Part shown: positions 1 to 64,000 of the stretch, one piece after another
Layout of the letters: each line of letters begins with the position of its first letter
Numbering within the stretch: position 1 is the first letter of the stretch
IMG/VR virus record: IMGVR_UViG_3300001782_000005
Span: 186,001 to 250,000 of that record
Length of the DNA: 64,000 nucleotides
Reading direction: 5' to 3' (one strand)
The notes under the pieces: generated by a model
Told to the model about the DNA's origin: nothing
Seen by the model: only the letters and a program-made list of their open reading frames with translations
The model's database searches: none
Program-made: the position numbers and the translations under genes

Positions 1-299
1 AGAACTTTGGCTGTATATACTAACGGATTTGTCTTCAACTCCTCTGGTTCTAGTTCTTTGGCTTTCTTACCAAACATCTTTCCCAAGGTTTCAAAGAAAC
101 CTGTTCTTTTGGTGAAGGCCACTTTTTCTTCAATCTCGGCAAGTTTGGAACTAATTTCAACTAGCTCCTCTTTAGCCTTAAGCAACCTTGCTTTGTCACC
201 ATCGGTGGCTACTCCTTGGGTGATCCGATCCTCAATTGCTGCACATTCTCGCATCAATGATGCTCGGTTTTGACGAAGTTGCTTTTCTTTTTCGTCCAT
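1..299 (-). CDS. Hypothetical coiled-coil protein, runs off window start (MDEKEKQLRQNRASLMREC...)
   Basis: Manual translation from ATG at 299 with GGAGG RBS; open to position 1; the + strand ORF 7..273 is its shadow. Confidence 0.55.
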   Translation of the reverse strand, partial: MDEKEKQLRQNRASLMRECAAIEDRITQGVATDGDKARLLKAKEELVEISSKLAEIEEKVAFTKRTGFFETLGKMFGKKAKELEPEELKTNPLVYTAKV

Positions 300-332
300 A
301 AGTAACATCCTCCTTTTTTCTTCGTTCGGTAA

Positions 333-521
333 TTATACTATTTCTTCCCTTTCAATTTCCGAACTTCCATAACCTTTAATGATTTTGAAACCATATGCGG
401 GAAATGCTACTAATCCCACAAGACCTCCTGCCGCCATTCCAAAGAAGAAGCCTATTACTGCTAAGGCTATCAAAATTAGAACGAACCCGACCACCGTCAT
501 TACGTCGATCGCCAATTGCAT
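333..521 (-). CDS. Small membrane protein
   Basis: Two hydrophobic stretches, GGAGG RBS upstream. Confidence 0.5.
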   Translation of the reverse strand: MQLAIDVMTVVGFVLILIALAVIGFFFGMAAGGLVGLVAFPAYGFKIIKGYGSSEIEREEIV

Positions 522-575
522 CTGCTAGCCTCCTTCCACAAGTAAATTTTCGACGCACAATAATTATATTCCAGT

Positions 576-590
576 AATTAATATATATAG
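576..590 (-). promoter_or_regulatory. Class-1 promoter-like motif (CTATATATATTAATT on - strand)
   Basis: AATTAATATATATAG on + strand; recurs ~35-60 nt upstream of many - strand genes. Confidence 0.6.
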
Positions 591-639
591 ACACAGATGA
601 TTAACCAAGAATCATGTGAGATAAAATTTTTGGATATGA

Positions 640-654
640 GAACATATATTAAAA
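640..654 (+). promoter_or_regulatory. Class-2 promoter-like motif (GAACAWAWTAWAAA-type)
   Basis: GAACATATATTAAAA upstream of queC; related motif precedes most + strand operons. Confidence 0.45.
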
Positions 655-670
655 ATGAAGGGAGAAACGA

Positions 671-1270
671 ATGGTGAATATTGGACCAATAAGTGAAGAA
701 GTTAGGGATCTATTGATACTTTATAGTGGCGGAGCAGACAGTCGATTGATGTTAGAAATTGCTCTTAGATTGGGCAGAAAACCACATTGCCTATTAATTC
801 ATTATGGTCAACTACATAAAGAGGAACTTGATTTTGCAATAAATCAACTTGATAAACTTAAGGTTCCGTGGCAGATGGTTACGGTCCAAGGACTTTTGTA
901 TGAGAGTGCATTAACAGGTAGTGGCGAGCAAGGTACATTCGGAGATAAAGACGAGATTAGTATATGGCATGTTCCTGGTCGAAATACAATGTTCGCTGGA
1001 ATTGCATTGGGAATTGCTGAAAATAAAAGGATTGATGAAATATGGCATGGGGCTGATTTTTCAGATCGTCTAAATTTATTTCCAGATTGTTACCAAGAAT
1101 ATGTTGTCAAAGTAAATGAATTATTTGCAATTGCTGGCCCAAAACCAATTAAATATATGGCACCTTTAGCCGGTATGACAAAAGAGATGATAATAGGTTT
1201 GTTGAAAGAGTATGAAATTTCTGAGCATGAAATCTTTTCAGGATATGGGGATATACAGGCAGAAGTTTAG
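671..1270 (+). CDS. queC: 7-cyano-7-deazaguanine synthase QueC-like
   Basis: LYSGGADS PP-loop, VPGRN, FPDC motifs; C-terminal Zn-binding Cys cluster absent. Confidence 0.85.
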   Translation: MVNIGPISEEVRDLLILYSGGADSRLMLEIALRLGRKPHCLLIHYGQLHKEELDFAINQLDKLKVPWQMVTVQGLLYESALTGSGEQGTFGDKDEISIWHVPGRNTMFAGIALGIAENKRIDEIWHGADFSDRLNLFPDCYQEYVVKVNELFAIAGPKPIKYMAPLAGMTKEMIIGLLKEYEISEHEIFSGYGDIQAEV

Positions 1271-1295
1271 ACAAAAAAATAAATCGAAGAAAAAC

Positions 1296-1325
1296 AAAAA
1301 GGCATTAGAGTTAATATGCCTTTTT
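1296..1325. terminator. Bidirectional intrinsic terminator
   Basis: AAAAAGGCAT...ATGCCTTTTT between convergent genes. Confidence 0.65.
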
Positions 1326-1362
1326 GACTATCTGGTTCATTGGAAGATTTCAACAGATAGTT

Positions 1363-1923
1363 TTAGTAGAATTCTCGCCAACGATTATTTTTCCACATAA
1401 GTTGACGATCAGCCTGGATGCTTGTATTTTTGGTTTTGGCAACATTTGCTGCCATCAGACCGATTGAATCATGACGATGGTGTGTGAAAGTATGACCAAG
1501 TTCATGAGCAGTGACAATACCACTACCTCTCATGGTCGACCTAATCAGAATATAGCGACCAGCACATTTTGCCATGAATGGTCTATTTGGAAGGTTCAGA
1601 TAGGCGATTGCAACATCAAAAGGATATTTCTTCTCGAAGCGTTTGGCCTTATGCTTAAGTTGGACCATTAACCTTGATCCCACTTTTTTGTTCCAATGAA
1701 CCTTCTTGACCGCCACGATTTCGAGATCCATATAGACTTGACCTTCCATGATTCTACTTGCATTTGAAATCGCTTGGTAAATCCGATCTTGTTTAAATAC
1801 ACCATCAGTCAGTACCAGAACCTTTAAGGTTCGGACATTGAAGTTCTCAGCGAGCACTGGACTTGCTAAACTAAGAACTAACACTATAGCCAATAGCCAC
1901 CTTAACATTGTTTTTTGTTTCAT
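1363..1923 (-). CDS. Secreted zinc metallopeptidase (metzincin-like)
   Basis: Signal peptide ending VLA; AHELGHTFTHHRH zinc motif followed by GLM Met-turn. Confidence 0.65.
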   Translation of the reverse strand: MKQKTMLRWLLAIVLVLSLASPVLAENFNVRTLKVLVLTDGVFKQDRIYQAISNASRIMEGQVYMDLEIVAVKKVHWNKKVGSRLMVQLKHKAKRFEKKYPFDVAIAYLNLPNRPFMAKCAGRYILIRSTMRGSGIVTAHELGHTFTHHRHDSIGLMAANVAKTKNTSIQADRQLMWKNNRWREFY

Positions 1924-1955
1924 GATATTATCCTCCTTTTAGGTCATGGCCTGAC

Positions 1956-2363
1956 CTATTTCTTTTTCTTTTTTGCAGGTTTACAACTTCCTTTACCTTT
2001 CTCAGCTGTTACATTACCAGTTGATTGATCGTATAGGAAAGAATATCCTTGACCATCAATATCAGCAGTTGCACAATTACCACTATCTACCCAATTGAGT
2101 TCTAGACCAGAAAGACTTATACGATTCTTTAAGTCTGAAGTTTCTGGGTAGATTGGAGGGCTGTTGCCCTTTACAGCACTCTCGATATATCCGAAAGATG
2201 CAGCGGTGGTTATTGTTACAATTATTTGGTTTACCTTTCCTTCTCTAACTTCGTCTCTTAAATCAAGATATGCAGGAAAGGCTATAGCTGCTAACATGCC
2301 AAGGAGTGCAATCACTAAAACGATCTCGAGAAATGTGAAACCATTTTTGTTTCTTATATTCAT
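1956..2363 (-). CDS. Type IV pilin-like protein
   Basis: Prepilin cleavage/methylation motif KNG-FTFLEIVLVIALLGMLAAIAFP; C-terminal Cys pair. Confidence 0.85.
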   Translation of the reverse strand: MNIRNKNGFTFLEIVLVIALLGMLAAIAFPAYLDLRDEVREGKVNQIIVTITTAASFGYIESAVKGNSPPIYPETSDLKNRISLSGLELNWVDSGNCATADIDGQGYSFLYDQSTGNVTAEKGKGSCKPAKKKKK

Positions 2364-2409
2364 CTTAATTACCTCCTTTCAAAAACACCAAACATTTCGC
2401 CCTATCATT

Positions 2410-2424
2410 AATTAATATATATAG
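2410..2424 (-). promoter_or_regulatory. Class-1 promoter-like motif
   Basis: Exact AATTAATATATATAG, 47 nt upstream of pilin start. Confidence 0.6.
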
Positions 2425-2440
2425 TAGTGAATCTTTATAT

Positions 2441-2827
2441 ATGGTGGCAAAAATGGACCCAACTAAACCAGGAAAGATCATTGGTATTATTGGTACAAGA
2501 CGAAGAAATAGTTTCAATGACTATAAAGCGGTCGAAGAAGCATTCTTTAAAATCTATGAAGAAGGAGATTGGATTTGCTCAGGGGGATGTCCGAGGGGTG
2601 GAGATAGATTTGCTGAGAAGATTGCAAAAAAATATGGGATACCAATTCTTATATTCTACCCAAATTGGACAAAGTATGGTAGAGGTGCGGGTATTGTGAG
2701 GAATACATATATTGCAGCAATATCTAATATTCTTATTGCTTGTGTTGCAGAAGATCGGACTGGTGGTTCTGAAGACACCATTGAAAAATTTGAGAGACAT
2801 AGAAAAAGAAAGGCAGTATTGGTATGA
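2441..2827 (+). CDS. SLOG-superfamily (YspA/DprA-like) protein
   Basis: IGIIGTRR, SGGCPRGGD, AGIVRN motifs. Confidence 0.75.
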   Translation: MVAKMDPTKPGKIIGIIGTRRRNSFNDYKAVEEAFFKIYEEGDWICSGGCPRGGDRFAEKIAKKYGIPILIFYPNWTKYGRGAGIVRNTYIAAISNILIACVAEDRTGGSEDTIEKFERHRKRKAVLV

Positions 2828-3645
2828 GATTAAGAGTGTATCTAGCTGGTCATGCCCTTGAGGAAGAATATAGAGAAATTGTCAAGAAGCAATATGGAGA
2901 ACAGTTTGACCTTATTGATCCGGTTTTAAAAGCTAAGTTAGAAGAAACTGATCCAATGGATATTCCCCCAATAGATAAAGCATTAATTCTTACTTGTCAT
3001 GTTCTTGTTGCATATATTAGAAAAGCAACTTTTGGGACAGCTATGGAAATCATATTTGCTTATATGCACGGAATACCTGTCATATTAATAGACGTAACTA
3101 ACGGGGAAATTGCAAAAGATATCTGGGTTGCCTATCATATAAGAGGAGTATTTTATTCAATCCGATCTTGCTTTGATTACTTATTGAGTCATCAATTAGA
3201 ATATATAGAACAAAAAATAAAAAAGGAGTCGGTAATGGAACCTAAAGTTGCAACGAAACTGTTGGGCAAAGAACATTCACCAATGATTATTAGAAAGACA
3301 AACAAATTTGGTTTTCCTTTATTTGTTAGTCTTATTTGTGATGCTGATTTATCTAATTTAGATGAGATTATTATGGTGAGTATTAGTAATGCTATCCATG
3401 AGAGGTTTAATGGTGAAGAAGAAAAAGTTTATGAGAATCCCCAGAATTTAAGAAATCTTGTCGGTGAAATATCAGAAAGAATTAAGAAGAATTATGAGAA
3501 GGTAAAAGAAGGTTGTGTTGAAGGAATTGCTGTCATTCTTTATGCTGATAAGTGTTTTATCTCCTCGTTATGGGGAGATTTTATGAATCATGGTATGTGC
3601 AGAGAAGAACTTTACTTTGCTCTAAACTTTATGACTGGAGTTTAG
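2824..3645 (+). CDS. Nucleoside 2-deoxyribosyltransferase-like N-terminal domain plus unknown C-terminal domain
   Basis: VYLAG, D-x-LVAY, FGTAMEIIFAYMHGIPV pattern. Confidence 0.6.
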   Translation: MRLRVYLAGHALEEEYREIVKKQYGEQFDLIDPVLKAKLEETDPMDIPPIDKALILTCHVLVAYIRKATFGTAMEIIFAYMHGIPVILIDVTNGEIAKDIWVAYHIRGVFYSIRSCFDYLLSHQLEYIEQKIKKESVMEPKVATKLLGKEHSPMIIRKTNKFGFPLFVSLICDADLSNLDEIIMVSISNAIHERFNGEEEKVYENPQNLRNLVGEISERIKKNYEKVKEGCVEGIAVILYADKCFISSLWGDFMNHGMCREELYFALNFMTGV

Positions 3646-3646
3646 T

Positions 3647-4006
3647 ATGGAAATTGAAGTGAATACAGTAGAAGGTGCAGAATTAAAACCTGTTAAATAT
3701 AATGTACCTGATGGGTTAGTTCCTGGAGAAATTGCTAACCATCTTGAGTTTACTGAAAATGTCCATCAATTTATTGAACCTCCGTTTCCATTTGGTATAC
3801 TAATTAGCAGGAGAGAAGATAGGAATGAATTCTTTATTTCGATTGAGGCCTTTGGAACTTGTGAGTATTTCAAAGTATACTCAGTTAAAGATCTGATGAT
3901 TCTATTTGCTAAAACATTAAGTCCTTTTCTTGTTCCTTTCTATCTTGAGCATTTTTATAGAGCATTGAGGGGGATACAGCAACAAGGCAATAGACCAGGG
4001 AGATAA
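3647..4006 (+). CDS. Hypothetical protein
   Basis: Coupled ORF in operon. Confidence 0.55.
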   Translation: MEIEVNTVEGAELKPVKYNVPDGLVPGEIANHLEFTENVHQFIEPPFPFGILISRREDRNEFFISIEAFGTCEYFKVYSVKDLMILFAKTLSPFLVPFYLEHFYRALRGIQQQGNRPGR

Positions 4007-4008
4007 TA

Positions 4009-4296
4009 ATGGCGAGAGAACATATCAGAGATTTAGTTAAAGATCCTCAATGGCAAAAAGTACGAGAGAGTTTGTTAGGTCAGTGGAAGGAGAGACCAGA
4101 GTGGTGTTGTGCCCAATTAAACAAATACTTGGGTTCAATTTCGAGTGCCTCTAATAAGAAAATTAGAATAGTCATGAATTATCTAACTGGAACCGGGTTC
4201 CGTACAGGCAGAATCACTCACTCCTGTATAACCAAAATAAGGACTCAATTATCTGCTGAAGTAAAGAAGAGAAAAGCAAAGAGAACTTGGGAATAA
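4009..4296 (+). CDS. Hypothetical basic protein
   Basis: Coupled ORF, GGGAG RBS. Confidence 0.6.
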   Translation: MAREHIRDLVKDPQWQKVRESLLGQWKERPEWCCAQLNKYLGSISSASNKKIRIVMNYLTGTGFRTGRITHSCITKIRTQLSAEVKKRKAKRTWE

Positions 4297-4322
4297 AACA
4301 AAAAAAATAATTGGGTTTAAAA

Positions 4323-4347
4323 AGAAAAAGGGTCAAATCCCCTTTTT
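4323..4347. terminator. Intrinsic terminator hairpin
   Basis: GAAAAAGGG-7nt-CCCTTTTTC between convergent genes. Confidence 0.55.
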
Positions 4348-4365
4348 CCCCTGGTGGTTCCAGGA

Positions 4366-4536
4366 TTAGATTTTTAGAGTCTCTGCGACTTCTATGACCC
4401 AGTCAGGTAGTTCATCCCTGTTGATTATCTGTCCATCAAGGTTCCACTTGACTGTGTATCCTCCAATATTACCCTTGAGGTAGTCGCCGCAGAAATCTAG
4501 AGAAATGGATTCTCCGCTCTCAAATACTGCTTGCAC
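4366..4536 (-). CDS. Hypothetical protein (start moved to GTG 4536)
   Basis: GGAGGTGA RBS upstream of GTG; removes most overlap with upstream gene. Confidence 0.45.
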   Translation of the reverse strand: MQAVFESGESISLDFCGDYLKGNIGGYTVKWNLDGQIINRDELPDWVIEVAETLKI

Positions 4537-4732
4537 GACTCTCACCTCCTTTGAATTTGTCAAAGGCCTTTTCAAAGAGGAAGTCGTCACACTTCTTACA
4601 GGAGCATACATGATCACGAATGAGTTGAGAAACTTCGTCGTCGAGTTCTCCGTTGAGATAACTCTCCATCTCAACTTTGATAAGTTGGCAACCAGCGTTT
4701 TGATCTAATTCTCCATCTAGTTCAAAAACCAT
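4520..4732 (-). CDS. zf-HC2 anti-sigma-factor-like zinc-binding protein
   Basis: C-x7-YLNGEL-x8-HVCSCKKC matches ZAS pattern; GGAGG RBS before ATG 4732. Confidence 0.65.
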   Translation of the reverse strand: MVFELDGELDQNAGCQLIKVEMESYLNGELDDEVSQLIRDHVCSCKKCDDFLFEKAFDKFKGGESRASSI

Positions 4733-4742
4733 GATAACCTCC

Positions 4743-4976
4743 TTATTTTTGATTTCCGTAATGTTTCTTGGTACTTTCAATTTGCTGCCAATAACCAGCA
4801 CCCTCTAGTGTCATTTTGAATTCTTCTTCTCTCTTCCTTCTCTTTCTTTTAGATTCGAATGGGTCACTATTTCTCCACATCCAAACTAAGTAGTAGAGGA
4901 TTGAGAGTGCTAGAAACGATACCACGATAATATCAAGCAAACTCATTCCTTTAAACATGGCCGTGTCCTCCTTCAC
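4743..4976 (-). CDS. Small single-TM protein
   Basis: N-terminal TM helix, basic tail. Confidence 0.5.
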   Translation of the reverse strand: MKEDTAMFKGMSLLDIIVVSFLALSILYYLVWMWRNSDPFESKRKRRKREEEFKMTLEGAGYWQQIESTKKHYGNQK

Positions 4977-5230
4977 TTTCTGTAATAAGATTTGATTCTT
5001 TGTTGACGTTCTTGTTCTTGTATTTCTCTTTCTATGACTTCTGCCTTTCTCTTCTTCTCATGTTTCCGGTCAAGAATGAAGAACTTTACCATTATGATCC
5101 AAGCGGTAATCATTATCAAAAGCGCAGGAATCTTCGTAAAGAGACTTGTTGACTGTGAGTGAGTATATATTGCTATTATCATTATTAGTGAATATAATAT
5201 GCTCCACCTAAGAAATTTTTCTGATTTCAT
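4973..5230 (-). CDS. Small two-TM protein
   Basis: Two hydrophobic helices, charged tail. Confidence 0.55.
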   Translation of the reverse strand: MKSEKFLRWSILYSLIMIIAIYTHSQSTSLFTKIPALLIMITAWIIMVKFFILDRKHEKKRKAEVIEREIQEQERQQRIKSYYRK

Positions 5231-5248
5231 AGCCCTAAACCCTCCTTG

Positions 5249-5653
5249 TTAGTAATTAGAATTGTCCTCGACTTCTACTTTTCTAAGTTTGGCGATAGCA
5301 AGGACAATCTCTTTGAAAGCAATTAATTGACCCTCTCCCCAGTATTTGTGCTTTATAGTTATTGTGAAGAATTCTCCCTTTACTCTATGGTAAGTCCAGC
5401 AGTCATTCAACTCTTCATCACCGTACTCATTGATATCCATAAAAGCATAAGTGGGAGAAAGTAAGGATACTATTGCTCTCAAAGTATTTGTAGTTACATA
5501 AATCTGATATGGCTGATTTATATATTTCTTAAATATGAAGGTAGCTATTTCTCCTCGGCGATCATACTTATCCTGAATCTCATGAAAAACTACCTTCACC
5601 AAATCAGCTAGAGATGATGATAAAGAAACCTTAATCCCTTGTGGTAGTCCCAT
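5249..5653 (-). CDS. Hypothetical protein
   Basis: Coupled ORF. Confidence 0.55.
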   Translation of the reverse strand: MGLPQGIKVSLSSSLADLVKVVFHEIQDKYDRRGEIATFIFKKYINQPYQIYVTTNTLRAIVSLLSPTYAFMDINEYGDEELNDCWTYHRVKGEFFTITIKHKYWGEGQLIAFKEIVLAIAKLRKVEVEDNSNY

Positions 5654-5877
5654 TATTTACCCCTCCAGTTTGGTGGAATTTTGCCTACTGGAATTACGCT
5701 TGAACAGACATGGCATTTAACCTGGTCATCTCCAAGATGTGTGAAACCCCAATAGTTACACTCTAATTTTTGAGCATCAACTATTGATAAACAACATGGG
5801 CATTGAACCTCATTGAGATCAGTATGATTTCTGGAATGAAATGTCTGTGTGGTTCCATAAGTATCATACCTATCCAT
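5653..5877 (-). CDS. Small zinc-ribbon protein
   Basis: CPCC and CHVC pairs; GGAGGA RBS. Confidence 0.55.
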   Translation of the reverse strand: MDRYDTYGTTQTFHSRNHTDLNEVQCPCCLSIVDAQKLECNYWGFTHLGDDQVKCHVCSSVIPVGKIPPNWRGK

Positions 5878-5916
5878 TATCTATCCTCCTCTAAAAGTAT
5901 AAAATCATTACCCGAT

Positions 5917-5931
5917 AATTAATATATATAG
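5917..5931 (-). promoter_or_regulatory. Class-1 promoter-like motif
   Basis: Exact AATTAATATATATAG, 40 nt upstream of 5877 start. Confidence 0.6.
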
Positions 5932-5949
5932 ACACTTTTTTTATATATG

Positions 5950-5964
5950 GTAACAAAATAAAAA
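5950..5964 (+). promoter_or_regulatory. Class-2 promoter-like motif
   Basis: GTAACAAAATAAAAA before deacetylase operon. Confidence 0.45.
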
Positions 5965-5982
5965 GGAAAGGAGTCACAGAAA

Positions 5983-6453
5983 ATGGCTGGAGATCAAATT
6001 ATTATTGCTCCTCATTGTGACGATGAGATCATCGGTTGTTTTGAAATTCTAAATAAGAATACTATAGTTGTTTATACTGAACCCGCTGATCAAAAGAGAA
6101 GAGATGAGGCGGCGAAATTATTAAAAGATCACCAATTAGTTAAGGGTCAATTATTCTTTAAAGATATTCCCAGTACTATTATGTCACCTAAGAATATTTT
6201 TTATTTCCCTGATCCAGCCTATGAAATTCATCCTGCCCACAGAAAATGGGGATCAGTAGGTGAAGCGATGCTTAGAAGTGGATTCGATGTTATTTTCTAT
6301 TCTATTCAAATGAACGCTCCGTATATTCATGAAACCAAAGAACCTGGCGAGAAGAAAAGATTGTTAGATTTAGTTTATCCAAGTCAAATTAATCTATGGT
6401 TGAATGATGCAAAATATTATCTTTTTGAAGGAAGATGTAAATGGATAATGTAG
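5983..6453 (+). CDS. PIG-L/LmbE-family N-acetyl deacetylase
   Basis: IAPHCDDE metal motif and HPAH motif. Confidence 0.75.
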   Translation: MAGDQIIIAPHCDDEIIGCFEILNKNTIVVYTEPADQKRRDEAAKLLKDHQLVKGQLFFKDIPSTIMSPKNIFYFPDPAYEIHPAHRKWGSVGEAMLRSGFDVIFYSIQMNAPYIHETKEPGEKKRLLDLVYPSQINLWLNDAKYYLFEGRCKWIM

Positions 6454-6908
6454 AGAGACCTAGTTGGAATAAATACTTTATGGAAATGGCCCATTTAGCT
6501 AAGAGCCGTTCAACTTGACTAAGGAGAAAAGTTGGAGCTGTCCTAGTTAAGGATCGGCAAGTAATAGCGACAGGGTATAATGGAGCACCGACTGGACAAA
6601 AGCATTGTCTCGATATAGGGTGTTTAAGAGAAGAGTTAAATATTCCATCTGGTGAAAAGCATGAGTTATGTAGAGCTGTACATGCCGAGCAAAACCTAAT
6701 CGCTCAAGCATCAAAACGTGGCATATCCAGTGAAGGTGCGACTGTTTATTGTACAACATTTCCATGTTTTATATGTTCTAAACTTCTAATAAACTCAGGT
6801 ATATCAGAGATATACTATGAAGAGTACTACAATGCTCCAGAGACAAAAGAGATGCTCGAAGAAGCGAATATTAGGTTAATTCATTGGAAAGGAGAAGAGG
6901 GTGAGTAG
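6441..6908 (+). CDS. dCMP deaminase (ComEB-like) with in-frame TGA at codon 26; absent from ORF track
   Basis: Manual translation [37 protein letters not shown]...GYNG...HAEQN...PCFIC...GE; TGA 6516-6518 sits at the usual RSTC cysteine. Confidence 0.85.
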
Positions 6909-7848
6909 ATTATTTTTTGTTCCACAATTGCCAATAAAGATGAGATATCAGGAATGGTGGTTCACACAGATTCCAGAGCAATTATCTAAGTATTTTGATA
7001 AAATTATTGTAGTGGGTGAACAATATGCTTTTACTGAGGGTGTTTCTAGCGGCAAGGATTTCTCAAATATTGAAAGAGCAATTAAATTTGAATGTAAACA
7101 AGTCAATGAGTTTTTAAATTATGACTTAGGAGATAGCGATTTTCTACTTCACGCGGATCTTAGTTTTCCTGGTATATTTCATAACGTATTGCATCATAAA
7201 CAGGTCAAGAACGCATTTGTGATGTGTCACGCCACTTCAAAGAACAAACTTGATTACTTTACCCCAGTCAGAAACAGTAAAGAGGCAGTTGAGTGTGGTC
7301 ATGCGAGATCATATAAAAAAGTATTTGTTGCTAGTGAATACCATAAGAAAAAATTGGGGTGGACAAATGTTGTAAATTTAGGAGCATTACCTAATCCTTC
7401 ATTTAAGGGTTGTAACTCCGAGAAGGTTTATCCTATTGTCTCAGTTGCTAGACACTCTGTTCAAAAAAGGACTAAGTCAATTGAAGACGCCGTAAGAAAG
7501 AGATATGGAGAAATAATTGATGCTCCTCAATTTTTAGAATGGTATGGTTATTATGATTTTCTAGGGAGCTCGGAGTGTATGTTAATTACTAGTAAGGAAG
7601 AGTGTTATGGTTACCAAGTTATTGATGCGGTAATAAATAATTGTATACCAATTGCTCCTAGAGGTTTTTCATATCCTGAGCTATTACCAGATGAATATCT
7701 TTATAGTGGAATAGATGAGTTATTCGAAATTCTAAGATGGACTGATGGGAAGGGAGTTAGAGGTTTAAAAGTTCCCAAGCTTCTTAATCAAGAAAAGATT
7801 GACAACTTTTATCAAAACCTTGTAATGGAGATGAAAGATGCCGTTTAA
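6901..7848 (+). CDS. GT-B fold glycosyltransferase (GT4-like)
   Basis: C-terminal [12 protein letters not shown]...PIAP...YPEL pattern. Confidence 0.7.
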
Positions 7849-8347
7849 GATATTCAATAAATGGCTCTTCGATGGAAATAAAAAATCAAAAATTGATCCC
7901 AGTTTATTGAAATATAATTCACCAATTACTAATATGTATGTTATGGGTCTATTTCAGAGAAGTGGGAAATTAAATCATTATTTAGATAAGTATTTTAATA
8001 ATATGGGTCTATATTATTTAGATAAGGAGGAGTTCTTTAACTTCATTAAGAAGTGCGTAATAGACTTTAGGATTAATCGAAGGAATATAACATTCTTTCC
8101 CAGAAAACCAAGCGATGATTTATTTAATGCACTAAGGAATCGAGTGGCTACATTGAAAAGTGATGACCTTGATTTATTAACTCAATTGGTAAATAAATCT
8201 GATGATAAAGAAGCAATCTATAGTTCTCTTGGTATTGATAAAAAACCAAAAGCATGTAAAATTCCAAACCGTTCAATGAAGCAAAAAAATAAAGTTAGTT
8301 TAGAAGAGTTTATGGAGAATTTCACCACCATAGAGATAGGAAAATAG
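7838..8347 (+). CDS. Hypothetical protein
   Basis: Coupled ORF; no diagnostic motif recognised. Confidence 0.55.
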   Translation: MPFKIFNKWLFDGNKKSKIDPSLLKYNSPITNMYVMGLFQRSGKLNHYLDKYFNNMGLYYLDKEEFFNFIKKCVIDFRINRRNITFFPRKPSDDLFNALRNRVATLKSDDLDLLTQLVNKSDDKEAIYSSLGIDKKPKACKIPNRSMKQKNKVSLEEFMENFTTIEIGK

Positions 8348-8359
8348 TACCTATCTCTA
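8331..8359. terminator. Hairpin at convergent gene junction
   Basis: TAGAGATAGG-9nt-CCTATCTCTA. Confidence 0.5.
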
Positions 8360-8373
8360 CGGCGGGACAGAGT

Positions 8374-9003
8374 TTAAATATCTGTCAACTTTTTTGCAAT
8401 ATCTTCTGTTAAGACTGGAGTAGAAACTGTTATTGGTTTTTTTCCCACTCCTTTGCACCTTTTGCACCTAATTACCTCCTTGATTTTTCCTGTATTTACT
8501 GGTCTTGATTTATTACCAGATCCTAAGCAAGACTTGCATTTTATTACTCTTTTTCTTTTGATAGTTTTTCTGTACTCGTATATTCCTTTACCCTCACAGG
8601 TTCGACAAGTCTTTGTACCAACCTTACCTGTGCCTTCACACCTCTTACATTTACTTCTGGCTATACCTGTGCCATCACATAATTTACATGGAAGCACAAG
8701 GATATCATAATGAAAATCGGGTCTGAATCCTTTTCCCCTACAATTCGGGCAAGGATTATTTATGGGGATTCTAATGTAATATCTAGATTTTTCAGCTAGT
8801 TGATCCTCGATTATTGCTGCTATTAGTGTATTTTTTGCAGTGATAATCTTCTCTGTCCCGTCCTTGTCTCCTTTTAGATCTTCGAGTAAATTGACAAAGG
8901 ATGCTATAATGATTTTCTCATCAAGTTCATCAATTTTATTAACGAGATCTAATGCCCATATAGCATTGTCTATCATATCTTGCTCAATACATGATTTAAT
9001 CAT
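8374..9003 (-). CDS. DnaJ-type zinc-finger repeat protein
   Basis: Six CxxCxGxG repeats; no J-domain HPD motif. Confidence 0.7.
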   Translation of the reverse strand: MIKSCIEQDMIDNAIWALDLVNKIDELDEKIIIASFVNLLEDLKGDKDGTEKIITAKNTLIAAIIEDQLAEKSRYYIRIPINNPCPNCRGKGFRPDFHYDILVLPCKLCDGTGIARSKCKRCEGTGKVGTKTCRTCEGKGIYEYRKTIKRKRVIKCKSCLGSGNKSRPVNTGKIKEVIRCKRCKGVGKKPITVSTPVLTEDIAKKLTDI

Positions 9004-9083
9004 GACCCCCTCCCCCCTCTATTCCATATTGTTACCTCCCATTCAAAAAAAGTTGCCCGAAGGCAACATACTATTCTGGAGCT

Positions 9084-9296
9084 CTAGAATATATAATCTA
9101 GAGTCTTCTTTCTCCCTTTATAGAATTTATAAATTGACCAACCAACCCAGATTACAGGTATGATATATACTGCGCGTCTGAAATGGTTTAGGAGGAGAAG
9201 GTCTATCATACATAGTATCCATATTACTATGCTGAGCAAAGCAATTGCACGTATTAGCGGATTAAATATTGTAAGTAATCTGAAAAATCTTCTCAT
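9084..9296 (-). CDS. Small two-TM protein
   Basis: Hydrophobic helices. Confidence 0.5.
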   Translation of the reverse strand: MRRFFRLLTIFNPLIRAIALLSIVIWILCMIDLLLLNHFRRAVYIIPVIWVGWSIYKFYKGRKKTLDYIF

Positions 9297-9348
9297 TTTA
9301 CTAACCCCCTTTCATAATTTTTAAAAACACAAACCCACCGCCTTCAAA

Positions 9349-9363
9349 TATTTATATATATAG
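9349..9363 (-). promoter_or_regulatory. Class-1 promoter-like motif (variant)
   Basis: TATTTATATATATAG upstream of 9296. Confidence 0.45.
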
Positions 9364-9405
9364 AAAAATTCTCAATTCTAAATGGGTATCTATTTTTATA
9401 GAAGG

Positions 9406-9419
9406 GAACAAAATAAAAA
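9406..9419 (+). promoter_or_regulatory. Class-2 promoter-like motif
   Basis: GAACAAAATAAAAA upstream of polymerase. Confidence 0.5.
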
Positions 9420-9436
9420 TTGATTTGTAATGGAGT

Positions 9437-12400
9437 ATGTTTATGTTTAGCATTAAGAACTCTTTTGCTGACTGTATGTCTTGCCCTCTCCTTGATGCCC
9501 CATCATGTATTCTTGAAACTAATTGTTCAGATAACCTAAAGGATATTGAAGTTGTATTTGTATCCGAAAATCCCGGAAAAAATGAGGTCAAGAAAAAGAG
9601 ACCTTTAATAGGAAGAGCGGGAAGAACATTCAGGAAACCATTTGATTTATATATTAGAGATAAATTCAAGTGGTTATTAACAAATTGTGTTTTATGTTGT
9701 ACGTTATTACCAGACGGTAAGACAGGTAACCCAACGCCAGAAATTATTGAGAGATGTAAAGAGAATGCTTTTAATATAATCGAAGCGTGTAGTCCGAAAT
9801 TGATTGTGGCTATGGGTGCAAGTCCAATGTCTGCTTTTGGTTTTGCAAAAACAGGTATAACTGATTTGAGAGGCCAAGTATTTAAATGGAGAGATTATGA
9901 TGTTCTCCTAACTGTTCATCCATCTTTTGTAAATAGAAATCAAAGTTATAAAGGTAAGTTTGAAAGGGATATACAAACTGCTGCAGTAATGCTTGGTGCA
10001 GAACTTGAAGTGAAAGCAGAGAAAGGGATGAATGCTGTAGGAACAGGAAAATATCGTTATAAAATTCCAGAGGAATTCTATAGTCCAGACTATAGACTTG
10101 TTGATGTCCAATTTTTACATAAGACAAATGAAGTTATACATATCTTTAGAGATAAGGATAATAATAAAATTTATCATAAGGAAAATGATGATTATTTCTG
10201 CTATAGAGTTCCAGAAGGTATTGAGAATAAACATCTTGTAGAATATGATAAATTGGAGATAATCAAAGTTCCATATAAACAAAAATCAGCACTAGATCCA
10301 GAAAGAACATACGAAGGTGATATAAGAATATCAGTAAAGTATGCCCAAGATTACTATCACTTTAGTAAGGGCGAACCATCAGAAAAAGAATTAAATATAA
10401 TGTTCTTGGATATTGAGACATACAGTAAAACAAAGGAATTTCCAAATGTTGAAGATGCGGATCATCCGATTTGTCTTATAACATACTATTATCATGGAAA
10501 ATACATAACATATGTAGTCGATAACAAGATTCTATTAAATGATAGAAATGCTCCAGATATTATAACAACTAAAGAGGATCCTATTCATATTTTTAAATCT
10601 GAGCGTGAAATGATCCTTAAATTTATAAAAGATTTGAGAACATTGGAACCAGACTTTCTCGTGGGTTGGAATGTAATTGGGTTTGACCTTTATTATATTT
10701 ATAACAGATGCAGAAAACTAAGAATAAAGCAAGAATCACTCTCAAAATTTAATGAAGTATCATTCTCAATTGATGAGAAAAGACAATATTGTGAGATTGC
10801 TGGGTTAGTAGTTCTTGATCTGCTTAGATTATATAGAAGCTTCACATTTACACAGAAAGAAAATTATCGTCTTGGAACAATCGCTCAGGAGGAGTTGGGA
10901 GAAGAGAAAACAGATGTTGGTGAGAACTTCTCGGAGAAATATGAGAAAGATATTAATGGAGCAATTGACTATAACATAAAAGACGTTGAATTGATTCTAC
11001 GAATAGATAATAAACTCCGACTTATAGTTTTAGAAAATGAAATTAGAAAAATTGGTAGCTCTAGTTTTGCTGGAGCATTTAGTAATCTTGGGAAACTTGA
11101 CAGCTTAGTGATTTCATTTTTGAAAGATAAAGGTTTTGCTTCAAGGAATGCAAATGTCCATAAAGTAAAAGAAGCTTCAATTCCTGGAGCATTTGTCAAG
11201 GAACCGAGAACAGGTATACATGAGTATATTGTTGATTTTGATTTCACATCCCTATATCCAAGTCTAATCTTAACCTATAACATTGGGATAAACACATTTG
11301 TTGCAAAGTTTAAAGATCATACGTTAGGATATGACTTTGTATATCAACTGGATAATCTCCCGGAAGAGTTCACTATAATCTATGATCCTGGTTTTCTTAA
11401 TAAAGAAATGACAGTCAAGAAAGAGGATTTTATTAAGAAGGTCAAAGATGCAAACCTTACATATACAATAAATGGATGTTTCTATAAACCACATGATAAA
11501 GAGGTTTCCGTTTATTCGGAGGTTTTGGACCATTTACTGATTTCTAGAAAAGAATATAAAGACAAAATGTTTGATGCCAAACAAGCAGGGGAAGATCATT
11601 TACATGATATGTACTATGGTCGTCAATTAGTTTACAAAGTTTTAGCTAACGCTTTATATGGAATTCTTACAAACCATTTCTTTAGATTCTACCATGACGA
11701 TCTCGGAAGTAGTATCACTCTAAGTGGTCAAGAAGCTTTGAAAACCTCAATCATTCATGGAAATAATTATGTTGATATGATTAAAAAGAAAGCTTCTAAA
11801 TACGAAGCTCCTGAACCACTGACAAAGCAAGAAATGTATGGTGATGTTACAAGAGATACTGAGTTTATCATTACGGGAGATACTGATAGTTTATTTGTAT
11901 CATTTGATGATATTGTAGATAAAAATAAATCAGAAGATGAGTTAATGAAGCAAATTGAAAGTTGGTGTGATGAAATTCAATTATTTTTGAACAATAAGAT
12001 CATTATGCCATTAGTTACTAATCATAATGTTCCTCTAGAAAGAAATCGTCTTGAGTTAAAGAATGAGCTAGTTATTAAGAGAGGTTTGTTTTTAGCTAAG
12101 AAACATTATGCAATTTATGTAACTTCGCAAGAGGGAAGGAAAACAGATGAAATAGTAAATATGGGTATTGCAACGAAACGAAGTGATTATCCGAGCTATA
12201 CAAAACAATCTCTAAGTGATTTATTGGATCTAATTCTGAAGTCAGAAGAAGTATCATTAAAGAAAATTATGGATTTTATTCACTCAAGAAAAACTTCATT
12301 TATTCATAAGATAAGAGCAGGTGATAAAAGAGTCGCTCGCCCTTCTGCATTTACGAGGAGATTAGATCATTATAAAAAAGTACCTCCTGGAGTAATCTCA

Positions 12401-12700
12401 ATGTTAAATTGGAATGAATTGGAGTATAAGATTTTTGATGTTGGTTCAAAAGGTTATCTATTCAAATTAAATGGCATAGACCTCATGAAAGCTCCTCCAG
12501 ACGTAGCTGAAAAATATAACCAAAAATTCTTAGCAAATGGTAGGAAATTGGACTATATATCTCTTCCAGATGAGGAAATATCTCTACCGTCATATTATGT
12601 AGTTGATGTTAGTGCAATGTTAAAATTTGCATGGGAGGATAGATTTAGTTTAATATTAGAACCAGTAATGAGTCCGAAGCAGGAACTAATGACAATCTAG
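9437..12700 (+). CDS. polB: Family B DNA polymerase with N-terminal family-4 uracil-DNA glycosylase domain
   Basis: UDG: CxxCPL, SENPG, GRAG, HPS; PolB: FLDIET exonuclease, DFTSLYPS, KVLANALYG, GDTDS. Confidence 0.93.
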   Translation: MFMFSIKNSFADCMSCPLLDAPSCILETNCSDNLKDIEVVFVSENPGKNEVKKKRPLIGRAGRTFRKPFDLYIRDKFKWLLTNCVLCCTLLPDGKTGNPTPEIIERCKENAFNIIEACSPKLIVAMGASPMSAFGFAKTGITDLRGQVFKWRDYDVLLTVHPSFVNRNQSYKGKFERDIQTAAVMLGAELEVKAEKGMNAVGTGKYRYKIPEEFYSPDYRLVDVQFLHKTNEVIHIFRDKDNNKIYHKENDDYFCYRVPEGIENKHLVEYDKLEIIKVPYKQKSALDPERTYEGDIRISVKYAQDYYHFSKGEPSEKELNIMFLDIETYSKTKEFPNVEDADHPICLITYYYHGKYITYVVDNKILLNDRNAPDIITTKEDPIHIFKSEREMILKFIKDLRTLEPDFLVGWNVIGFDLYYIYNRCRKLRIKQESLSKFNEVSFSIDEKRQYCEIAGLVVLDLLRLYRSFTFTQKENYRLGTIAQEELGEEKTDVGENFSEKYEKDINGAIDYNIKDVELILRIDNKLRLIVLENEIRKIGSSSFAGAFSNLGKLDSLVISFLKDKGFASRNANVHKVKEASIPGAFVKEPRTGIHEYIVDFDFTSLYPSLILTYNIGINTFVAKFKDHTLGYDFVYQLDNLPEEFTIIYDPGFLNKEMTVKKEDFIKKVKDANLTYTINGCFYKPHDKEVSVYSEVLDHLLISRKEYKDKMFDAKQAGEDHLHDMYYGRQLVYKVLANALYGILTNHFFRFYHDDLGSSITLSGQEALKTSIIHGNNYVDMIKKKASKYEAPEPLTKQEMYGDVTRDTEFIITGDTDSLFVSFDDIVDKNKSEDELMKQIESWCDEIQLFLNNKIIMPLVTNHNVPLERNRLELKNELVIKRGLFLAKKHYAIYVTSQEGRKTDEIVNMGIATKRSDYPSYTKQSLSDLLDLILKSEEVSLKKIMDFIHSRKTSFIHKIRAGDKRVARPSAFTRRLDHYKKVPPGVISMLNWNELEYKIFDVGSKGYLFKLNGIDLMKAPPDVAEKYNQKFLANGRKLDYISLPDEEISLPSYYVVDVSAMLKFAWEDRFSLILEPVMSPKQELMTI

Positions 12701-12774
12701 AAAAAAAAGGGAGTGGGCATCGTCACTCCCTATACTGAGTTGGGGGAAGGTAATTAAAATGCCTAACTCAGTAT
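12701..12774. terminator. Two adjacent hairpins between convergent genes
   Basis: GGGAGTG/CACTCCC and ATACTGAGTTGGG/CCTAACTCAGTAT. Confidence 0.6.
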
Positions 12775-12785
12775 TTCGATAATCA

Positions 12786-13028
12786 CTATTTTAGAAATTG
12801 TGGGATAAAGGCTATCACAATAATCGCACCTGCTAAATATCCACCAATTCCTATAAAGGTTCTGGTAAATGTTTTCCATGTAAAACCCTCTTTTATATCT
12901 GCTGCAAACAAACCAATTGCTAGTGCTGATATAATTAAGCTAGTAATTGCTAAACCAGAAGTTTTACATGATAATAGAGAAATCATTCCAATCAAACCTG
13001 TTAAAAAACATAAGAGATTTCTTTTCAT
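12786..13028 (-). CDS. Small membrane protein, paralog 1
   Basis: RNLLCFLTG; three TM segments. Confidence 0.6.
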   Translation of the reverse strand: MKRNLLCFLTGLIGMISLLSCKTSGLAITSLIISALAIGLFAADIKEGFTWKTFTRTFIGIGGYLAGAIIVIAFIPQFLK

Positions 13029-13037
13029 GCTCTTCTC

Positions 13038-13253
13038 CTATATTACTACGTAAGCAATAAGGTATCCGCCCATGAAGGATATGAACTCAACACCTTTACT
13101 TTTTACACCGATAAAAATACCTATCATAAGGAGAATAATCATTATTGGAACTTGAGAAACTCCAAACTTTGACCTGGCTATATTAATAATCAGAAAAATA
13201 ATTACTCCAGCAGCAAACGATAGTAAATTTCTAAAAATTGTTTTTATATCCAT
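13038..13253 (-). CDS. Small membrane protein, paralog 2
   Basis: RNLLSFAAG; three TM segments. Confidence 0.6.
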   Translation of the reverse strand: MDIKTIFRNLLSFAAGVIIFLIINIARSKFGVSQVPIMIILLMIGIFIGVKSKGVEFISFMGGYLIAYVVI

Positions 13254-13271
13254 TTATCTTCTCCTGAAGTA

Positions 13272-13308
13272 ATGGAATGGAGAGGATATCAATCCCTCTC
13301 CATTCCAT
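13272..13308 (-). terminator. Hairpin between paralogs
   Basis: ATGGAATGGAGAGG/CCTCTCCATTCCAT perfect 14-bp stem. Confidence 0.55.
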
Positions 13309-13314
13309 CTGGTT

Positions 13315-13578
13315 TTACAACATGACGAAGATGTAGGTAAGAACGAAACCACTTACGGTTGAAAAGACCTCAGCGGTCTTATTCATTCTTGCTACAAGGA
13401 CCCCTGTTCCTATGAGTATTACAGGACCAAAGAGTTCCGGAAACGGAACACCTTTCATTCCCATGTAGACAATCACTAGAAACACTGATACGCCAAGTGC
13501 AAAAGCAATAGCGTTCCTGAGAAGACCGCCTATGAAAATGAAAATGCTTTTGAAAAGTTTCTTTAGAAAATTCTTCAT
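13315..13578 (-). CDS. Small membrane protein, paralog 3
   Basis: RNAIAFALG; three TM segments; GGAGGA RBS. Confidence 0.6.
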   Translation of the reverse strand: MKNFLKKLFKSIFIFIGGLLRNAIAFALGVSVFLVIVYMGMKGVPFPELFGPVILIGTGVLVARMNKTAEVFSTVSGFVLTYIFVML

Positions 13579-13618
13579 GATTATCCTCCTTTAAAAGACA
13601 TAGCCAATTTCTCTTTAA

Positions 13619-13633
13619 AATTAATATATATAG
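13619..13633 (-). promoter_or_regulatory. Class-1 promoter-like motif
   Basis: Exact AATTAATATATATAG. Confidence 0.6.
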
Positions 13634-13668
13634 CAACTTTAGATATGAGAAAAAGAACTTGAGATTGA

Positions 13669-13682
13669 GAACAAAATAAAAA
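13669..13682 (+). promoter_or_regulatory. Class-2 promoter-like motif
   Basis: GAACAAAATAAAAA upstream of queE. Confidence 0.5.
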
Positions 13683-13697
13683 ACAGAAAGGAGTCAA

Positions 13698-14369
13698 ATG
13701 AAACGGAGAATCAAAGCAATCGAATGTATTCAAACATGGCAGGGCGAAGGACCAGATACTGGTAAATCAATGCTTCTTATCAGATTTAAACATTGCGATC
13801 GAGTTGATCATAAGAACCCTTGTAATTGGTGCGATACATTAGTTAAGATGAGAGTTAGTCCAGAAGCAGAATATTCCTTACAAGAATTACAAAATATAAT
13901 AGATGATCAGAAATGTGGTTTGATGATAACTGGTGGAGAACCCACATGGGATCCACATTATAAAGATACGATTCTATTATTGAGGATGTTAAAGTATAAA
14001 TCTGCAAACGTTGAAACAAATGGTTATCGCTTAAGAGACCTCTATAAACAAAGTACACAAGATAATATCAACTATATTTACTCTCCTAAGATGTTTTATC
14101 CACATGAAGTAGATGATGCAGTTGAGATGACTAAATGGGCTAAAACTCGTAAAAATGTTTATATAAAAGTTGTATATAACAGGACTCGTGAGGATTATAA
14201 TTTTATTGAAAAGATTTCTGATATGGATATCAATGATAGGATCTATTTGATGCCACAAGGATGCAATAGAGAAGAACTATTAAAGAATACACCATTTGTA
14301 TTGGATATGGCTGAAAAGTTTAAAGTAAACATTTCAACGAGAATGCATTTAATGTTCGAATTTATCTAA
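13698..14369 (+). CDS. queE: 7-carboxy-7-deazaguanine synthase QueE-like radical SAM enzyme
   Basis: QGEG, IRFxxC-x8-CxxCDT, ITGGEP, VETNG, YSPK, LMPQG. Confidence 0.85.
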   Translation: MKRRIKAIECIQTWQGEGPDTGKSMLLIRFKHCDRVDHKNPCNWCDTLVKMRVSPEAEYSLQELQNIIDDQKCGLMITGGEPTWDPHYKDTILLLRMLKYKSANVETNGYRLRDLYKQSTQDNINYIYSPKMFYPHEVDDAVEMTKWAKTRKNVYIKVVYNRTREDYNFIEKISDMDINDRIYLMPQGCNREELLKNTPFVLDMAEKFKVNISTRMHLMFEFI

Positions 14370-14383
14370 GAGAGGAGAAGAGA

Positions 14384-14647
14384 ATGATTCAAGCAGTGAT
14401 GGATAAAGTGGTAGTTGAAGTTCTAAAAGAAGAACCAAAAACTGAAGCTGGAATAATTGTTCCTGATACAGCCACTAAAAATCCACAAATTAATGGAAAA
14501 GTAATGTCTGTTGGAGAAACAATTGAGACGATTAAACCCAATGATATTATTATGTGCCATAGGGCCGGAGGGCAAGATATTCTTTATAAAGGAAAACTTT
14601 ATAAAGTATTAGCATATGGTGAAATCTATGGAGTTGTAAGAGAGTAA
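14384..14647 (+). CDS. groES: Co-chaperonin GroES
   Basis: DKVVV...KTEAGIIVPDTA...GKVMSVG...EIYGVV. Confidence 0.9.
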   Translation: MIQAVMDKVVVEVLKEEPKTEAGIIVPDTATKNPQINGKVMSVGETIETIKPNDIIMCHRAGGQDILYKGKLYKVLAYGEIYGVVRE

Positions 14648-15195
14648 TGCTTAAGAAAGTAAAAGAGAAGATTAGAAAAGCAAAAGAGGCCCTTAATGGA
14701 GGACCAGTAAATTCCCAAGTGGTTTCTCATAACCATAGTATGGGTCATGGTCATTCCTATACTGGAGTTACGCAAGGTCATACTCATGCGGTACCGGGGC
14801 ATAGTCATAGCCATAGTTTTAGTACAGCATGGCCTTATGATCCTTCTACTGGACCTCTAGCAGAAACCCTTGAATGGTTTCACAAAGTTTTTTGTCCTTG
14901 TGGCAGTATTGAATGGATAGAAGTTGTGCGTAAATGGTCATGGAGTCATATAAAGGGTGATAATGTAAATAAAAAATTGGTTATTTGTAAGGAGTGTGAA
15001 AAGGTTACAATAGTTGATGATGACGAGATTGTTGAGCAAAGAGACCCAATTGATATAGATGATAAGTTTGAATTCTTTGAAAAAATACAGGAATTAAGAA
15101 TAGATTTTGAGAAAAATCAGTTTCCCAGAACAACTACCACATGGCCTGCTACTTCAACAACGAGTACAACTCCACCGCCTAGGAGCTGGCGATGA
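14647..15195 (+). CDS. Hypothetical His-rich, Cys-pair protein
   Basis: HxH repeats, CxC and CxxC, Thr/Pro tail. Confidence 0.55.
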   Translation: MLKKVKEKIRKAKEALNGGPVNSQVVSHNHSMGHGHSYTGVTQGHTHAVPGHSHSHSFSTAWPYDPSTGPLAETLEWFHKVFCPCGSIEWIEVVRKWSWSHIKGDNVNKKLVICKECEKVTIVDDDEIVEQRDPIDIDDKFEFFEKIQELRIDFEKNQFPRTTTTWPATSTTSTTPPPRSWR

Positions 15196-16055
15196 ATATA
15201 GTGAAAATAGAAGCAACAACACTCGAAGATGCATGGTTTAGAACATTATTTGAAATGATTGAAAATGGGCGAGTTTTCAAGATTGACCAAGGCTCATATG
15301 CTGGTCAGAAGCGACTTGAATTTGATTATGTTGTAGTTGGAATAAAAGATCCAGGAAATAAAGAACATATGTATTTACCCGATAGTAGTAGATTACTCCC
15401 TAGGATACCAGAGCAATATGGGATACCTAATCCTGTTGCTGATGATTATTTAGATGACTACTTACCATATTTAATGACTGATTTAGTTTCTGAGAAAGAA
15501 TCATATACTTACGGACAGAGAATAAATAAAGTCTCTATGCCTCTTGATTACTACTATAGAAGAAAAGAGTTTTTAGACGGTCATAAAACAGATGAAGAGT
15601 GTTTAGTCTATACTGATGCTTGTTGGGATAATCGAGAGGTTGTTCCTTTAGAATTTGATTCTCGAGGAAATGAGATGTGGTTTTTGAGTCAAGTTAATTG
15701 GGTAATATGGACTTATAAAAATAAAGGTCATAGAAATAATCAGATGGTTTTACAGGTTGCTAGTCCAAGTGATATTGTTTTAAAAGATCCACCGTGTTTA
15801 AGACATATTGATACAAGAGTTCAAGACAATAAGTTACATTTTTTCCCTTATTTTAGATCGTGGGATTTATGGAATGGTTTCCCTGCAAACTTAGCAGCGA
15901 TCCAATTATTGAAAGAATATATGGCAGCAGAAATTGGAGTTGACGATGGAGAAATAGTTTGTGCATCTAAAGGTCTCCATATTTATGATTATGCTTTTGA
16001 TCTGGCCAAATGCGTCAGAATGAAAGAAGAGGGTTTTATGTTTAAGGGGGAATAA
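15192..16055 (+). CDS. thyA: Thymidylate synthase (ThyA-type)
   Basis: YTYGQR, PPCL, FRSWDLWNGFPANL, HIY; dUMP-specifying Asn retained. Confidence 0.85.
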   Translation: MNIVKIEATTLEDAWFRTLFEMIENGRVFKIDQGSYAGQKRLEFDYVVVGIKDPGNKEHMYLPDSSRLLPRIPEQYGIPNPVADDYLDDYLPYLMTDLVSEKESYTYGQRINKVSMPLDYYYRRKEFLDGHKTDEECLVYTDACWDNREVVPLEFDSRGNEMWFLSQVNWVIWTYKNKGHRNNQMVLQVASPSDIVLKDPPCLRHIDTRVQDNKLHFFPYFRSWDLWNGFPANLAAIQLLKEYMAAEIGVDDGEIVCASKGLHIYDYAFDLAKCVRMKEEGFMFKGE

Positions 16056-16169
16056 TTATGATTAAAGGCACAATGTTACAAAGATTAATTGCACCACATT
16101 TAAGCGGCCCTCCTTATTTGCTTAAAGAGATTGAAGAGAATATTCAAAAGTACAACGAAAGGAAAAAGA

Positions 16170-16631
16170 ATGAACGAAATAGTGGCAGACATGTTCAGCG
16201 AAAAGGTGGTCAAACTCGCTGATGCAATATGTCTTACCACAAATGGATTTGTAAAAAAGAATGGTTGTTGTGTAATGGGAGCTGGAAACGCTAAACAAGC
16301 AAGAGATAAATTTGATGGTATTGATAAATCCTTGGGAGGTTTAATTAAAGAGAAAGGAAATATAGTTCAGATTATTTGGAAATTAGAGAATACATTCATT
16401 TTATCTTTTCCAGTTAAACATAATTGGTGGGAGAAAGCAGATATAAATCTGCTTGAATCTTCAGCAAAACAACTTGTAAAATTGACCGATGAAATGGGTT
16501 GGCAAAAAGTGATCCTACCAAGACCTGGTTGTCACAATGGAAAACTTAAGTGGCTTTCCGAAGTGAAACCGATCCTTAGGAAATATCTCGACAATAGGTT
16601 CTATATTATAAATCTTCCTGGTAAGTACTAA
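16170..16631 (+). CDS. Macro-domain (ADP-ribose binding/hydrolase) protein
   Basis: TTN...VMGAGNAK, FPVK, LPRPGCHNG. Confidence 0.75.
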   Translation: MNEIVADMFSEKVVKLADAICLTTNGFVKKNGCCVMGAGNAKQARDKFDGIDKSLGGLIKEKGNIVQIIWKLENTFILSFPVKHNWWEKADINLLESSAKQLVKLTDEMGWQKVILPRPGCHNGKLKWLSEVKPILRKYLDNRFYIINLPGKY

Positions 16632-16657
16632 CCCGTTAAACCTATTCCATTTTATGC

Positions 16658-16686
16658 TTGACTTACCAAGAATATTTTTTTATAAT
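16658..16686 (+). promoter_or_regulatory. Sigma70-type promoter
   Basis: TTGACT-17 bp-TATAAT upstream of 16723; class-2 motif follows at 16690-16703. Confidence 0.75.
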
Positions 16687-16722
16687 ATGGAACAAATAAA
16701 AAAATCGAGATAGGAGTGTAAT

Positions 16723-18129
16723 ATGCGGTCAGATTATATTTGTGCGGGTGTCCAAACTCTAAATAATATATTAGAGAATTTCTATAGGGACCCTGAGAGA
16801 GGTTTTGATAATCATTTCACTCGTGATACTTTATCCGATTTCTTTGATAAAACCTGCAATACATTTCTGCATTCTTTTGGTCAAAACCTTCGAAAAAGAA
16901 AGAATATGAAGGGATATGCTGATAATGAAGCAGAAATGTTAAGAGGTATGAAACAGGGTACAATATTTGGCCACTCTGAATTAGTTGTAGACTCTGGTGG
17001 ATTTCAGGTTAGTGTGGGAGATTTGGATTTAGAGCAAACGAAAGGACTTTTTGAGATATATCATGACTTCTTAGAAAGACATCAAGATGTCTATGATCGA
17101 GCATTTGTATTAGACCTACCTCCTGGTCAAGGGGGTCATCCAAAATTCTTTGAGACGTTTGATGATATCTATAAGTGGAATTATATGTCTTATACTAAGG
17201 CCGCCAGTTTTCCAAAGGCTATAAGAAATAAGTTAATTTATATTCACCATTTTAGAACTCCTGCTCTTTGGGATATATTTATGAAAATTATGCGGGATGA
17301 TAATTTATTTGTTGAATTTGAGCACCATGGAACTGGAGGTATGGTTGCAAACCTTTCATCTGATTCTGTCACTCCATGTATCACTTATATTATTCCTTTA
17401 ATTCCTCTACTAAACGAAGCAAAAAGAAATAAAAGGAATTATTTACATTTTCATGTTCTTGGAATTGGAAATCCTAGAGATATATTTTTCTATGAGTTCT
17501 TCAAAACTCATGTTAAGAAGGTTCATAATATAGATCTAACTATATCATACGATTCAGCTGGAGCGGCCTTTAAACAGTTGAATAGAGCAAGGTATATATT
17601 AGTTTATGATAGGGTTAATGATATGGTTGTAAAGATGTATATAAAAACATCCTATCTCAATAGAAGATTCGGTAGGAATAACAGACGAGTAATTGATGCT
17701 TATAGTACAGAATTAAATAATATGGCCAATAGATATGGTTTCAAACAATTATCTCTAAATGAAGCCTCAGATATTTATCAAAAAGATGGAGAGGGAACTT
17801 TTCACGACGTTGTAAAAATCTACTCTATGTTGTACTCCTTAGAATCAATGAGACAAATACAAGAAGTTTCAAAACAACGCACAGATGAATTATATCCACT
17901 ATATGAGGCCAGACAGTTGGAAGAGTTTAATAGGGGTGTAGAATTAGTAACGAGAAAGTTTAATCATGAAAGAATAACAAGAAAGCAGAAAGCAAAGACA
18001 AACAGTTTAATAAGGTCTCTAGATATGCTAACAACTCTTGATGAAGAATATTGTGAATACGTAGTCAAAAGATTTCTAGCAAAAGATGAATTTATTCACC
18101 TAGATTCATCTTGTCCATTGAGGTTCTAA
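16723..18129 (+). CDS. TGT-fold transglycosylase, DpdA-like (7-deazaguanine insertion into DNA)
   Basis: VDSGGFQ, VLDLPP, HVLGIG, YDSAG motifs; QueC/QueE nearby. Confidence 0.65.
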   Translation: MRSDYICAGVQTLNNILENFYRDPERGFDNHFTRDTLSDFFDKTCNTFLHSFGQNLRKRKNMKGYADNEAEMLRGMKQGTIFGHSELVVDSGGFQVSVGDLDLEQTKGLFEIYHDFLERHQDVYDRAFVLDLPPGQGGHPKFFETFDDIYKWNYMSYTKAASFPKAIRNKLIYIHHFRTPALWDIFMKIMRDDNLFVEFEHHGTGGMVANLSSDSVTPCITYIIPLIPLLNEAKRNKRNYLHFHVLGIGNPRDIFFYEFFKTHVKKVHNIDLTISYDSAGAAFKQLNRARYILVYDRVNDMVVKMYIKTSYLNRRFGRNNRRVIDAYSTELNNMANRYGFKQLSLNEASDIYQKDGEGTFHDVVKIYSMLYSLESMRQIQEVSKQRTDELYPLYEARQLEEFNRGVELVTRKFNHERITRKQKAKTNSLIRSLDMLTTLDEEYCEYVVKRFLAKDEFIHLDSSCPLRF

Positions 18130-18512
18130 TGAGACCTTTTGTAGATAAAGTAAACCCAAATATAAATCTCCAAAAGGGTGAATATTTGTGTAAACCATGT
18201 AATGGTTGGGGGCGTATTCTAAATGAGGATGAATTGCTTCGTACTCCTTTCCTTAAATGTCCAGTGTGTCTTGGACACGGGAAACTCGATTGGATTGAAA
18301 ATATAGTTGGAAAAAGAGAAGAGAATAGAAGTGATGATTGTGATTGGAGACCAAGAGCAGTAACCGGTATCATAGCTGGAGATCCCCCACCAAAACTAGA
18401 GGAGGGGACAGCATTCTATGATAAGGATAAGGACGTTCTTAAAATCTATAATGGAAAAACTTGGTTTACGCTCGCAAACCCAAAAGAAGGAGCAAAAAAT
18501 GGCAGATTTTGA
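18129..18512 (+). CDS. Double CxxCxGxG zinc-finger protein, paralog 1
   Basis: GEYLCKPCNGWG...CPVCLGHGKLDWIENIVG. Confidence 0.7.
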   Translation: MRPFVDKVNPNINLQKGEYLCKPCNGWGRILNEDELLRTPFLKCPVCLGHGKLDWIENIVGKREENRSDDCDWRPRAVTGIIAGDPPPKLEEGTAFYDKDKDVLKIYNGKTWFTLANPKEGAKNGRF

Positions 18513-19086
18513 CAAGGCATTTGAAGTGACAATGGGTCACGAAGGCGGATATGTGCATGATCCAGATGATCCAGGTGGAGAGACTTATAAAGGTGTTGCA
18601 AGAGATCGTCATCCAACTTGGAGAGGTTGGGCAGTAATTGACAAGAAGAAAAATGAACCCAACTTCCCAAAGAATCTAGATGGTGATGAAGATTTACAAG
18701 AATGCATCAAAGAATTTTATAAGATAACTTTCTGGGATCATCTTTGTGGAGATTTGATTCCAGATGATGATATTGCAATTGAGATGTTTGATACTGGGGT
18801 GAATATGGGAGTTTATTGGGCATCAATGTTTCTACAACAGACTCTTAACCTTCTAAATAGAGAAGGTCATCTTTATGCAGATATTTCTGAAGATGGAGAT
18901 GTTGGCAAGAATACAATTAAGGCTCTTAAAACTCTTTTAAGTTATGATCCGCCTGAATTAGTTCTTCTGTGGTTGAATGTATTTCAGGGAGCTAGATACG
19001 CAAGCATATCCAAGAATAATCCAAAGTTGGAAAAATATATGAGAGGATGGTCTAAGCGCCTTAAAGTAGCGAAACAATATGGTTAA
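18499..19086 (+). CDS. GH108 lysozyme/endolysin with peptidoglycan-binding C-terminus
   Basis: HEGGYVHDPDDPGGETYKGV; FDTGVNMG; GW C-terminal motif. Confidence 0.9.
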   Translation: MADFDKAFEVTMGHEGGYVHDPDDPGGETYKGVARDRHPTWRGWAVIDKKKNEPNFPKNLDGDEDLQECIKEFYKITFWDHLCGDLIPDDDIAIEMFDTGVNMGVYWASMFLQQTLNLLNREGHLYADISEDGDVGKNTIKALKTLLSYDPPELVLLWLNVFQGARYASISKNNPKLEKYMRGWSKRLKVAKQYG

Positions 19087-19372
19087 AGTAAAAAAGTATC
19101 GAGTAAAAAGGATAAGACCTCGCCTAGAAATAGGCGAGGTTTTTTGTGATCATTGTGATGGTAGTGGTTTGGTAAAGGAGAAGCAATTCCGTTCTCCTCT
19201 TACAGATGGTCTATGTAAATTTATTGAGGAAGATTGCTATATAGTTGATAAACAATGCCCTACTTGTAAGGGGGAGGGTAAATTAGATTGGGTTGAGAAT
19301 GTTGTGGGGAAACATGATAGTGACAAACCAAGAAGAGTCAAAAAACGATTTAAGATTATCTCAGAATCATAA
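19079..19372 (+). CDS. Zinc-finger paralog 2
   Basis: GEVFCDHCDGSG...CPTCKGEGKLDWVENVVG. Confidence 0.7.
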   Translation: MVKVKKYRVKRIRPRLEIGEVFCDHCDGSGLVKEKQFRSPLTDGLCKFIEEDCYIVDKQCPTCKGEGKLDWVENVVGKHDSDKPRRVKKRFKIISES

Positions 19373-19382
19373 AGAAAATAAG

Positions 19383-19664
19383 ATGGAGTCAGTTTGCTCA
19401 CTTAAAGCAACTGGACTTGATTTAGAAGAAGGTGAATTAATATGTGATACTTGTAATGGTTGGGGAGTTATCCAAAAAAGGAAAGGTGAATGGCCGTATA
19501 CTCAACCATATGTTAGAAGTTACTGGGTCAAGGATTGTGAGAAATGTAATGGAGCAGGAAAACTAGATTGGGTCGAGAATGCTGTAGGTAAGAGGCAAAG
19601 ACCCAAATATGGGAGTGTTTTTAAATATGACAGAGAAACAGGAAAAGTCAAAAGAGTCGATTAA
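19383..19664 (+). CDS. Zinc-finger paralog 3
   Basis: GELICDTCNGWG...CEKCNGAGKLDWVENAVG. Confidence 0.7.
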   Translation: MESVCSLKATGLDLEEGELICDTCNGWGVIQKRKGEWPYTQPYVRSYWVKDCEKCNGAGKLDWVENAVGKRQRPKYGSVFKYDRETGKVKRVD

Positions 19665-20085
19665 GGACGATGCCGCTAGATATTTTGCAGAAAAGATAGC
19701 CGGGTCAAAAAATTATGATAATCCCTTCTACTATTTATGGTCAGAATTCCTTGGAGGTCTTGCTTTAGTATCTTTCAAATTCTGGATTATGTACTTGACA
19801 AATGAAGAAGGGTTTAGAGAAGGTCTTGAAGATAGTCCAAAAGCTATTATAGATGCAGTATTGCAAATGTGGAGGGTAAGAGTTATAAGTGAAATTGATA
19901 AAGAGATGGAAAAGCATGAAGAAATGATGAAAACTCCATACGCAAAAATATTTGGAAATTTAATGACTCCTCCTGATGAAGCACGAAAAGAGATATATAA
20001 AACCATAGAAGAAGTAGAGGCGAAAGCGAGGCAGGCTCTTTATGATGGTATCGTTGTGGCGGTGGATAAAGTTAAAACTGAATGA
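19609..20085 (+). CDS. Hypothetical helical protein
   Basis: ORF within operon. Confidence 0.55.
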   Translation: MGVFLNMTEKQEKSKESIKDDAARYFAEKIAGSKNYDNPFYYLWSEFLGGLALVSFKFWIMYLTNEEGFREGLEDSPKAIIDAVLQMWRVRVISEIDKEMEKHEEMMKTPYAKIFGNLMTPPDEARKEIYKTIEEVEAKARQALYDGIVVAVDKVKTE

Positions 20086-20317
20086 GGGCGAACTTATCTG
20101 CCCGTATTGCAAAGGTTCCGGTTATATATATCGAAAACCCAAATGGGGAGTTAAGGAAACACTTTCTTGTCCCCTTTGTGGTACTGCTGGAAAGGTTGAC
20201 TGGATTAGAAATATAGTTGGACCTGATCCTAGAATGCCTCAGCAATATTGGCGAGACAAATCATACGCAAGAAAGATCTTCGACTGGTTACATAGGATGA
20301 TATATGAACGAGTATGA
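20042..20317 (+). CDS. Zinc-finger paralog 4
   Basis: GELICPYCKGSG...CPLCGTAGKVDWIRNIVG. Confidence 0.7.
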   Translation: MMVSLWRWIKLKLNEGELICPYCKGSGYIYRKPKWGVKETLSCPLCGTAGKVDWIRNIVGPDPRMPQQYWRDKSYARKIFDWLHRMIYERV

Positions 20318-20663
20318 GAGATATAAGTGTGATAAATGTGATGGTACAGGAATGTACTACCGCTGTAATAAGAATAATCAAGCTTTTCTATCTATGTGTC
20401 CAAAGTGCGACGGAGATGGACATCTGGATTGGGTCGAGAATATTGTTGGAAAGAGAAGAAAGGTAAATATAGATACTTCCGGAGTCATTGATATAAAGAC
20501 AAAAGGAGTTGCTATTAATTATCCAAGGATGCACGGAAAAACAACGTTTCTAAAAGCACAAGTAGATATTGAAAAAGAAATTATTCAAGCAATGAGTAAC
20601 AAAATTGCAATGGAGATTGATGAAATGATAATTTCAGAATTGCTTGGGAAGGAGAAAGGATGA
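20304..20663 (+). CDS. Zinc-finger paralog 5
   Basis: CDKCDGTG...CPKCDGDGHLDWVENIVG. Confidence 0.7.
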   Translation: MNEYERYKCDKCDGTGMYYRCNKNNQAFLSMCPKCDGDGHLDWVENIVGKRRKVNIDTSGVIDIKTKGVAINYPRMHGKTTFLKAQVDIEKEIIQAMSNKIAMEIDEMIISELLGKEKG

Positions 20664-22171
20664 TAACAGAGGCATTTCTTAATGTTTGCTTCTCAGTATT
20701 ATTTTGCAAATCTCCCGAAGGAACAAAAGTTAGAAGAGATAATACAATATCTCGAGACATTTTAGAGATTCTCGATTTCTTCGAAGGGAAAGATAATACG
20801 GGTATCCCAGTTACCTCAAGAAATAAATGGGATTGTCTTAAGAGAGTTTGCTCACTTAGACTTGAAGGAAGGAGTAATGATGCAATAATCTCTAGCCTGA
20901 CTGGTATGGGTAAGAAATATTCAGGTTTAAAAGATTTTCTCGAAGCAAAGTCTAGTGAAGAACTGGTTAGTCAAGAGATTGCAAGAAATATAGATCATAT
21001 AAGAATACATAGAAAAGCAGCCTCAATGTTTTCAAATTATAATGAACTAGTTAGATTAGTTGAGTTAATTAAAGATGGTTCTTTCGAAGCAATTGATGAT
21101 TTAGTAACGAATTATGAGGGTGAGATAAAAAGATTATATGTAAATGTAATGGAACACAGTCGAAGTTCAGATATTGAAGCATCTGCTTCTCTAGATTTTA
21201 TTAAAGATGATCATACTCCTATCTTAGAAGAGATAGTTGATAAATATACAAGTAAGAATAAAGTTTCAACTGGTTTTAGAGTTTTTGATGCTGATGTTAT
21301 GAATGGAGGTTTTGAGACAGAAAGATTATATATTTTTGGTGGGGGGACCAGTGCAGGGAAATCAACTTTAATAAATAACATGATAATTAATTCTGCAACC
21401 ATATTTGATCCCGTATTAGATGGATGTTATCAAGGAGATGAGATCGAAAGGGTTTATATTTATATCACTCTTGAGAATTCTTTGAGTGATGCATATTTAA
21501 GAACATATCAACCATTATATGATAGAACAACTGCGCAAGCAGTTGATGATGTGAAGAAGGGGATGGATATAAGGAAAGCAATAATTGAAAAACTCAAGCA
21601 AAAAGGCAGTACAATAATTATGAAATTCTTTCCTGCATATTCAATTACCCCTAATGATCTCATGCCTATTGTGAATGATGCAATTTCTGAATATGGTCAG
21701 GAATCTATTAAAGGTTTATATGTTGATTATCTTGATTTGCTCAGACCAGATCGTAGACATGAATATTATAGGATAGAGTTAGGTCACATTGCTCTATCTC
21801 TTAAAGGTATCTCAAGTTATTATAAAATTCCAGTAATTACAGCTAGTCAATTGGGTCGTCAAGTTTATGATGGAATAAACAATGCAAGAGAGCTTCATCT
21901 TGGTATGATATCTGAGTCAATCAAGAAAGTCGAGCATGCTGATTTTGTGGCATTACTTGCTAGAAATGTTACAGAGGAAAGCAAAGTTCATGTATTTGTT
22001 GGAAAAAACAGAAGTGGAAAATCAAATGTAGCTATAGACTTTCATGCTAATTTTGATAAATATAAATTTGTAAATGGAAACGTTGTTGCTGTATCAAAGG
22101 AAGAAAGAGCAGAATCTCGTATTGGTACAACTCCTATGGATGACATTGCTTTCCAGGGTATGACAATATGA
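20660..22171 (+). CDS. DnaB/gp41-like replicative helicase
   Basis: Walker A GGTSAGKST, YVDYLDLL, PVITASQLGR, KNRSG. Confidence 0.85.
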   Translation: MITEAFLNVCFSVLFCKSPEGTKVRRDNTISRDILEILDFFEGKDNTGIPVTSRNKWDCLKRVCSLRLEGRSNDAIISSLTGMGKKYSGLKDFLEAKSSEELVSQEIARNIDHIRIHRKAASMFSNYNELVRLVELIKDGSFEAIDDLVTNYEGEIKRLYVNVMEHSRSSDIEASASLDFIKDDHTPILEEIVDKYTSKNKVSTGFRVFDADVMNGGFETERLYIFGGGTSAGKSTLINNMIINSATIFDPVLDGCYQGDEIERVYIYITLENSLSDAYLRTYQPLYDRTTAQAVDDVKKGMDIRKAIIEKLKQKGSTIIMKFFPAYSITPNDLMPIVNDAISEYGQESIKGLYVDYLDLLRPDRRHEYYRIELGHIALSLKGISSYYKIPVITASQLGRQVYDGINNARELHLGMISESIKKVEHADFVALLARNVTEESKVHVFVGKNRSGKSNVAIDFHANFDKYKFVNGNVVAVSKEERAESRIGTTPMDDIAFQGMTI

Positions 22172-22277
22172 GATTATATCTTACTGCAAATACCAACCAA
22201 ATAAAGAACAAAAAATAAACAATTTGAGAAGATAATAAAACCTTTGAGGAGGAAAAAAAGATTAGGGAGGAATTATT

Positions 22278-23159
22278 ATGAGCGAGAAAAAAACTAAAAA
22301 GGTATCGTATGCTAACTTACTGAAGGAGGCTCTTTCGGATTATACCGATACTCCGAAAAATGTAGATACGTTGGGTCCATTCCTCGATCCTATACTCAGT
22401 TATAAGGGCGATGGCGAACTACCCACCCACAAAGATGCCGCATCAATCCTTGAAAGGTATTATTTTAAGCAGGAACAGGATGAAGGCGTTACCATATCCC
22501 TTGATGAAGAAGAGTCTGTCGTCAATAAGGATATTGTGACTGTGGGCAAGGACAAAGCTGCTCTTGCCGATGAACCAGAATCAGTCAAAAAGTCCAAAGA
22601 TGATACTGAAGATGCGATGGCTATGGAGCAGGAAGAAATGGATGTGGAAGAGGAAGAGGAAGAGACTGAGGAAGTAGAAGAGCAAATGGTTCCCGAGGAG
22701 CCTGCTGGTCTTTCTGGAGATGAAAAAGAACTTCCGCCACGTAAAGGTAAAGATGGTGAGGGGCAAGTTGAGCCTGCAAAACTAGAGTCACAGGTCGTCG
22801 AGGAAGATGACTCAGTTGAAAATGCAGTTATCGAAAAGCTGATCTCTGAGATGGAAGAGGAAGAAGCAGACGAGGAAGCAGAGGAAGAGGAAGCTGCACC
22901 CGTCGCTGAGCAGGATGAAGAAGCGGAGGAAGAGAAAGAAGAGGAAGAAGAAGAGTTAGACGTCGACAAAGAAATGGAAGAAGAAGAGGAAGAGGAAGAG
23001 GAAGCTATTGAAGAGCAAATTCCTATTCAAAAGATAGCTGGTGCAGGCGGATTGGATAAAGAAGAGATGGAAGAGATGTATGAGTCCTTTCAAATCTTCA
23101 AAGAGCAAATTGAGGAAGATGACACTCCTGACATTAGCTCAGATGAAGTAATTGTCTAG
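22278..23159 (+). CDS. Very acidic low-complexity protein (possible head core/scaffold)
   Basis: Long Glu tracts; own class-2 motif at 22206-22219 and terminator. Confidence 0.6.
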   Translation: MSEKKTKKVSYANLLKEALSDYTDTPKNVDTLGPFLDPILSYKGDGELPTHKDAASILERYYFKQEQDEGVTISLDEEESVVNKDIVTVGKDKAALADEPESVKKSKDDTEDAMAMEQEEMDVEEEEEETEEVEEQMVPEEPAGLSGDEKELPPRKGKDGEGQVEPAKLESQVVEEDDSVENAVIEKLISEMEEEEADEEAEEEEAAPVAEQDEEAEEEKEEEEEELDVDKEMEEEEEEEEEAIEEQIPIQKIAGAGGLDKEEMEEMYESFQIFKEQIEEDDTPDISSDEVIV

Positions 23160-23166
23160 AACTTAA

Positions 23167-23219
23167 ATAGAACTCAACAGTGGAGGTCAGTCTTCCTTCA
23201 CTGTTGAGTCTATTTTTTT
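23167..23219 (+). terminator. Intrinsic terminator
   Basis: CTCAACAGTGGAGG/CCTTCACTGTTGAG stem plus T-tract. Confidence 0.75.
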
Positions 23220-23225
23220 GGATTT

Positions 23226-23534
23226 TTGGAAAATGCCATGAAAAAAGAAAAACGAAGAGTGAAGATTCATGAAGCGAATCATGTAATAATATTTAGAGGT
23301 CGGCCAGTAAGAACTCCAGTTACTTTGGATGTTACCGATAAAGAATTCGATTTTATTATGATGAATATACAGTCTAGAGGAATTATGAAATATGAAGTTG
23401 AAGACATAATTAAGAATGAGGCGCCTTTCGAAGAAAGTTTAGTTATGAAAGTCCCTCAGGATATTGAAGAAGTAGTTGGTGTCGAAGAGTTCGAGGGCCA
23501 GTCAACCCTTGATAGAATTTTGGAAGAAAAATGA
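23226..23534 (+). CDS. Hypothetical protein
   Basis: Operon ORF. Confidence 0.55.
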   Translation: MENAMKKEKRRVKIHEANHVIIFRGRPVRTPVTLDVTDKEFDFIMMNIQSRGIMKYEVEDIIKNEAPFEESLVMKVPQDIEEVVGVEEFEGQSTLDRILEEK

Positions 23535-23809
23535 AGGTTATTAAAATAATCCACGAAAATGCGGACCCTATTGAAGTTCACGACAACGATGAAAGAGATT
23601 TGGTATCATATGCCGAGAACCTTTCAAAACTTCTTGAAGCTAGTAATGTAACAATATTAGAGACCACTTCGGGGTCAGTTATAGTTAGGCCATCGCGAGT
23701 GTGCTCAATTGTAGTCTCCGAAGTAAATGATGAAGGTGAACTAGTTAAAGAAACTGTGACTGAAACCGAAAGTATAGAAAGCGAGGACGTCGTTACTGAC
23801 GGAGAATAA
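23531..23809 (+). CDS. Hypothetical acidic protein
   Basis: Operon ORF. Confidence 0.55.
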   Translation: MKVIKIIHENADPIEVHDNDERDLVSYAENLSKLLEASNVTILETTSGSVIVRPSRVCSIVVSEVNDEGELVKETVTETESIESEDVVTDGE

Positions 23810-23810
23810 T

Positions 23811-24254
23811 GTGTCACCATACATCCCTGTAGGTTTAGCTTCTATAGCATTTTGTGCACTATTGTTTCTATTCAATAGATATCAAGATTCAAGAAAGAGA
23901 ATGGAGGCAATAAAAAATTTCCCATCGTATGCTACTACACTTGGTTATCATTTAGAAAAAGCATATGAGATAATTCATAAAGACAGAATGCTTGTCTATT
24001 CTCTTGAAGCAACGAGAGTTCCAGATGAGCAGTTTAATGTTATTACAAAAGATTTTATAGGTTTAGTACTTAAATTAATGGGCCCTAAATTGACAAAAGA
24101 GTTCACTTATATTTATGGAAATCTCGATACTCTTATCTTTAATATAACTGAGTTCTTTAATACTAAATATGAAGATGATGAGATAAGGCGAGATGCCATG
24201 ACAGCAATGATTGAAAAAGAAATTGACGAGGGCGAGGAAACTACCGGAGAATAA
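23811..24254 (+). CDS. Hypothetical protein with N-terminal TM
   Basis: Hydrophobic N-terminus. Confidence 0.55.
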   Translation: MSPYIPVGLASIAFCALLFLFNRYQDSRKRMEAIKNFPSYATTLGYHLEKAYEIIHKDRMLVYSLEATRVPDEQFNVITKDFIGLVLKLMGPKLTKEFTYIYGNLDTLIFNITEFFNTKYEDDEIRRDAMTAMIEKEIDEGEETTGE

Positions 24255-24256
24255 AT

Positions 24257-26158
24257 ATGCCACTCAGTGATACATTTGATAAATTAAAATCGTCAGTCCT
24301 TGGAGTAAAAACTACAAAGATTGATAAAACATTAGATAAAGCGGTTCGAGACATTTCAATGTATAAGTCTCAATCCGGAAGAAATGGATATATAGACTTA
24401 GTGCGTTCTGTTATTGCTAAGAGTGGTCAAATAGATATTGGTACTGGTGGACAAGGTTTATTTGGACAAGCAGCAACTCCTGCAATGATGGGTCAAGGTG
24501 GGAGGTTAATGCGCTATAGAACATATGAAGCAATCGTCTCAAATATAAGTTATTGTTTCAGGGCCCTAAGTGTTTTAACAGATAATATTCTTTCACCAGA
24601 TGACATTACAAAAATTTCTCTTGATATTAAACCAATTGAACAAATAACAGATGAAATATCGACTGAGACAATAGTGAATCTTGTAGAGGAGATTATCAAG
24701 AGGGTAAAACTTGAGCAACATTTAACTAGGATAGTTAGAAACACTTTAAAGTTTGGTGATTATTTTTGCGAGATTGCAGATACAAAAACAGCATTGACAT
24801 CTAGAGCCATAATTGCAGAATATCACCAGTATTTAGATGCAAATAAGATAAATACAGATAAGGAAACTATAGTAATAGAAAGTGATGAATTTAAGAAGTC
24901 TGATTTTAATACAAAAATTACTATTGATTATTCTGCCTTTACAGAAGCAGAAGTATCAGAAGAGGGAGAAAAAAGTAAAGATGATGATGAAGAAGATGAA
25001 ATGAATTTAAATGATGTACATTTAGTTTACCATGAACCAAAATTTGTAGTAAAACTTCAAAGCGATCTTTTTCCTCTCTGTTTTGGTTATTTAATATTTC
25101 CTAGAGCACTGTCAATTCCTCAATTAGCAATTCAAGATCAAATAGTTAATAACATCTGTCTTGCAATCCTAAAAAACATTGAGAAAAGAATTCCTCAAGC
25201 AAAAGAATTACAAGATAACGAGGACTTGAAAGATATTATTAGAACAATGATAAAAACCTCAGATTTTTCTAGATCGTTAAATATTAGGTTTGTACCTGCT
25301 GACAAAATAGAACACTTTCATATTCCATCAGATAAATATTTTCCATACGGAGAATCCATATTTGATGCATGCCAATATAATGCAAAAGTCTTGATTGCTT
25401 TGGAAACTGCTTTAGCAATCCACAGATTAACAAGATCTATTGAGAAGAGAAAAGTTGCAATAGAGATTGGATTGCCGCGTGATGCTAAGAAAGCAATTGA
25501 GAAAATGAAAGAGGAGTTTAGAAAGAGAAAAATTAGTTTAGATTCATTTGGTACAGTTGATACTATTCCAAGCATGATTACTACATTTGAAGATATTTAT
25601 ATTCCTCAGAAAGATGGGAAAGCATTCGTTGACGTTAGTACTTTTAATGAAGGTGGTGTGGATGTTAGGGGTAAGGTTGATGAGTTGAAGTTTATGAGAG
25701 ATAGTATTGTTGCGTGTCTTGGAGTTCCTGCTAGTTTTCTAAATATTGAGGAAAATCTCTCAAGTAAAGCTGCTCTATCAGAAGAGAATATTTTATTTGC
25801 GAGGACGATTGTTGGTCATCAAAAATATTTTACTCATCAAATAAATAACTTGTTATATAAGGTCATAACTCTTGTTAAACCGGATATTGCACTGGAGTTA
25901 TTAGATACAGTTCTAATAGCTCTCGCTCCACCCAAATCTCTACAATTTGAAAGAGAAGCAAGGTACCTAAGTGATCTAGCGAATATGATTGATACAATGG
26001 ATAGAATAGGCATACCAAAAGAATATGCCAAGAAGAAATATCTTAGTCAAATTGACTGGTCTGAAATTGAGAAATATAAGGTTGATGAGGATATTGATAA
26101 AGGGATGGGTACTGAGAAAGAAGAGGAAACTCCAGGATTTGGTGGAGGCGCATTCTAA
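24257..26158 (+). CDS. Portal protein (T4 gp20-like)
   Basis: PYGESIF, IHRLTRSIEKR, EDIYIP, DELKFMR..I.ACLGVP, EENILFARTI. Confidence 0.85.
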   Translation: MPLSDTFDKLKSSVLGVKTTKIDKTLDKAVRDISMYKSQSGRNGYIDLVRSVIAKSGQIDIGTGGQGLFGQAATPAMMGQGGRLMRYRTYEAIVSNISYCFRALSVLTDNILSPDDITKISLDIKPIEQITDEISTETIVNLVEEIIKRVKLEQHLTRIVRNTLKFGDYFCEIADTKTALTSRAIIAEYHQYLDANKINTDKETIVIESDEFKKSDFNTKITIDYSAFTEAEVSEEGEKSKDDDEEDEMNLNDVHLVYHEPKFVVKLQSDLFPLCFGYLIFPRALSIPQLAIQDQIVNNICLAILKNIEKRIPQAKELQDNEDLKDIIRTMIKTSDFSRSLNIRFVPADKIEHFHIPSDKYFPYGESIFDACQYNAKVLIALETALAIHRLTRSIEKRKVAIEIGLPRDAKKAIEKMKEEFRKRKISLDSFGTVDTIPSMITTFEDIYIPQKDGKAFVDVSTFNEGGVDVRGKVDELKFMRDSIVACLGVPASFLNIEENLSSKAALSEENILFARTIVGHQKYFTHQINNLLYKVITLVKPDIALELLDTVLIALAPPKSLQFEREARYLSDLANMIDTMDRIGIPKEYAKKKYLSQIDWSEIEKYKVDEDIDKGMGTEKEEETPGFGGGAF

Positions 26159-26170
26159 GGAGATAATGTT

Positions 26171-27097
26171 ATGTCCGAAAGACTTCAAAAAATACTCGAT
26201 GAATTAACAACTACGATGAATAGTACAATGTTCTGGGGTCCACATGGTTTTAGGCGTCAATCACAAGATGTAATAACTTATTATGACCCTAGAGCAGCTA
26301 CTGGATGGGAAGATTATGCAACTTATACTGCGATTGGACCTATTGTGCCCCCTACAACTGCAATTGGTAGTACAATACCAGTAGAAGGTTATGGTCTGAC
26401 AAATAAAAAAGTTGAAGAACAAGAAGAGGAAGAAAAGGAGCATGAAAAATTAGCAACTGAGCAACCCGTTCCTTTACAGCAGCCTCCTTCTGTTGGTGAG
26501 TTTGATGAAGATACTGAGGATAAAGAAAAGGAAGAAAAGATAAAAAAGGTTGATATATTACCAAGAAAGATAAGTGAACAACCCGAAGAAGAGGAAGAAC
26601 CTGTCGAAGAACCTGCGGGTGGTGAAGAAGATATACCAGGTATGCCGGGAGAAGAGATGCCAGGTGAAGAAGAAGGTATACCGGGTATGCCAGGTATACC
26701 AGGTATGCCAGGTGAGGAAGATACAGGACCTGAAACACCAGGAGAAGTTGGTCGTATTTATGAATTAAAGAAGATATATGCGAGATTAATTTCTCTTGAT
26801 CATCATCTGTCTTCATCTACTGATGAAGTTCTCCTAAAGTTACGTCATATAGTATCTCAATCAATTGAAGTCTTCCGAGTTATGATTGCAAATGTTGATT
26901 TGTTTAAGGATAAGATGAATAGTATAATTGTTCTATATTATGAATTTCTTGAGAGAGTATATACTCTACTAAAGAAATATTATAATGCAAAGACTAAAGA
27001 GGAGAGACGGGATGCCAAGATTGAGGATAAACCAGAGAGGGTTTCTCCTGAATACGGGCCACAGTCAAGTGAGAACCCCCTGTATAATAGAGCTTAA
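26171..27097 (+). CDS. Acidic Pro/Gly-rich hypothetical head-module protein
   Basis: IPGMPG repeats, helical C-terminus. Confidence 0.6.
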   Translation: MSERLQKILDELTTTMNSTMFWGPHGFRRQSQDVITYYDPRAATGWEDYATYTAIGPIVPPTTAIGSTIPVEGYGLTNKKVEEQEEEEKEHEKLATEQPVPLQQPPSVGEFDEDTEDKEKEEKIKKVDILPRKISEQPEEEEEPVEEPAGGEEDIPGMPGEEMPGEEEGIPGMPGIPGMPGEEDTGPETPGEVGRIYELKKIYARLISLDHHLSSSTDEVLLKLRHIVSQSIEVFRVMIANVDLFKDKMNSIIVLYYEFLERVYTLLKKYYNAKTKEERRDAKIEDKPERVSPEYGPQSSENPLYNRA

Positions 27098-28010
27098 TGA
27101 TTTTAACCGAGATTTAATTTTTAATCAATTGAGATCAGCAGGTATTTCAAATTATATTATTGATATTCCTGTGGTAATTCAAAGACCTGGCGAGAAAAAA
27201 AGAACACAGTCATTTCCATACTCTCTCAATTATAAACCAGACCCTCTTGACATGAGAGATTATAGAATTTCTAAACTTATTGATAAACCACTCTCTTATT
27301 CTCTATCCGTAGATCACACAAGTAAAATGTCTCCAGTAAAAGATCAAGGTCAAAAAGGTTCTTGCGTTGGTTTTGCAGTTGTTGCGATGAAAGAATGGCA
27401 AGAACAAAAAGAACATATTAATGAAATAATAAAGGGAAAGGTATATAGAAGGAAAGCTAAACACTACGATTTATCAGAGCAATGGTTATATCATAAGACA
27501 AAAGAAATTGATGCTTGGCCAAACCAAGAGGGTACAAGTTTTAGATATGCTCTTAAGATTCTTCAAAAAATGGGAGTTCCGCCTGAAAAAGCATGGCCAT
27601 ATAGTGATAGAACTTTAGGTAGTCCAAAAAGGTGGGCTAAAATGATTGCCCTTTGGACTATGTGTGGTCACTATTATAGACTAGAAGGCATAAAGCAGAT
27701 TGAATGGACATTGAGTAATATTGGACCATGTGTTGCTGGGATTGGTTGCTATGAAGAGATATTCTTCGTTGGTAATGATGGATATGTGCCATATCCAGCA
27801 AGATCAGATATCCTCTATGGTGGTCATGCCATATGTCTCGTTGGTTATGATTCTAAAAAGAAATTAGTTAAATTTAAGAATTCATGGGGAACAAATTGGG
27901 GAGAAAAGGGTTACGGTTATCTCTCTTATGATTATATCAATGATTTCTGTTGGGATGCTTGGGCGGTAAAAGATATTAATGTTACAAAGGAGATGCTTAA
28001 AAGCAAATAA
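26985..28010 (+). CDS. Papain-family (C1) cysteine peptidase; true start uncertain
   Basis: PVKDQGQKGSCVGFA, GGHAICLVGY, KNSWGTNWGEKGY. Confidence 0.9.
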   Translation: MQRLKRRDGMPRLRINQRGFLLNTGHSQVRTPCIIELNDFNRDLIFNQLRSAGISNYIIDIPVVIQRPGEKKRTQSFPYSLNYKPDPLDMRDYRISKLIDKPLSYSLSVDHTSKMSPVKDQGQKGSCVGFAVVAMKEWQEQKEHINEIIKGKVYRRKAKHYDLSEQWLYHKTKEIDAWPNQEGTSFRYALKILQKMGVPPEKAWPYSDRTLGSPKRWAKMIALWTMCGHYYRLEGIKQIEWTLSNIGPCVAGIGCYEEIFFVGNDGYVPYPARSDILYGGHAICLVGYDSKKKLVKFKNSWGTNWGEKGYGYLSYDYINDFCWDAWAVKDINVTKEMLKSK

Positions 28011-28021
28011 GAGGTGCTGCT

Positions 28022-28690
28022 ATGTCACACTTTTTTATTGAAAGTGCAATTATGCAAGAAGCTAAGTTAATGAGAGAAGAACCGGGTAAAGCAATATTTC
28101 GTATGGTTCTTCAAACTGCCGATCAAGTCAACCAGAATAAGAGGTTATATCCACAAGCTGTCCTAGCTGAGGGAATGAAAGAAGTTGAGAATCGTATGAG
28201 TCGACGCGCATTTTTGGGCGAGTTAGATCACCCGGTTCCTACAGGAAATCAGTTTGATGAAGTCAGACAAACAACAGTTATGCTAAAAGAGGTATCTCAT
28301 CTAATTCGTGATTATGATTGGAGGGGGAAGCAACTAATAGGAGAATTAGAGACGACCAATACTCCCAACGGAGCAATCCTTTTAGGTCTATTAAAAGATC
28401 GTTCTGGTATTGGAATGAGTATGAGGGGAATGGCATCCTTAAAAAGGATGAGAGAATATAATGAGGTTGAAGGTCCGTTAATGATCATTACTTATGACTC
28501 CGTATCCCTACCTAGTCATTCATCTGCAGTAGTTGACTTTAAAGAGATGAAGTTTGAGAATAAATCTTTGTTAATTGAAAACTGTGATTGTGAAACTGTC
28601 TGTACAGCAGACGGTACTTGTTATTTAGCAAATTATTTTGATAAATTAGTTGAGACTCGAATGATTCAATTCTTCAAGACTTGGGTATAA
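28022..28690 (+). CDS. Prohead core protease (T4 gp21-like)
   Basis: NQNKRLYP, GELDHP, SHLI, GMSMRG, ITYDSVSLPS. Confidence 0.88.
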   Translation: MSHFFIESAIMQEAKLMREEPGKAIFRMVLQTADQVNQNKRLYPQAVLAEGMKEVENRMSRRAFLGELDHPVPTGNQFDEVRQTTVMLKEVSHLIRDYDWRGKQLIGELETTNTPNGAILLGLLKDRSGIGMSMRGMASLKRMREYNEVEGPLMIITYDSVSLPSHSSAVVDFKEMKFENKSLLIENCDCETVCTADGTCYLANYFDKLVETRMIQFFKTWV

Positions 28691-28742
28691 GATTCTATCT
28701 TCCTACTGTTTTCCGCTTAGATAGAATCTGGGGATTTAGCTT

Positions 28743-29057
28743 ATGCAAATTAAAAAAACTAGTTTAGGTAAAAAGTTAGAACAAAACAAAAATCCATCCT
28801 CCGAGAACTTTATCTCGGAAGTCGTAGACAGAATTTTCCTAATTTGTATGAATGATGAAAATTTTCAAGCACGGGAAAAACTGCAGTCAGTTGAAAACCA
28901 AGTTGAAATTCAACAAAAGAAGGTTACTAAACAAGAGAACCTTCTAAAAGAAGCAACGAAAATTAGAACCGAAGTAACTGAAAAAATATCTAATATCGAA
29001 GAAGAGACGATGAGTCTCAGAGAAATGCTTCTCGAATCTTTAGGAAGTGAACTATGA
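28743..29057 (+). CDS. Coiled-coil hypothetical protein
   Basis: Between protease and capsid. Confidence 0.5.
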   Translation: MQIKKTSLGKKLEQNKNPSSENFISEVVDRIFLICMNDENFQAREKLQSVENQVEIQQKKVTKQENLLKEATKIRTEVTEKISNIEEETMSLREMLLESLGSEL

Positions 29058-29470
29058 AAATAGTTGAAACTTCAATTCCTGACGTTGATCTAAAAAACAT
29101 CAATAAATCGAAATTACATCTTGCTGAAAAAATAGTTGAGGGCGTTCATCCTTTACTCGACGATATTTATCGAGAAAAGGCAAATCAACTTGAGGAATTG
29201 AAGGAGCGTTATAAAAACCTCAGAAAAAGAATTTATAAAGAAAAAGAAGAACTAGAACAATTAATGAAGGAGCACAAGAGAAAGAAGAAGGTGAAAACTC
29301 TAGTTGAAAGAATTGCAAAATTGGTTTCAACTGGGTTAGTTCATGAAGGGGCTATGAGGAACCAGATGGTGGTTCTTTTAAAAATAGTCGATAATTTATC
29401 AGAGGAAAAGTTAAATCATCAGTTGAGAGAAATAACAAATATGGTAAGTAAGAGATTTTCAAGAGTGTAG
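29054..29470 (+). CDS. Coiled-coil hypothetical protein (possible scaffold)
   Basis: Charged helical protein directly before capsid gene. Confidence 0.55.
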   Translation: MKIVETSIPDVDLKNINKSKLHLAEKIVEGVHPLLDDIYREKANQLEELKERYKNLRKRIYKEKEELEQLMKEHKRKKKVKTLVERIAKLVSTGLVHEGAMRNQMVVLLKIVDNLSEEKLNHQLREITNMVSKRFSRV

Positions 29471-29500
29471 GACTACATTAATGAGACAAGGAGGTAGTAT

Positions 29501-30955
29501 ATGAAAGAACTCTTAATGGAATGCTACAGGACTACGAAGAAGATTTCCGGTATTGATCCATCAAAACCTGGAAATCTGAAGGCCGTACTTGTAGATGATT
29601 CCGCGTTTGAGGCTTATGTTACAAGTCTTGCTGAGTCCATTGAGGATAAGAAAGACCGCAAGAACTTCCTACAATTGGCTGAGAACACCAGGATCAACCT
29701 CCTGGAAAATTCAATGTTTCAGATCAACCCATATGAAACTTTGACTCTGCCAATTCTGCGCGTGTTTTATCCGAAGCTGATCGCTAAGGAACTTATCACT
29801 GTTTCGCCGATGGACAAACCGGAAACAATCAAGGCCTTCTTGACCGCCACCTTTTACAGACATGGTGACGCAACTGGGTACCCAGCACCCGCGCAGGCCA
29901 CTGATATTTCGCAGGGTCCAGCTGTTGGTACTCCTGTGGCAGCCACGATGCCTGTTCCAAGTAAGGCATACGATGTCCTGGCATTGATCGGTCTAACCAG
30001 CACAGAAGTTCACATTGAACGTGACTTCGAAATCACCGCTGTTAGCGCGGATGGTACTGCTTGGACCGAAGTTTCAATCATCCCTGCCGTTGAGGGTCAC
30101 TTCTCTGGCGGAGTAACAGTCACTGGTGTTGGTGATGACGTAATCTCCGGTAAAGTTGACTATCTCAATGGTACTGTTGACATTTCCAGTGCTACTGGAG
30201 TTGTCACCGTTATCAGGTTTACCTGCACTACTTCACTTGAAGAGAATAGGGTAAATCCATACGTCAAGCTGAATGTTGACAAGGTACGCCTCTATGCTAG
30301 GGATCGCCAGATCTCTGCAAACTGGACGATTAATATGGAGCAGGACATGAGAGCTCTGTTTGATCTGTCCATGCAGGCTGAAATCGTCAATATCCTTGGT
30401 CAACAGATCGCCCTTGACATTGATAGGGAGATTATCAATGCCTTGATTACGGGCAACACAAGGCTGAACCCAGCAACTCACCAGGATACCTTCAACCGTA
30501 CTCCACCTGTAGGATATACTTGGGGTACTAAGTATTGGCATGAGAATATTATTCCAGTTCTGAATGTGCTGTCTGCCCAGATCTACACAGACACTAATAT
30601 TGAAGCAGGTAACACCATTGCGGCCAACCCGCTTGATGTTGCTATTCTGGAAGATATTCAGACTTTCAATTACACTGGAACCTCAACTGTTGACGGTGAC
30701 TTCGGCTATCGCTCTGCTACTGTTGCAGGTGGCAAGTGGCGAGTTCTAACCAGTGCCGTTGTTCCACAAGGTACCATGGTCATCGTTTACAAACCAGTGG
30801 AAGAACTGAAGGTTGTCTACTACTACTGTCCATACGTTCCTGCCGTGTTGCATCCATACCCACTTGGATATACTCCATCTCTGACCATCTTGAGTCGTTA
30901 TGCGACTTCGTTGGTCAGGCCACTGGGTATTGCTACACTGACAATTGGAGCGTAA
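29501..30955 (+). CDS. Major capsid protein (T4 gp23-like)
   Basis: YPKLIAKELITVSPM, RQISANWTINMEQD...EIVNIL.QQIALDIDREII, YYCPYVP, TILSRYA. Confidence 0.9.
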   Translation: MKELLMECYRTTKKISGIDPSKPGNLKAVLVDDSAFEAYVTSLAESIEDKKDRKNFLQLAENTRINLLENSMFQINPYETLTLPILRVFYPKLIAKELITVSPMDKPETIKAFLTATFYRHGDATGYPAPAQATDISQGPAVGTPVAATMPVPSKAYDVLALIGLTSTEVHIERDFEITAVSADGTAWTEVSIIPAVEGHFSGGVTVTGVGDDVISGKVDYLNGTVDISSATGVVTVIRFTCTTSLEENRVNPYVKLNVDKVRLYARDRQISANWTINMEQDMRALFDLSMQAEIVNILGQQIALDIDREIINALITGNTRLNPATHQDTFNRTPPVGYTWGTKYWHENIIPVLNVLSAQIYTDTNIEAGNTIAANPLDVAILEDIQTFNYTGTSTVDGDFGYRSATVAGGKWRVLTSAVVPQGTMVIVYKPVEELKVVYYYCPYVPAVLHPYPLGYTPSLTILSRYATSLVRPLGIATLTIGA

Positions 30956-30978
30956 TTCGACAAAAAAATAACAACAAA

Positions 30979-31017
30979 AATAACCCTCGGGTGATTCACA
31001 CTCGGGGGTTATTTTTT
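30979..31017 (+). terminator. Intrinsic terminator after capsid gene
   Basis: AATAACCCTCGGGTG/CACTCGGGGGTTATT stem plus T-tract. Confidence 0.8.
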
Positions 31018-31023
31018 CGTTTT

Positions 31024-31257
31024 TTAGTCTTTCCATGTTCCTCCCTGTCTCCTCCAAGGAATCATACTCTCTTTAATGAAGGCGACTTTAGGGGAAATTG
31101 GTTTTTCCTCAACCTCTTCCTTTTTCTCCTCTGTAGAAAACCAGGCCAATAGAAAGCAGCACACCATTAATATTAAAGGAAGATAAACTGCAAGATACTT
31201 CATTAGATCCTCCTTTCTATTTCTGAAATTTCGATTTCTGGGGGACTTGCATCCCAA
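31024..31257 (-). CDS. Small single-TM protein
   Basis: Likely start MKYLAVY with GGAGGA RBS. Confidence 0.45.
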   Translation of the reverse strand: MGCKSPRNRNFRNRKEDLMKYLAVYLPLILMVCCFLLAWFSTEEKKEEVEEKPISPKVAFIKESMIPWRRQGGTWKD

Positions 31258-31339
31258 AACCAGGTTATTAATCTAAAACCCAAGATGATAAGGATAAGGA
31301 GGAGGGAAACCAAAGTGGCAATTAATCCCTTTAATGTTT

Positions 31340-31693
31340 TCATTTGATATCCCTCCATCTGATAACACCGGTCTCCTTATCGGGTTTGACGTTTTTCCAT
31401 TCAATTTTTGATTTCTTGTTATCCTCGGGTAAGAGATCGAAGATTTCTCTAAAACTTAGAGTCTTTACACCGCTGTCTGAAAAGTAATATAGGACCACCT
31501 TATCTAGAGTTCCTCCACGAGTTGCTGCATGCTTCTTTGCTTCATCGCTTTTAATTAAATTGAGGTACTCCATAGCAACAGCGAGTTTTGACGATAAATA
31601 TACATGCTCATCTGTTAAGTCCTCAGGTCCCATTCTTTTATTGAGACAGAATTCACCAACGACTGCCAAAGCGGCTTCTTTTTTTGTAAGCAT
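31340..31693 (-). CDS. Hypothetical protein
   Basis: Operon ORF with GGAGG RBS. Confidence 0.55.
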   Translation of the reverse strand: MLTKKEAALAVVGEFCLNKRMGPEDLTDEHVYLSSKLAVAMEYLNLIKSDEAKKHAATRGGTLDKVVLYYFSDSGVKTLSFREIFDLLPEDNKKSKIEWKNVKPDKETGVIRWRDIK

Positions 31694-31696
31694 AGG

Positions 31697-31999
31697 TTAC
31701 CCCTCCTTTTTCCCTAACCCACGACAGCAAAGATCGTGGTAGTTACAATCATCTCTTCCACACACCTCGACAGCTCGTTTGAAGCAATCTTCGAATCCGT
31801 TCTTTATCTGCTTTGCTCGTACATAGTCAGTGATACATTGATCACAGAGACCTCCTGATAGATGGTGGTTATTATTGCCTTTGGTAAAAATCTTATTTAT
31901 CCATTTTTCTTGCAGATTAAGAAGGAATATTTTGACGAGGCTATGATTCTCAACGTTAACCGACCAAGTATATTTACATTTTACACATACGTACTTCAT
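31697..31999 (-). CDS. Cys-rich zinc-binding hypothetical protein
   Basis: CxxC pairs; start moved to ATG 31999 after GGAGG. Confidence 0.55.
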   Translation of the reverse strand: MKYVCVKCKYTWSVNVENHSLVKIFLLNLQEKWINKIFTKGNNNHHLSGGLCDQCITDYVRAKQIKNGFEDCFKRAVEVCGRDDCNYHDLCCRGLGKKEG

Positions 32000-32036
32000 A
32001 AATAATAACCTCCTTTCCAAAATGTTTTATCTTAAT

Positions 32037-32051
32037 AAGTTATATATATAG
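32037..32051 (-). promoter_or_regulatory. Class-1 promoter-like motif (variant)
   Basis: AAGTTATATATATAG. Confidence 0.5.
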
Positions 32052-32072
32052 CAGGAGGTTTTTTATATAACC

Positions 32073-32112
32073 AAAAAAAAGACCTCAAGTATATTAATAA
32101 CTTGGGGTCTTT
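32073..32112 (-). terminator. Terminator downstream of tasA
   Basis: AAGACCCCAAGT/ACTTGAGGTCTT stem followed by T8 on - strand. Confidence 0.7.
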
Positions 32113-32134
32113 AAGGAAAGTGAGAAATGGTGAC

Positions 32135-33298
32135 TCACCTAGAATGTACGATACCCAATTTTTCTTCTTCATATGGAGCGGATATCGGTAGTCCTTCTAA
32201 CTCCCTCCACTTCCTCCAGAAGTCAAGAAGAAATATTTTGAGCATATAGCGAATACTCATATTCTTTATATGGTTATCGCTTATGATATTACTCAAGACA
32301 AACTTCTTTGCTTCTTTTAGAGTTGGTTGTTTTTTCTGTTTTGCCAACCATTTCTTACATAACTCATATTTCTCAGAGTTAATGGTCAGGGTTCCCTCAG
32401 AATCATGGGGGTCTTTTTTATAGAGGATTTGTTTTTGCCTTAGAGCTCTTATGAAGAACTCCCTTCTTCCCTGCATTCTAGTTCTGTAATCATAGAAAAT
32501 AGGTGAATAAATATTATCTTGCTTACGAAGGAAACTGGTTGCCAGGACATGGAGTTTTGTTTTTAGGTATGGGGAATATGTTATACTCTTCTTTGTTTTG
32601 GTTTTACCAGACTTATCTGTATATTCCCTATCGACTAAGTGGTGAGATTTCTTACTTCTACCTTCTCCTCTGACAACCTCTTCACCTTCGATCTCATCTA
32701 GAGTCCATACCACGTCAAGACCAGCATAACTCCAAAATGCGGTGACATGGTTTGCCCTATGAGGATCAAGTTCGCTCACAAGAACGCCGCCCATTGTAGG
32801 ACCAACTCCTTCAAGTCCTTTCAGGAATTCTGTCCAGATTGGAAACTCATCAAGAAATTTCTCAATTTGCTTATTGATCTTGTACTCCTGTTTGACAAGA
32901 GATATATAGGTGTCAACAAATATAAACATAATTTCACCAGAGATTATACCAGGGTGTGCATCCTTCATAATCTTAGGAATCTCTTTCATGTTTATCACAA
33001 CACCGTCAGTGATTCTCTTGTATTCTCTAGAGATAAGTCCCATTAACTCTTTTGGGAGACCATAAAGACCTTCTTTCTTTTCTCCCGGTTTTAGTCCAAA
33101 GCGACGATATAGATTACCAAGAATCCTATTTCCCATCCTGATCCTATCCCTCTGAATATCGTCATATCCTCTAATTAATCCTCTCAATTCAATCTTTGGA
33201 CTCCACAACTCAGGTACAGGTTGCACAGGTATGCTAAAACCTCTGCCCTTGAAAACATCTGCGATTGATTTTATAGGTTCTAAAACTTCCTTAGCCAT
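32135..33298 (-). CDS. tasA: TasA-like Nop/IS110-related RNA-binding protein without recognisable nuclease domain
   Basis: Coiled coil LRGLIRGYDDIQRDRIRMGNR, then IWTEFLKGLEGVGPTMGG, AFWSYAGL, YSPYLKTKL, RYMLKIFLLD; no N-terminal DEDD RuvC, no IS110 SG catalytic loop, no HNH motif seen; abuts dual-repeat array. Confidence 0.8.
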   Translation of the reverse strand: MAKEVLEPIKSIADVFKGRGFSIPVQPVPELWSPKIELRGLIRGYDDIQRDRIRMGNRILGNLYRRFGLKPGEKKEGLYGLPKELMGLISREYKRITDGVVINMKEIPKIMKDAHPGIISGEIMFIFVDTYISLVKQEYKINKQIEKFLDEFPIWTEFLKGLEGVGPTMGGVLVSELDPHRANHVTAFWSYAGLDVVWTLDEIEGEEVVRGEGRSKKSHHLVDREYTDKSGKTKTKKSITYSPYLKTKLHVLATSFLRKQDNIYSPIFYDYRTRMQGRREFFIRALRQKQILYKKDPHDSEGTLTINSEKYELCKKWLAKQKKQPTLKEAKKFVLSNIISDNHIKNMSIRYMLKIFLLDFWRKWRELEGLPISAPYEEEKLGIVHSR

Positions 33299-33310
33299 AA
33301 CACTTCTCCT

Positions 33311-34838
33311 TGGTTCACTATATATATATGGGATTCTTTAATTCGATGGTTCACTCTACGTGCCGGTACGTCTCGATTCTTTGGAATCGGAAACACGCTT
33401 CTCTTGGTACACTACAATTTATTGATTTTTCTTATTCCTTGGTACACTTTTTCTTCTAGATTTTTTAAGAGATATAGGTTCACTCATGTTCGTTGGATAC
33501 TGCGGACTTCTGGTTCACTCCGGATGTTTGAATTTTATCAAATGATGGTTCACTGCCAACAAATGGTTTTTCCTTGCCAATACGGTTCACTTTTGAGTTC
33601 TGATTTTTTTGTGCTTGAAGGTCCACTTTATAGAAATGGGTTGCTGTAATTACATGGTTTACTAACACCCACAGGATTTCTCCCAATTCTAGGTTCACTT
33701 TTTTCTTCGGAATATTCTCCCCCACCTGGTTCACTTATCGTCTTAGGTTGTTTATCCATTCCGGGTTCACTCGGCAATTGGGTTTTTACTACGTAACTTG
33801 GTCCACTCCAACGCGCTGGGTTTCTGCGAGAGGACGGTTCACTCTTTTTTCAGGTTAATCTCCCCCACTTGGTTCACTCAAATTTTTGGGTTTCTGACAT
33901 TTTATGGTCCACTCCGTGTCGCTGGATTCCTCTGCTCCCTGTTGGTTCACTATTCAAAAATTGGTTTTTTTCCTTAGATTGGTTCACTCCGGCGCACTGG
34001 GTTTCTGTTGCTGGGTGGTTCACTTGGTGAATGTGAATTATTACAGGGGAATGGTCCACTTTATCATATTAGATTTTTTTCGTCGTTGGTTCACTTTGAA
34101 AAATGGGTTTGCATGACTTTTTGGGTTCACTCAGTCATCATGAATAACTGCCTTCAACTGGTTCACTGCAGCTCCCAGGTTTTCTCCGGGCTTATTGGTT
34201 CACTGGACTATAATGGTTTAGCTGTAGACTTTGGTTCACTTTCATGTACGGGATTTTCTAGCCAACGTAGGTACACTCCTTGCATCGGTTACCTGATATG
34301 CTATGGTTCACTTAACAATGATGATTTTTTGTGTCTTTATCTGGTTCACTTTCCAACGATGGGTTACTTCGCCAAAACGGTCCACTCAAAAATCCTGGTC
34401 TTCTGGCCTCGCTTGGTTCACACTAATTTCGGATTGGTACACTCTAAGGTGCCCTGCACCGACTGGTTTTTTACACTTTCCTTGAATGGTTTTCTCGCCC
34501 AGACCGGTTCATTCCCGTTTTCTGGTTATTATCCTCACTTCTGATTCACTCGCCACGTCTGAGTTTTTTGATCACTACTGGTTCACTTTCGTCATTTGAT
34601 TTCTGCTCAATTTTGGTTCACTTAAGATTCTTAGATACTTCTTTATCTTGGTTCACTAGACTGATTGGATTAATTGTACCACAGGTTCACTCGGCGGGTA
34701 TGAATTTTTCTGGATGCATGGTTCACTCATTCTGTTTAGATACTGATAAAGTTAGGTTCACTGAGGTTAGGAGGGTTCCTATTTCTCTCCTTTGGTTCAC
34801 TCTCTCGCTCAGGTAATCTGTTTCACGATGGTTCACTT
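33311..34838 (-). repeat. TIGR-type dual-repeat guide RNA array, about 42 edge repeats and ~36-nt units
   Basis: - strand unit = AGTGAACCA + ~9 nt spacer A + AGAAACCCA-like loop repeat + ~9 nt spacer B; e.g. + strand 33980 TGGTTCACT-CCGGCGCAC-TGGGTTTCT-GTTGCTGGG-TGGTTCACT 34024. Confidence 0.88.
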
Positions 34839-34854
34839 TGCAGAATAAATTACT

Positions 34855-34887
34855 AAAAAAAAGTACTCATAACGAGTACCTTTTTTT
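34855..34887. terminator. Bidirectional hairpin between tRNA-like RNA and array
   Basis: A8-GTACTC-ATAAC-GAGTAC-C-T7. Confidence 0.7.
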
Positions 34888-34895
34888 CTAAAGGG

Positions 34896-35038
34896 TGGTA
34901 GGGGGTGGGAATCGAACCCAAAGACGGTATTGGCAGTTGAAAGGAGGAAAGACCGCCAACTTTGGAAAAGAGTCCTCCCGACCGTCTTGGATGGTGGTAG
35001 AACAACCATCCAGCATTCCGGTTGCCATTCCCCCTACC
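34896..35038 (-). ncRNA. tRNA-like RNA with 9-bp acceptor, 4-bp T-stem and very long branched variable arm
   Basis: GGTAGGGGG/CCCCCTACC-A, TGGG-TTCGATT-CCCA T-arm, GGATGG/CCATCC arm, AGACGGT/ACCGTCT variable stem. Confidence 0.7.
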
Positions 35039-35076
35039 ATTAGAGTTTCCTGTGTATCTCTCATATGCGCCTCTCT

Positions 35077-35385
35077 CTAATTATAGGAAGAACGGCCTTC
35101 GGATTTGCTGTCTATTAGTCCGATATCCGAAAGTTCCAAATCAATCTCTGCTTCGATTCTTAATAATTCTAACTTATTATGGTACTTTATGTACACTTTT
35201 GTGGAAACAATTATTAGTGATATTCCACATAATATCGAAATGACTGTAATACTATACCAATAGTATCCCAGTCTACTTACATGGATAAGGAGACCAATGA
35301 CTGAACCAACAAACATTGATAACAGTCCAGTTATCCATGCGGCAACAGCTACTGCTGTGAGCACCACGTGTCTAAGTTTAAACAT
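35077..35385 (-). CDS. Two-TM membrane protein
   Basis: Hydrophobic helices. Confidence 0.55.
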   Translation of the reverse strand: MFKLRHVVLTAVAVAAWITGLLSMFVGSVIGLLIHVSRLGYYWYSITVISILCGISLIIVSTKVYIKYHNKLELLRIEAEIDLELSDIGLIDSKSEGRSSYN

Positions 35386-35592
35386 AACATCCTCTCCCCT
35401 CCCTAGAAAACGGAGAAGCCCCCGTCTGTCTCCTTAGTTATTGTAAAAGTACCATGGTCTCTGGTACCGACTAACCAACTGTTAGAGGTCTTGAGATCAA
35501 TTTTAATTACTTCAACTTTCTCGTTAAGATGTCTCCCTATCACATCTTCAAAGACTTTTCTCATGTTAATTAGCATATTATTCCTCTACAAA

Positions 35593-35961
35593 TTAGATGT
35601 TGACTCTTGCTTCTCTGATCTTCTTTGACAAATATTCCTTATTATTTGTTCTAAAGAAGATATCGAACCATTCATTGTCCAAATTTAAATTACTATAAAA
35701 ATGACAGACAGTAAGGTTGTTTTGTCTTGCTCTCATGAGAAATCCACCAAGACTTGTAAGCAACCCTGAGGTTCCAAATGCTTTAGCAGCTTCTTCATCT
35801 GTAGTAGGCCACATTTCATTCTTTAATGCCTCTATTGTAAGTCTGACATTCTCAACATCATCTTCTGTATAGGTAAATACAGAATCAACATGATAAATCA
35901 ATTCTCCTGTTTCAAGACTTTTACGTTCGTTAACTCGTAAACCAATTAGGTAGTGATACAT
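35593..35961 (-). CDS. Hypothetical protein
   Basis: ORF only. Confidence 0.55.
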
Positions 35962-36013
35962 AGCTAACTCCAGAACAAAATATAAATGCTCAAATCGAGA
36001 AAGGAGAAACTCA

Positions 36014-36718
36014 ATGAAATATCCCGAATTTAGCGAGAAGGGTGAAGTAATTTGTCAAGAGTGTGGAGGAGCCTACAAAGTATTAACTGGATCCCACACT
36101 CGGAGAAAACACAACATGTCTATTGATGAATATAAGGCGAAATATCCTGATGCACCAACTTCTGGAAAGATGTTCTCCTTAACAATGTCACAGGTACAAT
36201 CTAAACCTGAGATTTTCAAAGAGAAACCTGTTGAAGTTGATTTAAACCAAACCGGTGAAGACGACGTAATTACTGACGACGAAGTATTAGATGATGAGCA
36301 TGCCCCGACAATTGAAGAAATTCAAGAAAAACTTCAAGATACAGATCTAAGCGATCTCTTCCAAAGTGATGAAGTTAAGGATCCTGAACCATATAATGTT
36401 GAGGATGAAGATGTTCGAAGTCCAAGAGATAAAATTCAAATTCTCAAATTTTTGAGACAGAAGTATCCCTTTATTCAGAACAACTATCTGATAAAGAAAT
36501 TCCTCATGACAAATCATCTTGAATATGAATTTATCACAGATATGGCTGACCCTATAAATAAGATCGACTTTGAATTCCCAAATGCCTTTTGGCACAACAG
36601 GATGGCCTTTGAAGATCCTCGTAGAAATGAAAAATTGAAACGAGATGGTTGGAAGATTATCACTGTCAACTCAAGGGTTCCAAAGGTTAGTGAGGTTCAG
36701 AAACTAATTTCCAAATAA
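36014..36718 (+). CDS. MucR/Ros-like zinc finger plus Vsr/DUF559-like endonuclease domain
   Basis: [27 protein letters not shown]; C-terminal FWH...D..R...[10 protein letters not shown]; class-2 motif at 35973-35986. Confidence 0.55.
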
Positions 36719-36778
36719 GTGTAGAACAAATAACAAATTACTATCTCACTTAACGAGAAGAATTTACCACTCAGTTAC

Positions 36779-36813
36779 GGGGTGATGCTAAAAGGGCGTC
36801 ACCCCAATTTTTT
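36779..36813. terminator. Terminator between convergent genes
   Basis: GGGGTGATGC/GCGTCACCCC stem plus T-rich tail. Confidence 0.65.
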
Positions 36814-37374
36814 CGTTATCACGTTGTTAGCTTTAGTATGTTTTAATTTCTTATGACTCTCAATGGCAGAGTCTATACATGCCTCTTTTGTTTCCTTATC
36901 TATAAGTTCAAGAACCTCTGTTTCCTTCAATATGAGTTCATCCGAATTAGAAGCTGTATTTACAGAATAAACCATTGAGAGGTTCTGAATCGTTATATAC
37001 CTTGCTACCTCAGGATCTTGTTCTACTTCCCTGCAATAAATGTATGCCCAGTAAGAGTCCGTTATATACTTTCTTACCTCTGGGCGATTTTCGATCTCTT
37101 TACAATAATAGTATGCATCCTCTGGTTCGGTTATATATTTTCGTATGGTTGGATAATCCACACAGAACCTACAATAGAAATAGGCATATTCGGAGGCAGT
37201 TATTCGACGCCTGATTCTAATATCATCTTTAACCCACCTACAGTATTCATATGCCCACTTTGGAGATGTAATTAAATTAGCGACTTCAAATAGGTTCTTT
37301 ACATCTCTGCAATATTCATATGCCCACTTAGAAATCTGTTCTTCTTCTAACCAAAGGTTCATAATGTCGTCCAT
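36799..37374 (-). CDS. 22-aa tandem repeat protein
   Basis: Five repeats of AYxYCRxVxDxPxIRKYIT. Confidence 0.7.
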   Translation of the reverse strand: MDDIMNLWLEEEQISKWAYEYCRDVKNLFEVANLITSPKWAYEYCRWVKDDIRIRRRITASEYAYFYCRFCVDYPTIRKYITEPEDAYYYCKEIENRPEVRKYITDSYWAYIYCREVEQDPEVARYITIQNLSMVYSVNTASNSDELILKETEVLELIDKETKEACIDSAIESHKKLKHTKANNVITKKLG

Positions 37375-37391
37375 AAAAAAAATTAAAGTTG

Positions 37392-37426
37392 CCCTACTGA
37401 CGAGCAGAGAAGACTCGTCAGTAGGG
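37392..37426 (-). terminator. Terminator of secreted-protein operon
   Basis: CCCTACTGACGAG/CTCGTCAGTAGGG 13-bp stem, T-tract shortly after on - strand. Confidence 0.65.
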
Positions 37427-37448
37427 GTTAATTGTCATATGAAGCTGG

Positions 37449-38231
37449 TTACTCCGCTAAAGGCTTCAGAGCAAACATTTGAATCCAGGGTTTACTCCTA
37501 TATCCAGCCTCACCGCCGGAGAATCCGAAACCACCGGAACCAACACCACCACTGTTCTGATTGTTTTTGGCAGTCTCAATCCATGCCTGAGTGTAGCTAA
37601 AACCAACGCCCCACCCGAAGGCCTTGATTACACGAGAATAACCTTCTGCAGTCAGAAACAACGTTTTGGCTCCCATGTCTAGAGCGGAAAGAGCAGCAGC
37701 CGCCAATACCTCCATTGAGGTTGAGTCTACATTCTTGCTTGATACATAAATAAGACCAACCTGCTGAACGGGGTATGAAGGTCGCTTAATTATAATCTCA
37801 ATGGTATCCTCAGCAGCTTTCTCGTCCTTCTTCTTTATAGGAACTAAGGATTTCGCATTGATCTTGATCCTACCGCCTGCCATGGCCTCCAGTTCAGCAC
37901 GAGTCCACACCTTCTTGAAGAGCAACATAACGCCTGCTTTCTGGAAGTTGTAGTCCTCTGTGGGCTGACCGAAGTACTGTGGATATCCGGGGTAATTAAC
38001 ATCGCCCGGTACCGGGAAGCTTCTGGGAATCTCCGAACCATACGTAGTGATGGTTGCACTAGGACTCCCACCTATCTGAAGTTGCGACTGCTCATTGTTG
38101 CTAAGGTTCTGGTTATCAACTTCATTAGCGTTGGAGTTGTCACCATTTGCAATAGCATCAGCGAAAACAGCAGGCGCACTCAGCACCAAGCAGGAAAGTA
38201 GTGCGACCAGAATGAATAGCTTACGCCTCAT
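37449..38231 (-). CDS. Secreted protein, Asn/Gln-rich N-terminus, Gly/aromatic C-terminal hairpin
   Basis: Start moved to MRRKLFILVALLSCLVLSAPAVFA (GGAGG RBS). Confidence 0.7.
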   Translation of the reverse strand: MRRKLFILVALLSCLVLSAPAVFADAIANGDNSNANEVDNQNLSNNEQSQLQIGGSPSATITTYGSEIPRSFPVPGDVNYPGYPQYFGQPTEDYNFQKAGVMLLFKKVWTRAELEAMAGGRIKINAKSLVPIKKKDEKAAEDTIEIIIKRPSYPVQQVGLIYVSSKNVDSTSMEVLAAAALSALDMGAKTLFLTAEGYSRVIKAFGWGVGFSYTQAWIETAKNNQNSGGVGSGGFGFSGGEAGYRSKPWIQMFALKPLAE

Positions 38232-38253
38232 AGGGTCTTTCCTCCTTTCCTGC

Positions 38254-39120
38254 TTAGAGACCGCCGAGTCCCTCATTATAGGTGATGGACCCGTCCAATA
38301 CCGGGACCGATCCTGCGCTGTTGATGGTGAGTTTGGTATATGACTGAGATGCCTGTTGCTGGACTCCAGAAGCTCCAACAAGGACACCTTCGCCATCAAA
38401 CACTGGCCGCTGTACCTGCTCTTGTATGAACACATTGTTCGCTTCAAGATCAAGATCAGCATCACCAACCATGCTTACTGCAGCGCCGACACATGACTCA
38501 TGACCACCACTCTGCTGCATGGCCAAGAGAACAACATTTTCCATCAACAGTTCGCCAGCTATTCCATAAGTTGGCATCCAGTCAATGTCAATGTCTATGT
38601 CAGTGTCAGAATCGAAGTCAGCCTCGACCTCGGTTTCTGATTCTGCTTCTGCTTCAGAATCGGACATAGCAAGGGCACCAGCGCCAGCAACGGCTCCTGA
38701 ACCGCTCAGGGCACCAGCACCAGCTATTTCAATAGCTTCGCCCTCTCCGCTAGTATTTGCATTAGCGGTTGCATCACTGTCTCCAGTAGCGTTTGCATTT
38801 GCATCCGCATCCGAATCAGAAGTTGCGGTAGAGTCTGCAGTGGCATCGCTGCTAGCACTGTAACTCTCGTCGATGTTGATGTCTACAATCAACTGATCAT
38901 TGAACACAGGATTCCAGCTGAGACTGAGACTCTCAATTGAGAGATCAATCATGGACTGTTCGGCACAACAGGTTTCATGGTTGTTCCAAACAATACCATC
39001 AACTCCACTGGGTTGACCAATTGTCAGAGATGCATCGAGATCCTTGGGCGGATCAGCGAGAGACGGTACCGCAAAGGAGACCAGTGCAACAGCCAACAGT
39101 ATAGCTAAGACTTTCTTCAT
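38254..39120 (-). CDS. Secreted acidic Ala/Ser/Asp low-complexity protein
   Basis: Signal peptide MKKVLAILLAVALVSFAVPSLA; alternating beta-type pattern. Confidence 0.75.
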   Translation of the reverse strand: MKKVLAILLAVALVSFAVPSLADPPKDLDASLTIGQPSGVDGIVWNNHETCCAEQSMIDLSIESLSLSWNPVFNDQLIVDINIDESYSASSDATADSTATSDSDADANANATGDSDATANANTSGEGEAIEIAGAGALSGSGAVAGAGALAMSDSEAEAESETEVEADFDSDTDIDIDIDWMPTYGIAGELLMENVVLLAMQQSGGHESCVGAAVSMVGDADLDLEANNVFIQEQVQRPVFDGEGVLVGASGVQQQASQSYTKLTINSAGSVPVLDGSITYNEGLGGL

Positions 39121-39150
39121 GTCTTTTGCCTCCTTAATGTTTATGTAGGG

Positions 39151-39603
39151 TTAGTTAGTTGACGTTGATACAACTGAACTGGTGGATGTTTGTGTACTAG
39201 TTCCCGTTTGAACTCCGATATATCCGTTAGCTGCAAGACCAACTTGATTCTGCACATTGGTCTGATAAGCGTTAGCACCACCGGATGTAAACACACGAGT
39301 CTTATCTGTACAGTTGAGATCAGTTGTTGATTGGATTACCTGAATGACTTCCTGATCGGAAATCTGACTCATTTCTGCATCAGCGGGCATGGCCCAATAC
39401 TTAGCATCATAATCCAAACCGACATCTTCAGCTGTTACCGTAAGACCCTGAGCACGATTTTCAAGACGTGTGCTCTGATCGTACTCTTGATATATGACCT
39501 GCTTAGCATCCGTATTGGCATTGGTGGCACCATCGTCCGCATAGACGGAACTAGTGAGTACGAAGACCAACACGAGAACTAGAAAGACTATTGTCTTCCT
39601 CAT
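39151..39603 (-). CDS. Secreted Thr/Gln/Asn-rich protein
   Basis: Signal peptide ending VYA. Confidence 0.75.
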   Translation of the reverse strand: MRKTIVFLVLVLVFVLTSSVYADDGATNANTDAKQVIYQEYDQSTRLENRAQGLTVTAEDVGLDYDAKYWAMPADAEMSQISDQEVIQVIQSTTDLNCTDKTRVFTSGGANAYQTNVQNQVGLAANGYIGVQTGTSTQTSTSSVVSTSTN

Positions 39604-39635
39604 GTGGTCACTCCTTTCTCAGTGATCGGAGGTTC

Positions 39636-40622
39636 TTATCGAGGGACGTTACATTCTAACACACCAGCTGCAGTGAAACTGCTAACTGACCCTGCTTGGT
39701 AACCGCCTTGAACCTGGCCAGCCACAACACCGTCTCCAGCCCAACTAAGGGTGGTACCACGGTGAGTTTCGAAAGAGCAGTTTTCAGCATAGGATCCGCT
39801 CATGGCCAAGGTTTCTGACTTAGTCTTGGTCTCATCCTTGGTCTCGGTCACACTCTTGTCCCAGCTCTCTGACTTATCTTTGGTCTCAGTTACACTTTTA
39901 TCCCAAGATTCAGATGAGCTACCGGAACCTGAGAGATCGCCGGAGAAGGTGTGAGTATCTGTCTCGGTGACTGACTCTGACTTATTATAGTCACAGTCAG
40001 GGCAGTCAGAGTCTTCCTGAGTGTCGTTGTCAGTGAATGTCCCAGTTGAGGTTTCTGTCACAGTTTCCTCATCCGTACACTCTGCATTCGCAGCGATTTC
40101 AAATGAACCCTCACTGGAGGAGTCCTCATCGACTACTTTGGTCTCAGTCTTTGACTCGACGTAATCTTCATCGACAACCTTGGTCTTTTCCTTGGACTCG
40201 GTCTTCGTTTCATCATACTGCTTGTCGAACGACCAAGTACCATCTTTGGAACTTTCCATGGTGAAGTATTTGTCAATGTTGATTGAACCCTCACCCAAAG
40301 TGGCAAGTTGACCTTGACCATCAAACTGCATGGCCTCACCCTGAGCGCTCTGCATGGTGAAACCACCCACAACAGCATCTTCACAGTCTTCACAGTCGAT
40401 GGTTGCGGAGGTATCAGCCTCAAGCAGCATCTCTTTCTTGGATGATTGGAGCATTTCTCCACCGATAGTATCTCCACCCTCATTCTGAATGGCCTGGGCA
40501 CCCTGGAATTGCTCATCAGTCATGCCCTGGTAGAGTTCGGCCGAACCACTGATATCTGCCAGCGCCGGGCCGGCAAAAATCAGCAGAACGATGGAAAGTA
40601 ATACAATAACTTTCGTCTTCAT
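39636..40622 (-). CDS. Secreted Thr/Glu/Ser-rich protein with internal duplications
   Basis: Signal peptide ending ALA; ESWDKSVTETKD x2, TKVVDED x2, CxxC pairs. Confidence 0.75.
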   Translation of the reverse strand: MKTKVIVLLSIVLLIFAGPALADISGSAELYQGMTDEQFQGAQAIQNEGGDTIGGEMLQSSKKEMLLEADTSATIDCEDCEDAVVGGFTMQSAQGEAMQFDGQGQLATLGEGSINIDKYFTMESSKDGTWSFDKQYDETKTESKEKTKVVDEDYVESKTETKVVDEDSSSEGSFEIAANAECTDEETVTETSTGTFTDNDTQEDSDCPDCDYNKSESVTETDTHTFSGDLSGSGSSSESWDKSVTETKDKSESWDKSVTETKDETKTKSETLAMSGSYAENCSFETHRGTTLSWAGDGVVAGQVQGGYQAGSVSSFTAAGVLECNVPR

Positions 40623-40735
40623 GTCTTTGTTCCTCCTTTCAAAGGGGAATTTAATTAGTTTGAAAAGTAAATACCTCTACCTCTAAAACCTACTTATGAC
40701 CACCCCCTTCCATGTTTAGATTTGATCGCTGTTGA

Positions 40736-41278
40736 TCATTGAGAGAAGGATTGTTCCTTCTTGGGTTGTCTTACTTTATAATATGCATCACCAATAGCAA
40801 CTAAAGGAAGCCCTTGGTTATCATAAAGGATGGCTCTCAATTTTACAGTAGAACCAGGATCAACAGGACCATAGATGGTGACATAATTATTAAGTTTGCT
40901 AGTGGGTCCACTAACATACTCAACCTTCCTGGTGCGCCCCTTAAAGGGTTTAGACACGTCTAGCCACGATTGAACTTTATACTCAATGTTTTTCGGATTT
41001 TTGATCCAGGCATTGAGTGTTACGCCCTTGACATTCTCAGGAAGATACATTTTTTCGTTGACCTTGAAATAGATTGGATATGGTTCTAACTCCTCTCCTC
41101 CAAGATCTTTCATTATCCACCCTGCAGCATAATACTGAACCCTTATATCTACCTCTGGATCCGGGACCCTTAGATATTCTTGCTCATTACTCATAGGGTA
41201 TCCGTCGACCAAAACAGTCATATTTGGCGCACAGGAGACAGCAACAAAAATAAGTAACACATACATCTTACGCCACAT
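40736..41278 (-). CDS. Lipoprotein
   Basis: Short signal peptide with lipobox-like VAVSC. Confidence 0.65.
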   Translation of the reverse strand: MWRKMYVLLIFVAVSCAPNMTVLVDGYPMSNEQEYLRVPDPEVDIRVQYYAAGWIMKDLGGEELEPYPIYFKVNEKMYLPENVKGVTLNAWIKNPKNIEYKVQSWLDVSKPFKGRTRKVEYVSGPTSKLNNYVTIYGPVDPGSTVKLRAILYDNQGLPLVAIGDAYYKVRQPKKEQSFSQ

Positions 41279-41302
41279 AGGCGTCCTCCTTCCATTTTTT
41301 TG

Positions 41303-41932
41303 CTATCTCGGTTGTACTTCGTTTCTTGGACTACCCGTTGATGGTGAGGATGCATAAGAACCGTTGCTGCCCTGGTTTGGTTGAGATGAACTATTTACAG
41401 ATTGACCATTAGATGGTCCACTACCCGGGTAACCTTTTGGGCAACCTGGACATACTACTTGTACTTGTGGGCAACAGGTAGTATGGCGTTCAAGCCAAAT
41501 TTTGGTTATTCCTCCAACCTCTTGATGATCGGTTTTGGGATATTGAAGAGAAAACAGTTCATCCCTTGATTCTTCAACCTCGTCGTCATCTTCGGATTTT
41601 GGTTGATCTATGCATCTCGCTCGCATTGCTTGATCATATTGAGAGAGTGCAACCCCAGCCTTTTCTTTCTTGTCAATCGCTGCGAAGACTTGATCGCAGG
41701 TTGGAGTATTGTCAACGACAATCTTAGTGTCGATATCCGGGTCTTTGGTGTCATATTTGCCTGGTGGCAAACTTATGTTCTCGCCCGGATTGTCCATGGT
41801 AGGACTGTCTGCTTTCAATGGCAACTCAATCAACTCTATACCTGGGTCATGTACATTGTCTTCGGCTAAGGTAAAAGTTGATATTAATGCAATTGAAAGA
41901 ATGATAAAAAATACTAGTAAGATTCTCCTCAT
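41303..41932 (-). CDS. Secreted/membrane-anchored Cys-containing protein
   Basis: Signal peptide ending TLA; Ser/Pro/Gly tail. Confidence 0.65.
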   Translation of the reverse strand: MRRILLVFFIILSIALISTFTLAEDNVHDPGIELIELPLKADSPTMDNPGENISLPPGKYDTKDPDIDTKIVVDNTPTCDQVFAAIDKKEKAGVALSQYDQAMRARCIDQPKSEDDDEVEESRDELFSLQYPKTDHQEVGGITKIWLERHTTCCPQVQVVCPGCPKGYPGSGPSNGQSVNSSSQPNQGSNGSYASSPSTGSPRNEVQPR

Positions 41933-41966
41933 ACACTACCTCCTTTCATTTGTGGAAAAACTATAT

Positions 41967-42045
41967 AAAAAATTGGGTGGGGTAACTCCAATGGCGCGGT
42001 GCCGGAATTAATGGTTATGAATCGGGGAGCCCCCACCAATTTTTT
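41967..42045. other. Long imperfect inverted repeat (terminator/attenuator) upstream of secreted operon
   Basis: AAAAAATTGG.GTGGGG...CCCCACCAATTTTTT arms. Confidence 0.5.
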
Positions 42046-42047
42046 CG

Positions 42048-42239
42048 CTACTTACAAGCGTCTTTTACAGCCTGGTTGATGATGTCTGTTGGTGTCATAA
42101 AAGACATCGTTGTGATAGGTTTCTCGATACCTGGGCTGTAGAACTCAATACATTCCCTTTCAAAATTTACTTTGATTAAATCATTTGATTTAATCATCTC
42201 AATGATCTCAGGATCAAGATCTTGAATGTATGGTGACAT
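42048..42239 (-). CDS. Hypothetical protein
   Basis: GAGG RBS; class-1 motif at 42300-42313. Confidence 0.5.
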   Translation of the reverse strand: MSPYIQDLDPEIIEMIKSNDLIKVNFERECIEFYSPGIEKPITTMSFMTPTDIINQAVKDACK

Positions 42240-42343
42240 CGTATAACCTCTCTTTTTACGGTTTTTAAAGAAAACATCAACCCTGGTCTAATTATTAGTA
42301 ATTAATATATATAAGGATTAATTTAATAATAAAAAGAGAAGGT

Positions 42344-42378
42344 AGGCGAAGAGAGTAAAAACTAGTCCCTCTTCGCCT
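42344..42378 (-). terminator. Hairpin/terminator downstream of candidate ncRNA
   Basis: AGGCGAAGAG/CTCTTCGCCT 10-bp stem. Confidence 0.55.
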
Positions 42379-42393
42379 TTAGTTTGTGTGGAA

Positions 42394-42503
42394 CTCTGGA
42401 GGCCACGACTCCCCCGCCGAATGCCCATTATGGCGGGCGCACCACTTCCCAGCGGCAGGTTCCTCCCACCGATTATGTGCATCCTACTGCACCACCTCCA
42501 GAG
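42394..42503 (-). ncRNA. GC-rich multibranch structured RNA of unknown class
   Basis: CTCTGGAGG/CCTCCAGAG closing stem, internal GTGCA/TGCAC, CGGTGGG/CCTGCCG, CCCGCC/GGCGGG hairpins; class-1 motif at 42539-42553 upstream. Confidence 0.55.
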
Positions 42504-42659
42504 ACACTAAAAAAACGAAACAAACCCACTACTCTAGAAATTAATATATATAGAACATATACTAAATACAAAAAATTAGATTATGCTGACAATAGATATT
42601 AATTAGAACAAATTTTAAAACCACAATAGACTTTATCCTAAGAGGGGAGATTAGGTAAG

Positions 42660-43907
42660 ATGGGTAATCCGACTCCAAGTCAAGAGAGAATAGTTGACCC
42701 TTATGCATCTTATCATAGCAATGTTGTAAACAGACTAACCCGGATGATAACTACCGGACTCAATTGTTTATTTGGTACACATTCAATTGAAGTCACACAA
42801 TTATCAACCACGGAAGTCGAATGCTCAGAGGGTCAATGTTTTAAGGATGACGTACTGATTCAAACGACTGCTACCCTAACAGTTGATTTTGAAGATGAGG
42901 ATTTTTATGTTGATCCATCTGGAGGGTGGTGGAACGAAATAGGATATTACTATGTTGTCCTTGATTATGTTTATACAAAATCTAGACCCGCCCCAGAAGC
43001 TACCATCAAAATTATCCTACCAAGTCAAACTGCAACATTATTTAATTCTGATAGATATTTATTTCTAAAAGCAGTTGAAGTATCATGGAGCGGATCCGCA
43101 TTTGAAATTGATGATGTGTGGGATTTTGACCCAGCAACTCCAACAAATAGACGAGTCTATGCTCCTCTCTTTGCAGGTGTTCAAGATACAGTTCCGGCAT
43201 TTGATCAGGATGAACATGAGGCTAGAATTATCTACGTAAGGTCGACTGACAGATTATATTGGGGCACGTCTGCTCGTTGGGAAACATTTAATGCAATTAG
43301 AGATAATATTGATACAATTGGAATGACTGTTGGTCAATTAGGTTATGTTGATGCAGGTGGTGCTATGCAACCTGCTATTGCCGATTCTATTGACCATCAA
43401 GCAGACGCAGTTATTATTCAAGTTGGTTATGAGGCCGATGGCAGCGGTAAAGTTAGAATGGCCGGTCGTGCTGATGACGTACCAGTTGAAACTGGAGTTA
43501 CAGTTGCTATTGGTGATACTCTTTATTTATCTACAACCGAAGCAGGTACAGTCACAAATGTTGTACCGCCTGCTTTTCGCCAGACAGTTGGAACAGCAAT
43601 AAGTGCAGCAACAGGTCCAAGTACAATTAGTATATGGTTTTTCCCTGGTAATATGTATTTCGTTGCTGGTGCAAGTATTGTTAGAGATAACATTACTGCA
43701 CCAGGTGATTGGACCCTAAGCGCTGGGAATTATTATTATGATGTTGATATTTCTTCCCTTGGAGGTCTACAGGTAACTAGTGCATTTTTTGATGGGGTTG
43801 ACAAAATCTATCCCATGCATGAAGAACTCATCACTGTCCCGCCTTATAAACTCAGAGTATGGATGCCAGTGAATACCGTATCTCTCGACGCTATCATAAT
43901 AGGTTAA
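42660..43907 (+). CDS. Virion structural protein (tail/baseplate region)
   Basis: First gene of structural operon (class-2 motif 42606-42619); DUF2190-like GDTLYLS..AG.VT..P..F.Q.VG segment. Confidence 0.6.
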   Translation: MGNPTPSQERIVDPYASYHSNVVNRLTRMITTGLNCLFGTHSIEVTQLSTTEVECSEGQCFKDDVLIQTTATLTVDFEDEDFYVDPSGGWWNEIGYYYVVLDYVYTKSRPAPEATIKIILPSQTATLFNSDRYLFLKAVEVSWSGSAFEIDDVWDFDPATPTNRRVYAPLFAGVQDTVPAFDQDEHEARIIYVRSTDRLYWGTSARWETFNAIRDNIDTIGMTVGQLGYVDAGGAMQPAIADSIDHQADAVIIQVGYEADGSGKVRMAGRADDVPVETGVTVAIGDTLYLSTTEAGTVTNVVPPAFRQTVGTAISAATGPSTISIWFFPGNMYFVAGASIVRDNITAPGDWTLSAGNYYYDVDISSLGGLQVTSAFFDGVDKIYPMHEELITVPPYKLRVWMPVNTVSLDAIIIG

Positions 43908-43920
43908 CGGAGGATTCTAA

Positions 43921-45123
43921 ATGAGTAAAAATTATGGAACCCAGATGGAAGGTCCGTTTATTGGACAACGAGTACCAACTCTTCCAGTATGGACTCCAGC
44001 AGATGAAGGAAGAGAAATCTATACAGAAGATACTAGATTAAGATACTACGGTACTGATACAGGTTGGAGAGAGTACGGTGCAGGTGGAGGCGGCGGTTCT
44101 GAGTTTGATATGTACGCCGATATGCTTGGTCGGTCGATATATCTTAATTGTGGTTGGGATGGGTTTCTTGATGAATCATTTGTTGACCTTTTAAACTCTA
44201 CAATGACATATGATGCCACAGACAATAAGTATACTTTTACTCCTGGTCAAGTATTACAGAGTTTAAATTTCTATGATCCTTTACTAGGAATAACAATAAC
44301 AGAATGTATGGTTTATATTGATTATGACGACACAGTATCTCCTACAATAGAAGTTACAGCAGATGGTGGAGCAAATTGGGAAACTACTGCTAATGGAGGA
44401 GTTCATATATTTTCAAACACTGGAACAGATCTAAGAATGCGAATTACTGGGGGCGGAAATGGAGAGGTTAGGAGTTGGGGTGTATTCTATAATCCAGACC
44501 CAACAGCAAACCAATTACTTAATGTAGTCCCCTCTGGTACAGTTACGATGTTTGCTGGAATCGCCGCTCCTCCTGGTTGGTTATTATGTGATGGCAGTCC
44601 ATATCTTGTAGCAGATTATCCGGAGCTACACTCAGCCATAGGTTATATTTGGGGTGGGGCGGGAGCAACCTTTAATGTACCCGATCTTCGCCAAAGAGGT
44701 CCATATGGTCCTGGTGGTGGTCGAGCTGTAGGTGATACAGGCGGCAGCGAAACAAAAGATGTATCACATACTCATTCCTTCGATGATGGTGGTCATACAC
44801 ACACAATTGCGAGTGACGGCGATCATACACATGACGTTACTGTTTACGCAAGTGATAAAACTGGAGTTATTGTTCCTCATAAACCTGAGCCTCTAACAGT
44901 ATTTCAGGATAGTATTAGCGTTGATCAAGATTGGGCTGGTTTGTCAAAACCTGGTGTTTTTTCTGGAGTAGGAAAGATTGAAACAAGCGACGTAGACGGT
45001 GATCATGATCACGGCGGATCAACAGGATCAGCAAATGCTTCTGGAACAACCGATTCAGGTGGATCTGCAAGTCAAGATGTCTTAAACCCGATTGCAGTTG
45101 TTAATTTTATTATTAAGTTCTAA
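43921..45123 (+). CDS. Tail fibre protein with tail-collar domain
   Basis: PSGTVTMFAG..APPGWLLCDG...YPEL...IG..W.....FNVPDLR; HTH repeats; VNFIIK end. Confidence 0.85.
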   Translation: MSKNYGTQMEGPFIGQRVPTLPVWTPADEGREIYTEDTRLRYYGTDTGWREYGAGGGGGSEFDMYADMLGRSIYLNCGWDGFLDESFVDLLNSTMTYDATDNKYTFTPGQVLQSLNFYDPLLGITITECMVYIDYDDTVSPTIEVTADGGANWETTANGGVHIFSNTGTDLRMRITGGGNGEVRSWGVFYNPDPTANQLLNVVPSGTVTMFAGIAAPPGWLLCDGSPYLVADYPELHSAIGYIWGGAGATFNVPDLRQRGPYGPGGGRAVGDTGGSETKDVSHTHSFDDGGHTHTIASDGDHTHDVTVYASDKTGVIVPHKPEPLTVFQDSISVDQDWAGLSKPGVFSGVGKIETSDVDGDHDHGGSTGSANASGTTDSGGSASQDVLNPIAVVNFIIKF

Positions 45124-45141
45124 TATGAGGGAGTATACCAA

Positions 45142-45963
45142 ATGTCAATTGTCAAAGAAACGTCTAGTGGAGAGCACTATTTAGAGAAAATTACGACGGA
45201 AGGAGATGCACCTTATATCTCTGGTCTTCAATTGTATCAGAGAAATGTAGGTTCTGATGGAGCATCTGGTAATACTGTCTTTACTCTCACTAAACCTTAT
45301 TCTCCAGGATCAAATACTCTTTTTGTCTATTTAAATGGTCAGAAATGTACTTTGGAAGCAGCTCCAAGTCTTCCAAATGAGTATGAAGAAACTGATCCAG
45401 TTACAGTTACATTTGGTGCTTCCCTTCTTGCAAGTGACATTATTGAGTTTATTGTAGTTGGTGCTTATGTACTTGACGAAACTGAGGCAGAAAATATTCT
45501 TGGTATTGTAACAGGAACTAAAATGTATTTTTATCAGGCTGCTGCTCCAACTGGTTGGACAATTGACGCTACCCTTGGAGATGCAGTATTGGCAGTTCAT
45601 GGTTCTTCAAGTTATGCTGGTTCAGGTAGTGGTGGAGTGCAAGCAGGCACATGGACCCAACCGAATCATAACCATTCAATCACTGGTGAATCTGACCATA
45701 CTCACGATGTTACAATCTATGCAAGTGATAAAACTGGAACTATTGTCACTCATAAAGCAGAATCAGTAACAGCTATTATAACTGACGCGGTTGATGTTGC
45801 TTGGATCTCTACCTCAGGTCCAGCTAGTTATACTGGAGCAGGTAAAATTGAAACGAGTGAGGCGGAAGGTGCACATGATCATGGTGGAGTAACAGGAAAT
45901 GCAGCAACAACAAGTACCTGGCGCCCATTTGCTAATGTAGGTATTATAGCAACCAGAAATTAG
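45142..45963 (+). CDS. Tail fibre-related protein
   Basis: FYQAAAPTGWT collar-like start, HxH repeats, WRPFANVGIIA end. Confidence 0.7.
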   Translation: MSIVKETSSGEHYLEKITTEGDAPYISGLQLYQRNVGSDGASGNTVFTLTKPYSPGSNTLFVYLNGQKCTLEAAPSLPNEYEETDPVTVTFGASLLASDIIEFIVVGAYVLDETEAENILGIVTGTKMYFYQAAAPTGWTIDATLGDAVLAVHGSSSYAGSGSGGVQAGTWTQPNHNHSITGESDHTHDVTIYASDKTGTIVTHKAESVTAIITDAVDVAWISTSGPASYTGAGKIETSEAEGAHDHGGVTGNAATTSTWRPFANVGIIATRN

Positions 45964-45973
45964 GAGAATCTAG

Positions 45974-46306
45974 ATGACTGTTTATTATAAGGTTTTTGAT
46001 GAAGAAGGAAACTTTTCCCACTTCTCAAAATTTCCTACAAAAAAAGGGGATGAACCATATGCTTCTGATCACCCTGAAGTTATAACTGAGAGAAAGAGAT
46101 CTATCAAAGATACTCTAAATCCTGATGAGAATTTATTTACTCACAGGGAGAAGAGGGGACCTGAATATCCTAATCATAAAGATCAATTAGATTATATTAT
46201 GAAAGGGTTTAAATATCTGTATGACCAAGGGATTGATGTCGGGCCAGATATTAAAGAGTGGCTCAATAAGTGTTTGGCAGTAAAGGAGAAATATCCAAAG
46301 GAGTAA
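45974..46306 (+). CDS. Tail fibre assembly chaperone-like protein
   Basis: R..EYP...DQLD...K.KYPK pattern next to fibre genes. Confidence 0.55.
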   Translation: MTVYYKVFDEEGNFSHFSKFPTKKGDEPYASDHPEVITERKRSIKDTLNPDENLFTHREKRGPEYPNHKDQLDYIMKGFKYLYDQGIDVGPDIKEWLNKCLAVKEKYPKE

Positions 46307-46310
46307 AAGG

Positions 46311-46655
46311 ATGTACTGCGATGGAGTCTGTGAAAAGGATGGGAAGAAATGTGGTCATTATATAACCCTTACTATGCATGATACTCAGACCACGAAGACA
46401 AGTGTTATTGATCTATGTAGATTTCAAGCTATACTTGATTCTCTTCTTAGGATGGAAAAAAATCACTTAGGTATTCAGCAAGCGGTTGAGAGTCAAAGAA
46501 ATGAAGAAGTCAAAACCGGTGACAAACTTGCACAAGCAATGGATACTGGATTTAGACGAGTTGCAAAAGCAACAAAAGATTCTATAGTTTCGTTAAAACC
46601 AGAGAAGAAAAAAGTTAGCCAAAAATTACTAAGTTTTTTAAAGGGAGATAGTTAA
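46311..46655 (+). CDS. Hypothetical protein
   Basis: Operon ORF. Confidence 0.5.
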   Translation: MYCDGVCEKDGKKCGHYITLTMHDTQTTKTSVIDLCRFQAILDSLLRMEKNHLGIQQAVESQRNEEVKTGDKLAQAMDTGFRRVAKATKDSIVSLKPEKKKVSQKLLSFLKGDS

Positions 46656-47077
46656 TGGCTGATCTAAGTTCATCAAATTTTCCACCCGAAGTAGTTCAAT
46701 TTGCATCTGGTGTAAAGCAATACTTTTATCAGGCTGCTGCTCCAACTGGTTGGACAATTGACGCTACTCTTGGAGATGCTGTACTAGCTGTCCATGGTTC
46801 GTCAAGTTATGACGGTTCGGGTAGTGGTGGGGAACAGAGAGGAACATGGACCCAACCAAATCATACTCACCCTTTCAATGCCGGAACTCACGTTCATACA
46901 GGTGTGACCTCGTCAGAACTTGGCCTTGGTCCGAATTTAAAGAGTAGTGGTGATGATAGTCACTATCACACATTTACTACTGACCCCACGGGCGTTTCTG
47001 GTACGACTTCTGGTGGAGCAACTGCAAGTTCTTGGCGTCCATTCGCCAATGTAGGTATTATAGCAACAAAGGACTAA
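46655..47077 (+). CDS. Stand-alone tail-fibre tip module
   Basis: Shares 44-nt identity (46724-46767 vs 45529-45572) and C-terminal WRPFANVGIIAT with 45142 gene. Confidence 0.7.
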   Translation: MADLSSSNFPPEVVQFASGVKQYFYQAAAPTGWTIDATLGDAVLAVHGSSSYDGSGSGGEQRGTWTQPNHTHPFNAGTHVHTGVTSSELGLGPNLKSSGDDSHYHTFTTDPTGVSGTTSGGATASSWRPFANVGIIATKD

Positions 47078-47079
47078 TT

Positions 47080-47337
47080 ATGCCCATACCAGATATAAGG
47101 ATCGCTATTAAAATATTAAAGGATTTTCAGATTGGCGTAAGTGATCCTAAAGTTTTAGAAAATGCAGCATCAATTATTTATGCAAATGATATTAAACCTA
47201 TGTATGTAGTAAATGCAATTAGAAATCTGATTGACCCACCAGAAGAGGGTGGTTATGCTTATGCACAAGAATATATTGATCAGCAAATTGAAGATATAGT
47301 AAGAAGTTTACACAGACGAAAAACAGGAGTCTATTGA
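47080..47337 (+). CDS. Hypothetical protein, tandem paralog A
   Basis: MPIPD..AI.IL...AASII.ANDI.P...AQEYIDQ. Confidence 0.65.
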   Translation: MPIPDIRIAIKILKDFQIGVSDPKVLENAASIIYANDIKPMYVVNAIRNLIDPPEEGGYAYAQEYIDQQIEDIVRSLHRRKTGVY

Positions 47338-47591
47338 TGCCAGTTCCCAACCTTGAAGATGCTATTAATATCTTAAAAACTTTTAATGTTGAGACATCAC
47401 CAATTACTTTGCTGCAACAAGCAGCATCTATTGTCATGGCCAACGATATTAGACCTGTTGATATTATAAGGGCAATTCGGATCCTTAATGTCTCTGAAGA
47501 TGAAGATGATGAAGATGATGCACAAGAATATATTGATCAAGCAATTCAGGATTTAGAAAGAATAAGGGATGAGAGGCAAGGGTCTAGTTGA
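47334..47591 (+). CDS. Hypothetical protein, tandem paralog B
   Basis: Same pattern as paralog A. Confidence 0.65.
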   Translation: MMPVPNLEDAINILKTFNVETSPITLLQQAASIVMANDIRPVDIIRAIRILNVSEDEDDEDDAQEYIDQAIQDLERIRDERQGSS

Positions 47592-47922
47592 TATAAATAA
47601 AACTTATTTTCGGGAGAGGTTAATGGAAAAGACAGGGAAAATGGCTCACAAGTTTCTTCAACAACTAACTTCTGAAGATTCCAGGGAAATGTTTGAGGGT
47701 CTTGCGGATCTTGTGGAGGTATTAGAAAACAAAAATGACCCAGAACAAACCGAGATGTATCTAGTTCAAAATATCTATCATTTTTTCGAGAAATTGAAAG
47801 CTCTTGAAAATAACTTACATAGTTATGTAAGAGAGTCGGCAGGAGAACTCCCTGGAAATAAGTTGGATATGTTGTATGATGAGACTAAAAGTACTGGGTC
47901 TAGTATCCTCTATGAAGATTAA
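47569..47922 (+). CDS. Hypothetical protein
   Basis: Operon ORF. Confidence 0.55.
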   Translation: MRGKGLVDINKTYFRERLMEKTGKMAHKFLQQLTSEDSREMFEGLADLVEVLENKNDPEQTEMYLVQNIYHFFEKLKALENNLHSYVRESAGELPGNKLDMLYDETKSTGSSILYED

Positions 47923-47936
47923 ACAAAAGGATCGAA

Positions 47937-48389
47937 ATGTTACGAGATACATTTGTTGGACCCGGAGCCCAATTTAGGCAGGACAATGGTTTATTATTAT
48001 TCTATGACCTCTTTAGGTTGAAATGGATAAGTGCTGCCAGAGAAAATGTGGCTTTTGGAATCGACCATCGAAACATATCAAGTGATAGATGGATGTCCCT
48101 TATCTCTAGTATATATTCAAATGTTGTAGGTTATCGAATTCCTCGAAACGCAACAATCACTGCCGTGACCATCCAAACACAAAATCTAACTACCTGTACA
48201 TTTAGAATCCGAAAGAACAACTCACCGGCGAACATTATGAGTATAAATTTAGCAGCAGAATCAGGAAAATCGAATGACGATCTTGATATTGATCTATCTG
48301 AAAATGACTTCTTACAATGTTATTTAGAGAATATAACAGGAAATGTTGATTATCCTACTTTATTATTAGAATTGGCATGGAGAGAATAA
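47937..48389 (+). CDS. Virion-associated beta-domain protein (RIPRNATI...LAWRE family)
   Basis: Shares C-terminal domain with 48406 and 50374. Confidence 0.6.
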   Translation: MLRDTFVGPGAQFRQDNGLLLFYDLFRLKWISAARENVAFGIDHRNISSDRWMSLISSIYSNVVGYRIPRNATITAVTIQTQNLTTCTFRIRKNNSPANIMSINLAAESGKSNDDLDIDLSENDFLQCYLENITGNVDYPTLLLELAWRE

Positions 48390-48405
48390 ATAGGAGGTAT
48401 TAACT

Positions 48406-49680
48406 ATGGCAGAAATGTGGACATTACAAATTAGAAATGACTCCACTGCCGATGTGTTTATCGAAGACCTTGGCATAAATGTTCCTGCTGGGGACACAAT
48501 ACCTTTTGCTGATCAATTTACATATCCAGAAATTGCAGCATCTGACGATCTTCGAACAGCAGTAGGAGGGGGTGAATTAGTTCTCTATGGTTATGATGGA
48601 GACTTATCTGCTGCAGATGGACAAGAATATCTTGAGATGGTTCATATTTATTATCTCAAAGATAACTATTATTCTAAAACTGAATTGCAAACGTCTGGTC
48701 AAGCTGAAGTTCATTGGGACAATCTTACTAATGTTCCACCATTTGGTTTCTTTACATGGACGGAACCAGTTCAAGCTAGAGTTCTTGTAATTCAAGCAAC
48801 CCCTCCAGCAAATCCAGATACAGGTGATTTCTATGTAGATACTGATAATGATTACCTATATAAATGGGATGGTACTGCATGGATTGATATGAAGCACCTG
48901 ACTGAGGGTGATAGAGTAATCAACCTTGATTCAACTTCTGAGAACATCTTTGAACTCACAACTGGAACATGGACTGATCTTGGTCAACCAGCAGATAATA
49001 CTGCAGTCATTGTAAACTTTGATTACAATGATTTGCCAGCACTATGGGTTTATGATGACGAGATCTTGCTTGGTTGGATAAGAATAGCTGACTCTGAAAT
49101 GTTTACCGGCAATACACTAGACCAAGCATATGATCAAGGTGGACCTGGAGCAGGTAGAACCATCTATGTCGACTCTGGTGCAGTTCAATTAAGTGCTTCT
49201 GGTGGTTATGCTCCTCTTGAATTAACTGATCTAGCTTCTGCTCCAACTACTGGACTTGCTGATGGTCAATTGGCAGTGATTAATGGTCTGCTCTATGAGT
49301 ATGACGATGTTCGGACAAAGTGGTTGAGTGTCCAAAAAATAAGTCTTTTCTTTGGTCGAAGTGGTAATACAAAGAATCAATACCTTAGTTTCGGCGTTGG
49401 TACTCTAGCATCAAATAATTCAGGTTTCCGTATTCCACGTAACGCAACTATAGTTTCACTTTCTGGACAACTAGATGCATCTGGAACTTGTGATATGAGA
49501 ATAAGAAAGAATGGTACAGCAACGAATATAGCCACACTATCAATTGCCGCTGCTCAAGGTGCCCACGATAATACAATAAACGTTGACCTGTCTGCTGGAG
49601 ATTTTCTCCATTCTTATCTTGATGCTGTTGCTGGTGTTCCTGATCCAGTACTTATTGTTGAGATCGCTTGGAGAGAATAG
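48406..49680 (+). CDS. Modular virion-associated protein
   Basis: Shared N-domain (ND.T.D.F.EDLG) and shared C-domain (RIPRNATI...IAWRE). Confidence 0.65.
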   Translation: MAEMWTLQIRNDSTADVFIEDLGINVPAGDTIPFADQFTYPEIAASDDLRTAVGGGELVLYGYDGDLSAADGQEYLEMVHIYYLKDNYYSKTELQTSGQAEVHWDNLTNVPPFGFFTWTEPVQARVLVIQATPPANPDTGDFYVDTDNDYLYKWDGTAWIDMKHLTEGDRVINLDSTSENIFELTTGTWTDLGQPADNTAVIVNFDYNDLPALWVYDDEILLGWIRIADSEMFTGNTLDQAYDQGGPGAGRTIYVDSGAVQLSASGGYAPLELTDLASAPTTGLADGQLAVINGLLYEYDDVRTKWLSVQKISLFFGRSGNTKNQYLSFGVGTLASNNSGFRIPRNATIVSLSGQLDASGTCDMRIRKNGTATNIATLSIAAAQGAHDNTINVDLSAGDFLHSYLDAVAGVPDPVLIVEIAWRE

Positions 49681-49687
49681 GTGAATA

Positions 49688-50374
49688 ATGACAACATGGA
49701 AAGATATAATTGCGATCAACGATACAACGAGCGATATATTCCTGGAGGACCTGGGAGTAACTATCCCAGCGTCCTCCCAAGTTTCGCTACATGAGCAGTT
49801 CGAGTTTTCAGAAATAGCGAATGCTGATCCATTAAAAGTTGAAGTAGCAGCAGGAAATATAATCATAAATAATGGTACCTCAAATCTTTCAATATCAGAT
49901 GCTTTATACTATATAGACTATTGGGGTAAATATGAGTATAACTCTGAACAAGCATTTATTGAGGGTTATGTTTATGCGACTCAAACTTTAGTAGCGGATG
50001 ATACTTATAAGGATTTAGAAATATCAAGTTTATCAGTTACACCCAAGAATGCTGAATTAAATAGTAATACAGAAGTTAAGGCATTAATAGGAGGAATCTA
50101 TTCGATAAGTTATAAAGTTGCTTTCCTCTATACTGGTAATGCTGCAATTATTCAATATACTACAATCGCCTCTAAGAATGCAGTTGATATATCTAGGTCA
50201 AGAAGAAATGACTGGTCTCAATACTCTAATACTCGGGTTACTCTTGATTCAGGGAGGTTTTTGACAAGACTTAATGCAGATGATTTAGTAAAGATCAGAG
50301 CGAAGGTTAGTTGGAAATATGATAACGTAACTATTGAATATGCTAGCTTATTACTACAAAGGTTATATGAATAA
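49688..50374 (+). CDS. Modular virion-associated protein
   Basis: Shared N-domain plus C1q/TNF-like beta C-terminus. Confidence 0.55.
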   Translation: MTTWKDIIAINDTTSDIFLEDLGVTIPASSQVSLHEQFEFSEIANADPLKVEVAAGNIIINNGTSNLSISDALYYIDYWGKYEYNSEQAFIEGYVYATQTLVADDTYKDLEISSLSVTPKNAELNSNTEVKALIGGIYSISYKVAFLYTGNAAIIQYTTIASKNAVDISRSRRNDWSQYSNTRVTLDSGRFLTRLNADDLVKIRAKVSWKYDNVTIEYASLLLQRLYE

Positions 50375-51186
50375 TGGCAGTATACTACTACAATATAACG
50401 AATAATACTAGTAATCCAATTAGGTTGCCTAGTAATCAAGTAGTAGATGCCACTTCTACAGTTAGTTTAACTTTACTTGAGTTTAGAACTTATTGTGAAC
50501 AAGATGATGAATTTTTGGAGTATGTATATAATGGAGATATAAGTGTAAGTTTTGGTCCTGGATATCAATCAGTCCATATACCAATACCTTCAGATGGAAT
50601 TCATGAAGTATTGAGAAATACTGATAAGATAAAAGGAATTGAAGTTGATGATTCTGGTATAAACCCTAGTTATTTCTTAACCTATAGAAGTGGTAGTGGG
50701 AAAATAGAATATCAACCCGTTGCTCAGTCATCCCTAACAACTCCTGACACAACAGCGGTTCTTTGGATTGATACTTTAAATTCTCTCATATGCTTTTGGG
50801 ATGAGGCAAGAGGTAAATGGTTAGCAACAGTCAAGAACGTTTTTGCATTTGGTAAAGCTTCTCTATCAAGAAATACTTATTTGAATGTATCTGGTATTGC
50901 ACCCAGTTCAGCAAATGTGGGTTATTTTGTATTTAGGTACGCAACTATAACAGGAGTATGGTGCAAAGTAGCGAGTATGACTGGCGCTTCAGATCCCTAT
51001 ATGGAAATAAGGACTATATTAGATGGAACGTTGTTCACTTTTGAAATACCAGACCCAGGTCTTGTATATTATAATAATGAGTTGAATATTGATATAGATA
51101 AAGGGAGGGTTCTTCAATGTTGGGTTAGAGATAGGTTTGTAGACCCTGTTGTTCAAGTTGAAATGTCGTGGAGATGTGGAATATGA
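50374..51186 (+). CDS. Modular virion-associated protein
   Basis: C-domain ends DID.GR.LQCWV...VEMSWR. Confidence 0.55.
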   Translation: MAVYYYNITNNTSNPIRLPSNQVVDATSTVSLTLLEFRTYCEQDDEFLEYVYNGDISVSFGPGYQSVHIPIPSDGIHEVLRNTDKIKGIEVDDSGINPSYFLTYRSGSGKIEYQPVAQSSLTTPDTTAVLWIDTLNSLICFWDEARGKWLATVKNVFAFGKASLSRNTYLNVSGIAPSSANVGYFVFRYATITGVWCKVASMTGASDPYMEIRTILDGTLFTFEIPDPGLVYYNNELNIDIDKGRVLQCWVRDRFVDPVVQVEMSWRCGI

Positions 51187-52919
51187 GGAAATTCTTAAAA
51201 AATCCGGGAGCATCTGATTTCTTGATAGATGATATGGGTCAAGCGCTTCCTCCTGGAGATGAACTTGAGATTCTTCAACACCAACTTCATGCATATTTAA
51301 ATAGTGAAGATTTAATACAAGCAATTAGAAATGGAGATATATTAGCTGGAGATGGTTGGACATACTATACAAACCCAGTAGAGGGTGAGTTATATTTTAG
51401 AACTAGATTCGATGATGATACTTATATTGTAGATGGCACATCAGTTACACAAATTACTCCTGCAGTTGTTCAAGATCAAACAACTGGAAAAAAGGGTACA
51501 ACTCTTTATATGAATCTCATAGGCATTATGAGGGAATTATATAATGCCCCTGAGAATCCTATATACGATCCTGACTTTCAGAAGTTTATTGGTCCTGGTG
51601 GAAGAGAAGTTGAGCATCTAGCACGAACTCTGAACCTTGAAGAAATACATGATAAAACTGGGTTTCATTGGATAGAATTACATAAAGGTGGTTATTATAA
51701 ACCATTTGATCTATTAACGTATTATGGATGGTTGAATTCCTTTAACTATTCGGATAATAGCTGGAATAACGAAAGTGTTGCAAAAGATATGGCCAGATAT
51801 AATTTGATTATATTTGGTGACGGTATACAAGATCCTGGTCATGGAGATTATTCAAATACTGAGATTATAATACCAAGGGTAAAAGCATTAAATCCGTGCG
51901 CTCTTATCTTTGGATATGTAACTGCAAATCAATCTCAAGCAAATTTTGAAACCAAAGTTGATCAATGGAATGATCTTGAGGTACATGGGATCTTCATGGA
52001 TGAGTGTGGTTATGATTATGGAATAGATCGTTCCGAATTTAATACTTTAGTTGACTACATTCATTCACAGACTAGTGCAAATTTAGTTATGACAAATGCT
52101 TGGACCACGGATCATATTATTGGTACGGCTAATGATCCTTCATATCCAAATTCAACTTATAATCCAGGTTTGGTTGAATCTCATCTAACAGCAGATGATT
52201 GGATACACCTTGAAAGTTTTCCAATCAATACAACTGAATATTCAGGAAATAACGGTTATGAATCTAGAACTGAATGGGCGAGTAGAGGTGTAAAAGCAAT
52301 AGGACATAGAGATACATACGGTATTAATTTAGTTGCAGGTGGAATAATTAATAACGATAATTCGAATGGACAAGACTTATTTGATTTTGGTTTTATCTCT
52401 GCCTGTATGTTTGCTTTAGATGGATATGGAACTTCAGATACAGGTTATGGAGCAAGTTCAGCAACTGTTGAATTCTGGAATCGACCAGATGTCAAAGGAG
52501 CTGGAAGAGTATGGGCCCCTGCTCCATCTGTTCAGAATGATATTAGTGATAACCAGATCTACTGGAGATATACCGATTTTGCTAAATTTATGTTAGATTT
52601 CTCTAGTGGAGCAGAAGATAGTTCAATAACTATTTTTGGTCAAGTGACTGCTACAGCACCTCCTGGTAGCGGTCCAACTATGAAAACAGGAACAACTACA
52701 ACTAATAATCAAGGAGATGGATCGGTTACCTTTAATACCGCATTTCCGGATATGAATTATTCTATTGTGATGTCTGCACAATATCCAAACGATGTTGCTG
52801 TTTGTATGTGGCAAAATAAGACAGCTGGTGGTTTTGATATAAGAACTGAGAATGATCAAGGGAATAATGAACCAAATGTTACTGTCGACTGGGCTGCTAC
52901 TGCTCATTATGATCCTTAA
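51168..52919 (+). CDS. Glycoside-hydrolase-like TIM-barrel protein with shared N-domain and lectin-like C-terminus
   Basis: GIFMDECGYDY; C-terminal GSVTFNTAF...YSIV...KTAGGF...VDWAA. Confidence 0.6.
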   Translation: MEMWNMRKFLKNPGASDFLIDDMGQALPPGDELEILQHQLHAYLNSEDLIQAIRNGDILAGDGWTYYTNPVEGELYFRTRFDDDTYIVDGTSVTQITPAVVQDQTTGKKGTTLYMNLIGIMRELYNAPENPIYDPDFQKFIGPGGREVEHLARTLNLEEIHDKTGFHWIELHKGGYYKPFDLLTYYGWLNSFNYSDNSWNNESVAKDMARYNLIIFGDGIQDPGHGDYSNTEIIIPRVKALNPCALIFGYVTANQSQANFETKVDQWNDLEVHGIFMDECGYDYGIDRSEFNTLVDYIHSQTSANLVMTNAWTTDHIIGTANDPSYPNSTYNPGLVESHLTADDWIHLESFPINTTEYSGNNGYESRTEWASRGVKAIGHRDTYGINLVAGGIINNDNSNGQDLFDFGFISACMFALDGYGTSDTGYGASSATVEFWNRPDVKGAGRVWAPAPSVQNDISDNQIYWRYTDFAKFMLDFSSGAEDSSITIFGQVTATAPPGSGPTMKTGTTTTNNQGDGSVTFNTAFPDMNYSIVMSAQYPNDVAVCMWQNKTAGGFDIRTENDQGNNEPNVTVDWAATAHYDP

Positions 52920-52936
52920 TTCTACCGGAGGATAAT

Positions 52937-54022
52937 ATGCCAAAAAAACCAAAACCGACAGAACCACCACCACAAACAACTACTAGCACGACGACATCAA
53001 CTGTAACAACTAGTACTTTGACAACTACTATACACGCTGATTTATTTACAACCACAACTTACTTTTTTGAGGAGGAAGAAGATATGTACTTTCGACCGAA
53101 AAACCTTTTGATTTATTATGGTTGGTTGAATGCTTTTAATTCTGCCCAGAATAGTTGGGATAATGAGAAGGTTGCTAAAGACCTTGCTAAATATAATTTG
53201 ATTGTATTTGGAGATGGAGTACAAGATCCAGGTCATGGTGATTTTGCCAATACACAAGTAATCATTCCTCGAGTGAAAGAATTGAATGCTGATGCCCTCA
53301 TCTTTGGTTATGTAACTGTAAATCAGGATTATTCTGTTTTTACTACAAAAGCAAGTCAATGGAATAGTCTTGCTGTCCATGGAATCTTTATGGACGAAGC
53401 AGGATATGACTATGGGAAAAATAGACAAGAGTTTAATCAAAGAGTAGATTTTGTTCATAATCAATCAGAAGCGAATGTTTGTTTTGCAAATGCATGGAAT
53501 ATTGATCATGTCCTTGGAACTGATGAAGATGCTTCTTATCCAAACTCAACTTATAATCCAGGTTTAGTCGAATCTAACCTAGATGAGAATGACTGGTACT
53601 TGATGGAGAGTTTTCCAATCAATACAGATGCATATACGGGTGGTTATGAACCACGAGCAGATTGGAAAGTTAGAGGCGAGAAAGCAGTTGATAAGAGAAA
53701 TCAGTGCCTTATAAACCTAGCTGCTTGTGGAATTATAAATGATGATAATGTTAACGGTCAAGTAATGTTTGAGTTTGGTTTTACTTCTGCCTGTATGTTT
53801 GCTCTTGAGGCATTTGGAACTTCAGATTCATTTTATGGAGCGAGTTCTGCAAAATCTCAGTTCTGGGCAAGACCACCTACCCTTGGTATAGGAATAATCT
53901 CAAAATATGACATAACAATTGCAGATGATACTGGAGATGTCTATTGGAGATATGTCGAATTTGGAAAGTTTATGCTTGACTTTACAAGTGGAGCCGAATC
54001 AAGTAGCATAACAAAATGGTAG
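52937..54022 (+). CDS. Paralogous glycoside-hydrolase-like TIM-barrel protein
   Basis: GIFMDEAGYDY; PSYPNSTYNPGLVES-type segment shared with 51168. Confidence 0.6.
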   Translation: MPKKPKPTEPPPQTTTSTTTSTVTTSTLTTTIHADLFTTTTYFFEEEEDMYFRPKNLLIYYGWLNAFNSAQNSWDNEKVAKDLAKYNLIVFGDGVQDPGHGDFANTQVIIPRVKELNADALIFGYVTVNQDYSVFTTKASQWNSLAVHGIFMDEAGYDYGKNRQEFNQRVDFVHNQSEANVCFANAWNIDHVLGTDEDASYPNSTYNPGLVESNLDENDWYLMESFPINTDAYTGGYEPRADWKVRGEKAVDKRNQCLINLAACGIINDDNVNGQVMFEFGFTSACMFALEAFGTSDSFYGASSAKSQFWARPPTLGIGIISKYDITIADDTGDVYWRYVEFGKFMLDFTSGAESSSITKW

Positions 54023-54046
54023 AGTGTGGATCAAGGGGAATAATAA

Positions 54047-55162
54047 ATGCAGATTGGTCGTGTGGGAGATGTTATTCATGAAGATTTCACGGTTACTGAT
54101 ACTGCTGGTAATCGAATCCCCGGAATTGATTCCACTGCGTTTACATATCATATATTCGATGATACGGGGGCCGAAGTAAGTGCAACGGTCCCTGTATCTT
54201 TTACGGAATTAGGGTTTGGAAATTATAGATCTAGCTTTATCCCAAACGCAACTGGTGATTGGTATCTTATTGCTTATCATGATACCTATTTCCCTTGGGG
54301 TAAAGCGGATACTATTCAAGTGTTTGAGAATACATTTGATACTTTGGTACCTTTGCTTCAGAGGATTCTTGGCCTTGTTCAGGAAAACTTTTATATTGAT
54401 CAGACGACATTCAACGAATTTGGATGTATGATAACTGGCCGAATTAGAATCTATGACGATGCTGGAGATGTTGGAACTGATATTGGGGTAATTGAGACAT
54501 ATTGTATTACAGCAACTTATGATGCCGAGGGAAGACTGGAAACATATGAGGTTGTAACTTGTGGAAATCCCGGAAATCCAGGAAACCCTCATGGAATGCC
54601 GGTTCCACCAACTATAACTACAGTAACAACTACTACTGCTCCACCAGTAACTACAAGCACGTCAACTACAACAAGTACAACGACTACAACCACAACAACC
54701 TCAACAGCAACTACAACGAGTCCAGACTGGAGACTTTCAAAATCAATTCTTTTAAGTTCAGGAACTATTAATTCTGGAACAATTGTTAATACCTATACTG
54801 AAAATAATACATACCTTATATTAAACGAGATAGCCGGAAATCCTGGATTTGATTTTAGATTTGATTTTAATGATGTACCAACATCTAATATTGATATTTG
54901 TCTTGCTGGTTACTATCAAGGAAACCCAGCACATAATGTTAAAATTAGAGCATGGAACTTTAATACTTCTGTCTTTGACGACTTAACTGCTGCTACCACT
55001 GATTTTCCAAGTATAGTGGTGAAGAGTAGCTATAAATTTACAATTCAAAATGCTAATTATGTAAGTGGAGTTGGGCAAGCAATTATACAGATTATTCATA
55101 CATCGAATGGGTCAGCGGGTCACTTGTTCCATATTGATCATCTCTATTTGTGTGACCCATAA
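54047..55162 (+). CDS. Two-domain protein with long Thr-rich linker
   Basis: GNP x3 then ~35-aa poly-Thr tract. Confidence 0.6.
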   Translation: MQIGRVGDVIHEDFTVTDTAGNRIPGIDSTAFTYHIFDDTGAEVSATVPVSFTELGFGNYRSSFIPNATGDWYLIAYHDTYFPWGKADTIQVFENTFDTLVPLLQRILGLVQENFYIDQTTFNEFGCMITGRIRIYDDAGDVGTDIGVIETYCITATYDAEGRLETYEVVTCGNPGNPGNPHGMPVPPTITTVTTTTAPPVTTSTSTTTSTTTTTTTTSTATTTSPDWRLSKSILLSSGTINSGTIVNTYTENNTYLILNEIAGNPGFDFRFDFNDVPTSNIDICLAGYYQGNPAHNVKIRAWNFNTSVFDDLTAATTDFPSIVVKSSYKFTIQNANYVSGVGQAIIQIIHTSNGSAGHLFHIDHLYLCDP

Positions 55163-55179
55163 GTTGAGGGAACAAATAT

Positions 55180-55398
55180 ATGAATGCTACTAGTGTTGCT
55201 ACAAAGGGGATAATTTGTTGTCCCTGTCCTGGTCTTATTCCCCCAGTAGGCGGCGCGGAAGTTTTGCGTATTGAAGAAGAAGAGATTAAAAGACCTTTGG
55301 TCATGGTTAAGAAAGTTGAATTAGAAGAAACTAAAGAAAGGGAAGACCTTACAGTAATTGAAGTGACCAAAGTAAAGTTTGATAATAATAATGATTAA
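55180..55398 (+). CDS. Hypothetical protein
   Basis: Operon ORF. Confidence 0.45.
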   Translation: MNATSVATKGIICCPCPGLIPPVGGAEVLRIEEEEIKRPLVMVKKVELEETKEREDLTVIEVTKVKFDNNND

Positions 55399-55415
55399 TT
55401 AGAGAGGATATTGCT

Positions 55416-56195
55416 ATGGCACTTAAATTAAAAGTCAATGAGAAAAGAACCCTTCAATTTGAAGTTCAAATTGGCGGCATTGATTATAAGGAACTGGTCG
55501 GGACACTTCGAGTTGTAGTAGATGATATTGAATATGGATTTCCGGCCGAAGTGCGTAGTGAATCTATCTCTGTTGACTTGCCAGCATTAAATAGAGTCGT
55601 CAAGAGATCTCTAAAAGACGATGAACTGCTAATGACTAAATTAGAGATCATAGGAAATGGTTTTTATATGGATCCTTGGAGAAGTGAATTTAGGGTAGTG
55701 AACCCTGTAAAAATAGAAGCAAAGGTTATTACCGAAGAAGATGAAGAAATCAAGAAAGAGAAAAAAGAGGTTAGTGTTAAATTAATAGAAGATGAAACTG
55801 TTATCCCTAAGAAGGGAGATAAGAGAAAGATTATAATTGACGACGATGAAGATGAAGCAAGTAAGATGGTTGAGCAAAGACTAAAAAGAATGCAAAATGC
55901 TGTTGATCGCTTTCTGACTGAAGGATTTCCTTCACCAAAAAAGAGACCTGTGAAAAAGAAGAGGACTTTAAAGAAAGAAGCCAAAACGCATATTCGGCCG
56001 GATCAAATTACTGAACAAGAAGTTTATAATTTAATGGAAGAAAAGGGTATGAAGAATTCTAAAGCACAGGAGGCTCTACTTGAGAGAGCAAAAGCAATGT
56101 GTCTCAGAGAAGATATGACATCTGAACCAGATCCCTCAGATGTCTATGAGGTTATAGAGAAGATGCTCTCTCCGAGGGATATAATAGATGGATAA
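55416..56195 (+). CDS. Hypothetical protein
   Basis: GAGGA RBS; charged C-terminus. Confidence 0.6.
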   Translation: MALKLKVNEKRTLQFEVQIGGIDYKELVGTLRVVVDDIEYGFPAEVRSESISVDLPALNRVVKRSLKDDELLMTKLEIIGNGFYMDPWRSEFRVVNPVKIEAKVITEEDEEIKKEKKEVSVKLIEDETVIPKKGDKRKIIIDDDEDEASKMVEQRLKRMQNAVDRFLTEGFPSPKKRPVKKKRTLKKEAKTHIRPDQITEQEVYNLMEEKGMKNSKAQEALLERAKAMCLREDMTSEPDPSDVYEVIEKMLSPRDIIDG

Positions 56196-56607
56196 ATTCA
56201 CGTTCTATGACTTTCTGCACGTGATTATTGCAGCGATTGCTACAGGTAGTATTGCATTACTGATATGGTTGGTTCAAGACTATTTCAAATTTAAATTTAA
56301 TTATGCAAAAGAATCTCTTACAATAGAAAGGTGGGAAGAACTTTGTAAGCAGTATAGAATTACTTGTGATGCAAGAATTTGTAGAAAGTTAGAAAATTTA
56401 GTCAAGACAATGGATGGGTGTTCAATTACTTTATCTGACCTCACTCGAGAAGTGTCTATAGTTCAAACTAAAATGGAACCACAAGCAGAGAAAATAAAGG
56501 AGATAGATGCTTTAAAAGTAAATTTAGTCCGCTTAGAAACTGAATTTGAGAGATATAAGCGTGAGGTTAATAATGCTAAGAAAAATATTAGAGGTGCTGA
56601 AACCTAG
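56188..56607 (+). CDS. Single-TM coiled-coil protein (holin/hemolysin-like topology)
   Basis: N-terminal TM, coiled-coil tail. Confidence 0.45.
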   Translation: MDKFTFYDFLHVIIAAIATGSIALLIWLVQDYFKFKFNYAKESLTIERWEELCKQYRITCDARICRKLENLVKTMDGCSITLSDLTREVSIVQTKMEPQAEKIKEIDALKVNLVRLETEFERYKREVNNAKKNIRGAET

Positions 56608-56962
56608 TAAACAGAAAACTATTTTTAGCGGAGGGAAATCTCTCATAGGAGAAATTCTAGTAATGAGAGACAAGTGTACGAATGAGCAAGTTTTGGAAGC
56701 ATTGGAGCAACAGAGAATAGAAGGTGCAGGAAGGAGAATAGGAAATTTGTTGTTACTAACTTGTAACCTTAGTCAAGATGATATTAGAGAGGCCCTTGAG
56801 ATTCAGTCATATCTCCGAGAAGAAGTTTGTGCAAATAAATCTATGAAGAAACTTGAAGAGGCCACAAAGAACTTCATAATGCAGAAAGAGATTTTTCTAG
56901 AATCTCTACAAAATGTTCATAATACTCTCGATGAAGCAAATGGTACATTGGACAATATATAA
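56546..56962 (+). CDS. MshEN-like tandem-motif protein (possible c-di-GMP receptor)
   Basis: LIGEILV-x9-VLEALEQQ and RIGNLLL-x9-IREALEIQ follow the 24-aa RLGxxLxxxG...LxxxLxxQ spacing. Confidence 0.55.
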   Translation: MRDISVRLIMLRKILEVLKPSKQKTIFSGGKSLIGEILVMRDKCTNEQVLEALEQQRIEGAGRRIGNLLLLTCNLSQDDIREALEIQSYLREEVCANKSMKKLEEATKNFIMQKEIFLESLQNVHNTLDEANGTLDNI

Positions 56963-57016
56963 GTGATTTTATTGTTCAAACAGAACATATTATAAATTAA
57001 GATAGGAGTACAGATA

Positions 57017-57385
57017 ATGAAACTTGACAAGTATCTAAATCAGCTCAATGAGCAAAAGGTAAAGATTCCGGTTGAGCACCCTGGTATTCTTGAAGTTCCT
57101 GAGGGAAAGAATGTTGAAGATCTTCCAATGTCCCATTTTCAGGATCTAATTAAGAAAAAAGGATGGGTAGAAATTTCAAAAGCTCTTATTAACTTGAAAG
57201 TCTGGAATCGTGAAAGAGATAAACCCCTTTCTAGCTGGGCTGATGGCATGCAAGAGAAACTTGCAAAGTGGGTTGAGAGTCAGAGAGAAAAGGGAGAGAT
57301 GAAAGAAGATGTTAAGCTTTCAACCTTCTCATATGTTAACTTGCTTAAAGAGCAAGCTAAGAGACAATTAAAACGTCCTCGCTAA
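57017..57385 (+). CDS. Hypothetical protein
   Basis: Class-2 motif at 56983-56996; AGGAG RBS. Confidence 0.6.
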   Translation: MKLDKYLNQLNEQKVKIPVEHPGILEVPEGKNVEDLPMSHFQDLIKKKGWVEISKALINLKVWNRERDKPLSSWADGMQEKLAKWVESQREKGEMKEDVKLSTFSYVNLLKEQAKRQLKRPR

Positions 57386-57396
57386 CGGAATCAGAT

Positions 57397-57681
57397 ATGA
57401 ATCCGATAGTCGAAAGGTATTTGAAAATAATACAAAGATTGCCCTCCACATACAATCGCTTGAAGGAGATTGAGAAGGATGTAAGTGGTAGGATAGTTAG
57501 AAGTTTGACTAATCCTCAATTAATTGAGTTACATAGAAAATGTCATATGCTTTATGGAGCATGGACAAAGAAGGGAAATGTGAAGAGAGAAGCATTTGAA
57601 TTTCTTTTCAATGTACATGAAAAAATAGTAGAAGAAATGCTTCGTCGAAAAATAAATCACAATACTCCGCTGGAGATTTAA
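57397..57681 (+). CDS. Hypothetical protein
   Basis: Operon ORF. Confidence 0.55.
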   Translation: MNPIVERYLKIIQRLPSTYNRLKEIEKDVSGRIVRSLTNPQLIELHRKCHMLYGAWTKKGNVKREAFEFLFNVHEKIVEEMLRRKINHNTPLEI

Positions 57682-57693
57682 AAATGAATACAC

Positions 57694-57761
57694 GCGGAGG
57701 CCGGGTGGCCGGGATGGACCTTCCAAGTCCAGAAGGGGTTCGACTCCTCTCCCCCGCTCCA
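57694..57761 (+). tRNA. tRNA-Gly(TCC), 68 nt, with reduced D-arm
   Basis: GCGGAGG/CCCCCGC acceptor, U discriminator, encoded CCA, TGGAC-CTTCCAA-GTCCA, AGGGG-TTCGACT-CCTCT. Confidence 0.75.
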
Positions 57762-57769
57762 AAAAATCT

Positions 57770-58161
57770 CTCCACTATGCTACAAAAATCCCTCCGATCT
57801 CAGCATAGTGGTTGGTGCGAGTCCAGCCCATGCCGTCTGCGAATCTGCGGCCCTAGACACAGTTCGCACCAGAAAATCCTGACTGTGACTAGCCGACTCC
57901 GAGGGAAGATGTGGTTTGAGGAGCCCACCCCTTTTTAACAAGATTCGCATCTCCTCGATGCTATTGCCGCTGCCTTTACCTCTGATCTGCCGGGGGTTTG
58001 TGTGGTGTTTTGAGTCATGTCAATTCGTGTCTGCGGCCCTGCACGTGGTAGAGTTCGGTCCACACTAGAAAAAGGCCGCTGAACTCGTCCTCCTTTGGGA
58101 TAGATGTGGCTGAGGGGGTCCACTCCTTTTTTAAAAGGGTCGCAACCCCCTCAATTTTTTT
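57770..58161 (+). ncRNA. GC-rich structured non-coding region ending in terminator-like hairpin
   Basis: CCACTATGCT/AGCATAGTGG, TGGTGCGA/TCGCACCA, GAGTTC/GAACTC, TGAGGGGGT/ACCCCCTCA plus T7. Confidence 0.45.
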
Positions 58162-58179
58162 CGTTTATAGAAGGAGTGA

Positions 58180-58608
58180 ATGATGAATAAAATTGATGAG
58201 TTGAAAAAATGGTTCGAAGAAATTGCTAGATACTGTCGAGTTGATAGGTTTCTAGAAGTCGTTGAAGATGAGGGAGAAGGAGATGGGAAAGGTTATGAGC
58301 ATCGACTACGAGTTAGGTTATATACAAATGATCATAAATATGCCATAGTTGCTCATGACCGCAGTAAGGACAAAGGTTACCTTGGTTGTGTAGTATCCAC
58401 AAGAAAACCAAGAGCTGGAGAAGACTGGACTCGTGGTAACGATTTAGCGGATGGCCCTTTTGAGAAGGAGACGTGGGAAAGAATTAAGAATGATATTATT
58501 GCTTATGAATTGGTTCCTATTACACTAAAAGTTGAAGCTAAGGCAGATATTCCAGTAGAGGGGCCTTCAATTGAACCAGGAAATGAGGTTCAGGATGTTG
58601 GATGCTGA
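58180..58608 (+). CDS. Hypothetical protein
   Basis: AGGAG RBS. Confidence 0.65.
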   Translation: MMNKIDELKKWFEEIARYCRVDRFLEVVEDEGEGDGKGYEHRLRVRLYTNDHKYAIVAHDRSKDKGYLGCVVSTRKPRAGEDWTRGNDLADGPFEKETWERIKNDIIAYELVPITLKVEAKADIPVEGPSIEPGNEVQDVGC

Positions 58609-58780
58609 AACGTGGGTAAAATTCTGTGAGAAACTTTTTCCAGGATATAGGAATCTTACGAAAGAGGAAGCAGAGACCCACCATAACTTTCTATACAATT
58701 TCTTTGAGGAACAGAAAGATCCTGATCCAGAAATTCAGGAGGTTATCAATAATCATTTTTGGGAATTATTTGAGGATTAA
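58571..58780 (+). CDS. Hypothetical protein
   Basis: Likely start MLDAETW. Confidence 0.5.
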   Translation: MNQEMRFRMLDAETWVKFCEKLFPGYRNLTKEEAETHHNFLYNFFEEQKDPDPEIQEVINNHFWELFED

Positions 58781-58783
58781 CAA

Positions 58784-59038
58784 ATGAAAATTGTAAGGTG
58801 TTTATTTCGACATAGGTTTGTTAGCCTCAATATGTGTGAGAGAGAAATAGCAACCTGTAGATACCGTGGATCAAGAGTATGGGGAACTATATATGAGTTG
58901 TCTGGGCAATTGTCAAAGAATCCTAGTGAAGTAGATGTTATCAAACCAATGAAATGTAGAAACTTTATAAAACTAGAGGGTTATAAGAGGAATAGAAATG
59001 ACAGGAACTATGATCTTAGGCACGTGCGCAAAATGTGA
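58784..59038 (+). CDS. Cys-containing hypothetical protein
   Basis: CLFRH.F N-terminus. Confidence 0.5.
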   Translation: MKIVRCLFRHRFVSLNMCEREIATCRYRGSRVWGTIYELSGQLSKNPSEVDVIKPMKCRNFIKLEGYKRNRNDRNYDLRHVRKM

Positions 59039-59231
59039 TGACCATGAAGTAAGGAGCGATCGGAGTTATTGTAAAAAAGAAAGTTGTTACTCTGAGATCT
59101 CGAAGTGTATTACAGTTGAGGCATTGAGGTTATTTTTAAAACAAGACAGAATTCTATCGGTACATATAATCAATGAAATCAAAAAAGGCAAAAAATATAT
59201 ACCAAAACAAGGCATTGCTCAAGTCGATTAG
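58998..59231 (+). CDS. Cys-rich hypothetical protein
   Basis: CxxC...C...C...C. Confidence 0.45.
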   Translation: MTGTMILGTCAKCDDHEVRSDRSYCKKESCYSEISKCITVEALRLFLKQDRILSVHIINEIKKGKKYIPKQGIAQVD

Positions 59232-59254
59232 AAAAGGTCGGAGGCAAATGCGAA

Positions 59255-60229
59255 ATGGCGAAAAGTGGAGAACTCACAAACAAGTCTTTGGCAAAAAGAA
59301 TTGATAAATTTATAGATAACCGAATTTTAGTTGTTGGTGATATAATAGTAGATGAATTTATATGGGGTCATGTCAAAAGAGTTTCCCCCGAAGCTCCAGT
59401 CCCAATAGTTAATGTTGAAAGGCGATCCATGATGCTCGGAGGCGCCGGAAACGTAGTACATAACATTATTTCTTTGGGGGGAAATGCTACAATCTGTGGA
59501 GTAATCGGGAGTGATTCTACAGGATGGAAGTTACGAGAAATGCTTATAAGCATAAGCAGCCCTACCGACTATATTATAATAGATGAAGGAAGACCAACTA
59601 CTGTAAAAACTAGAGTAGTAGCTCACTCTCAGCAAGTTGTTCGAGTCGACCTGGAAGATACAAAACCTATTAGCTCAGAATATACCAAGAAAATTCTAGA
59701 TGCAATTACTGACCAATTACCAATACTACACGCTATTATAATTGCTGATTATGGAAAGGGTGTTGTTACTCAAGAGCTTATGGACGGAATTCGCTCAATT
59801 ATACCTAATGATCTTATTTTAGCAGTAGATCCTAAGGTACAGAATATAGAATTATATAAAGGGGCCACACTAATTACTCCTAATTCTTATGAAGCTAAAC
59901 TTATGGCAAATACAGATACTATAGATGAAGCTGGTCGATTACTACTCGATAAACTTAATTGTAAGACAGTATTAATAACACGTGGGGAAAAGGGAATGAC
60001 CCTTTTTGAAGATAATCAAATTATCCAAATACCTACAATAGCAAGAAAGGTTTTTGATGTATCTGGAGCGGGTGATACTGTAATTAGTACCTTTACTCTA
60101 TCGTTAGTCTCTGGACTAAACTCAAAGCAGGCAGCAATACTTGCAAATGCTGCAGCCGGTTTGGTGGTTGCAGAGGTTGGTACTGCTGCTATATCAGCAA
60201 CTAGATTAAAACAATTTTTATTGGAGTAA
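59255..60229 (+). CDS. rfaE1: D-glycero-beta-D-manno-heptose-7-phosphate kinase (RfaE/HldE domain I)
   Basis: VVGDIIVD, RVSPEAPVP, GGAGNV, TTVKTRV, DVSGAGDTV. Confidence 0.9.
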   Translation: MAKSGELTNKSLAKRIDKFIDNRILVVGDIIVDEFIWGHVKRVSPEAPVPIVNVERRSMMLGGAGNVVHNIISLGGNATICGVIGSDSTGWKLREMLISISSPTDYIIIDEGRPTTVKTRVVAHSQQVVRVDLEDTKPISSEYTKKILDAITDQLPILHAIIIADYGKGVVTQELMDGIRSIIPNDLILAVDPKVQNIELYKGATLITPNSYEAKLMANTDTIDEAGRLLLDKLNCKTVLITRGEKGMTLFEDNQIIQIPTIARKVFDVSGAGDTVISTFTLSLVSGLNSKQAAILANAAAGLVVAEVGTAAISATRLKQFLLE

Positions 60230-60272
60230 GAGATGGATTATTATGAGACAATAATTGAAAAAGGATTAGAGA

Positions 60273-60773
60273 ATGCTGAACGATCAAGAAAAGAGAAGTC
60301 CGAAGATGGTGATAATGTGCGGACTACCGAAGAGCGGGAAATCGACAATAGTGGACCGAGAATTGCGGGAGTACCAAGTCATTTGTGGTGATGATATTAG
60401 ACTTGCACTTGGAGTTGAATTTGATCCAAGACTAGAAGAATTTGTGTGGGGTACATTTAATACAATGGTAAGAGCTAGTCTAATTAGAGGATTAGATGTA
60501 GTTCTTGATGGAACACATACAACAAGATTTAGAAGAGAAAGAGTTATTAATTTAGGGAAAGAATATGGAGCAGATATAACAATCATCCATGTAAAAACTC
60601 CATATGAAACTTGTATCAAAAGAGCAATCGAATCAGACTTTCCACTAGCTGTCATGGAAAGGATGCGAGCTAATCTAGAGCTTGAACCTCCATCGGAAGA
60701 AGAAGGTGTAGAAGTAGTTGAGAAGAGTGTTGAAATTATTCACGGAGCTGTTGTAATAACTGGATACAATTAA
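60273..60773 (+). CDS. P-loop kinase (AAA_33/PNK-like)
   Basis: CGLPKSGKST, ICGDDIR, VVLDGT. Confidence 0.8.
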   Translation: MLNDQEKRSPKMVIMCGLPKSGKSTIVDRELREYQVICGDDIRLALGVEFDPRLEEFVWGTFNTMVRASLIRGLDVVLDGTHTTRFRRERVINLGKEYGADITIIHVKTPYETCIKRAIESDFPLAVMERMRANLELEPPSEEEGVEVVEKSVEIIHGAVVITGYN

Positions 60774-60790
60774 TTAATTAGAGGATTATA

Positions 60791-61126
60791 ATGGTATATT
60801 GGATTACAGGTAGATCTGGGGCTGGTAAAACAACTTTAGCAAAGCGTATTGCAAAACAAACAAATGGAATTATTTTAGATGGAGATAAAATAAGGGAATA
60901 TTTTCCCTCTGATTTTACAGACGAGGGAAGAGAAAACAATATAATGCTTATAGCAAAATTTGCTACGTTATTAGAGGAACAGGGGTTTACAGTTGTAGTC
61001 GCTTGTGTTAGCCCAAAAAGAGAATGGAGGAGGAAGGCACAATCATTACTTAACGAATGTCTTGAAATTTGCCTTCCCTTTGGAGAATTATGGGAAGGAA
61101 CTGACTATGAAGAACCAGAATATTAA
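60791..61126 (+). CDS. cysC: Adenylyl-sulfate (APS) kinase-like, lid-less short form
   Basis: WITGRSGAGKTT, LDGD.IR, F..E.R..N, YEEP. Confidence 0.75.
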   Translation: MVYWITGRSGAGKTTLAKRIAKQTNGIILDGDKIREYFPSDFTDEGRENNIMLIAKFATLLEEQGFTVVVACVSPKREWRRKAQSLLNECLEICLPFGELWEGTDYEEPEY

Positions 61127-61778
61127 AGTAGTAATTGCACCGTGGGGTGGTCATGCGACATCCCATATCCGTAGATTCATGGATGCGTATATGCGACCTG
61201 ATGTGGTTCTTGGTGCTAATGGTGACATATGTCATATGCCAAAACCGACCATGCAAAAAGCATGGAAACATCGTACAGGAACCGATCTTGATATGAGTAT
61301 CACTCTTAATGACAATTTAGTAAGATTTATTCATAACTCAAAAAAGCCAATTTTATTGAGTGGCGGAGTTTCCAAATTTAGTCCGTTTCTAACAATAAAC
61401 TCAGTTAAAGCAATGTGTATTGTACGCAACCCTGTATATGCTTATTGTTCAATGTATAGTCGAAGGCATCCAGAAAAAGCTGAACCTTTTGGGGGAATAG
61501 ATACAAAAGAATTAGCTATTTGGTATACAACTAGATGGAATAATATCGTGTATGACTTTCTTGAATCAGGAAATCCTATTATCAGGTTTGAGCATTGGAC
61601 TGATGATATGAAGCGCCAAGACGTTGGCCAATTTAGAAAACTAATAAATTCTATAGATCATAGGAGAGCATCTACTAAAAAACCAATAAGTAAAGAAATA
61701 GAAGATTTAGTTATTAAAAGAACCAGAGAATTATATGGAGAAATTAATAAATTTCATAAGCGCCTAAGAGGGAGATAA
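61107..61778 (+). CDS. Sulfotransferase-like protein (divergent)
   Basis: IVRNP..AYCS and IRFE motifs; degenerate 5'-PSB loop. Confidence 0.55.
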   Translation: MKNQNIKVVIAPWGGHATSHIRRFMDAYMRPDVVLGANGDICHMPKPTMQKAWKHRTGTDLDMSITLNDNLVRFIHNSKKPILLSGGVSKFSPFLTINSVKAMCIVRNPVYAYCSMYSRRHPEKAEPFGGIDTKELAIWYTTRWNNIVYDFLESGNPIIRFEHWTDDMKRQDVGQFRKLINSIDHRRASTKKPISKEIEDLVIKRTRELYGEINKFHKRLRGR

Positions 61779-61780
61779 TA

Positions 61781-62476
61781 TTGGGAGTAAAGATATTAGT
61801 AGTTGGTTTTCCAAGGAGTGGAACTACCCTTACATACAGAGTTTGTAAGAAACATCCCCAAGTGGCGGGCATGTTTAATGAAGAACATATTCTAAGAAGT
61901 AGATCTTTACCGGGATTTCGATTTGTGAATAAGCAGTATTTATATAATAGGTACCCGAAATTCAAACTTAATTATGGAGAAAAACTAATTTATGAGAAAG
62001 GAGTTTTGGGTAAAAGGCATATATCAAATGTTACTGTAGTTGACTATTGTAAACAGTGGAATAAAACATTTGGAAAAGATTCAAGAATAATTCAAATAGT
62101 GAGACACCCCTTTGATTCTTGGAATTCAATTATAAGGTTTAAATATAGGAGTCGAAGAATAGAGAAAGAAATACCAAGAATGTTTGATCAGTATCTTAAA
62201 TGTATACCTAATTATACACAAGAAATTTCAGAATTGAAGACATGCTTAACTATCAAGTACGAGAATTTAGTTTTAAATTTTAAAGAGATCACTGCAAATA
62301 TATATAAGCACTGTAATCTAGATCCCTTTAATTATAGCGAAGTTGTAAGGACAGGAAGAGCCTTTAACTACAAGAGAAATGGTTTTGGACTAAAGGTTGA
62401 TTCAAGACTTAATAAAGTTATTGATGTATTCAATAGATTCGATGGACCAAAATATGAGTTAGGAGATTCATCTTGA
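61781..62476 (+). CDS. Sulfotransferase
   Basis: GFPRSGTT, IVRHPFDSWNS, IKYENL. Confidence 0.85.
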   Translation: MGVKILVVGFPRSGTTLTYRVCKKHPQVAGMFNEEHILRSRSLPGFRFVNKQYLYNRYPKFKLNYGEKLIYEKGVLGKRHISNVTVVDYCKQWNKTFGKDSRIIQIVRHPFDSWNSIIRFKYRSRRIEKEIPRMFDQYLKCIPNYTQEISELKTCLTIKYENLVLNFKEITANIYKHCNLDPFNYSEVVRTGRAFNYKRNGFGLKVDSRLNKVIDVFNRFDGPKYELGDSS

Positions 62477-63261
62477 AATTTCCAGACTTTATAATAGCAG
62501 GTTTTATGAAATGTGGAACAACACAACTATTTCTAAATTTAAATAAACACCCTGACGTAACAATGTGCAAACCAGCAGGGCCAATAAGACCAGGAGTCAG
62601 TGGTGGTACAGAAATGAGATTCTGGGGTTTAAATAATTGGAAGAGAGGAGTCGACTGGTATAAAAGTAGATTTCAGGGTGATATTTGTGGTGAGAAAAGT
62701 CCAGATTATGCAGGTTATAAAAAGTGTATGAGACTTATGTCTCAACATTCTCCAGACACTAAGCTATTAATAGGTATTAGAAACCCAATTGATCGAGCAT
62801 ATTCACATTATCAGATGAATCTCCAGCAGAGAAAATTAAGTTGGCCATTTAGTCTTGATAATTGTAAAAGTCAACCTAGGGGAAAACTCTATTTACAGTT
62901 GGGTATGTATCATAAGCTACTTACAAATAATGTTCTATTATTTTTCCCAAGAGAACAGATTTATATATACATTTGTGAGAGGATGAAAGTTAATTTAACT
63001 GAGGAGATGAAAAAGATATATAATTTTATTGGAGCTAAACTAATTGAATTGCCAACTGAGAGAATACCTACGTCTAAGAGGTATAATAAAAAGACAGATG
63101 ATATGTACGAGGATAGTCAGGAAAAAGTATATAAAGTTTGGTCAAGAAAATATGAACCTATAAAGAAAAAGGATAAAAGAGAGTTTAATGATTTTTATAA
63201 AGAACATAATGAAAAGTTATTTGACCTTCTAGGATACAGAATAGAGGAATGGGAGAATTAA
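62473..63261 (+). CDS. Sulfotransferase (heparan-sulfate ST-like)
   Basis: PDFIIAGFMKCGTT, GEKSPDY, RNPIDRAYSHY. Confidence 0.88.
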   Translation: MKFPDFIIAGFMKCGTTQLFLNLNKHPDVTMCKPAGPIRPGVSGGTEMRFWGLNNWKRGVDWYKSRFQGDICGEKSPDYAGYKKCMRLMSQHSPDTKLLIGIRNPIDRAYSHYQMNLQQRKLSWPFSLDNCKSQPRGKLYLQLGMYHKLLTNNVLLFFPREQIYIYICERMKVNLTEEMKKIYNFIGAKLIELPTERIPTSKRYNKKTDDMYEDSQEKVYKVWSRKYEPIKKKDKREFNDFYKEHNEKLFDLLGYRIEEWEN

Positions 63262-63262
63262 T

Positions 63263-63634
63263 ATGGAAACAATGGCTAAAATTATGACCTTTATAAAAGA
63301 TTTTGGGATTGTCATACTAGCAGTCATCATAGGTATTATATTCTTCAGCATGAGAACTGAAACGTCAGAAATGTTAAGAAATCAATTCGAATATAATATG
63401 AGGCAACAGGAGAATATATATAAGCTAGTTGACAGTCTACAAAATTTGGCTAAAGCACAGCAAGATTTTGTGACCAAATTCGAACAAAGAAAAGAAGTGG
63501 TACAAGAAATAAAAGTTGACTTAGGTAGATCAATACGAACGCTTAACAGAAGTGTTAAGGAGCTAAAAAATGTTCAAGATCCTAAAGAATCCTATACTCT
63601 TCTTGCTAATTCTTGGAGTTGGAGTCCTAACTAG
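63263..63634 (+). CDS. Inner-membrane spanin-like (Rz-type) protein
   Basis: N-terminal TM plus coiled coil; overlapped by downstream lipoprotein. Confidence 0.55.
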   Translation: METMAKIMTFIKDFGIVILAVIIGIIFFSMRTETSEMLRNQFEYNMRQQENIYKLVDSLQNLAKAQQDFVTKFEQRKEVVQEIKVDLGRSIRTLNRSVKELKNVQDPKESYTLLANSWSWSPN

Positions 63635-64000
63635 TTGTGCAGGAGCACAAAAATTCGAACCTCCTGATGAATTTAAACCAATTGAAGTAGAGGAAAGATT
63701 TACTAAACCATTTAAACTTAGAATAGACAAATTAGCTGAAATTTTGGAGAAGGTTCACAAGATGGATAAACCTGTTCCAATCTATCTTGTGAGAAAGGGG
63801 AATACTAGTGACTTTGATTGGGAAGGGGAAATTCCCGATGATGCTCAGATAATCGGTTACCTTGTGAAAGAGCATAATAAGATAGTTGCTAAAATAGAGC
63901 AAGGTAAGATGATGACTGAGATTGCTGACCTTCTTGTACAAAGAGTTCAAGTTGAAGTAGAACTTTATAACTCAATGCTAGAACTAGTCAAACTCCAAGA
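63570..64000 (+). CDS. Lipoprotein, outer-membrane spanin-like; runs off window end, absent from ORF track
   Basis: Manual translation MFKILKNPILFLLILGVGVLTSC-AGAQ; lipobox LTSC; AAGGAG RBS. Confidence 0.65.
   Translation, partial: MFKILKNPILFLLILGVGVLTSCAGAQKFEPPDEFKPIEVEERFTKPFKLRIDKLAEILEKVHKMDKPVPIYLVRKGNTSDFDWEGEIPDDAQIIGYLVKEHNKIVAKIEQGKMMTEIADLLVQRVQVEVELYNSMLELVKLQ

Follow-up and report, generated by a model that had tools for sequence, protein, structure and literature searches.

What use would a large phage have for six consecutive genes whose products are all predicted to be exported? The window (the whole 64,000-nucleotide stretch of DNA that was analysed) comes from a 277-kb phage from marine sediment, on record with direct terminal repeats, and genes for DNA polymerase, helicase, portal, capsid and tail-fibre proteins are found around the block, so that the first-pass annotation was right to call it phage-borne. 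Six tightly spaced, co-oriented ORFs, here named g1 to g6, run along the minus strand from 41932 to 37449 (Table 1). The block sits in an accessory, mostly minus-strand island, and an IS110-family transposase is encoded in the same island.

Organisation of the six-gene block

Table 1. Genes and flanking features of the g1-g6 block, in window coordinates
Feature	Coordinates	Strand	Description
g1	41303..41932	-	209 aa; ORF and translation; export signal by heuristic
g2	40736..41278	-	180 aa; lipoprotein, lipobox A-V-S-C
g3	39636..40622	-	328 aa; exported, low-complexity
g4	39151..39603	-	150 aa; small exported protein
g5	38254..39120	-	288 aa; exported, central alternating acidic tract
g6	37449..38231	-	260 aa; signal peptide, N/Q-rich linker, alpha/beta domain, Gly/aromatic beta-hairpin
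Intrinsic-terminator-like hairpin, 3' of g6	37380..37426	-	read directly; inner part caught by consensus scan
Spacer upstream of g1, presumed promoter site	41933..42047	-	115 bp; read directly

Export signals were called with an in-house heuristic, which looks for a K/R-rich n-region, a hydrophobic core of at least 10 residues and an A-x-A-like site, and which flagged 12 of the 74 non-overlapping ORFs of at least 100 amino acids in the window; six of these 12 are the contiguous run g1 to g6. By this measure all six minus-strand products carry an export signal and g2 alone has a lipobox (with Ala at +2), as had been claimed at first pass. The strong ribosome binding sites and closing terminator described there were also borne out, since AGGAGG-like Shine-Dalgarno sites stand 6-10 nt ahead of all six starts and the hairpin after g6 has a perfect 13-bp stem (37426-37414 / 37404-37392), a 9-nt loop and a T-rich tail. 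Sigma-70-like matches around the block were no commoner than in shuffled sequence. When called mechanically, the g6 ORF opens at TTG 38468 and overlaps g5; judged from the sequence, the true g6 start is ATG 38231, as this has a GGAGG site of its own and a signal peptide at its opening. A single transcription unit would best explain the arrangement, because the ORFs with export signals are consecutive, with a ribosome binding site each, short spacers and one terminator, and because the same order is found in L003, a sister phage.

Base composition, codon usage and divergence

The GC content of 37450-40620 is 0.484, the highest among all 3.17-kb segments of the window (mean 0.374, sd 0.032), and the region had been correctly singled out as richer in GC. 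The GC3 of g3, g5 and g6 is 0.43-0.51 (0.51 in g3) compared to 0.20-0.24 in bulk phage genes, and the codon shift of these three genes correlates with that of the major capsid gene (r = 0.72). Foreign origin alone is a poorer explanation of the raised GC than a host-adapted codon usage like that of the capsid gene, and such codon usage implies bulk production.

Identity to the L003 orthologues is 79% for g2 and 77% for g6, compared to 34% for g5, 33% for g3, 32% for g4 and 68% for the tail fibre, while the g1 orthologue (at 4226-4870 in L003) is 43% identical with its flanking genes at 64-86%. This pattern of identities points to two evolutionary tiers, a constant one of g2 and g6 and a fast one of g1 and g3 to g5.

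The products fall outside described families

Searches of Pfam, PHROGs, NCBIfam and PADLOC gave no match for any of g1 to g6 (with PADLOC defence-system models, none at E<=0.1), in agreement with the earlier statement that no known family could be recognised, and Pfam assigned no family to 129 members of the g6 family or to 9 of the g2 family. Curlin_rpt (PF07012) was absent from g1 to g5 at E<=1 and from 10 cargo proteins of other loci, and the Fap families gave no match in Pfam or NCBIfam. CsgG (PF03783) did not match g6 at E<=1 or any of the 129 family members, and a PF03783 search of the whole 277-kb phage returned nothing while control genomes scored. Neither the Secretin C-domain (PF00263) nor any Pfam toxin family was found in g6 or its 129 relatives, g6 had no Pfam or NCBIfam match to the RcsF or DUF1471 sequence families, and there were no spanin PHROGs among the six products. 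The fibre, amyloid or surface-layer assembly proposed in the first-pass annotation is not shown by these data, as curlin, Fap, ENA and TasA matches were all lacking.

Low-complexity proteins as putative cargo

Runs of alternating residues had been reported for three products; they were found in g5 and g3, and g4 has only a short S/T-rich tail. In g3 the alternating T/E/K/D/S tracts (about residues 135-270) are accompanied by two C-x-x-C motifs, and in g5 conserved N- and C-terminal parts flank an expandable acidic tract (S/D/A/N/T, then I-D-I-D-I-D, about residues 88-180), with a length of ~35 to ~100 residues among relatives in a three-way alignment. DNA tandem repeats do not account for the low-complexity tracts. 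G-Y-Q occurs 22 residues before the C-terminus of g3, and G-V-Q 21 residues before that of g4 and 37 before that of g5; G-[VY]-Q was found 20-37 residues from the C-terminus in 8/8 of these three proteins and their orthologues (the latter being non-independent observations) and is rare elsewhere in them, and this tail is missing from other cargo families. g1 has two Cys pairs (C-C and C-P-G-C) and an S/N/Q/P-rich tail.

We regard g3 and g5 as putative cargo, g4 as putative cargo or a minor subunit and g1 as a fast-evolving accessory protein or perhaps cargo; the low-complexity proteins are probably the cargo of g2 and g6. Their amino acid composition alone prompts the guess that the products of g1 to g5 make a fibre or coat.

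g6 resembles a subunit of an oligomeric pore

A profile search for the g6 family gave 313 clusters at E<=1e-3 and 176 at E<=1e-10. Its signature, seen in the profile, the alignments and the per-column conservation, is a signal peptide, a low-complexity linker, R-x-F...Y-P-G-x-P-x-Y-F-G, an alpha/beta domain and a G-W-G-I-G ... G-G-x-G-[YI]-S ... P-W hairpin. The AF2 model of g6 from an alignment of 129 sequences (pLDDT 83.7, core 96-98) has an RcsF/dodecin-like alpha/beta domain whose last two strands (190-220 and 226-257) lengthen into a single long beta-hairpin, with a Gly/aromatic part of ~30 residues. Kept over the 129 members are G206 W207 G208 I209 G210 L/F211 x Y213 in strand 1, G233 G234 x G236 Y237 S238 in strand 2, a polar G/S/D/N hairpin tip and P248 W249 at the hairpin base, and so the N/Q-rich start and Gly/aromatic hairpin noticed at first pass proved to be real in g6 and conserved across its family. 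Along the distal third of this hairpin runs a conserved hydrophobic belt of ~8-9 residues, a size predicted from the model to suit an outer membrane. The export signal ends in an A-x-A-type site, and a conserved lipobox was not found in g6, the Cys of the h-region not being conserved and being missing in P0013.

Four copies of g6 were predicted to assemble head-to-tail with their hairpins paired, with an ipSAE of 0.79 compared to 0.00 for the best control, a score which lies outside the calibration of the tool (own alignment, four copies) and says nothing on ring size or a closed barrel, the calibration itself (the mark was reached by 20 of 30 solved pairs and 1 of 23 single chains) being only rough for g6. 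At least 86% of contacts agreed between the complex runs, with a partner pLDDT of at least 77, and the interface is repeated between copies 3 and 4 and between copies 4 and 1, with residues 237-245 facing residues 199-207 of the next copy. The models suggest that g6 is a ring-forming beta-barrel subunit; the confident fold, the predicted head-to-tail homo-oligomer and the conserved hydrophobic/glycine alternation together give it the look of a pore or secretion subunit that the first-pass annotation had predicted. Its siting at the outer membrane is a prediction from just the conserved hairpin belt and the lipoprotein partner.

The cassette recurs in other phages and in bacteria

A signal-peptide protein is encoded directly upstream of g6 at 16 independent loci, in 14 large phages (the window clade, L006, L007, L008, L009, L071, L075, L076, L078, L079, L087, L088, L090 and L091) and two bacterial chromosomes (L084 and L089). 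This preceding protein has a G/A/S/T/N/D/Q content of 54-63% at 15 of the 16 loci and 47% in L008, and at 10 of the 16 a lipoprotein of 166-239 amino acids is encoded next upstream of it. A lipoprotein homologous to g2 (27% identity, E 7e-15) was found in the jumbo phage L007, and one of similar size occupies the position of g2 in L008, L071, L087, L088 and L091 and in both bacterial loci. One of the two bacterial loci is from a MAG labelled 'delta proteobacterium'. All six genes are present in the same order in L003, the order is partly kept in L005, and in L088 there are four cargo genes, two of them large and two small, much as in the window. The upstream cargo proteins belong to at least four unrelated sequence families, with g6 still recognisable throughout.

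Judged from this conservation, the block is not a single novelty: g2 and g6 appear to be a two-part machine with exchangeable cargo, carried by many large phages and two bacterial chromosomes. As it accompanies g6 in phages and bacteria, g2 is its conserved partner and a candidate for piloting or anchoring it at the outer membrane. We infer a diderm host for the phage only from the lipoprotein, a pilin-like gene and the two bacterial loci.

Possible functions of the cassette

The reading that we favour, tentatively and with somewhat less than even confidence, is that of a mobile outer-membrane channel and lipoprotein machine exporting abundant surface cargo that evolves fast; its logic would be that of curli, but its parts unrelated. 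One transcription unit would give the infected cell a small envelope machine and its cargo; exported g6 subunits would line up side by side into the predicted ring, each contributing one long Gly/aromatic hairpin to a shared beta-barrel, g2 would pilot or anchor this ring at the outer membrane, and g3, g4, g5 and perhaps g1 would traverse the ring or dock on it to form an abundant surface layer or fibre. The phage might benefit from re-coating of the host surface, for example by excluding other phages, masking receptors or aggregating cells, with the cargo being swapped and quickly diversifying as the machine stays constant. If this is right, three unannotated protein families, the ring protein among them, make up the envelope machine. 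The first-pass interpretation as a whole is partly supported. It is possible, though doubtful, that g6 and g2 represent an unrecognised, type-VIII-like class of outer-membrane secretion or assembly system without a known homologue, built on an RcsF-like domain with a single hairpin per subunit, and that this is a mobile cassette, with cargo that is exchanged and diversifies fast, by which large phages of sediment bacteria re-coat the cell that they infect so as to exclude superinfection, mask receptors or cause aggregation.

The main rival is a lysis or envelope-permeabilising device, in which a g6 ring placed by g2 would open the outer membrane late in the infection, replacing spanins or helping to time lysis, with the low-complexity proteins acting as plugs, regulators or periplasmic spacers. 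We consider this unlikely. The combination of an outer-membrane lipoprotein with a pore-like partner, the lack of a spanin-like PHROG among the six products, the peptidoglycan hydrolases that adjoin the cassette in three jumbo phages (Amidase_2 in L007, Peptidase_M15_3 in L088 and SLT in L087) and a published hypothesis giving phage CsgG such a role (PMC9004378) would all fit it, but the bulk production implied by capsid-like codon usage is unusual in lysis triggers, four T4-like phages have the cassette beside gp32 among replication genes and not lysins, bacterial chromosomes have it as well, one copy following directly on a LuxR-type response regulator, and the presence of several large cargo genes that diversify rapidly would be left unexplained. 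A lysis device would still be a new way to disrupt the outer membrane. Much less probable is a secreted beta-barrel pore-forming toxin or bacteriocin-like weapon, with released g6 inserting its hairpin into other cells and the neighbouring genes supplying accessory or immunity factors. One long amphipathic hairpin per subunit is the hallmark of secreted beta-pore-formers, g6 is predicted to form a head-to-tail oligomer, and the only Foldseek PDB matches of g6 were weak ones to the stems of beta-toxin, alpha-haemolysin, aerolysin and lysenin (E 0.013-0.2, TM <= 0.14); however, on aerolysin the membrane hairpin alone superposes (45 residues, rmsd 2.7, Z about 2), the cap domain bears no relation to any family of pore-forming toxins, the 129 family members are without a Pfam toxin family, the cassette has no immunity-like membrane protein, and in lytic T4-like and jumbo phages g6 goes strictly with a lipoprotein and exported low-complexity proteins.

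The structures that g6 matched best (over residues ~120-258) were those of RcsF, DUF74 and FvfA, at Z 7.4-8.0, a level common for unmatched models. These matches raise the idea of an envelope-sensor mimic or stress modulator, a periplasmic or outer-membrane-associated g6 whose RcsF/DUF1471-like domain on a disordered tether would disturb host envelope-stress signalling without any pore. In having a small alpha/beta domain after a signal and a disordered linker, g6 is reminiscent of RcsF, which is also its top match (Z 8.0, rmsd 3.3, 78 aligned residues, 14% identity), followed by FvfA (Z 7.8), with DUF1471 proteins at Z 5.4-6.8; but Z 7-8 is the typical best of unmatched models for this tool, there is no RcsF or DUF1471 sequence match, RcsF is without the 30-residue hairpin and the predicted homo-oligomer interface, and g6 has neither a conserved lipobox nor, in P0013, the Cys. 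This idea is highly improbable. Scarcely credible is a grouping without functional meaning, in which small exported or low-complexity ORFs unrelated to one another would have come to lie together by chance in a variable island of the phage: the transposase in the island and the very fast divergence of four of the six genes are what such a chance grouping might show, but gene order is shared with L003 and partly with L005, lipoprotein, low-complexity protein and g6 are found together again in distant phages and in bacteria, and six successive signal peptides are far above the background rate of the window. The synteny data already contradict this explanation.

If our preferred reading of an export machine with surface cargo is right, the cassette is a widespread mobile envelope machine by which large phages alter the host surface and a new channel architecture among the few outer-membrane secretion routes, and its two conserved genes plus cargo make a simple, testable system for studying how phages remodel the surface of sediment bacteria. 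A ring of ~20-kDa subunits with a single hairpin each would also be of interest to nanopore engineers.

Comparison with known systems

RcsF and FvfA are outer-membrane lipoproteins and, with DUF74 and DUF1471, are the best structural matches to g6, at background-level scores, but they are without the extended hairpin and predicted ring and have no sequence kinship to it. In the secretin and pilotin pairs of T2SS, T3SS and T4P, assembly of an outer-membrane ring needs a small lipoprotein, and pIV of filamentous phages is a precedent for a phage-encoded secretin. At 260 aa, g6 is much smaller than secretins, and it lacks N-domains and a Secretin domain match; the lack of PF00263 in g6 and its 129 relatives led to its rejection as a secretin. 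A spanin pair was likewise rejected, as there was no spanin PHROG, g2 has 180 aa, no product has an N-terminal anchor with a long helical periplasmic domain and the g6 model is alpha/beta plus hairpin. The Fap operon (fapABCDEF) has six genes, encoding exported proteins that include an outer-membrane channel and repeat-rich fibre subunits, and resembles g1 to g6 in operon size and exported products; however, FapF forms a 12-stranded barrel as a monomer or trimer and not a hairpin ring, and the cassette has no C39-like peptidase.

Like aerolysin, alpha-haemolysin, the leukocidins and lysenin, g6 has a long Gly-rich amphipathic hairpin off a globular domain and predicted head-to-tail pairing, but their cap domains are unrelated to it, the hairpin alone aligns, and g6 is tied to a lipoprotein and cargo-like genes. 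Membership of a beta-pore-forming toxin family was rejected on the absence of a Pfam toxin family and of a cap or rim match, with Foldseek E values of at least 0.013, TM of at most 0.14 and an alignment limited to about 45 residues of the hairpin (Z 2.1-2.2). The MspA porin may serve as an architectural analogue among barrels with one or two hairpins per subunit.

In logic the cassette resembles curli (type VIII: CsgG, CsgE/CsgF, CsgA/CsgB), which has Sec-exported components, an outer-membrane barrel of hairpins from an alpha/beta periplasmic domain (as predicted for g6), an involved lipoprotein and low-complexity secreted subunits encoded beside the channel. The csg operons depend on CsgD, and a bacterial g6 copy follows a LuxR-type regulator. 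However, g6 has no sequence or detectable fold kinship to CsgG, which was absent from its structure matches (Foldseek, wide VIA and second-look VIA lists), the g6 model has one hairpin per subunit compared to two per CsgG protomer, lipoprotein and ring protein are separate genes where the CsgG channel subunit is itself lipidated, and the cargo lacks curlin repeats; the identity of g6 as CsgG was ruled out by the lack of a PF03783 match, a CsgG fold match and a conserved lipobox and by the single hairpin.

Large T4-like marine phages (pelagimyophages of the HTVC008M group and Methylophilales phage Melnitz) carry CsgG/CsgF pore clusters, a precedent for our reading (PMC7029224, PMC9004378). There too an outer-membrane pore cassette lies in a variable region beside genes for small exported proteins classed as hypothetical, and T4-like phages also account for four of the g6 loci, but those clusters hold true CsgG/CsgF homologues without recognisable fibre subunits, whereas the g2/g6 cassette is non-homologous, comes from sediment phages and always has a large low-complexity partner. 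If our reading is right, it bears on the question raised by the marine myophage CsgG/CsgF of why lytic phages carry outer-membrane pores; if g2 and g6 are indeed an unrecognised class of secretion or assembly system, the cassette would supply the 'missing substrate' logic absent from those clusters.

An operon of six exported proteins

Six ORFs follow one another on the minus strand (g1 to g6, "the cassette"; 209, 180, 328, 150, 288 and 260 amino acids respectively), separated by spacers of 22-113 bp, with AGGAGG-like sites 6-10 nt ahead of all six starts and a hairpin with a T-rich tail after the last gene, so that the strong ribosome-binding sites and closing terminator claimed by the first-pass annotation were borne out. 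As called mechanically, the g6 ORF opens at a TTG within g5; we prefer the ATG at 38231 as biologically more sensible, because a GGAGG site precedes it and a signal peptide follows it directly. At each of the six N-termini a basic n-region and a hydrophobic core lead up to an A-x-A-like site; g2 carries a lipobox (A-V-S-C). These export signals were called by a simple heuristic of our own, which flagged 12 of the 74 long ORFs in the window, 6 of those 12 being the cassette run. The GC content of 37450-40620 is 0.484, the highest of all equal-length windows (mean 0.374, sd 0.032). The six exported products, the single lipobox and the elevated GC were thus all as that annotation had described, and its long alternating tracts in three products were also seen, except in g4, which has only a short S/T tail. 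The six-gene exported-protein operon is genuine and, as a feature, unusually clean.

Searches of Pfam, PHROGs, NCBIfam and PADLOC gave no family for any of the six products (zero matches to the PADLOC defence models), the sole low-E rows being Ser-Asp repeats of staphylococcal adhesins, which matched the acidic tract in g5 with scores well under their cut-offs. None of the products was a CsgG, curlin, secretin, pore-forming toxin or spanin by the membership criteria of those groups, g6 had no sequence match to the RcsF family either, and a sequence search of the PDB gave no match below E 0.046. Word-based searches with single proteins retrieved only relatives 65-100% identical to g6 (sister phages) and 72-87% identical to g2, and the profile version returned solely unnamed metagenome proteins without Pfam domains. 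A tblastn search of GenBank phages with three g6-family members found nothing, suggesting that among phages this family is so far confined to uncultured ones. The earlier view that no known family is represented therefore holds for all six products.

The g6 protein is predicted to form a ring with a shared hairpin barrel

A profile of g6 residues 50-260 searched against 1.84 billion representatives matched 313 clusters at E<=1e-3, of which 176 also passed E<=1e-10. All members follow one plan, in which a signal peptide leads into a linker rich in N, Q and G whose length varies widely. Next come the conserved motif R-x-F...Y-P-G-x-P-x-Y-F-G and the alpha/beta domain, and the tail bears the motifs G-W-G-I-G, G-G-x-G-[YI]-S and P-W. 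A Pfam scan of 129 members showed nothing above noise. Weak g6-HMM matches to the low-complexity exported proteins encoded upstream of g6 (hereafter cargo) were rejected as homology, the alignment reflecting signal-peptide similarity only.

With the 129 sequences AlphaFold modelled g6 at a pLDDT of 83.7 (core 96-98), compared to 36 with 9 close sequences. The modelled fold is beta-beta-alpha-beta-beta, with the last two strands (190-220 and 226-257) extending together as one hairpin, to which each contributes about 30 residues. In structure searches the globular part matched RcsF, a DUF74 protein and FvfA (Z 7.4-8.0) and DUF1471 proteins (Z 5.4-6.8), values which the search tool itself warns are common for unmatched models. 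The hairpin resembled only the stem regions of aerolysin, alpha-haemolysin, beta-toxin and lysenin, and these matches were weak. BFVD held no match to g6 at E<=0.001; in the ESM Atlas a fold search returned unnamed clusters and one PDZ family only (TM by query 0.33-0.39), and two feature searches returned unnamed clusters only. Strand 1 of the hairpin has W207, I209, L/F211 and Y213 on one face and G206, G208, G210, N/S212 and T/S214 on the other, strand 2 carries G233-G234-x-G236-Y/I237-S238, and the tip is rich in G/S/D/N/Q. In the model this amounts to a hydrophobic belt of 8-9 residues beside the tip, and the opposite face is lined by glycines.

Modelled in four copies, residues 85-260 were predicted to associate with an ipSAE of 0.79, compared to 0.00 for the best of three controls, with between-run contact agreement of at least 86% and partner pLDDT of at least 77. 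The ipSAE mark was reached by 20 of 30 solved pairs and 1 of 23 single chains, a calibration which is only rough here because our own alignment and four copies were used. The interface recurs from copy to copy (92-117, 171-173 and 237-245 against 123-129, 155-164, 194-207 and 249-255 of the neighbour), so that strand 2 of one hairpin would pair with strand 1 of the next. The predicted oligomer looks like a ring with a shared beta-barrel, ring size and closure lying outside the reach of a four-copy model. Prediction thus supports the earlier suggestion of a pore-like product with a Gly/aromatic hairpin, through the fold, the single long amphipathic hairpin and the head-to-tail oligomer.

The g6 gene recurs with a lipoprotein and low-complexity exported proteins

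The neighbourhood of g6 was examined in every locus with usable flanks, and its pairing with a lipoprotein and low-complexity exported proteins is conserved. In 16 of 16 independent loci a signal-peptide protein of 176-400 amino acids is encoded directly upstream of g6 (G/A/S/T/N/D/Q content 54-63% in 15 of them and 47% in the T4-like phage locus L008), and the low-complexity gene is itself preceded, in 10 of the 16 loci, by one for a lipoprotein of 166-239 amino acids. The lipoprotein of L007 is homologous to g2 (27% identity, E 7e-15). The low-complexity proteins belong to at least four unrelated families, and none of 10 scanned from other loci matched Pfam. As the lipoprotein and g6 recur with unrelated proteins between them, they are the constant part of this module and the intervening genes the variable part.

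The sister phage L003 keeps all six genes in unchanged order and has one additional exported ORF, showing that cassette content varies even among close relatives; L005 holds g4-g5-g6, and the cargo of L088 comprises two large and two small genes, as in the window. L007 has the appearance of a jumbo phage that ended up in an archaeal MAG through binning; its contig carries genes for phage RNA polymerase beta/beta', baseplate V, PAAR and Amidase_2 beside the lipoprotein-cargo-g6 trio. The module also occurs in two bacterial chromosomes (L084 and L089). It is flanked in L084 by a group II intron reverse transcriptase and a transposase-like ORF, and in L089 it follows a LuxR-type response regulator. 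Both L084 cargo proteins begin with a C-I-S-C motif. Of the 58 stretches that a degenerate DNA pattern picked out in GTDB genomes, HMM screening left a single real one (L036). The exported protein encoded near the L078 cargo has a PEP-CTERM-like tail, a mark of exosortase substrates in diderm bacteria.

Features of the window and of loci carrying g6-family genes
Feature	Location	Strand	Remarks
Cassette, g1 to g6	41932-37449	-	
Terminator hairpin	37426-37380	-	3' of g6; perfect 13-bp stem, T-rich tail
Repeat protein, 191 aa	36799-37374	-	five or so ~27-residue repeats, W-A-Y-E-Y-C-R-like core
ROS/MUCR zinc-finger protein, 234 aa	36014-36718	+	N-terminal match, 28.3 bits (cut-off 25.4)
IS110-family transposase	32135-33298	-	PF02371; phrog_4285; 83% identical in L003
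Major head (capsid) gene	29501-30955	+	
Prepilin-type gene, 135 aa	1956-2363	-	N-terminal methylation motif PF07963, 26.7 bits (cut-off 21.2)
Signal-peptide protein, 186 aa	1363-1923	-	adjoins prepilin-type gene
Seventh exported ORF, 144 aa	L003 3739-4173	+	T/P/S/G-rich; upstream of g1; absent from window
Exported protein, 259 aa	L078 8715-9494	-	PEP-CTERM-like hydrophobic and basic tail; two genes upstream of cargo gene
L007	GCA_048882605.1, contig JBHLRM010000001.1, 255,557 bp		filed in 'Candidatus Thorarchaeota' MAG
L087	330-kb contig		large phage, distant g6-family member
L088			RNAP-bearing jumbo phage, distant g6-family member
L008, L009, L090, L091			T4-like phages; gp32 directly downstream of g6
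L006, L071, L075, L076, L078, L079			further virus-like contigs; L071-L079 are IMG/VR records
L084	1.42-Mb contig		bacterial chromosome; MAG labelled 'delta proteobacterium'
L084 module	9849-13341 (G001:C3, about 1.16 Mb)		lower-GC islet (0.44-0.51 vs 0.55-0.59)
L089	NCBI assembly		bacterial chromosome; Rnf/Nqr genes and valyl-tRNA synthetase around

Divergence and codon usage of the cassette

Identity to L003 is 79% for g2 and 77% for g6, within the 64-86% of the flanking genes (tail fibre 68%), and a fast tier comprises g1 (43%), g3 (33%), g4 (32%) and g5 (34%). Relatives retain the N- and C-terminal parts of g5, while the central alternating tract goes from about 100 to about 35 residues with altered composition. 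In the g5 orthologues (L003 7200-7976 and L005 477-1175) this tract is a repeated V-D-V-D-V-N-K-T, containing D-x-N-x-T, the bacterial N-glycosylation sequon (putative sites). An origin of the low-complexity tracts as recent DNA tandem repeats was rejected, only short hexamer runs being present. A G-[VY]-Q motif lies 20-37 residues from the C-terminus in g3, g4, g5 and all their orthologues (8 of 8, a count that includes orthologues and so non-independent observations; reached in 0 of 2000 shuffles), and is absent from other cargo families.

GC3 is 0.43-0.51 in g3, g5 and g6 and 0.47 in the major capsid gene, compared to 0.20-0.24 in bulk phage genes, and, measured against bulk, the operon and the capsid gene show correlated codon shifts (r = 0.72). 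Codon usage is strongly divided inside this single phage genome, the high GC3 of the major head gene being shared by the cassette alone. We read the capsid-like codons as probable host adaptation for high expression, and they weaken high GC as proof of foreign origin, although the cassette may have been transferred recently from a GC-richer genome.

Phage, host and neighbouring genes

The window covers bases 186001-250000 of a virus record 277,131 bp long with direct terminal repeats, and the genes around the cassette encode a family-B DNA polymerase, a DnaB-like helicase, portal, major head protein, an IS110-family transposase and tail fibres; this is therefore a jumbo phage. A DNA similarity search of GenBank phages found no match. 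Public runs containing this DNA were marine sediment and seawater metagenomes, and reads over 4,601 nt gave only low-depth, identical DNA contigs, with no RNA runs and no variants among them. The IS110-family transposase lies within the same minus-strand accessory island as the cassette, between the head and tail-fibre modules.

The prepilin-type gene, whose product is type IV pilin or pseudopilin-like, and its signal-peptide neighbour hint that the host may be a diderm possessing type IV pilus or T2SS machinery. The ROS/MUCR gene keeps its cassette-adjacent position in L003 (9533-10291) and L005 (2236-2922), and because Ros/MucR regulators control surface polysaccharides in alphaproteobacteria, its product is a possible cassette-linked regulator. 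The repeat protein next to the terminator is 82% conserved in L003 and has no Pfam match.

Possible function of the module

A more fitting description of the cassette, for which a fibre, amyloid or surface-layer assembly had been guessed, is that of a widespread and undescribed envelope module in three parts (lipoprotein, exchangeable cargo and hairpin-ring protein), carried by large sediment phages. We propose that the g6 ring would be located in the outer membrane, piloted or anchored by the g2 lipoprotein, and that the variable proteins would pass through it or assemble on it, giving an abundant surface structure beneficial to the phage.

The main rival is that the cassette is a lysis or permeabilisation pore, as might be expected from the peptidoglycan hydrolases which adjoin it in three jumbo phages, but its capsid-like codon usage, the gp32-adjacent site in T4-like phages, the existence of chromosomal copies and the diversifying cargo all argue against this. 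We consider it less likely that g6 is a secreted pore-forming toxin or an RcsF-like signalling mimic.

The envelope module proposed here, with g2, g6 and cargo, follows the same logic as curli secretion, although the cassette products are neither CsgG nor curlin by the criteria for those proteins. CsgG/CsgF clusters whose function is unsettled are carried by pelagimyophages and by phage Melnitz (PMC7029224, PMC9004378), and these provide a precedent for an outer-membrane pore carried by a phage.

What the first reader, a model, noticed from the sequence alone, without database searches (positions are those of the whole stretch)
59255..63261. Heptose kinase, APS kinase and three sulfotransferases: phage-encoded glycan sulfation cassette
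Seen: contiguous RfaE domain I, P-loop kinase, lid-less CysC-like kinase and three sulfotransferase-fold genes. Known: APS kinase makes PAPS, the sulfotransferase donor; RfaE acts in ADP-heptose synthesis for LPS or protein heptosylation. Inference: sulfated heptose or other glycans added to host LPS (superinfection exclusion), virion proteins or modified DNA.
Basis: partly seen in the sequence, partly recalled or inferred. Interest (0 to 1): 0.62.

Follow-up and report, generated by a model that had tools for sequence, protein, structure and literature searches.

The report
Phage sulfation operon with mini APS kinase
A 277-kb marine-sediment phage carries a tight operon with a heptose kinase, a stripped-down kinase that probably makes the sulfate donor PAPS, and several sugar-type sulfotransferases, and the same kinase-plus-sulfotransferase pairing recurs in many unrelated phages, which points to an unstudied ability of phages to make sulfated glycans.

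Summary
Window 59255-63261 (+) holds six co-oriented, translationally coupled genes:
- HldA/RfaE domain I. It passes NCBI's equivalog cut-off.
- An AAA_33 P-loop kinase.
- A 111-aa APS-kinase core. It lacks the lid helix and the C-terminal third.
- Three sulfotransferase-fold genes. Two are Pfam-significant. The third is shown by profile-profile comparison and a pLDDT 96 model.

A fourth sulfotransferase lies just past the window end, after a spanin-like gene pair.

The genome is a complete 277-kb distant T4-like phage from marine sediment. Elsewhere it encodes an HldC-like adenylyltransferase, a GT9 heptosyltransferase-like enzyme, two GT1 and one GT2. It has no GmhA, GmhB, HldD, ATP sulfurylase or CysQ.

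The mini APS kinase is a populous, length-conserved family found almost only on phage and metagenome contigs. It keeps every core APS- and ATP-binding residue. Sulfotransferases are its commonest neighbours, often inside glycan clusters.

Best reading: the host supplies APS, the phage converts it to PAPS, and cytoplasmic sulfotransferases sulfate a glycan. Heptose is an optional input, because a close relative keeps the sulfation genes without HldA. The acceptor (virion, host envelope or DNA) is unresolved.

The work is comparative and structural only. No biochemistry exists.

The parts
59255..60229 (+). HldA / RfaE domain I: D-glycero-beta-D-manno-heptose-7-phosphate kinase (PfkB family), 324 aa
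   Evidence: TIGR02198 scores 355.3 bits against a cut-off of 345, and PfkB 8e-38. It is 45% identical to the HldA next to a mini APS kinase in phage contig L024. It is absent from the syntenic relative L014.
60273..60773 (+). Small P-loop kinase (AAA_33; PSTK/polynucleotide-kinase-like), 166 aa; substrate unknown
   Evidence: AAA_33 7.6e-18. PSTK TIGR03574 4.6e-11, far below its cut-off. PDB PSTK 4e-6. The Atlas neighbours are all generic AAA_33. An 86% identical copy sits in the same position in L014. It is not found beside mini-APSK in other lineages, apart from one weak hit in L046.
60791..61126 (+). Mini APS kinase (CysC core without lid helix and C-terminal third), 111 aa; proposed APS to PAPS kinase
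   Evidence: Pfam APS_kinase scores 65.8 bits (GA 21.1) over profile positions 4-101 of 152. TIGR00455 scores 65.3 bits, below its cut-off of 138.7. The AF2 model has pLDDT 90.5, and the first 40 Foldseek PDB ranks are APS kinases, with gluconate kinase first at rank 41 (for example 5cb8, rmsd 1.3 A over 102 columns). The word search finds 97 clusters, nearly all 105-125 aa. Invariant residues are the P-loop G12-K13-T14, D30, D32, R35, P75 and R80, with G31, R47 and S74 in at least 90%.
61107..61778 (+). ST_A: divergent sulfotransferase-fold protein, 223 aa (start overlaps the kinase stop by 20 nt)
   Evidence: No Pfam or NCBIfam hit. The exhaustive search finds 95 representatives. hhalign against a sulfotransferase profile gives 84.7%, E 6.6e-6. 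A PDB profile search gives weak hits to SULT4A1 and StaL at the 3'-phosphate motif. The AF2 model has pLDDT 96.3. The VIA-align top 13 are all sulfotransferases, led by heparan sulfate 2-OST at Z 9.8. The 3'-PB motif R107-x-P109...S115 is conserved, but the 5'-PSB loop has no Lys/Arg.
61781..62476 (+). ST_B: sulfotransferase, 231 aa (TTG start)
   Evidence: Sulfotransfer_3 1e-15 and Sulfotransfer_1 3e-6. It has an intact 5'-PSB loop (P-R-S-G-T-T), a 3'-PB motif (R-H-P...S) and a G-E-K motif. It is 28% identical to a sulfotransferase adjacent to mini-APSK in L024.
62473..63261 (+). ST_C: heparan-sulfate-sulfotransferase-like carbohydrate sulfotransferase, 262 aa (TTG start, 4-nt overlap)
   Evidence: Sulfotransfer_1 4.5e-13. 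Its PDB sequence matches at E below 0.01 are heparan sulfate 3-OSTs and NDST, plus one bacterial sulfotransferase, 3rnl (5.7e-14 for 3-OST-3). The aligned K-x-G-T loop, E-K-x-P-x-Y catalytic Glu motif and R-N-P...S motif are all kept. It is 43% identical to L024_256. Its orthologues sit in GT, methyltransferase and dehydratase clusters.
63263..63634 (+). N-terminal TM + coiled-coil protein, 123 aa (i-spanin-like); interleaved in the operon
   Evidence: The sequence shows a TM segment and coiled-coil-type weak hits. phrog_739 Rz-like spanin scores only E 0.008. It is conserved in L014 at 50% identity.
63570..64000 (+). Lipoprotein-signal protein (o-spanin-like), 195 aa; runs off the window to 64157. 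It is followed at 64167-64895 (outside the window) by the fourth sulfotransferase, ST_D
   Evidence: The lipobox-like L-T-S-C at residues 20-23 is read from the sequence. Full length comes from the genome. The L014 copy is 72% identical. ST_D: Sulfotransfer_3 5.6e-12. The genome's only four sulfotransferase hits all lie at 247-251 kb.

Best explanation
This is a late-region operon of a marine jumbo phage. It gives the infected cell a private PAPS-dependent sulfation capacity directed at a glycan.

Proposed steps:
1. The host's ATP sulfurylase makes APS. The phage has no such enzyme (inferred).
2. The 111-aa mini APS kinase phosphorylates the 3'-OH of APS to give PAPS. This is inferred from the conserved catalytic core and from gene neighbourhoods.
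3. Four cytoplasmic sulfotransferase-fold enzymes (ST_A to ST_D) have no signal peptides and are of carbohydrate-sulfotransferase type. They transfer sulfate to different positions of a sugar chain (inferred).
4. That chain is built with phage glycosyltransferases: a GT9-like enzyme, two GT1 and one GT2. In this phage it probably contains heptose, supplied as ADP-heptose by phage HldA (in the operon) and an HldC-like enzyme 10 kb downstream. Host GmhA and GmhB fill the missing steps (inferred).

Heptose is an accessory input, not the core of the system. The core is the mini kinase plus the sulfotransferases.

The final carrier of the sulfated glycan is undecided. My split is roughly 40% virion proteins, 40% host envelope polysaccharide or LPS, and 20% something else.

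The AAA_33 kinase is part of the operon in this lineage only, and its substrate is unknown.
For: Gene identities:
- HldA is above the equivalog cut-off.
- ST_B, ST_C and ST_D are above the Pfam cut-offs.
- ST_C retains the PAPS loop, the 3'-phosphate motif and the catalytic Glu motif of heparan sulfate sulfotransferases.
- ST_A has a sulfotransferase fold.
- The mini kinase keeps the P-loop, D-G-D, both phosphosulfate-binding Arg equivalents, the stacking aromatic and S-P across 31 diverse members. Its model superposes on APS kinases at 1.3-2.2 A.

Operon structure: the genes are coupled or overlapping, each with an SD-like site.

Recurrence of the kinase-sulfotransferase pairing:
- L014 keeps the whole set in synteny.
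- Independent phage contigs L017, L020, L023, L024 and L028 pair the mini kinase with sulfotransferases of three Pfam families.
- 16 of 49 non-redundant IMG/VR loci have a sulfotransferase within 4 kb, using low-sensitivity home-made HMMs.
- Among 125 neighbour ORFs of 24 further loci, Sulfotransfer_3 (8) and Sulfotransfer_1 (6) are the top Pfam families.
- Background is low. ST_C finds one weak match in 50,697 phage records. The rest of this 277-kb genome has no other sulfotransferase.

Glycan context:
- The clusters around the kinase and ST_C orthologues hold GT1, GT2, GT9, NeuB, CMP-sugar synthetase, NDP-sugar dehydrogenase, 4,6-dehydratase/epimerase pairs and methyltransferases.
- The own genome has an HldC-like gene (TIGR02199, 158.6 bits), a GT9-like gene, two GT1 and one GT2.
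- HldA is adjacent to the mini kinase in L018/L019 and L024 as well.

Dependence on host APS: no ATP sulfurylase and no CysD-type protein were found in the phage.
Against: - No enzyme here has been assayed.
- The mini kinase lacks the lid helix and the C-terminal strand and helix that close over both nucleotides in solved APS kinases. It scores far below the NCBIfam equivalog cut-off, so it may be slow, need a partner or use another substrate.
- ST_A and ST_D lack the Lys/Arg of the 5'-PSB loop.
- ST_A's structural matches are only moderate (Z under 10, Foldseek E about 0.01).
- L018/L019, L022 and L016 show the mini kinase with no recognisable sulfotransferase in the flank.
- The HldC-like and GT9-like proteins are below their NCBIfam cut-offs.
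- No GmhA, GmhB or HldD was found.
- Nothing in the sequence identifies the acceptor.
Confidence: 0.6

Rival explanations
1. Two unrelated neighbours. The heptose kinase (with HldC and GT9) forms an ADP-heptose/LPS-type module. The kinase-sulfotransferase genes form a separate module acting on a non-heptose acceptor. Their adjacency here reflects gene packing in a mosaic region.
For: L014 keeps AAA33, mini-APSK, four sulfotransferases and the spanin-like pair but has no HldA. Only about 340 bp sits at the corresponding spot. HldA is absent from all 49 non-redundant IMG/VR APS-kinase-like loci. HldC and GT9 lie 10 and 27 kb away. Cyanophages carry split HldE pairs without sulfotransferases.
Against: HldA lies within one or two genes of the mini kinase in three separate lineages: the window, L018/L019 and L024. 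Between the window and L024, ST_B and ST_C orthologues are also shared despite different replication modules. The L014 contig is only 36% of a genome.
Confidence: 0.3
2. Sulfur-assimilation auxiliary gene. The viral 'cysC' boosts host assimilatory sulfate reduction (APS to PAPS to sulfite) to supply cysteine and methionine during infection, as viromics papers assume. On this view the sulfotransferases are incidental.
For: This is the published reading of 109-135-aa viral CysC proteins (PMC9529941; PMC13172472). The core catalytic residues are conserved.
Against: This phage has no CysH-type PAPS reductase above cut-off and no ATP sulfurylase. The gene is translationally coupled to a sulfotransferase. 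Sulfotransferases are the commonest neighbours of the family. PAPS drained by four sulfotransferases would work against assimilation.
Confidence: 0.06
3. Non-glycan acceptor. The sulfotransferases act on DNA, on virion protein tyrosines or on a small molecule. For DNA, O-sulfation of a hydroxymethyl-pyrimidine could create a leaving group or a charged adduct. The AAA_33 kinase would be the DNA or RNA-end kinase of such a pathway.
For: The genome has a very divergent thymidylate-synthase-family gene as its only TS/ThyX homologue, and a PolB fused to a UDG-superfamily domain. AAA_33 resembles polynucleotide kinases and PSTK. TPSTs and natural-product sulfotransferases are among ST_A's structural neighbours. 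Some mini-kinase loci sit in nucleotide-metabolism regions.
Against: ST_C's closest solved relatives are almost all polysaccharide sulfotransferases, and the sugar-directed catalytic Glu motif is kept. The recurring partners are glycosyltransferases and sugar-nucleotide enzymes. The TS-like gene is 43 kb away and keeps the uracil-type Asn, so it may be an ordinary divergent TS.
Confidence: 0.1
4. The mini kinase is not an APS kinase. Loss of the lid opens the pocket, so it phosphorylates the 3'-OH of another adenosine 5'-diphospho compound (ADP-heptose, ADP-ribose-type signals, dephospho-CoA-like molecules). Alternatively it is a non-catalytic nucleotide-binding subunit.
For: The lid and C-terminal elements are deleted in the whole family. 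It scores below the equivalog cut-off. It is adjacent to HldA without any sulfotransferase in L018/L019. A 211-aa form with an unrelated C-terminal extension occurs in L015/L016.
Against: Both arginines that bind the phosphosulfate, the stacking aromatic and the D-G-D motif are invariant or nearly so. This would be unexpected if the sulfate end of the substrate had changed. There is strong linkage with PAPS-using enzymes.
Confidence: 0.1

Closest known systems
Bacterial PAPS-dependent glycan sulfation (Sinorhizobium NodPQ + NodH / LpsS; mycobacterial CysNC + Stf sulfotransferases), from established knowledge
   Same: An APS-kinase activity is genetically coupled to cytoplasmic carbohydrate sulfotransferases that decorate a surface glycoconjugate. 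The sulfotransferases carry the 5'-PSB and 3'-PB motifs.
   Different: No ATP sulfurylase is encoded here. The kinase is a 111-aa lid-less core rather than a 170-200-aa CysC or a CysN-CysC fusion. There are four sulfotransferases in a row. The system is carried by a lytic-type jumbo phage.
Canonical APS kinase CysC (PF01583 / TIGR00455; e.g. PDB 7yq0, 5cb8, 1m7g)
   Same: The fold and core residues match. The first 40 Foldseek ranks are APS kinases at 26-36% identity. The P-loop, D-G-D, two Arg and S-P are conserved.
   Different: It is missing the 19-aa lid helix (the RD.KGLY.KA region), 4 further residues and about 35 C-terminal residues. TIGR00455 scores 65 bits against a cut-off of 138.7.
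Viral 'cysC' auxiliary metabolic genes reported in viromes (PMC9529941; PMC13172472)
   Same: Probably the same protein family. Viral CysC of 109-135 residues cluster apart from cellular CysC.
   Different: Those papers read the genes as sulfate-assimilation genes and do not mention sulfotransferases (0 occurrences). Here the family is tied to sulfotransferase and glycan clusters.
Heparan sulfate 3-O-sulfotransferase / NDST sulfotransferase domain / 2-O-sulfotransferase (animal Golgi enzymes)
   Same: ST_C aligns end to end with 3-OST-3 (5.7e-14) and keeps its catalytic and PAPS-binding motifs. ST_A's best structural match is HS 2-OST at Z 9.8.
   Different: Identity is about 25% or lower. The proteins are cytoplasmic and soluble, with no TM stem. 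The acceptor is unknown. ST_A lacks the loop Lys.
Split HldE (HldA + HldC) pairs in T4-like cyanophages and ADP-heptose synthesis in Gram-negative bacteria
   Same: HldA is above the equivalog cut-off. The HldC-like protein's best family is rfaE_dom_II. Cyanophages carry a homologous kinase plus nucleotidyltransferase.
   Different: Here the two genes are 10 kb apart. HldA is embedded in a sulfation operon. GmhA, GmhB and HldD are not encoded.

Membership tests
APS kinase (CysC, EC 2.7.1.25; PF01583/TIGR00455) | Walker A P-loop G-x-x-G-x-G-K-S/T | tested here: met
   G7...G12-K13-T14 are invariant in 31 family members.
APS kinase (CysC, EC 2.7.1.25; PF01583/TIGR00455) | D-G-D motif plus the two Arg and the aromatic residue that hold APS; S-P motif | tested here: met
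   D30, D32, R35, P75 and R80 are invariant. G31, R47 and S74 are in at least 90% of members. An F/Y aligns with the APS-stacking Phe of solved kinases.
APS kinase (CysC, EC 2.7.1.25; PF01583/TIGR00455) | Mobile lid helix and C-terminal strand/helix closing the active site | tested here: not met
   There is a 19-aa plus 4-aa deletion, and the protein ends right after Y-E-E-P. The same holds in all mini members. The model has a 4-stranded sheet.
APS kinase (CysC, EC 2.7.1.25; PF01583/TIGR00455) | Curated family score | tested here: inconclusive
   The Pfam GA is passed (65.8 against 21.1). The NCBIfam equivalog cut-off is failed (65.3 against 138.7) because a third of the model is unmatched.
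APS kinase (CysC, EC 2.7.1.25; PF01583/TIGR00455) | Converts APS + ATP to PAPS + ADP | not testable with these tools
   This needs an enzyme assay or cysC complementation.
PAPS-dependent sulfotransferases (PF00685/PF13469) | 5'-phosphosulfate-binding loop with Lys/Arg (K/R-x-G-T/S-T/S) | tested here: inconclusive
   It is met in ST_B (R-S-G-T-T) and ST_C (K-C-G-T-T). It is not met in ST_A (G-H-A-T-S) or ST_D (G-S-G-T-T), which have no basic residue there.
PAPS-dependent sulfotransferases (PF00685/PF13469) | 3'-phosphate-binding motif R-x-P...S | tested here: met
   It is present in all four proteins. R107 and P109 are invariant and S115 is in at least 90% across 58 ST_A-family sequences.
PAPS-dependent sulfotransferases (PF00685/PF13469) | Family score / fold | tested here: met
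   ST_B, ST_C and ST_D are above the Pfam GA. For ST_A the evidence is indirect only: hhalign 84.7% and a structure search whose top 13 hits are sulfotransferases, Z 9.8-7.4.
PAPS-dependent sulfotransferases (PF00685/PF13469) | Catalytic base (Glu of the E-K-x-P-x-Y motif in heparan-sulfate-type enzymes) | tested here: met
   ST_C G-E-K-S-P-D-Y aligns to the 3-OST-3 motif. ST_B has G-E-K. It was not assessed for ST_A or ST_D.
HldA / RfaE domain I (TIGR02198) | Equivalog score and PfkB ATP-binding signature | tested here: met
   355.3 bits against a cut-off of 345, aligned over positions 3-313 of 315. The G-A-G-D motif is present near the C-terminus.
ADP-L-glycero-beta-D-manno-heptose pathway (GmhA, HldA, GmhB, HldC, HldD + GT9) | Complete enzyme set in the same genome | tested here: not met
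   Present: HldA, an HldC-like protein (158.6 bits, cut-off 181.5) and a GT9-like protein (Pfam 25.7 against 22; TIGR02193 31 against 185). Absent: SIS_2/GmhA, GmhB and an Epimerase-family HldD. The host would have to supply these.

The most novel reading that the evidence does not exclude
The short viral 'cysC' genes catalogued in marine viromes as sulfur-assimilation genes may instead be the PAPS generators of a widespread, uncharacterised phage pathway. That pathway would build sulfated and often methylated glycans, in some lineages also containing heptose or nonulosonic acid. These glycans would most interestingly be displayed on the virion itself as a glycosaminoglycan-like polyanionic coat. 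The lid-less 110-aa kinase would then be the smallest functional APS kinase known.
Probability: 0.3. Interest if true: 0.8.

Novelty: new variant of a known kind. Interest (0 to 1): 0.62.

Why it matters
Sulfated glycans are central to marine carbon cycling, biofilms and host-microbe recognition. Their synthesis has not been attributed to phages, and the held literature contains almost nothing on phage sulfotransferases.

If the reading is right, three things follow:
1. A commonly reported viral 'sulfur-cycle' gene would need to be reinterpreted.
2. Phages would have a way to change the charge and antigenicity of either their own particles or the infected cell surface. This bears on adsorption, superinfection exclusion and depolymerase resistance.
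3. The 111-aa kinase would define the minimal catalytic core of APS kinase. With its compact soluble sulfotransferases, it could be a handy toolkit for enzymatic sulfation.

Tried and rejected
- Near-identity DNA search of the cassette against 50,697 phage records found no match.
- ST_C tblastn against phages gave one weak hit in a Vibrio podophage, so cultured relatives are lacking.
- PHROGs gave no annotation for any sulfotransferase.
- ST_A had no Pfam or NCBIfam hit, and only 5 close clusters came from the word search. Foldseek alone was inconclusive at E about 0.01. It was resolved only with the exhaustive search, hhalign and VIA-align.
- ST_B and ST_D have no PDB sequence match.
- The idea that AAA_33 complements the lid-less kinase as a conserved partner was rejected. 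It is next to the mini kinase only in the close relative L014, with one weak hit 600 nt away in L046. No complex prediction was run, because no binding claim is made.
- The unknown 165-180-aa genes downstream of the mini kinase in L020 and L022 are unrelated to AAA_33 or to each other by BLAST, and NCBIfam is blank for them.
- The first attempt to scan IMG/VR with the mixed alignment A1 failed because it had no conserved stretch. It was redone with A5.
- Own-genome searches were negative for GmhA (SIS_2), GmhB, Epimerase, ATP-sulfurylase, CysQ/Inositol_P and ThyX. PAPS_reduct gave only a 13.8-bit sub-threshold match at window 713-880.
- No RNA-seq run holds the region, so expression could not be checked.
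- The GT2 gene is split across the contig ends. Its joined sequence has no reference and was not analysed as a whole.

Full report
**What is there**

The window is bases 186001-250000 of a 277,131-bp IMG/VR virus record. Its ends overlap by 94 bp, so the assembly is complete and circular. It is a phage:
- Tail-collar and gp53-like fibre genes lie at 43921-52919.
- A family-B polymerase lies at 9437-12700. It is 26-28% identical to T4-group polymerases.
- A spanin-like gene pair is present.

Public runs that hold the cassette are marine sediment and seawater metagenomes from at least five studies. None is RNA.

**Checking the observation**

From 59255 to 63261 there are six + strand genes. Each is preceded by a Shine-Dalgarno-like site, and the gaps run from -20 to +43 nt, so this is one operon.

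1. 59255-60229 is HldA/RfaE domain I. TIGR02198 scores 355.3 bits against a cut-off of 345, and PfkB scores 8e-38.
2. 60273-60773 is an AAA_33 P-loop kinase. Its weak best relatives are PSTK and polynucleotide kinases.
3. 60791-61126 encodes 111 aa that match APS kinase only over the first two thirds of the model.
4. 61107-61778 (ST_A) has no family hit. An exhaustive search found 95 representatives.
   - Their profile matches a sulfotransferase profile (hhalign 84.7%, E 6.6e-6).
   - The family's invariant R-x-P...S aligns with the 3'-phosphate motif of SULT4A1 and StaL.
   - Its pLDDT 96.3 model has sulfotransferases as its 13 best matches among 48,161 chains, Z 9.8-7.4. These Z values are moderate, so I call it sulfotransferase-fold, not a proven sulfotransferase.
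5. 61781-62476 (ST_B) passes the Pfam cut-off.
6. 62473-63261 (ST_C) passes the Pfam cut-off. ST_C aligns end to end with heparan sulfate 3-O-sulfotransferases. It keeps the K-x-G-T loop, the E-K-x-P-x-Y catalytic Glu motif and the R-N-P...S motif.

Two additions:
- The operon continues with a TM/coiled-coil gene and an overlapping lipoprotein gene, which look like spanins. A fourth sulfotransferase, ST_D, follows at genome 250167-250895, just outside the window.
- These four are the only sulfotransferase-like genes in the genome.

**The mini APS kinase**

The word search returned 97 clusters. Almost all are 105-125 aa, and full-length APS kinases appear only at the weak end of the list.

In an alignment of 31 sequences, the mini forms differ from the full-length ones in three places:
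- They lack a 19-aa segment, the conserved lid helix.
- They lack 4 further residues.
- They lack about 35 C-terminal residues.

They retain as invariant the P-loop residues G12, K13 and T14, D30 and D32, R35, P75 and R80. G31, R47 and S74 are in at least 90%. By alignment to solved kinases, R35 and R47 are the two arginines that hold the phosphosulfate.

The AlphaFold model has pLDDT 90.5. The first 40 ranks of the Foldseek PDB search are APS kinases, and 5cb8 superposes at 1.3 A over 102 columns. This is a conserved, minimised APS-kinase core and not a gene fragment.

Viral CysC proteins of 109-135 residues have been noticed before. They were read as sulfate-assimilation genes, with no mention of sulfotransferases (PMC9529941; PMC13172472).

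**Comparative context**

- A relative, L014, has a kinase 90% identical. It keeps AAA33, the mini kinase, ST_A to ST_C, the spanin-like pair and ST_D in the same order at 50-90% identity (TM/coiled-coil gene lowest). It has no HldA. Only about 340 bp lies at that spot, and there is none elsewhere on its 113-kb contig, which is 36% of a genome.
- Unrelated phage contigs pair the mini kinase with sulfotransferases:
  - L017 has Sulfotransfer_2 and Sulfotransfer_3.
  - L020 is in this group.
  - L023 is in this group.
  - L024 has three sulfotransferases, a methyltransferase, two dehydratase/epimerases, an NDP-sugar dehydrogenase and HldA.
  - L028 has GT9, GT1, GT-D, an ST_C orthologue, a methyltransferase and two dehydratase/epimerases.
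- ST_C and ST_B have orthologues next to the kinase in L024 at 43% and 28% identity. The L024 HldA is 45% identical to the window's HldA.
- L018/L019 place the kinase between a nonulosonic-acid-type sugar cluster and HldA, with no sulfotransferase in the 8-kb flanks.
- An IMG/VR scan gave 70 APS-kinase-like loci. Home-made HMMs found a sulfotransferase within 4 kb in 16 of 49 non-redundant loci, and HldA in none.
- A Pfam tally over 125 neighbour ORFs from 24 further loci put Sulfotransfer_3 (8) and Sulfotransfer_1 (6) at the top. They came ahead of radical SAM, 2OG oxygenases, GT2 and GT1.
- Phage sulfotransferases are otherwise rare, so this linkage is not chance.

**Rest of the genome**

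- An HldC-like adenylyltransferase lies at 256104-256532. TIGR02199 is its best family by a wide margin at 158.6 bits, but that is below the cut-off of 181.5.
- At 267.8-277.1 kb there is a cluster of:
  - a pectate-lyase-fold protein with weak similarity to hyaluronate endo-lyases;
  - a radical SAM/SPASM enzyme;
  - a GT1;
  - a GT9 heptosyltransferase-like protein;
  - a methyltransferase-like ORF;
  - a GT2 split across the contig ends.
- Another GT1 lies at 178 kb.
- Not found: GmhA, GmhB, an Epimerase-family HldD, ATP sulfurylase, CysD/CysH above cut-off, and CysQ.

**Mechanism proposed**

*Shown:* the gene identities, the operon structure, the conserved catalytic cores and the recurrent kinase-sulfotransferase-glycan linkage.

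*Inferred:*
1. Host ATP sulfurylase provides APS.
2. The mini kinase makes PAPS. This would be essential in hosts that reduce APS directly and keep little PAPS.
3. The four cytoplasmic sulfotransferase-fold enzymes sulfate distinct positions of a glycan assembled by the phage glycosyltransferases.
4. In this phage, HldA and the HldC-like enzyme add an ADP-heptose supply, with host GmhA and GmhB completing the pathway.

PAPS is cytoplasmic and the enzymes have no signal peptides. Sulfation must therefore occur on a cytoplasmic intermediate: a lipid-linked or nucleotide-linked sugar, a nascent polysaccharide, or virion proteins before assembly.

Whether the product ends on the virion or on the host envelope cannot be decided from sequence. 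Position after the fibre genes and among lysis genes suggests late expression. That favours neither target clearly.

**Caveats**

- There is no biochemistry for any of these proteins.
- The kinase lacks elements considered important for closing the active site.
- ST_A and ST_D lack the basic residue of the 5'-PSB loop.
- HldC and GT9 are sub-threshold.
- Some mini-kinase loci show no sulfotransferase nearby.

**Rivals**

Four rival readings are set out with their evidence in the rival explanations:
- two independent modules;
- a sulfur-assimilation auxiliary gene;
- a DNA, protein or small-molecule acceptor;
- another substrate for the kinase.

**Novelty**

The chemistry (APS kinase plus sulfotransferases) is classical, and viral cysC genes are already catalogued. 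Three things are new:
- the recognition that the viral form is a distinct lid-less mini family;
- its tie to multi-sulfotransferase glycan clusters across phage lineages;
- a jumbo phage that combines it with an ADP-heptose branch.

I rate it a new variant of a known kind, of fairly high interest.

The split GT2 gene was not analysed as a joined sequence, because no reference exists for it.

Noticed in passing
window 9437-12700 (+): The 1087-aa family-B DNA polymerase carries an N-terminal UDG-superfamily domain (PF03167, 2e-14, residues 36-173) fused to the exonuclease and polymerase domains. Its best cultured relatives are T4-group polymerases at only 26-28% identity.
   Followed up: partly
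window 15192-16055 (+): A very divergent thymidylate-synthase-family protein: PF00303 42 bits over part of the model, and PDB TS hits at about 35 bits. It has the P-P-C nucleophile motif and an R-S-W-D...G-F-P-A-N motif, which is the uracil-type Asn. It is the genome's only TS homologue, and there is no ThyX. It could be a divergent TS or a dUMP hydroxymethylase, which would imply modified DNA.
   Followed up: partly
window 63263-63634 and 63570-64157 (second gene runs off the window): An overlapping pair of a TM + coiled-coil protein and a lipoprotein-signal protein (L-T-S-C lipobox). It looks like an i-spanin/o-spanin pair wedged between ST_C and ST_D, and it is conserved in L014. This implies a Gram-negative host. 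The PHROG support is weak (E 0.008).
   Followed up: partly
genome 250167-250895 (L002:668-1396), about 170 nt beyond the window end: A fourth sulfotransferase, ST_D (Sulfotransfer_3 5.6e-12). It belongs to the same cassette, and its PAPS loop lacks the usual Lys/Arg.
   Followed up: yes
genome 267806-277131 and 1-714 (L002:18307-19719, L003, L004): A second glycan-related cluster. It holds a pectate-lyase-fold protein weakly like BT3328-family hyaluronate endo-lyases (a possible depolymerase), radical SAM/SPASM, GT1, a GT9-like protein, a methyltransferase-like ORF and a GT2 split by the contig ends. The 94-bp terminal repeat is an assembly overlap.
   Followed up: partly
L015:7040-7675 and L016:8001-8636: A 211-aa variant of the mini APS kinase. 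Its N-terminal 108 aa are 61% identical to the window protein. Its C-terminal 100 aa have no family match and are not the missing CysC C-terminus. It sits next to a sigma-factor-like gene and a P22-type portal gene, with no sulfotransferase seen.
   Followed up: no
L018/L019 8317-10132 and L024 7340-9146: A conserved triplet of mini APS kinase, a truncated NDP-sugar dehydrogenase (286-288 aa) and HldA in PolA-type phage contigs. In L018 it lies beside NeuB and a CMP-sugar synthetase (nonulosonic-acid-type genes).
   Followed up: partly
window 57397-57681 (+): A 94-aa ORF matching only part of the pyrimidine-dimer DNA glycosylase family (Pyr_excise, 6.9e-6). It may be a short or truncated denV-like gene.
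   Followed up: no
window 671-1270 (+): A sub-threshold PAPS_reduct-like match (13.8 bits) in a 199-aa ORF. It is probably another PP-loop ATPase and not CysH or CysD.
   Followed up: no
genome 259754-260731 and 258014-259024 (L002:10255-11232, 8515-9525): A second radical SAM protein and an HD-domain protein lie a few kb downstream of the HldC-like gene. Their function is unknown.
   Followed up: no
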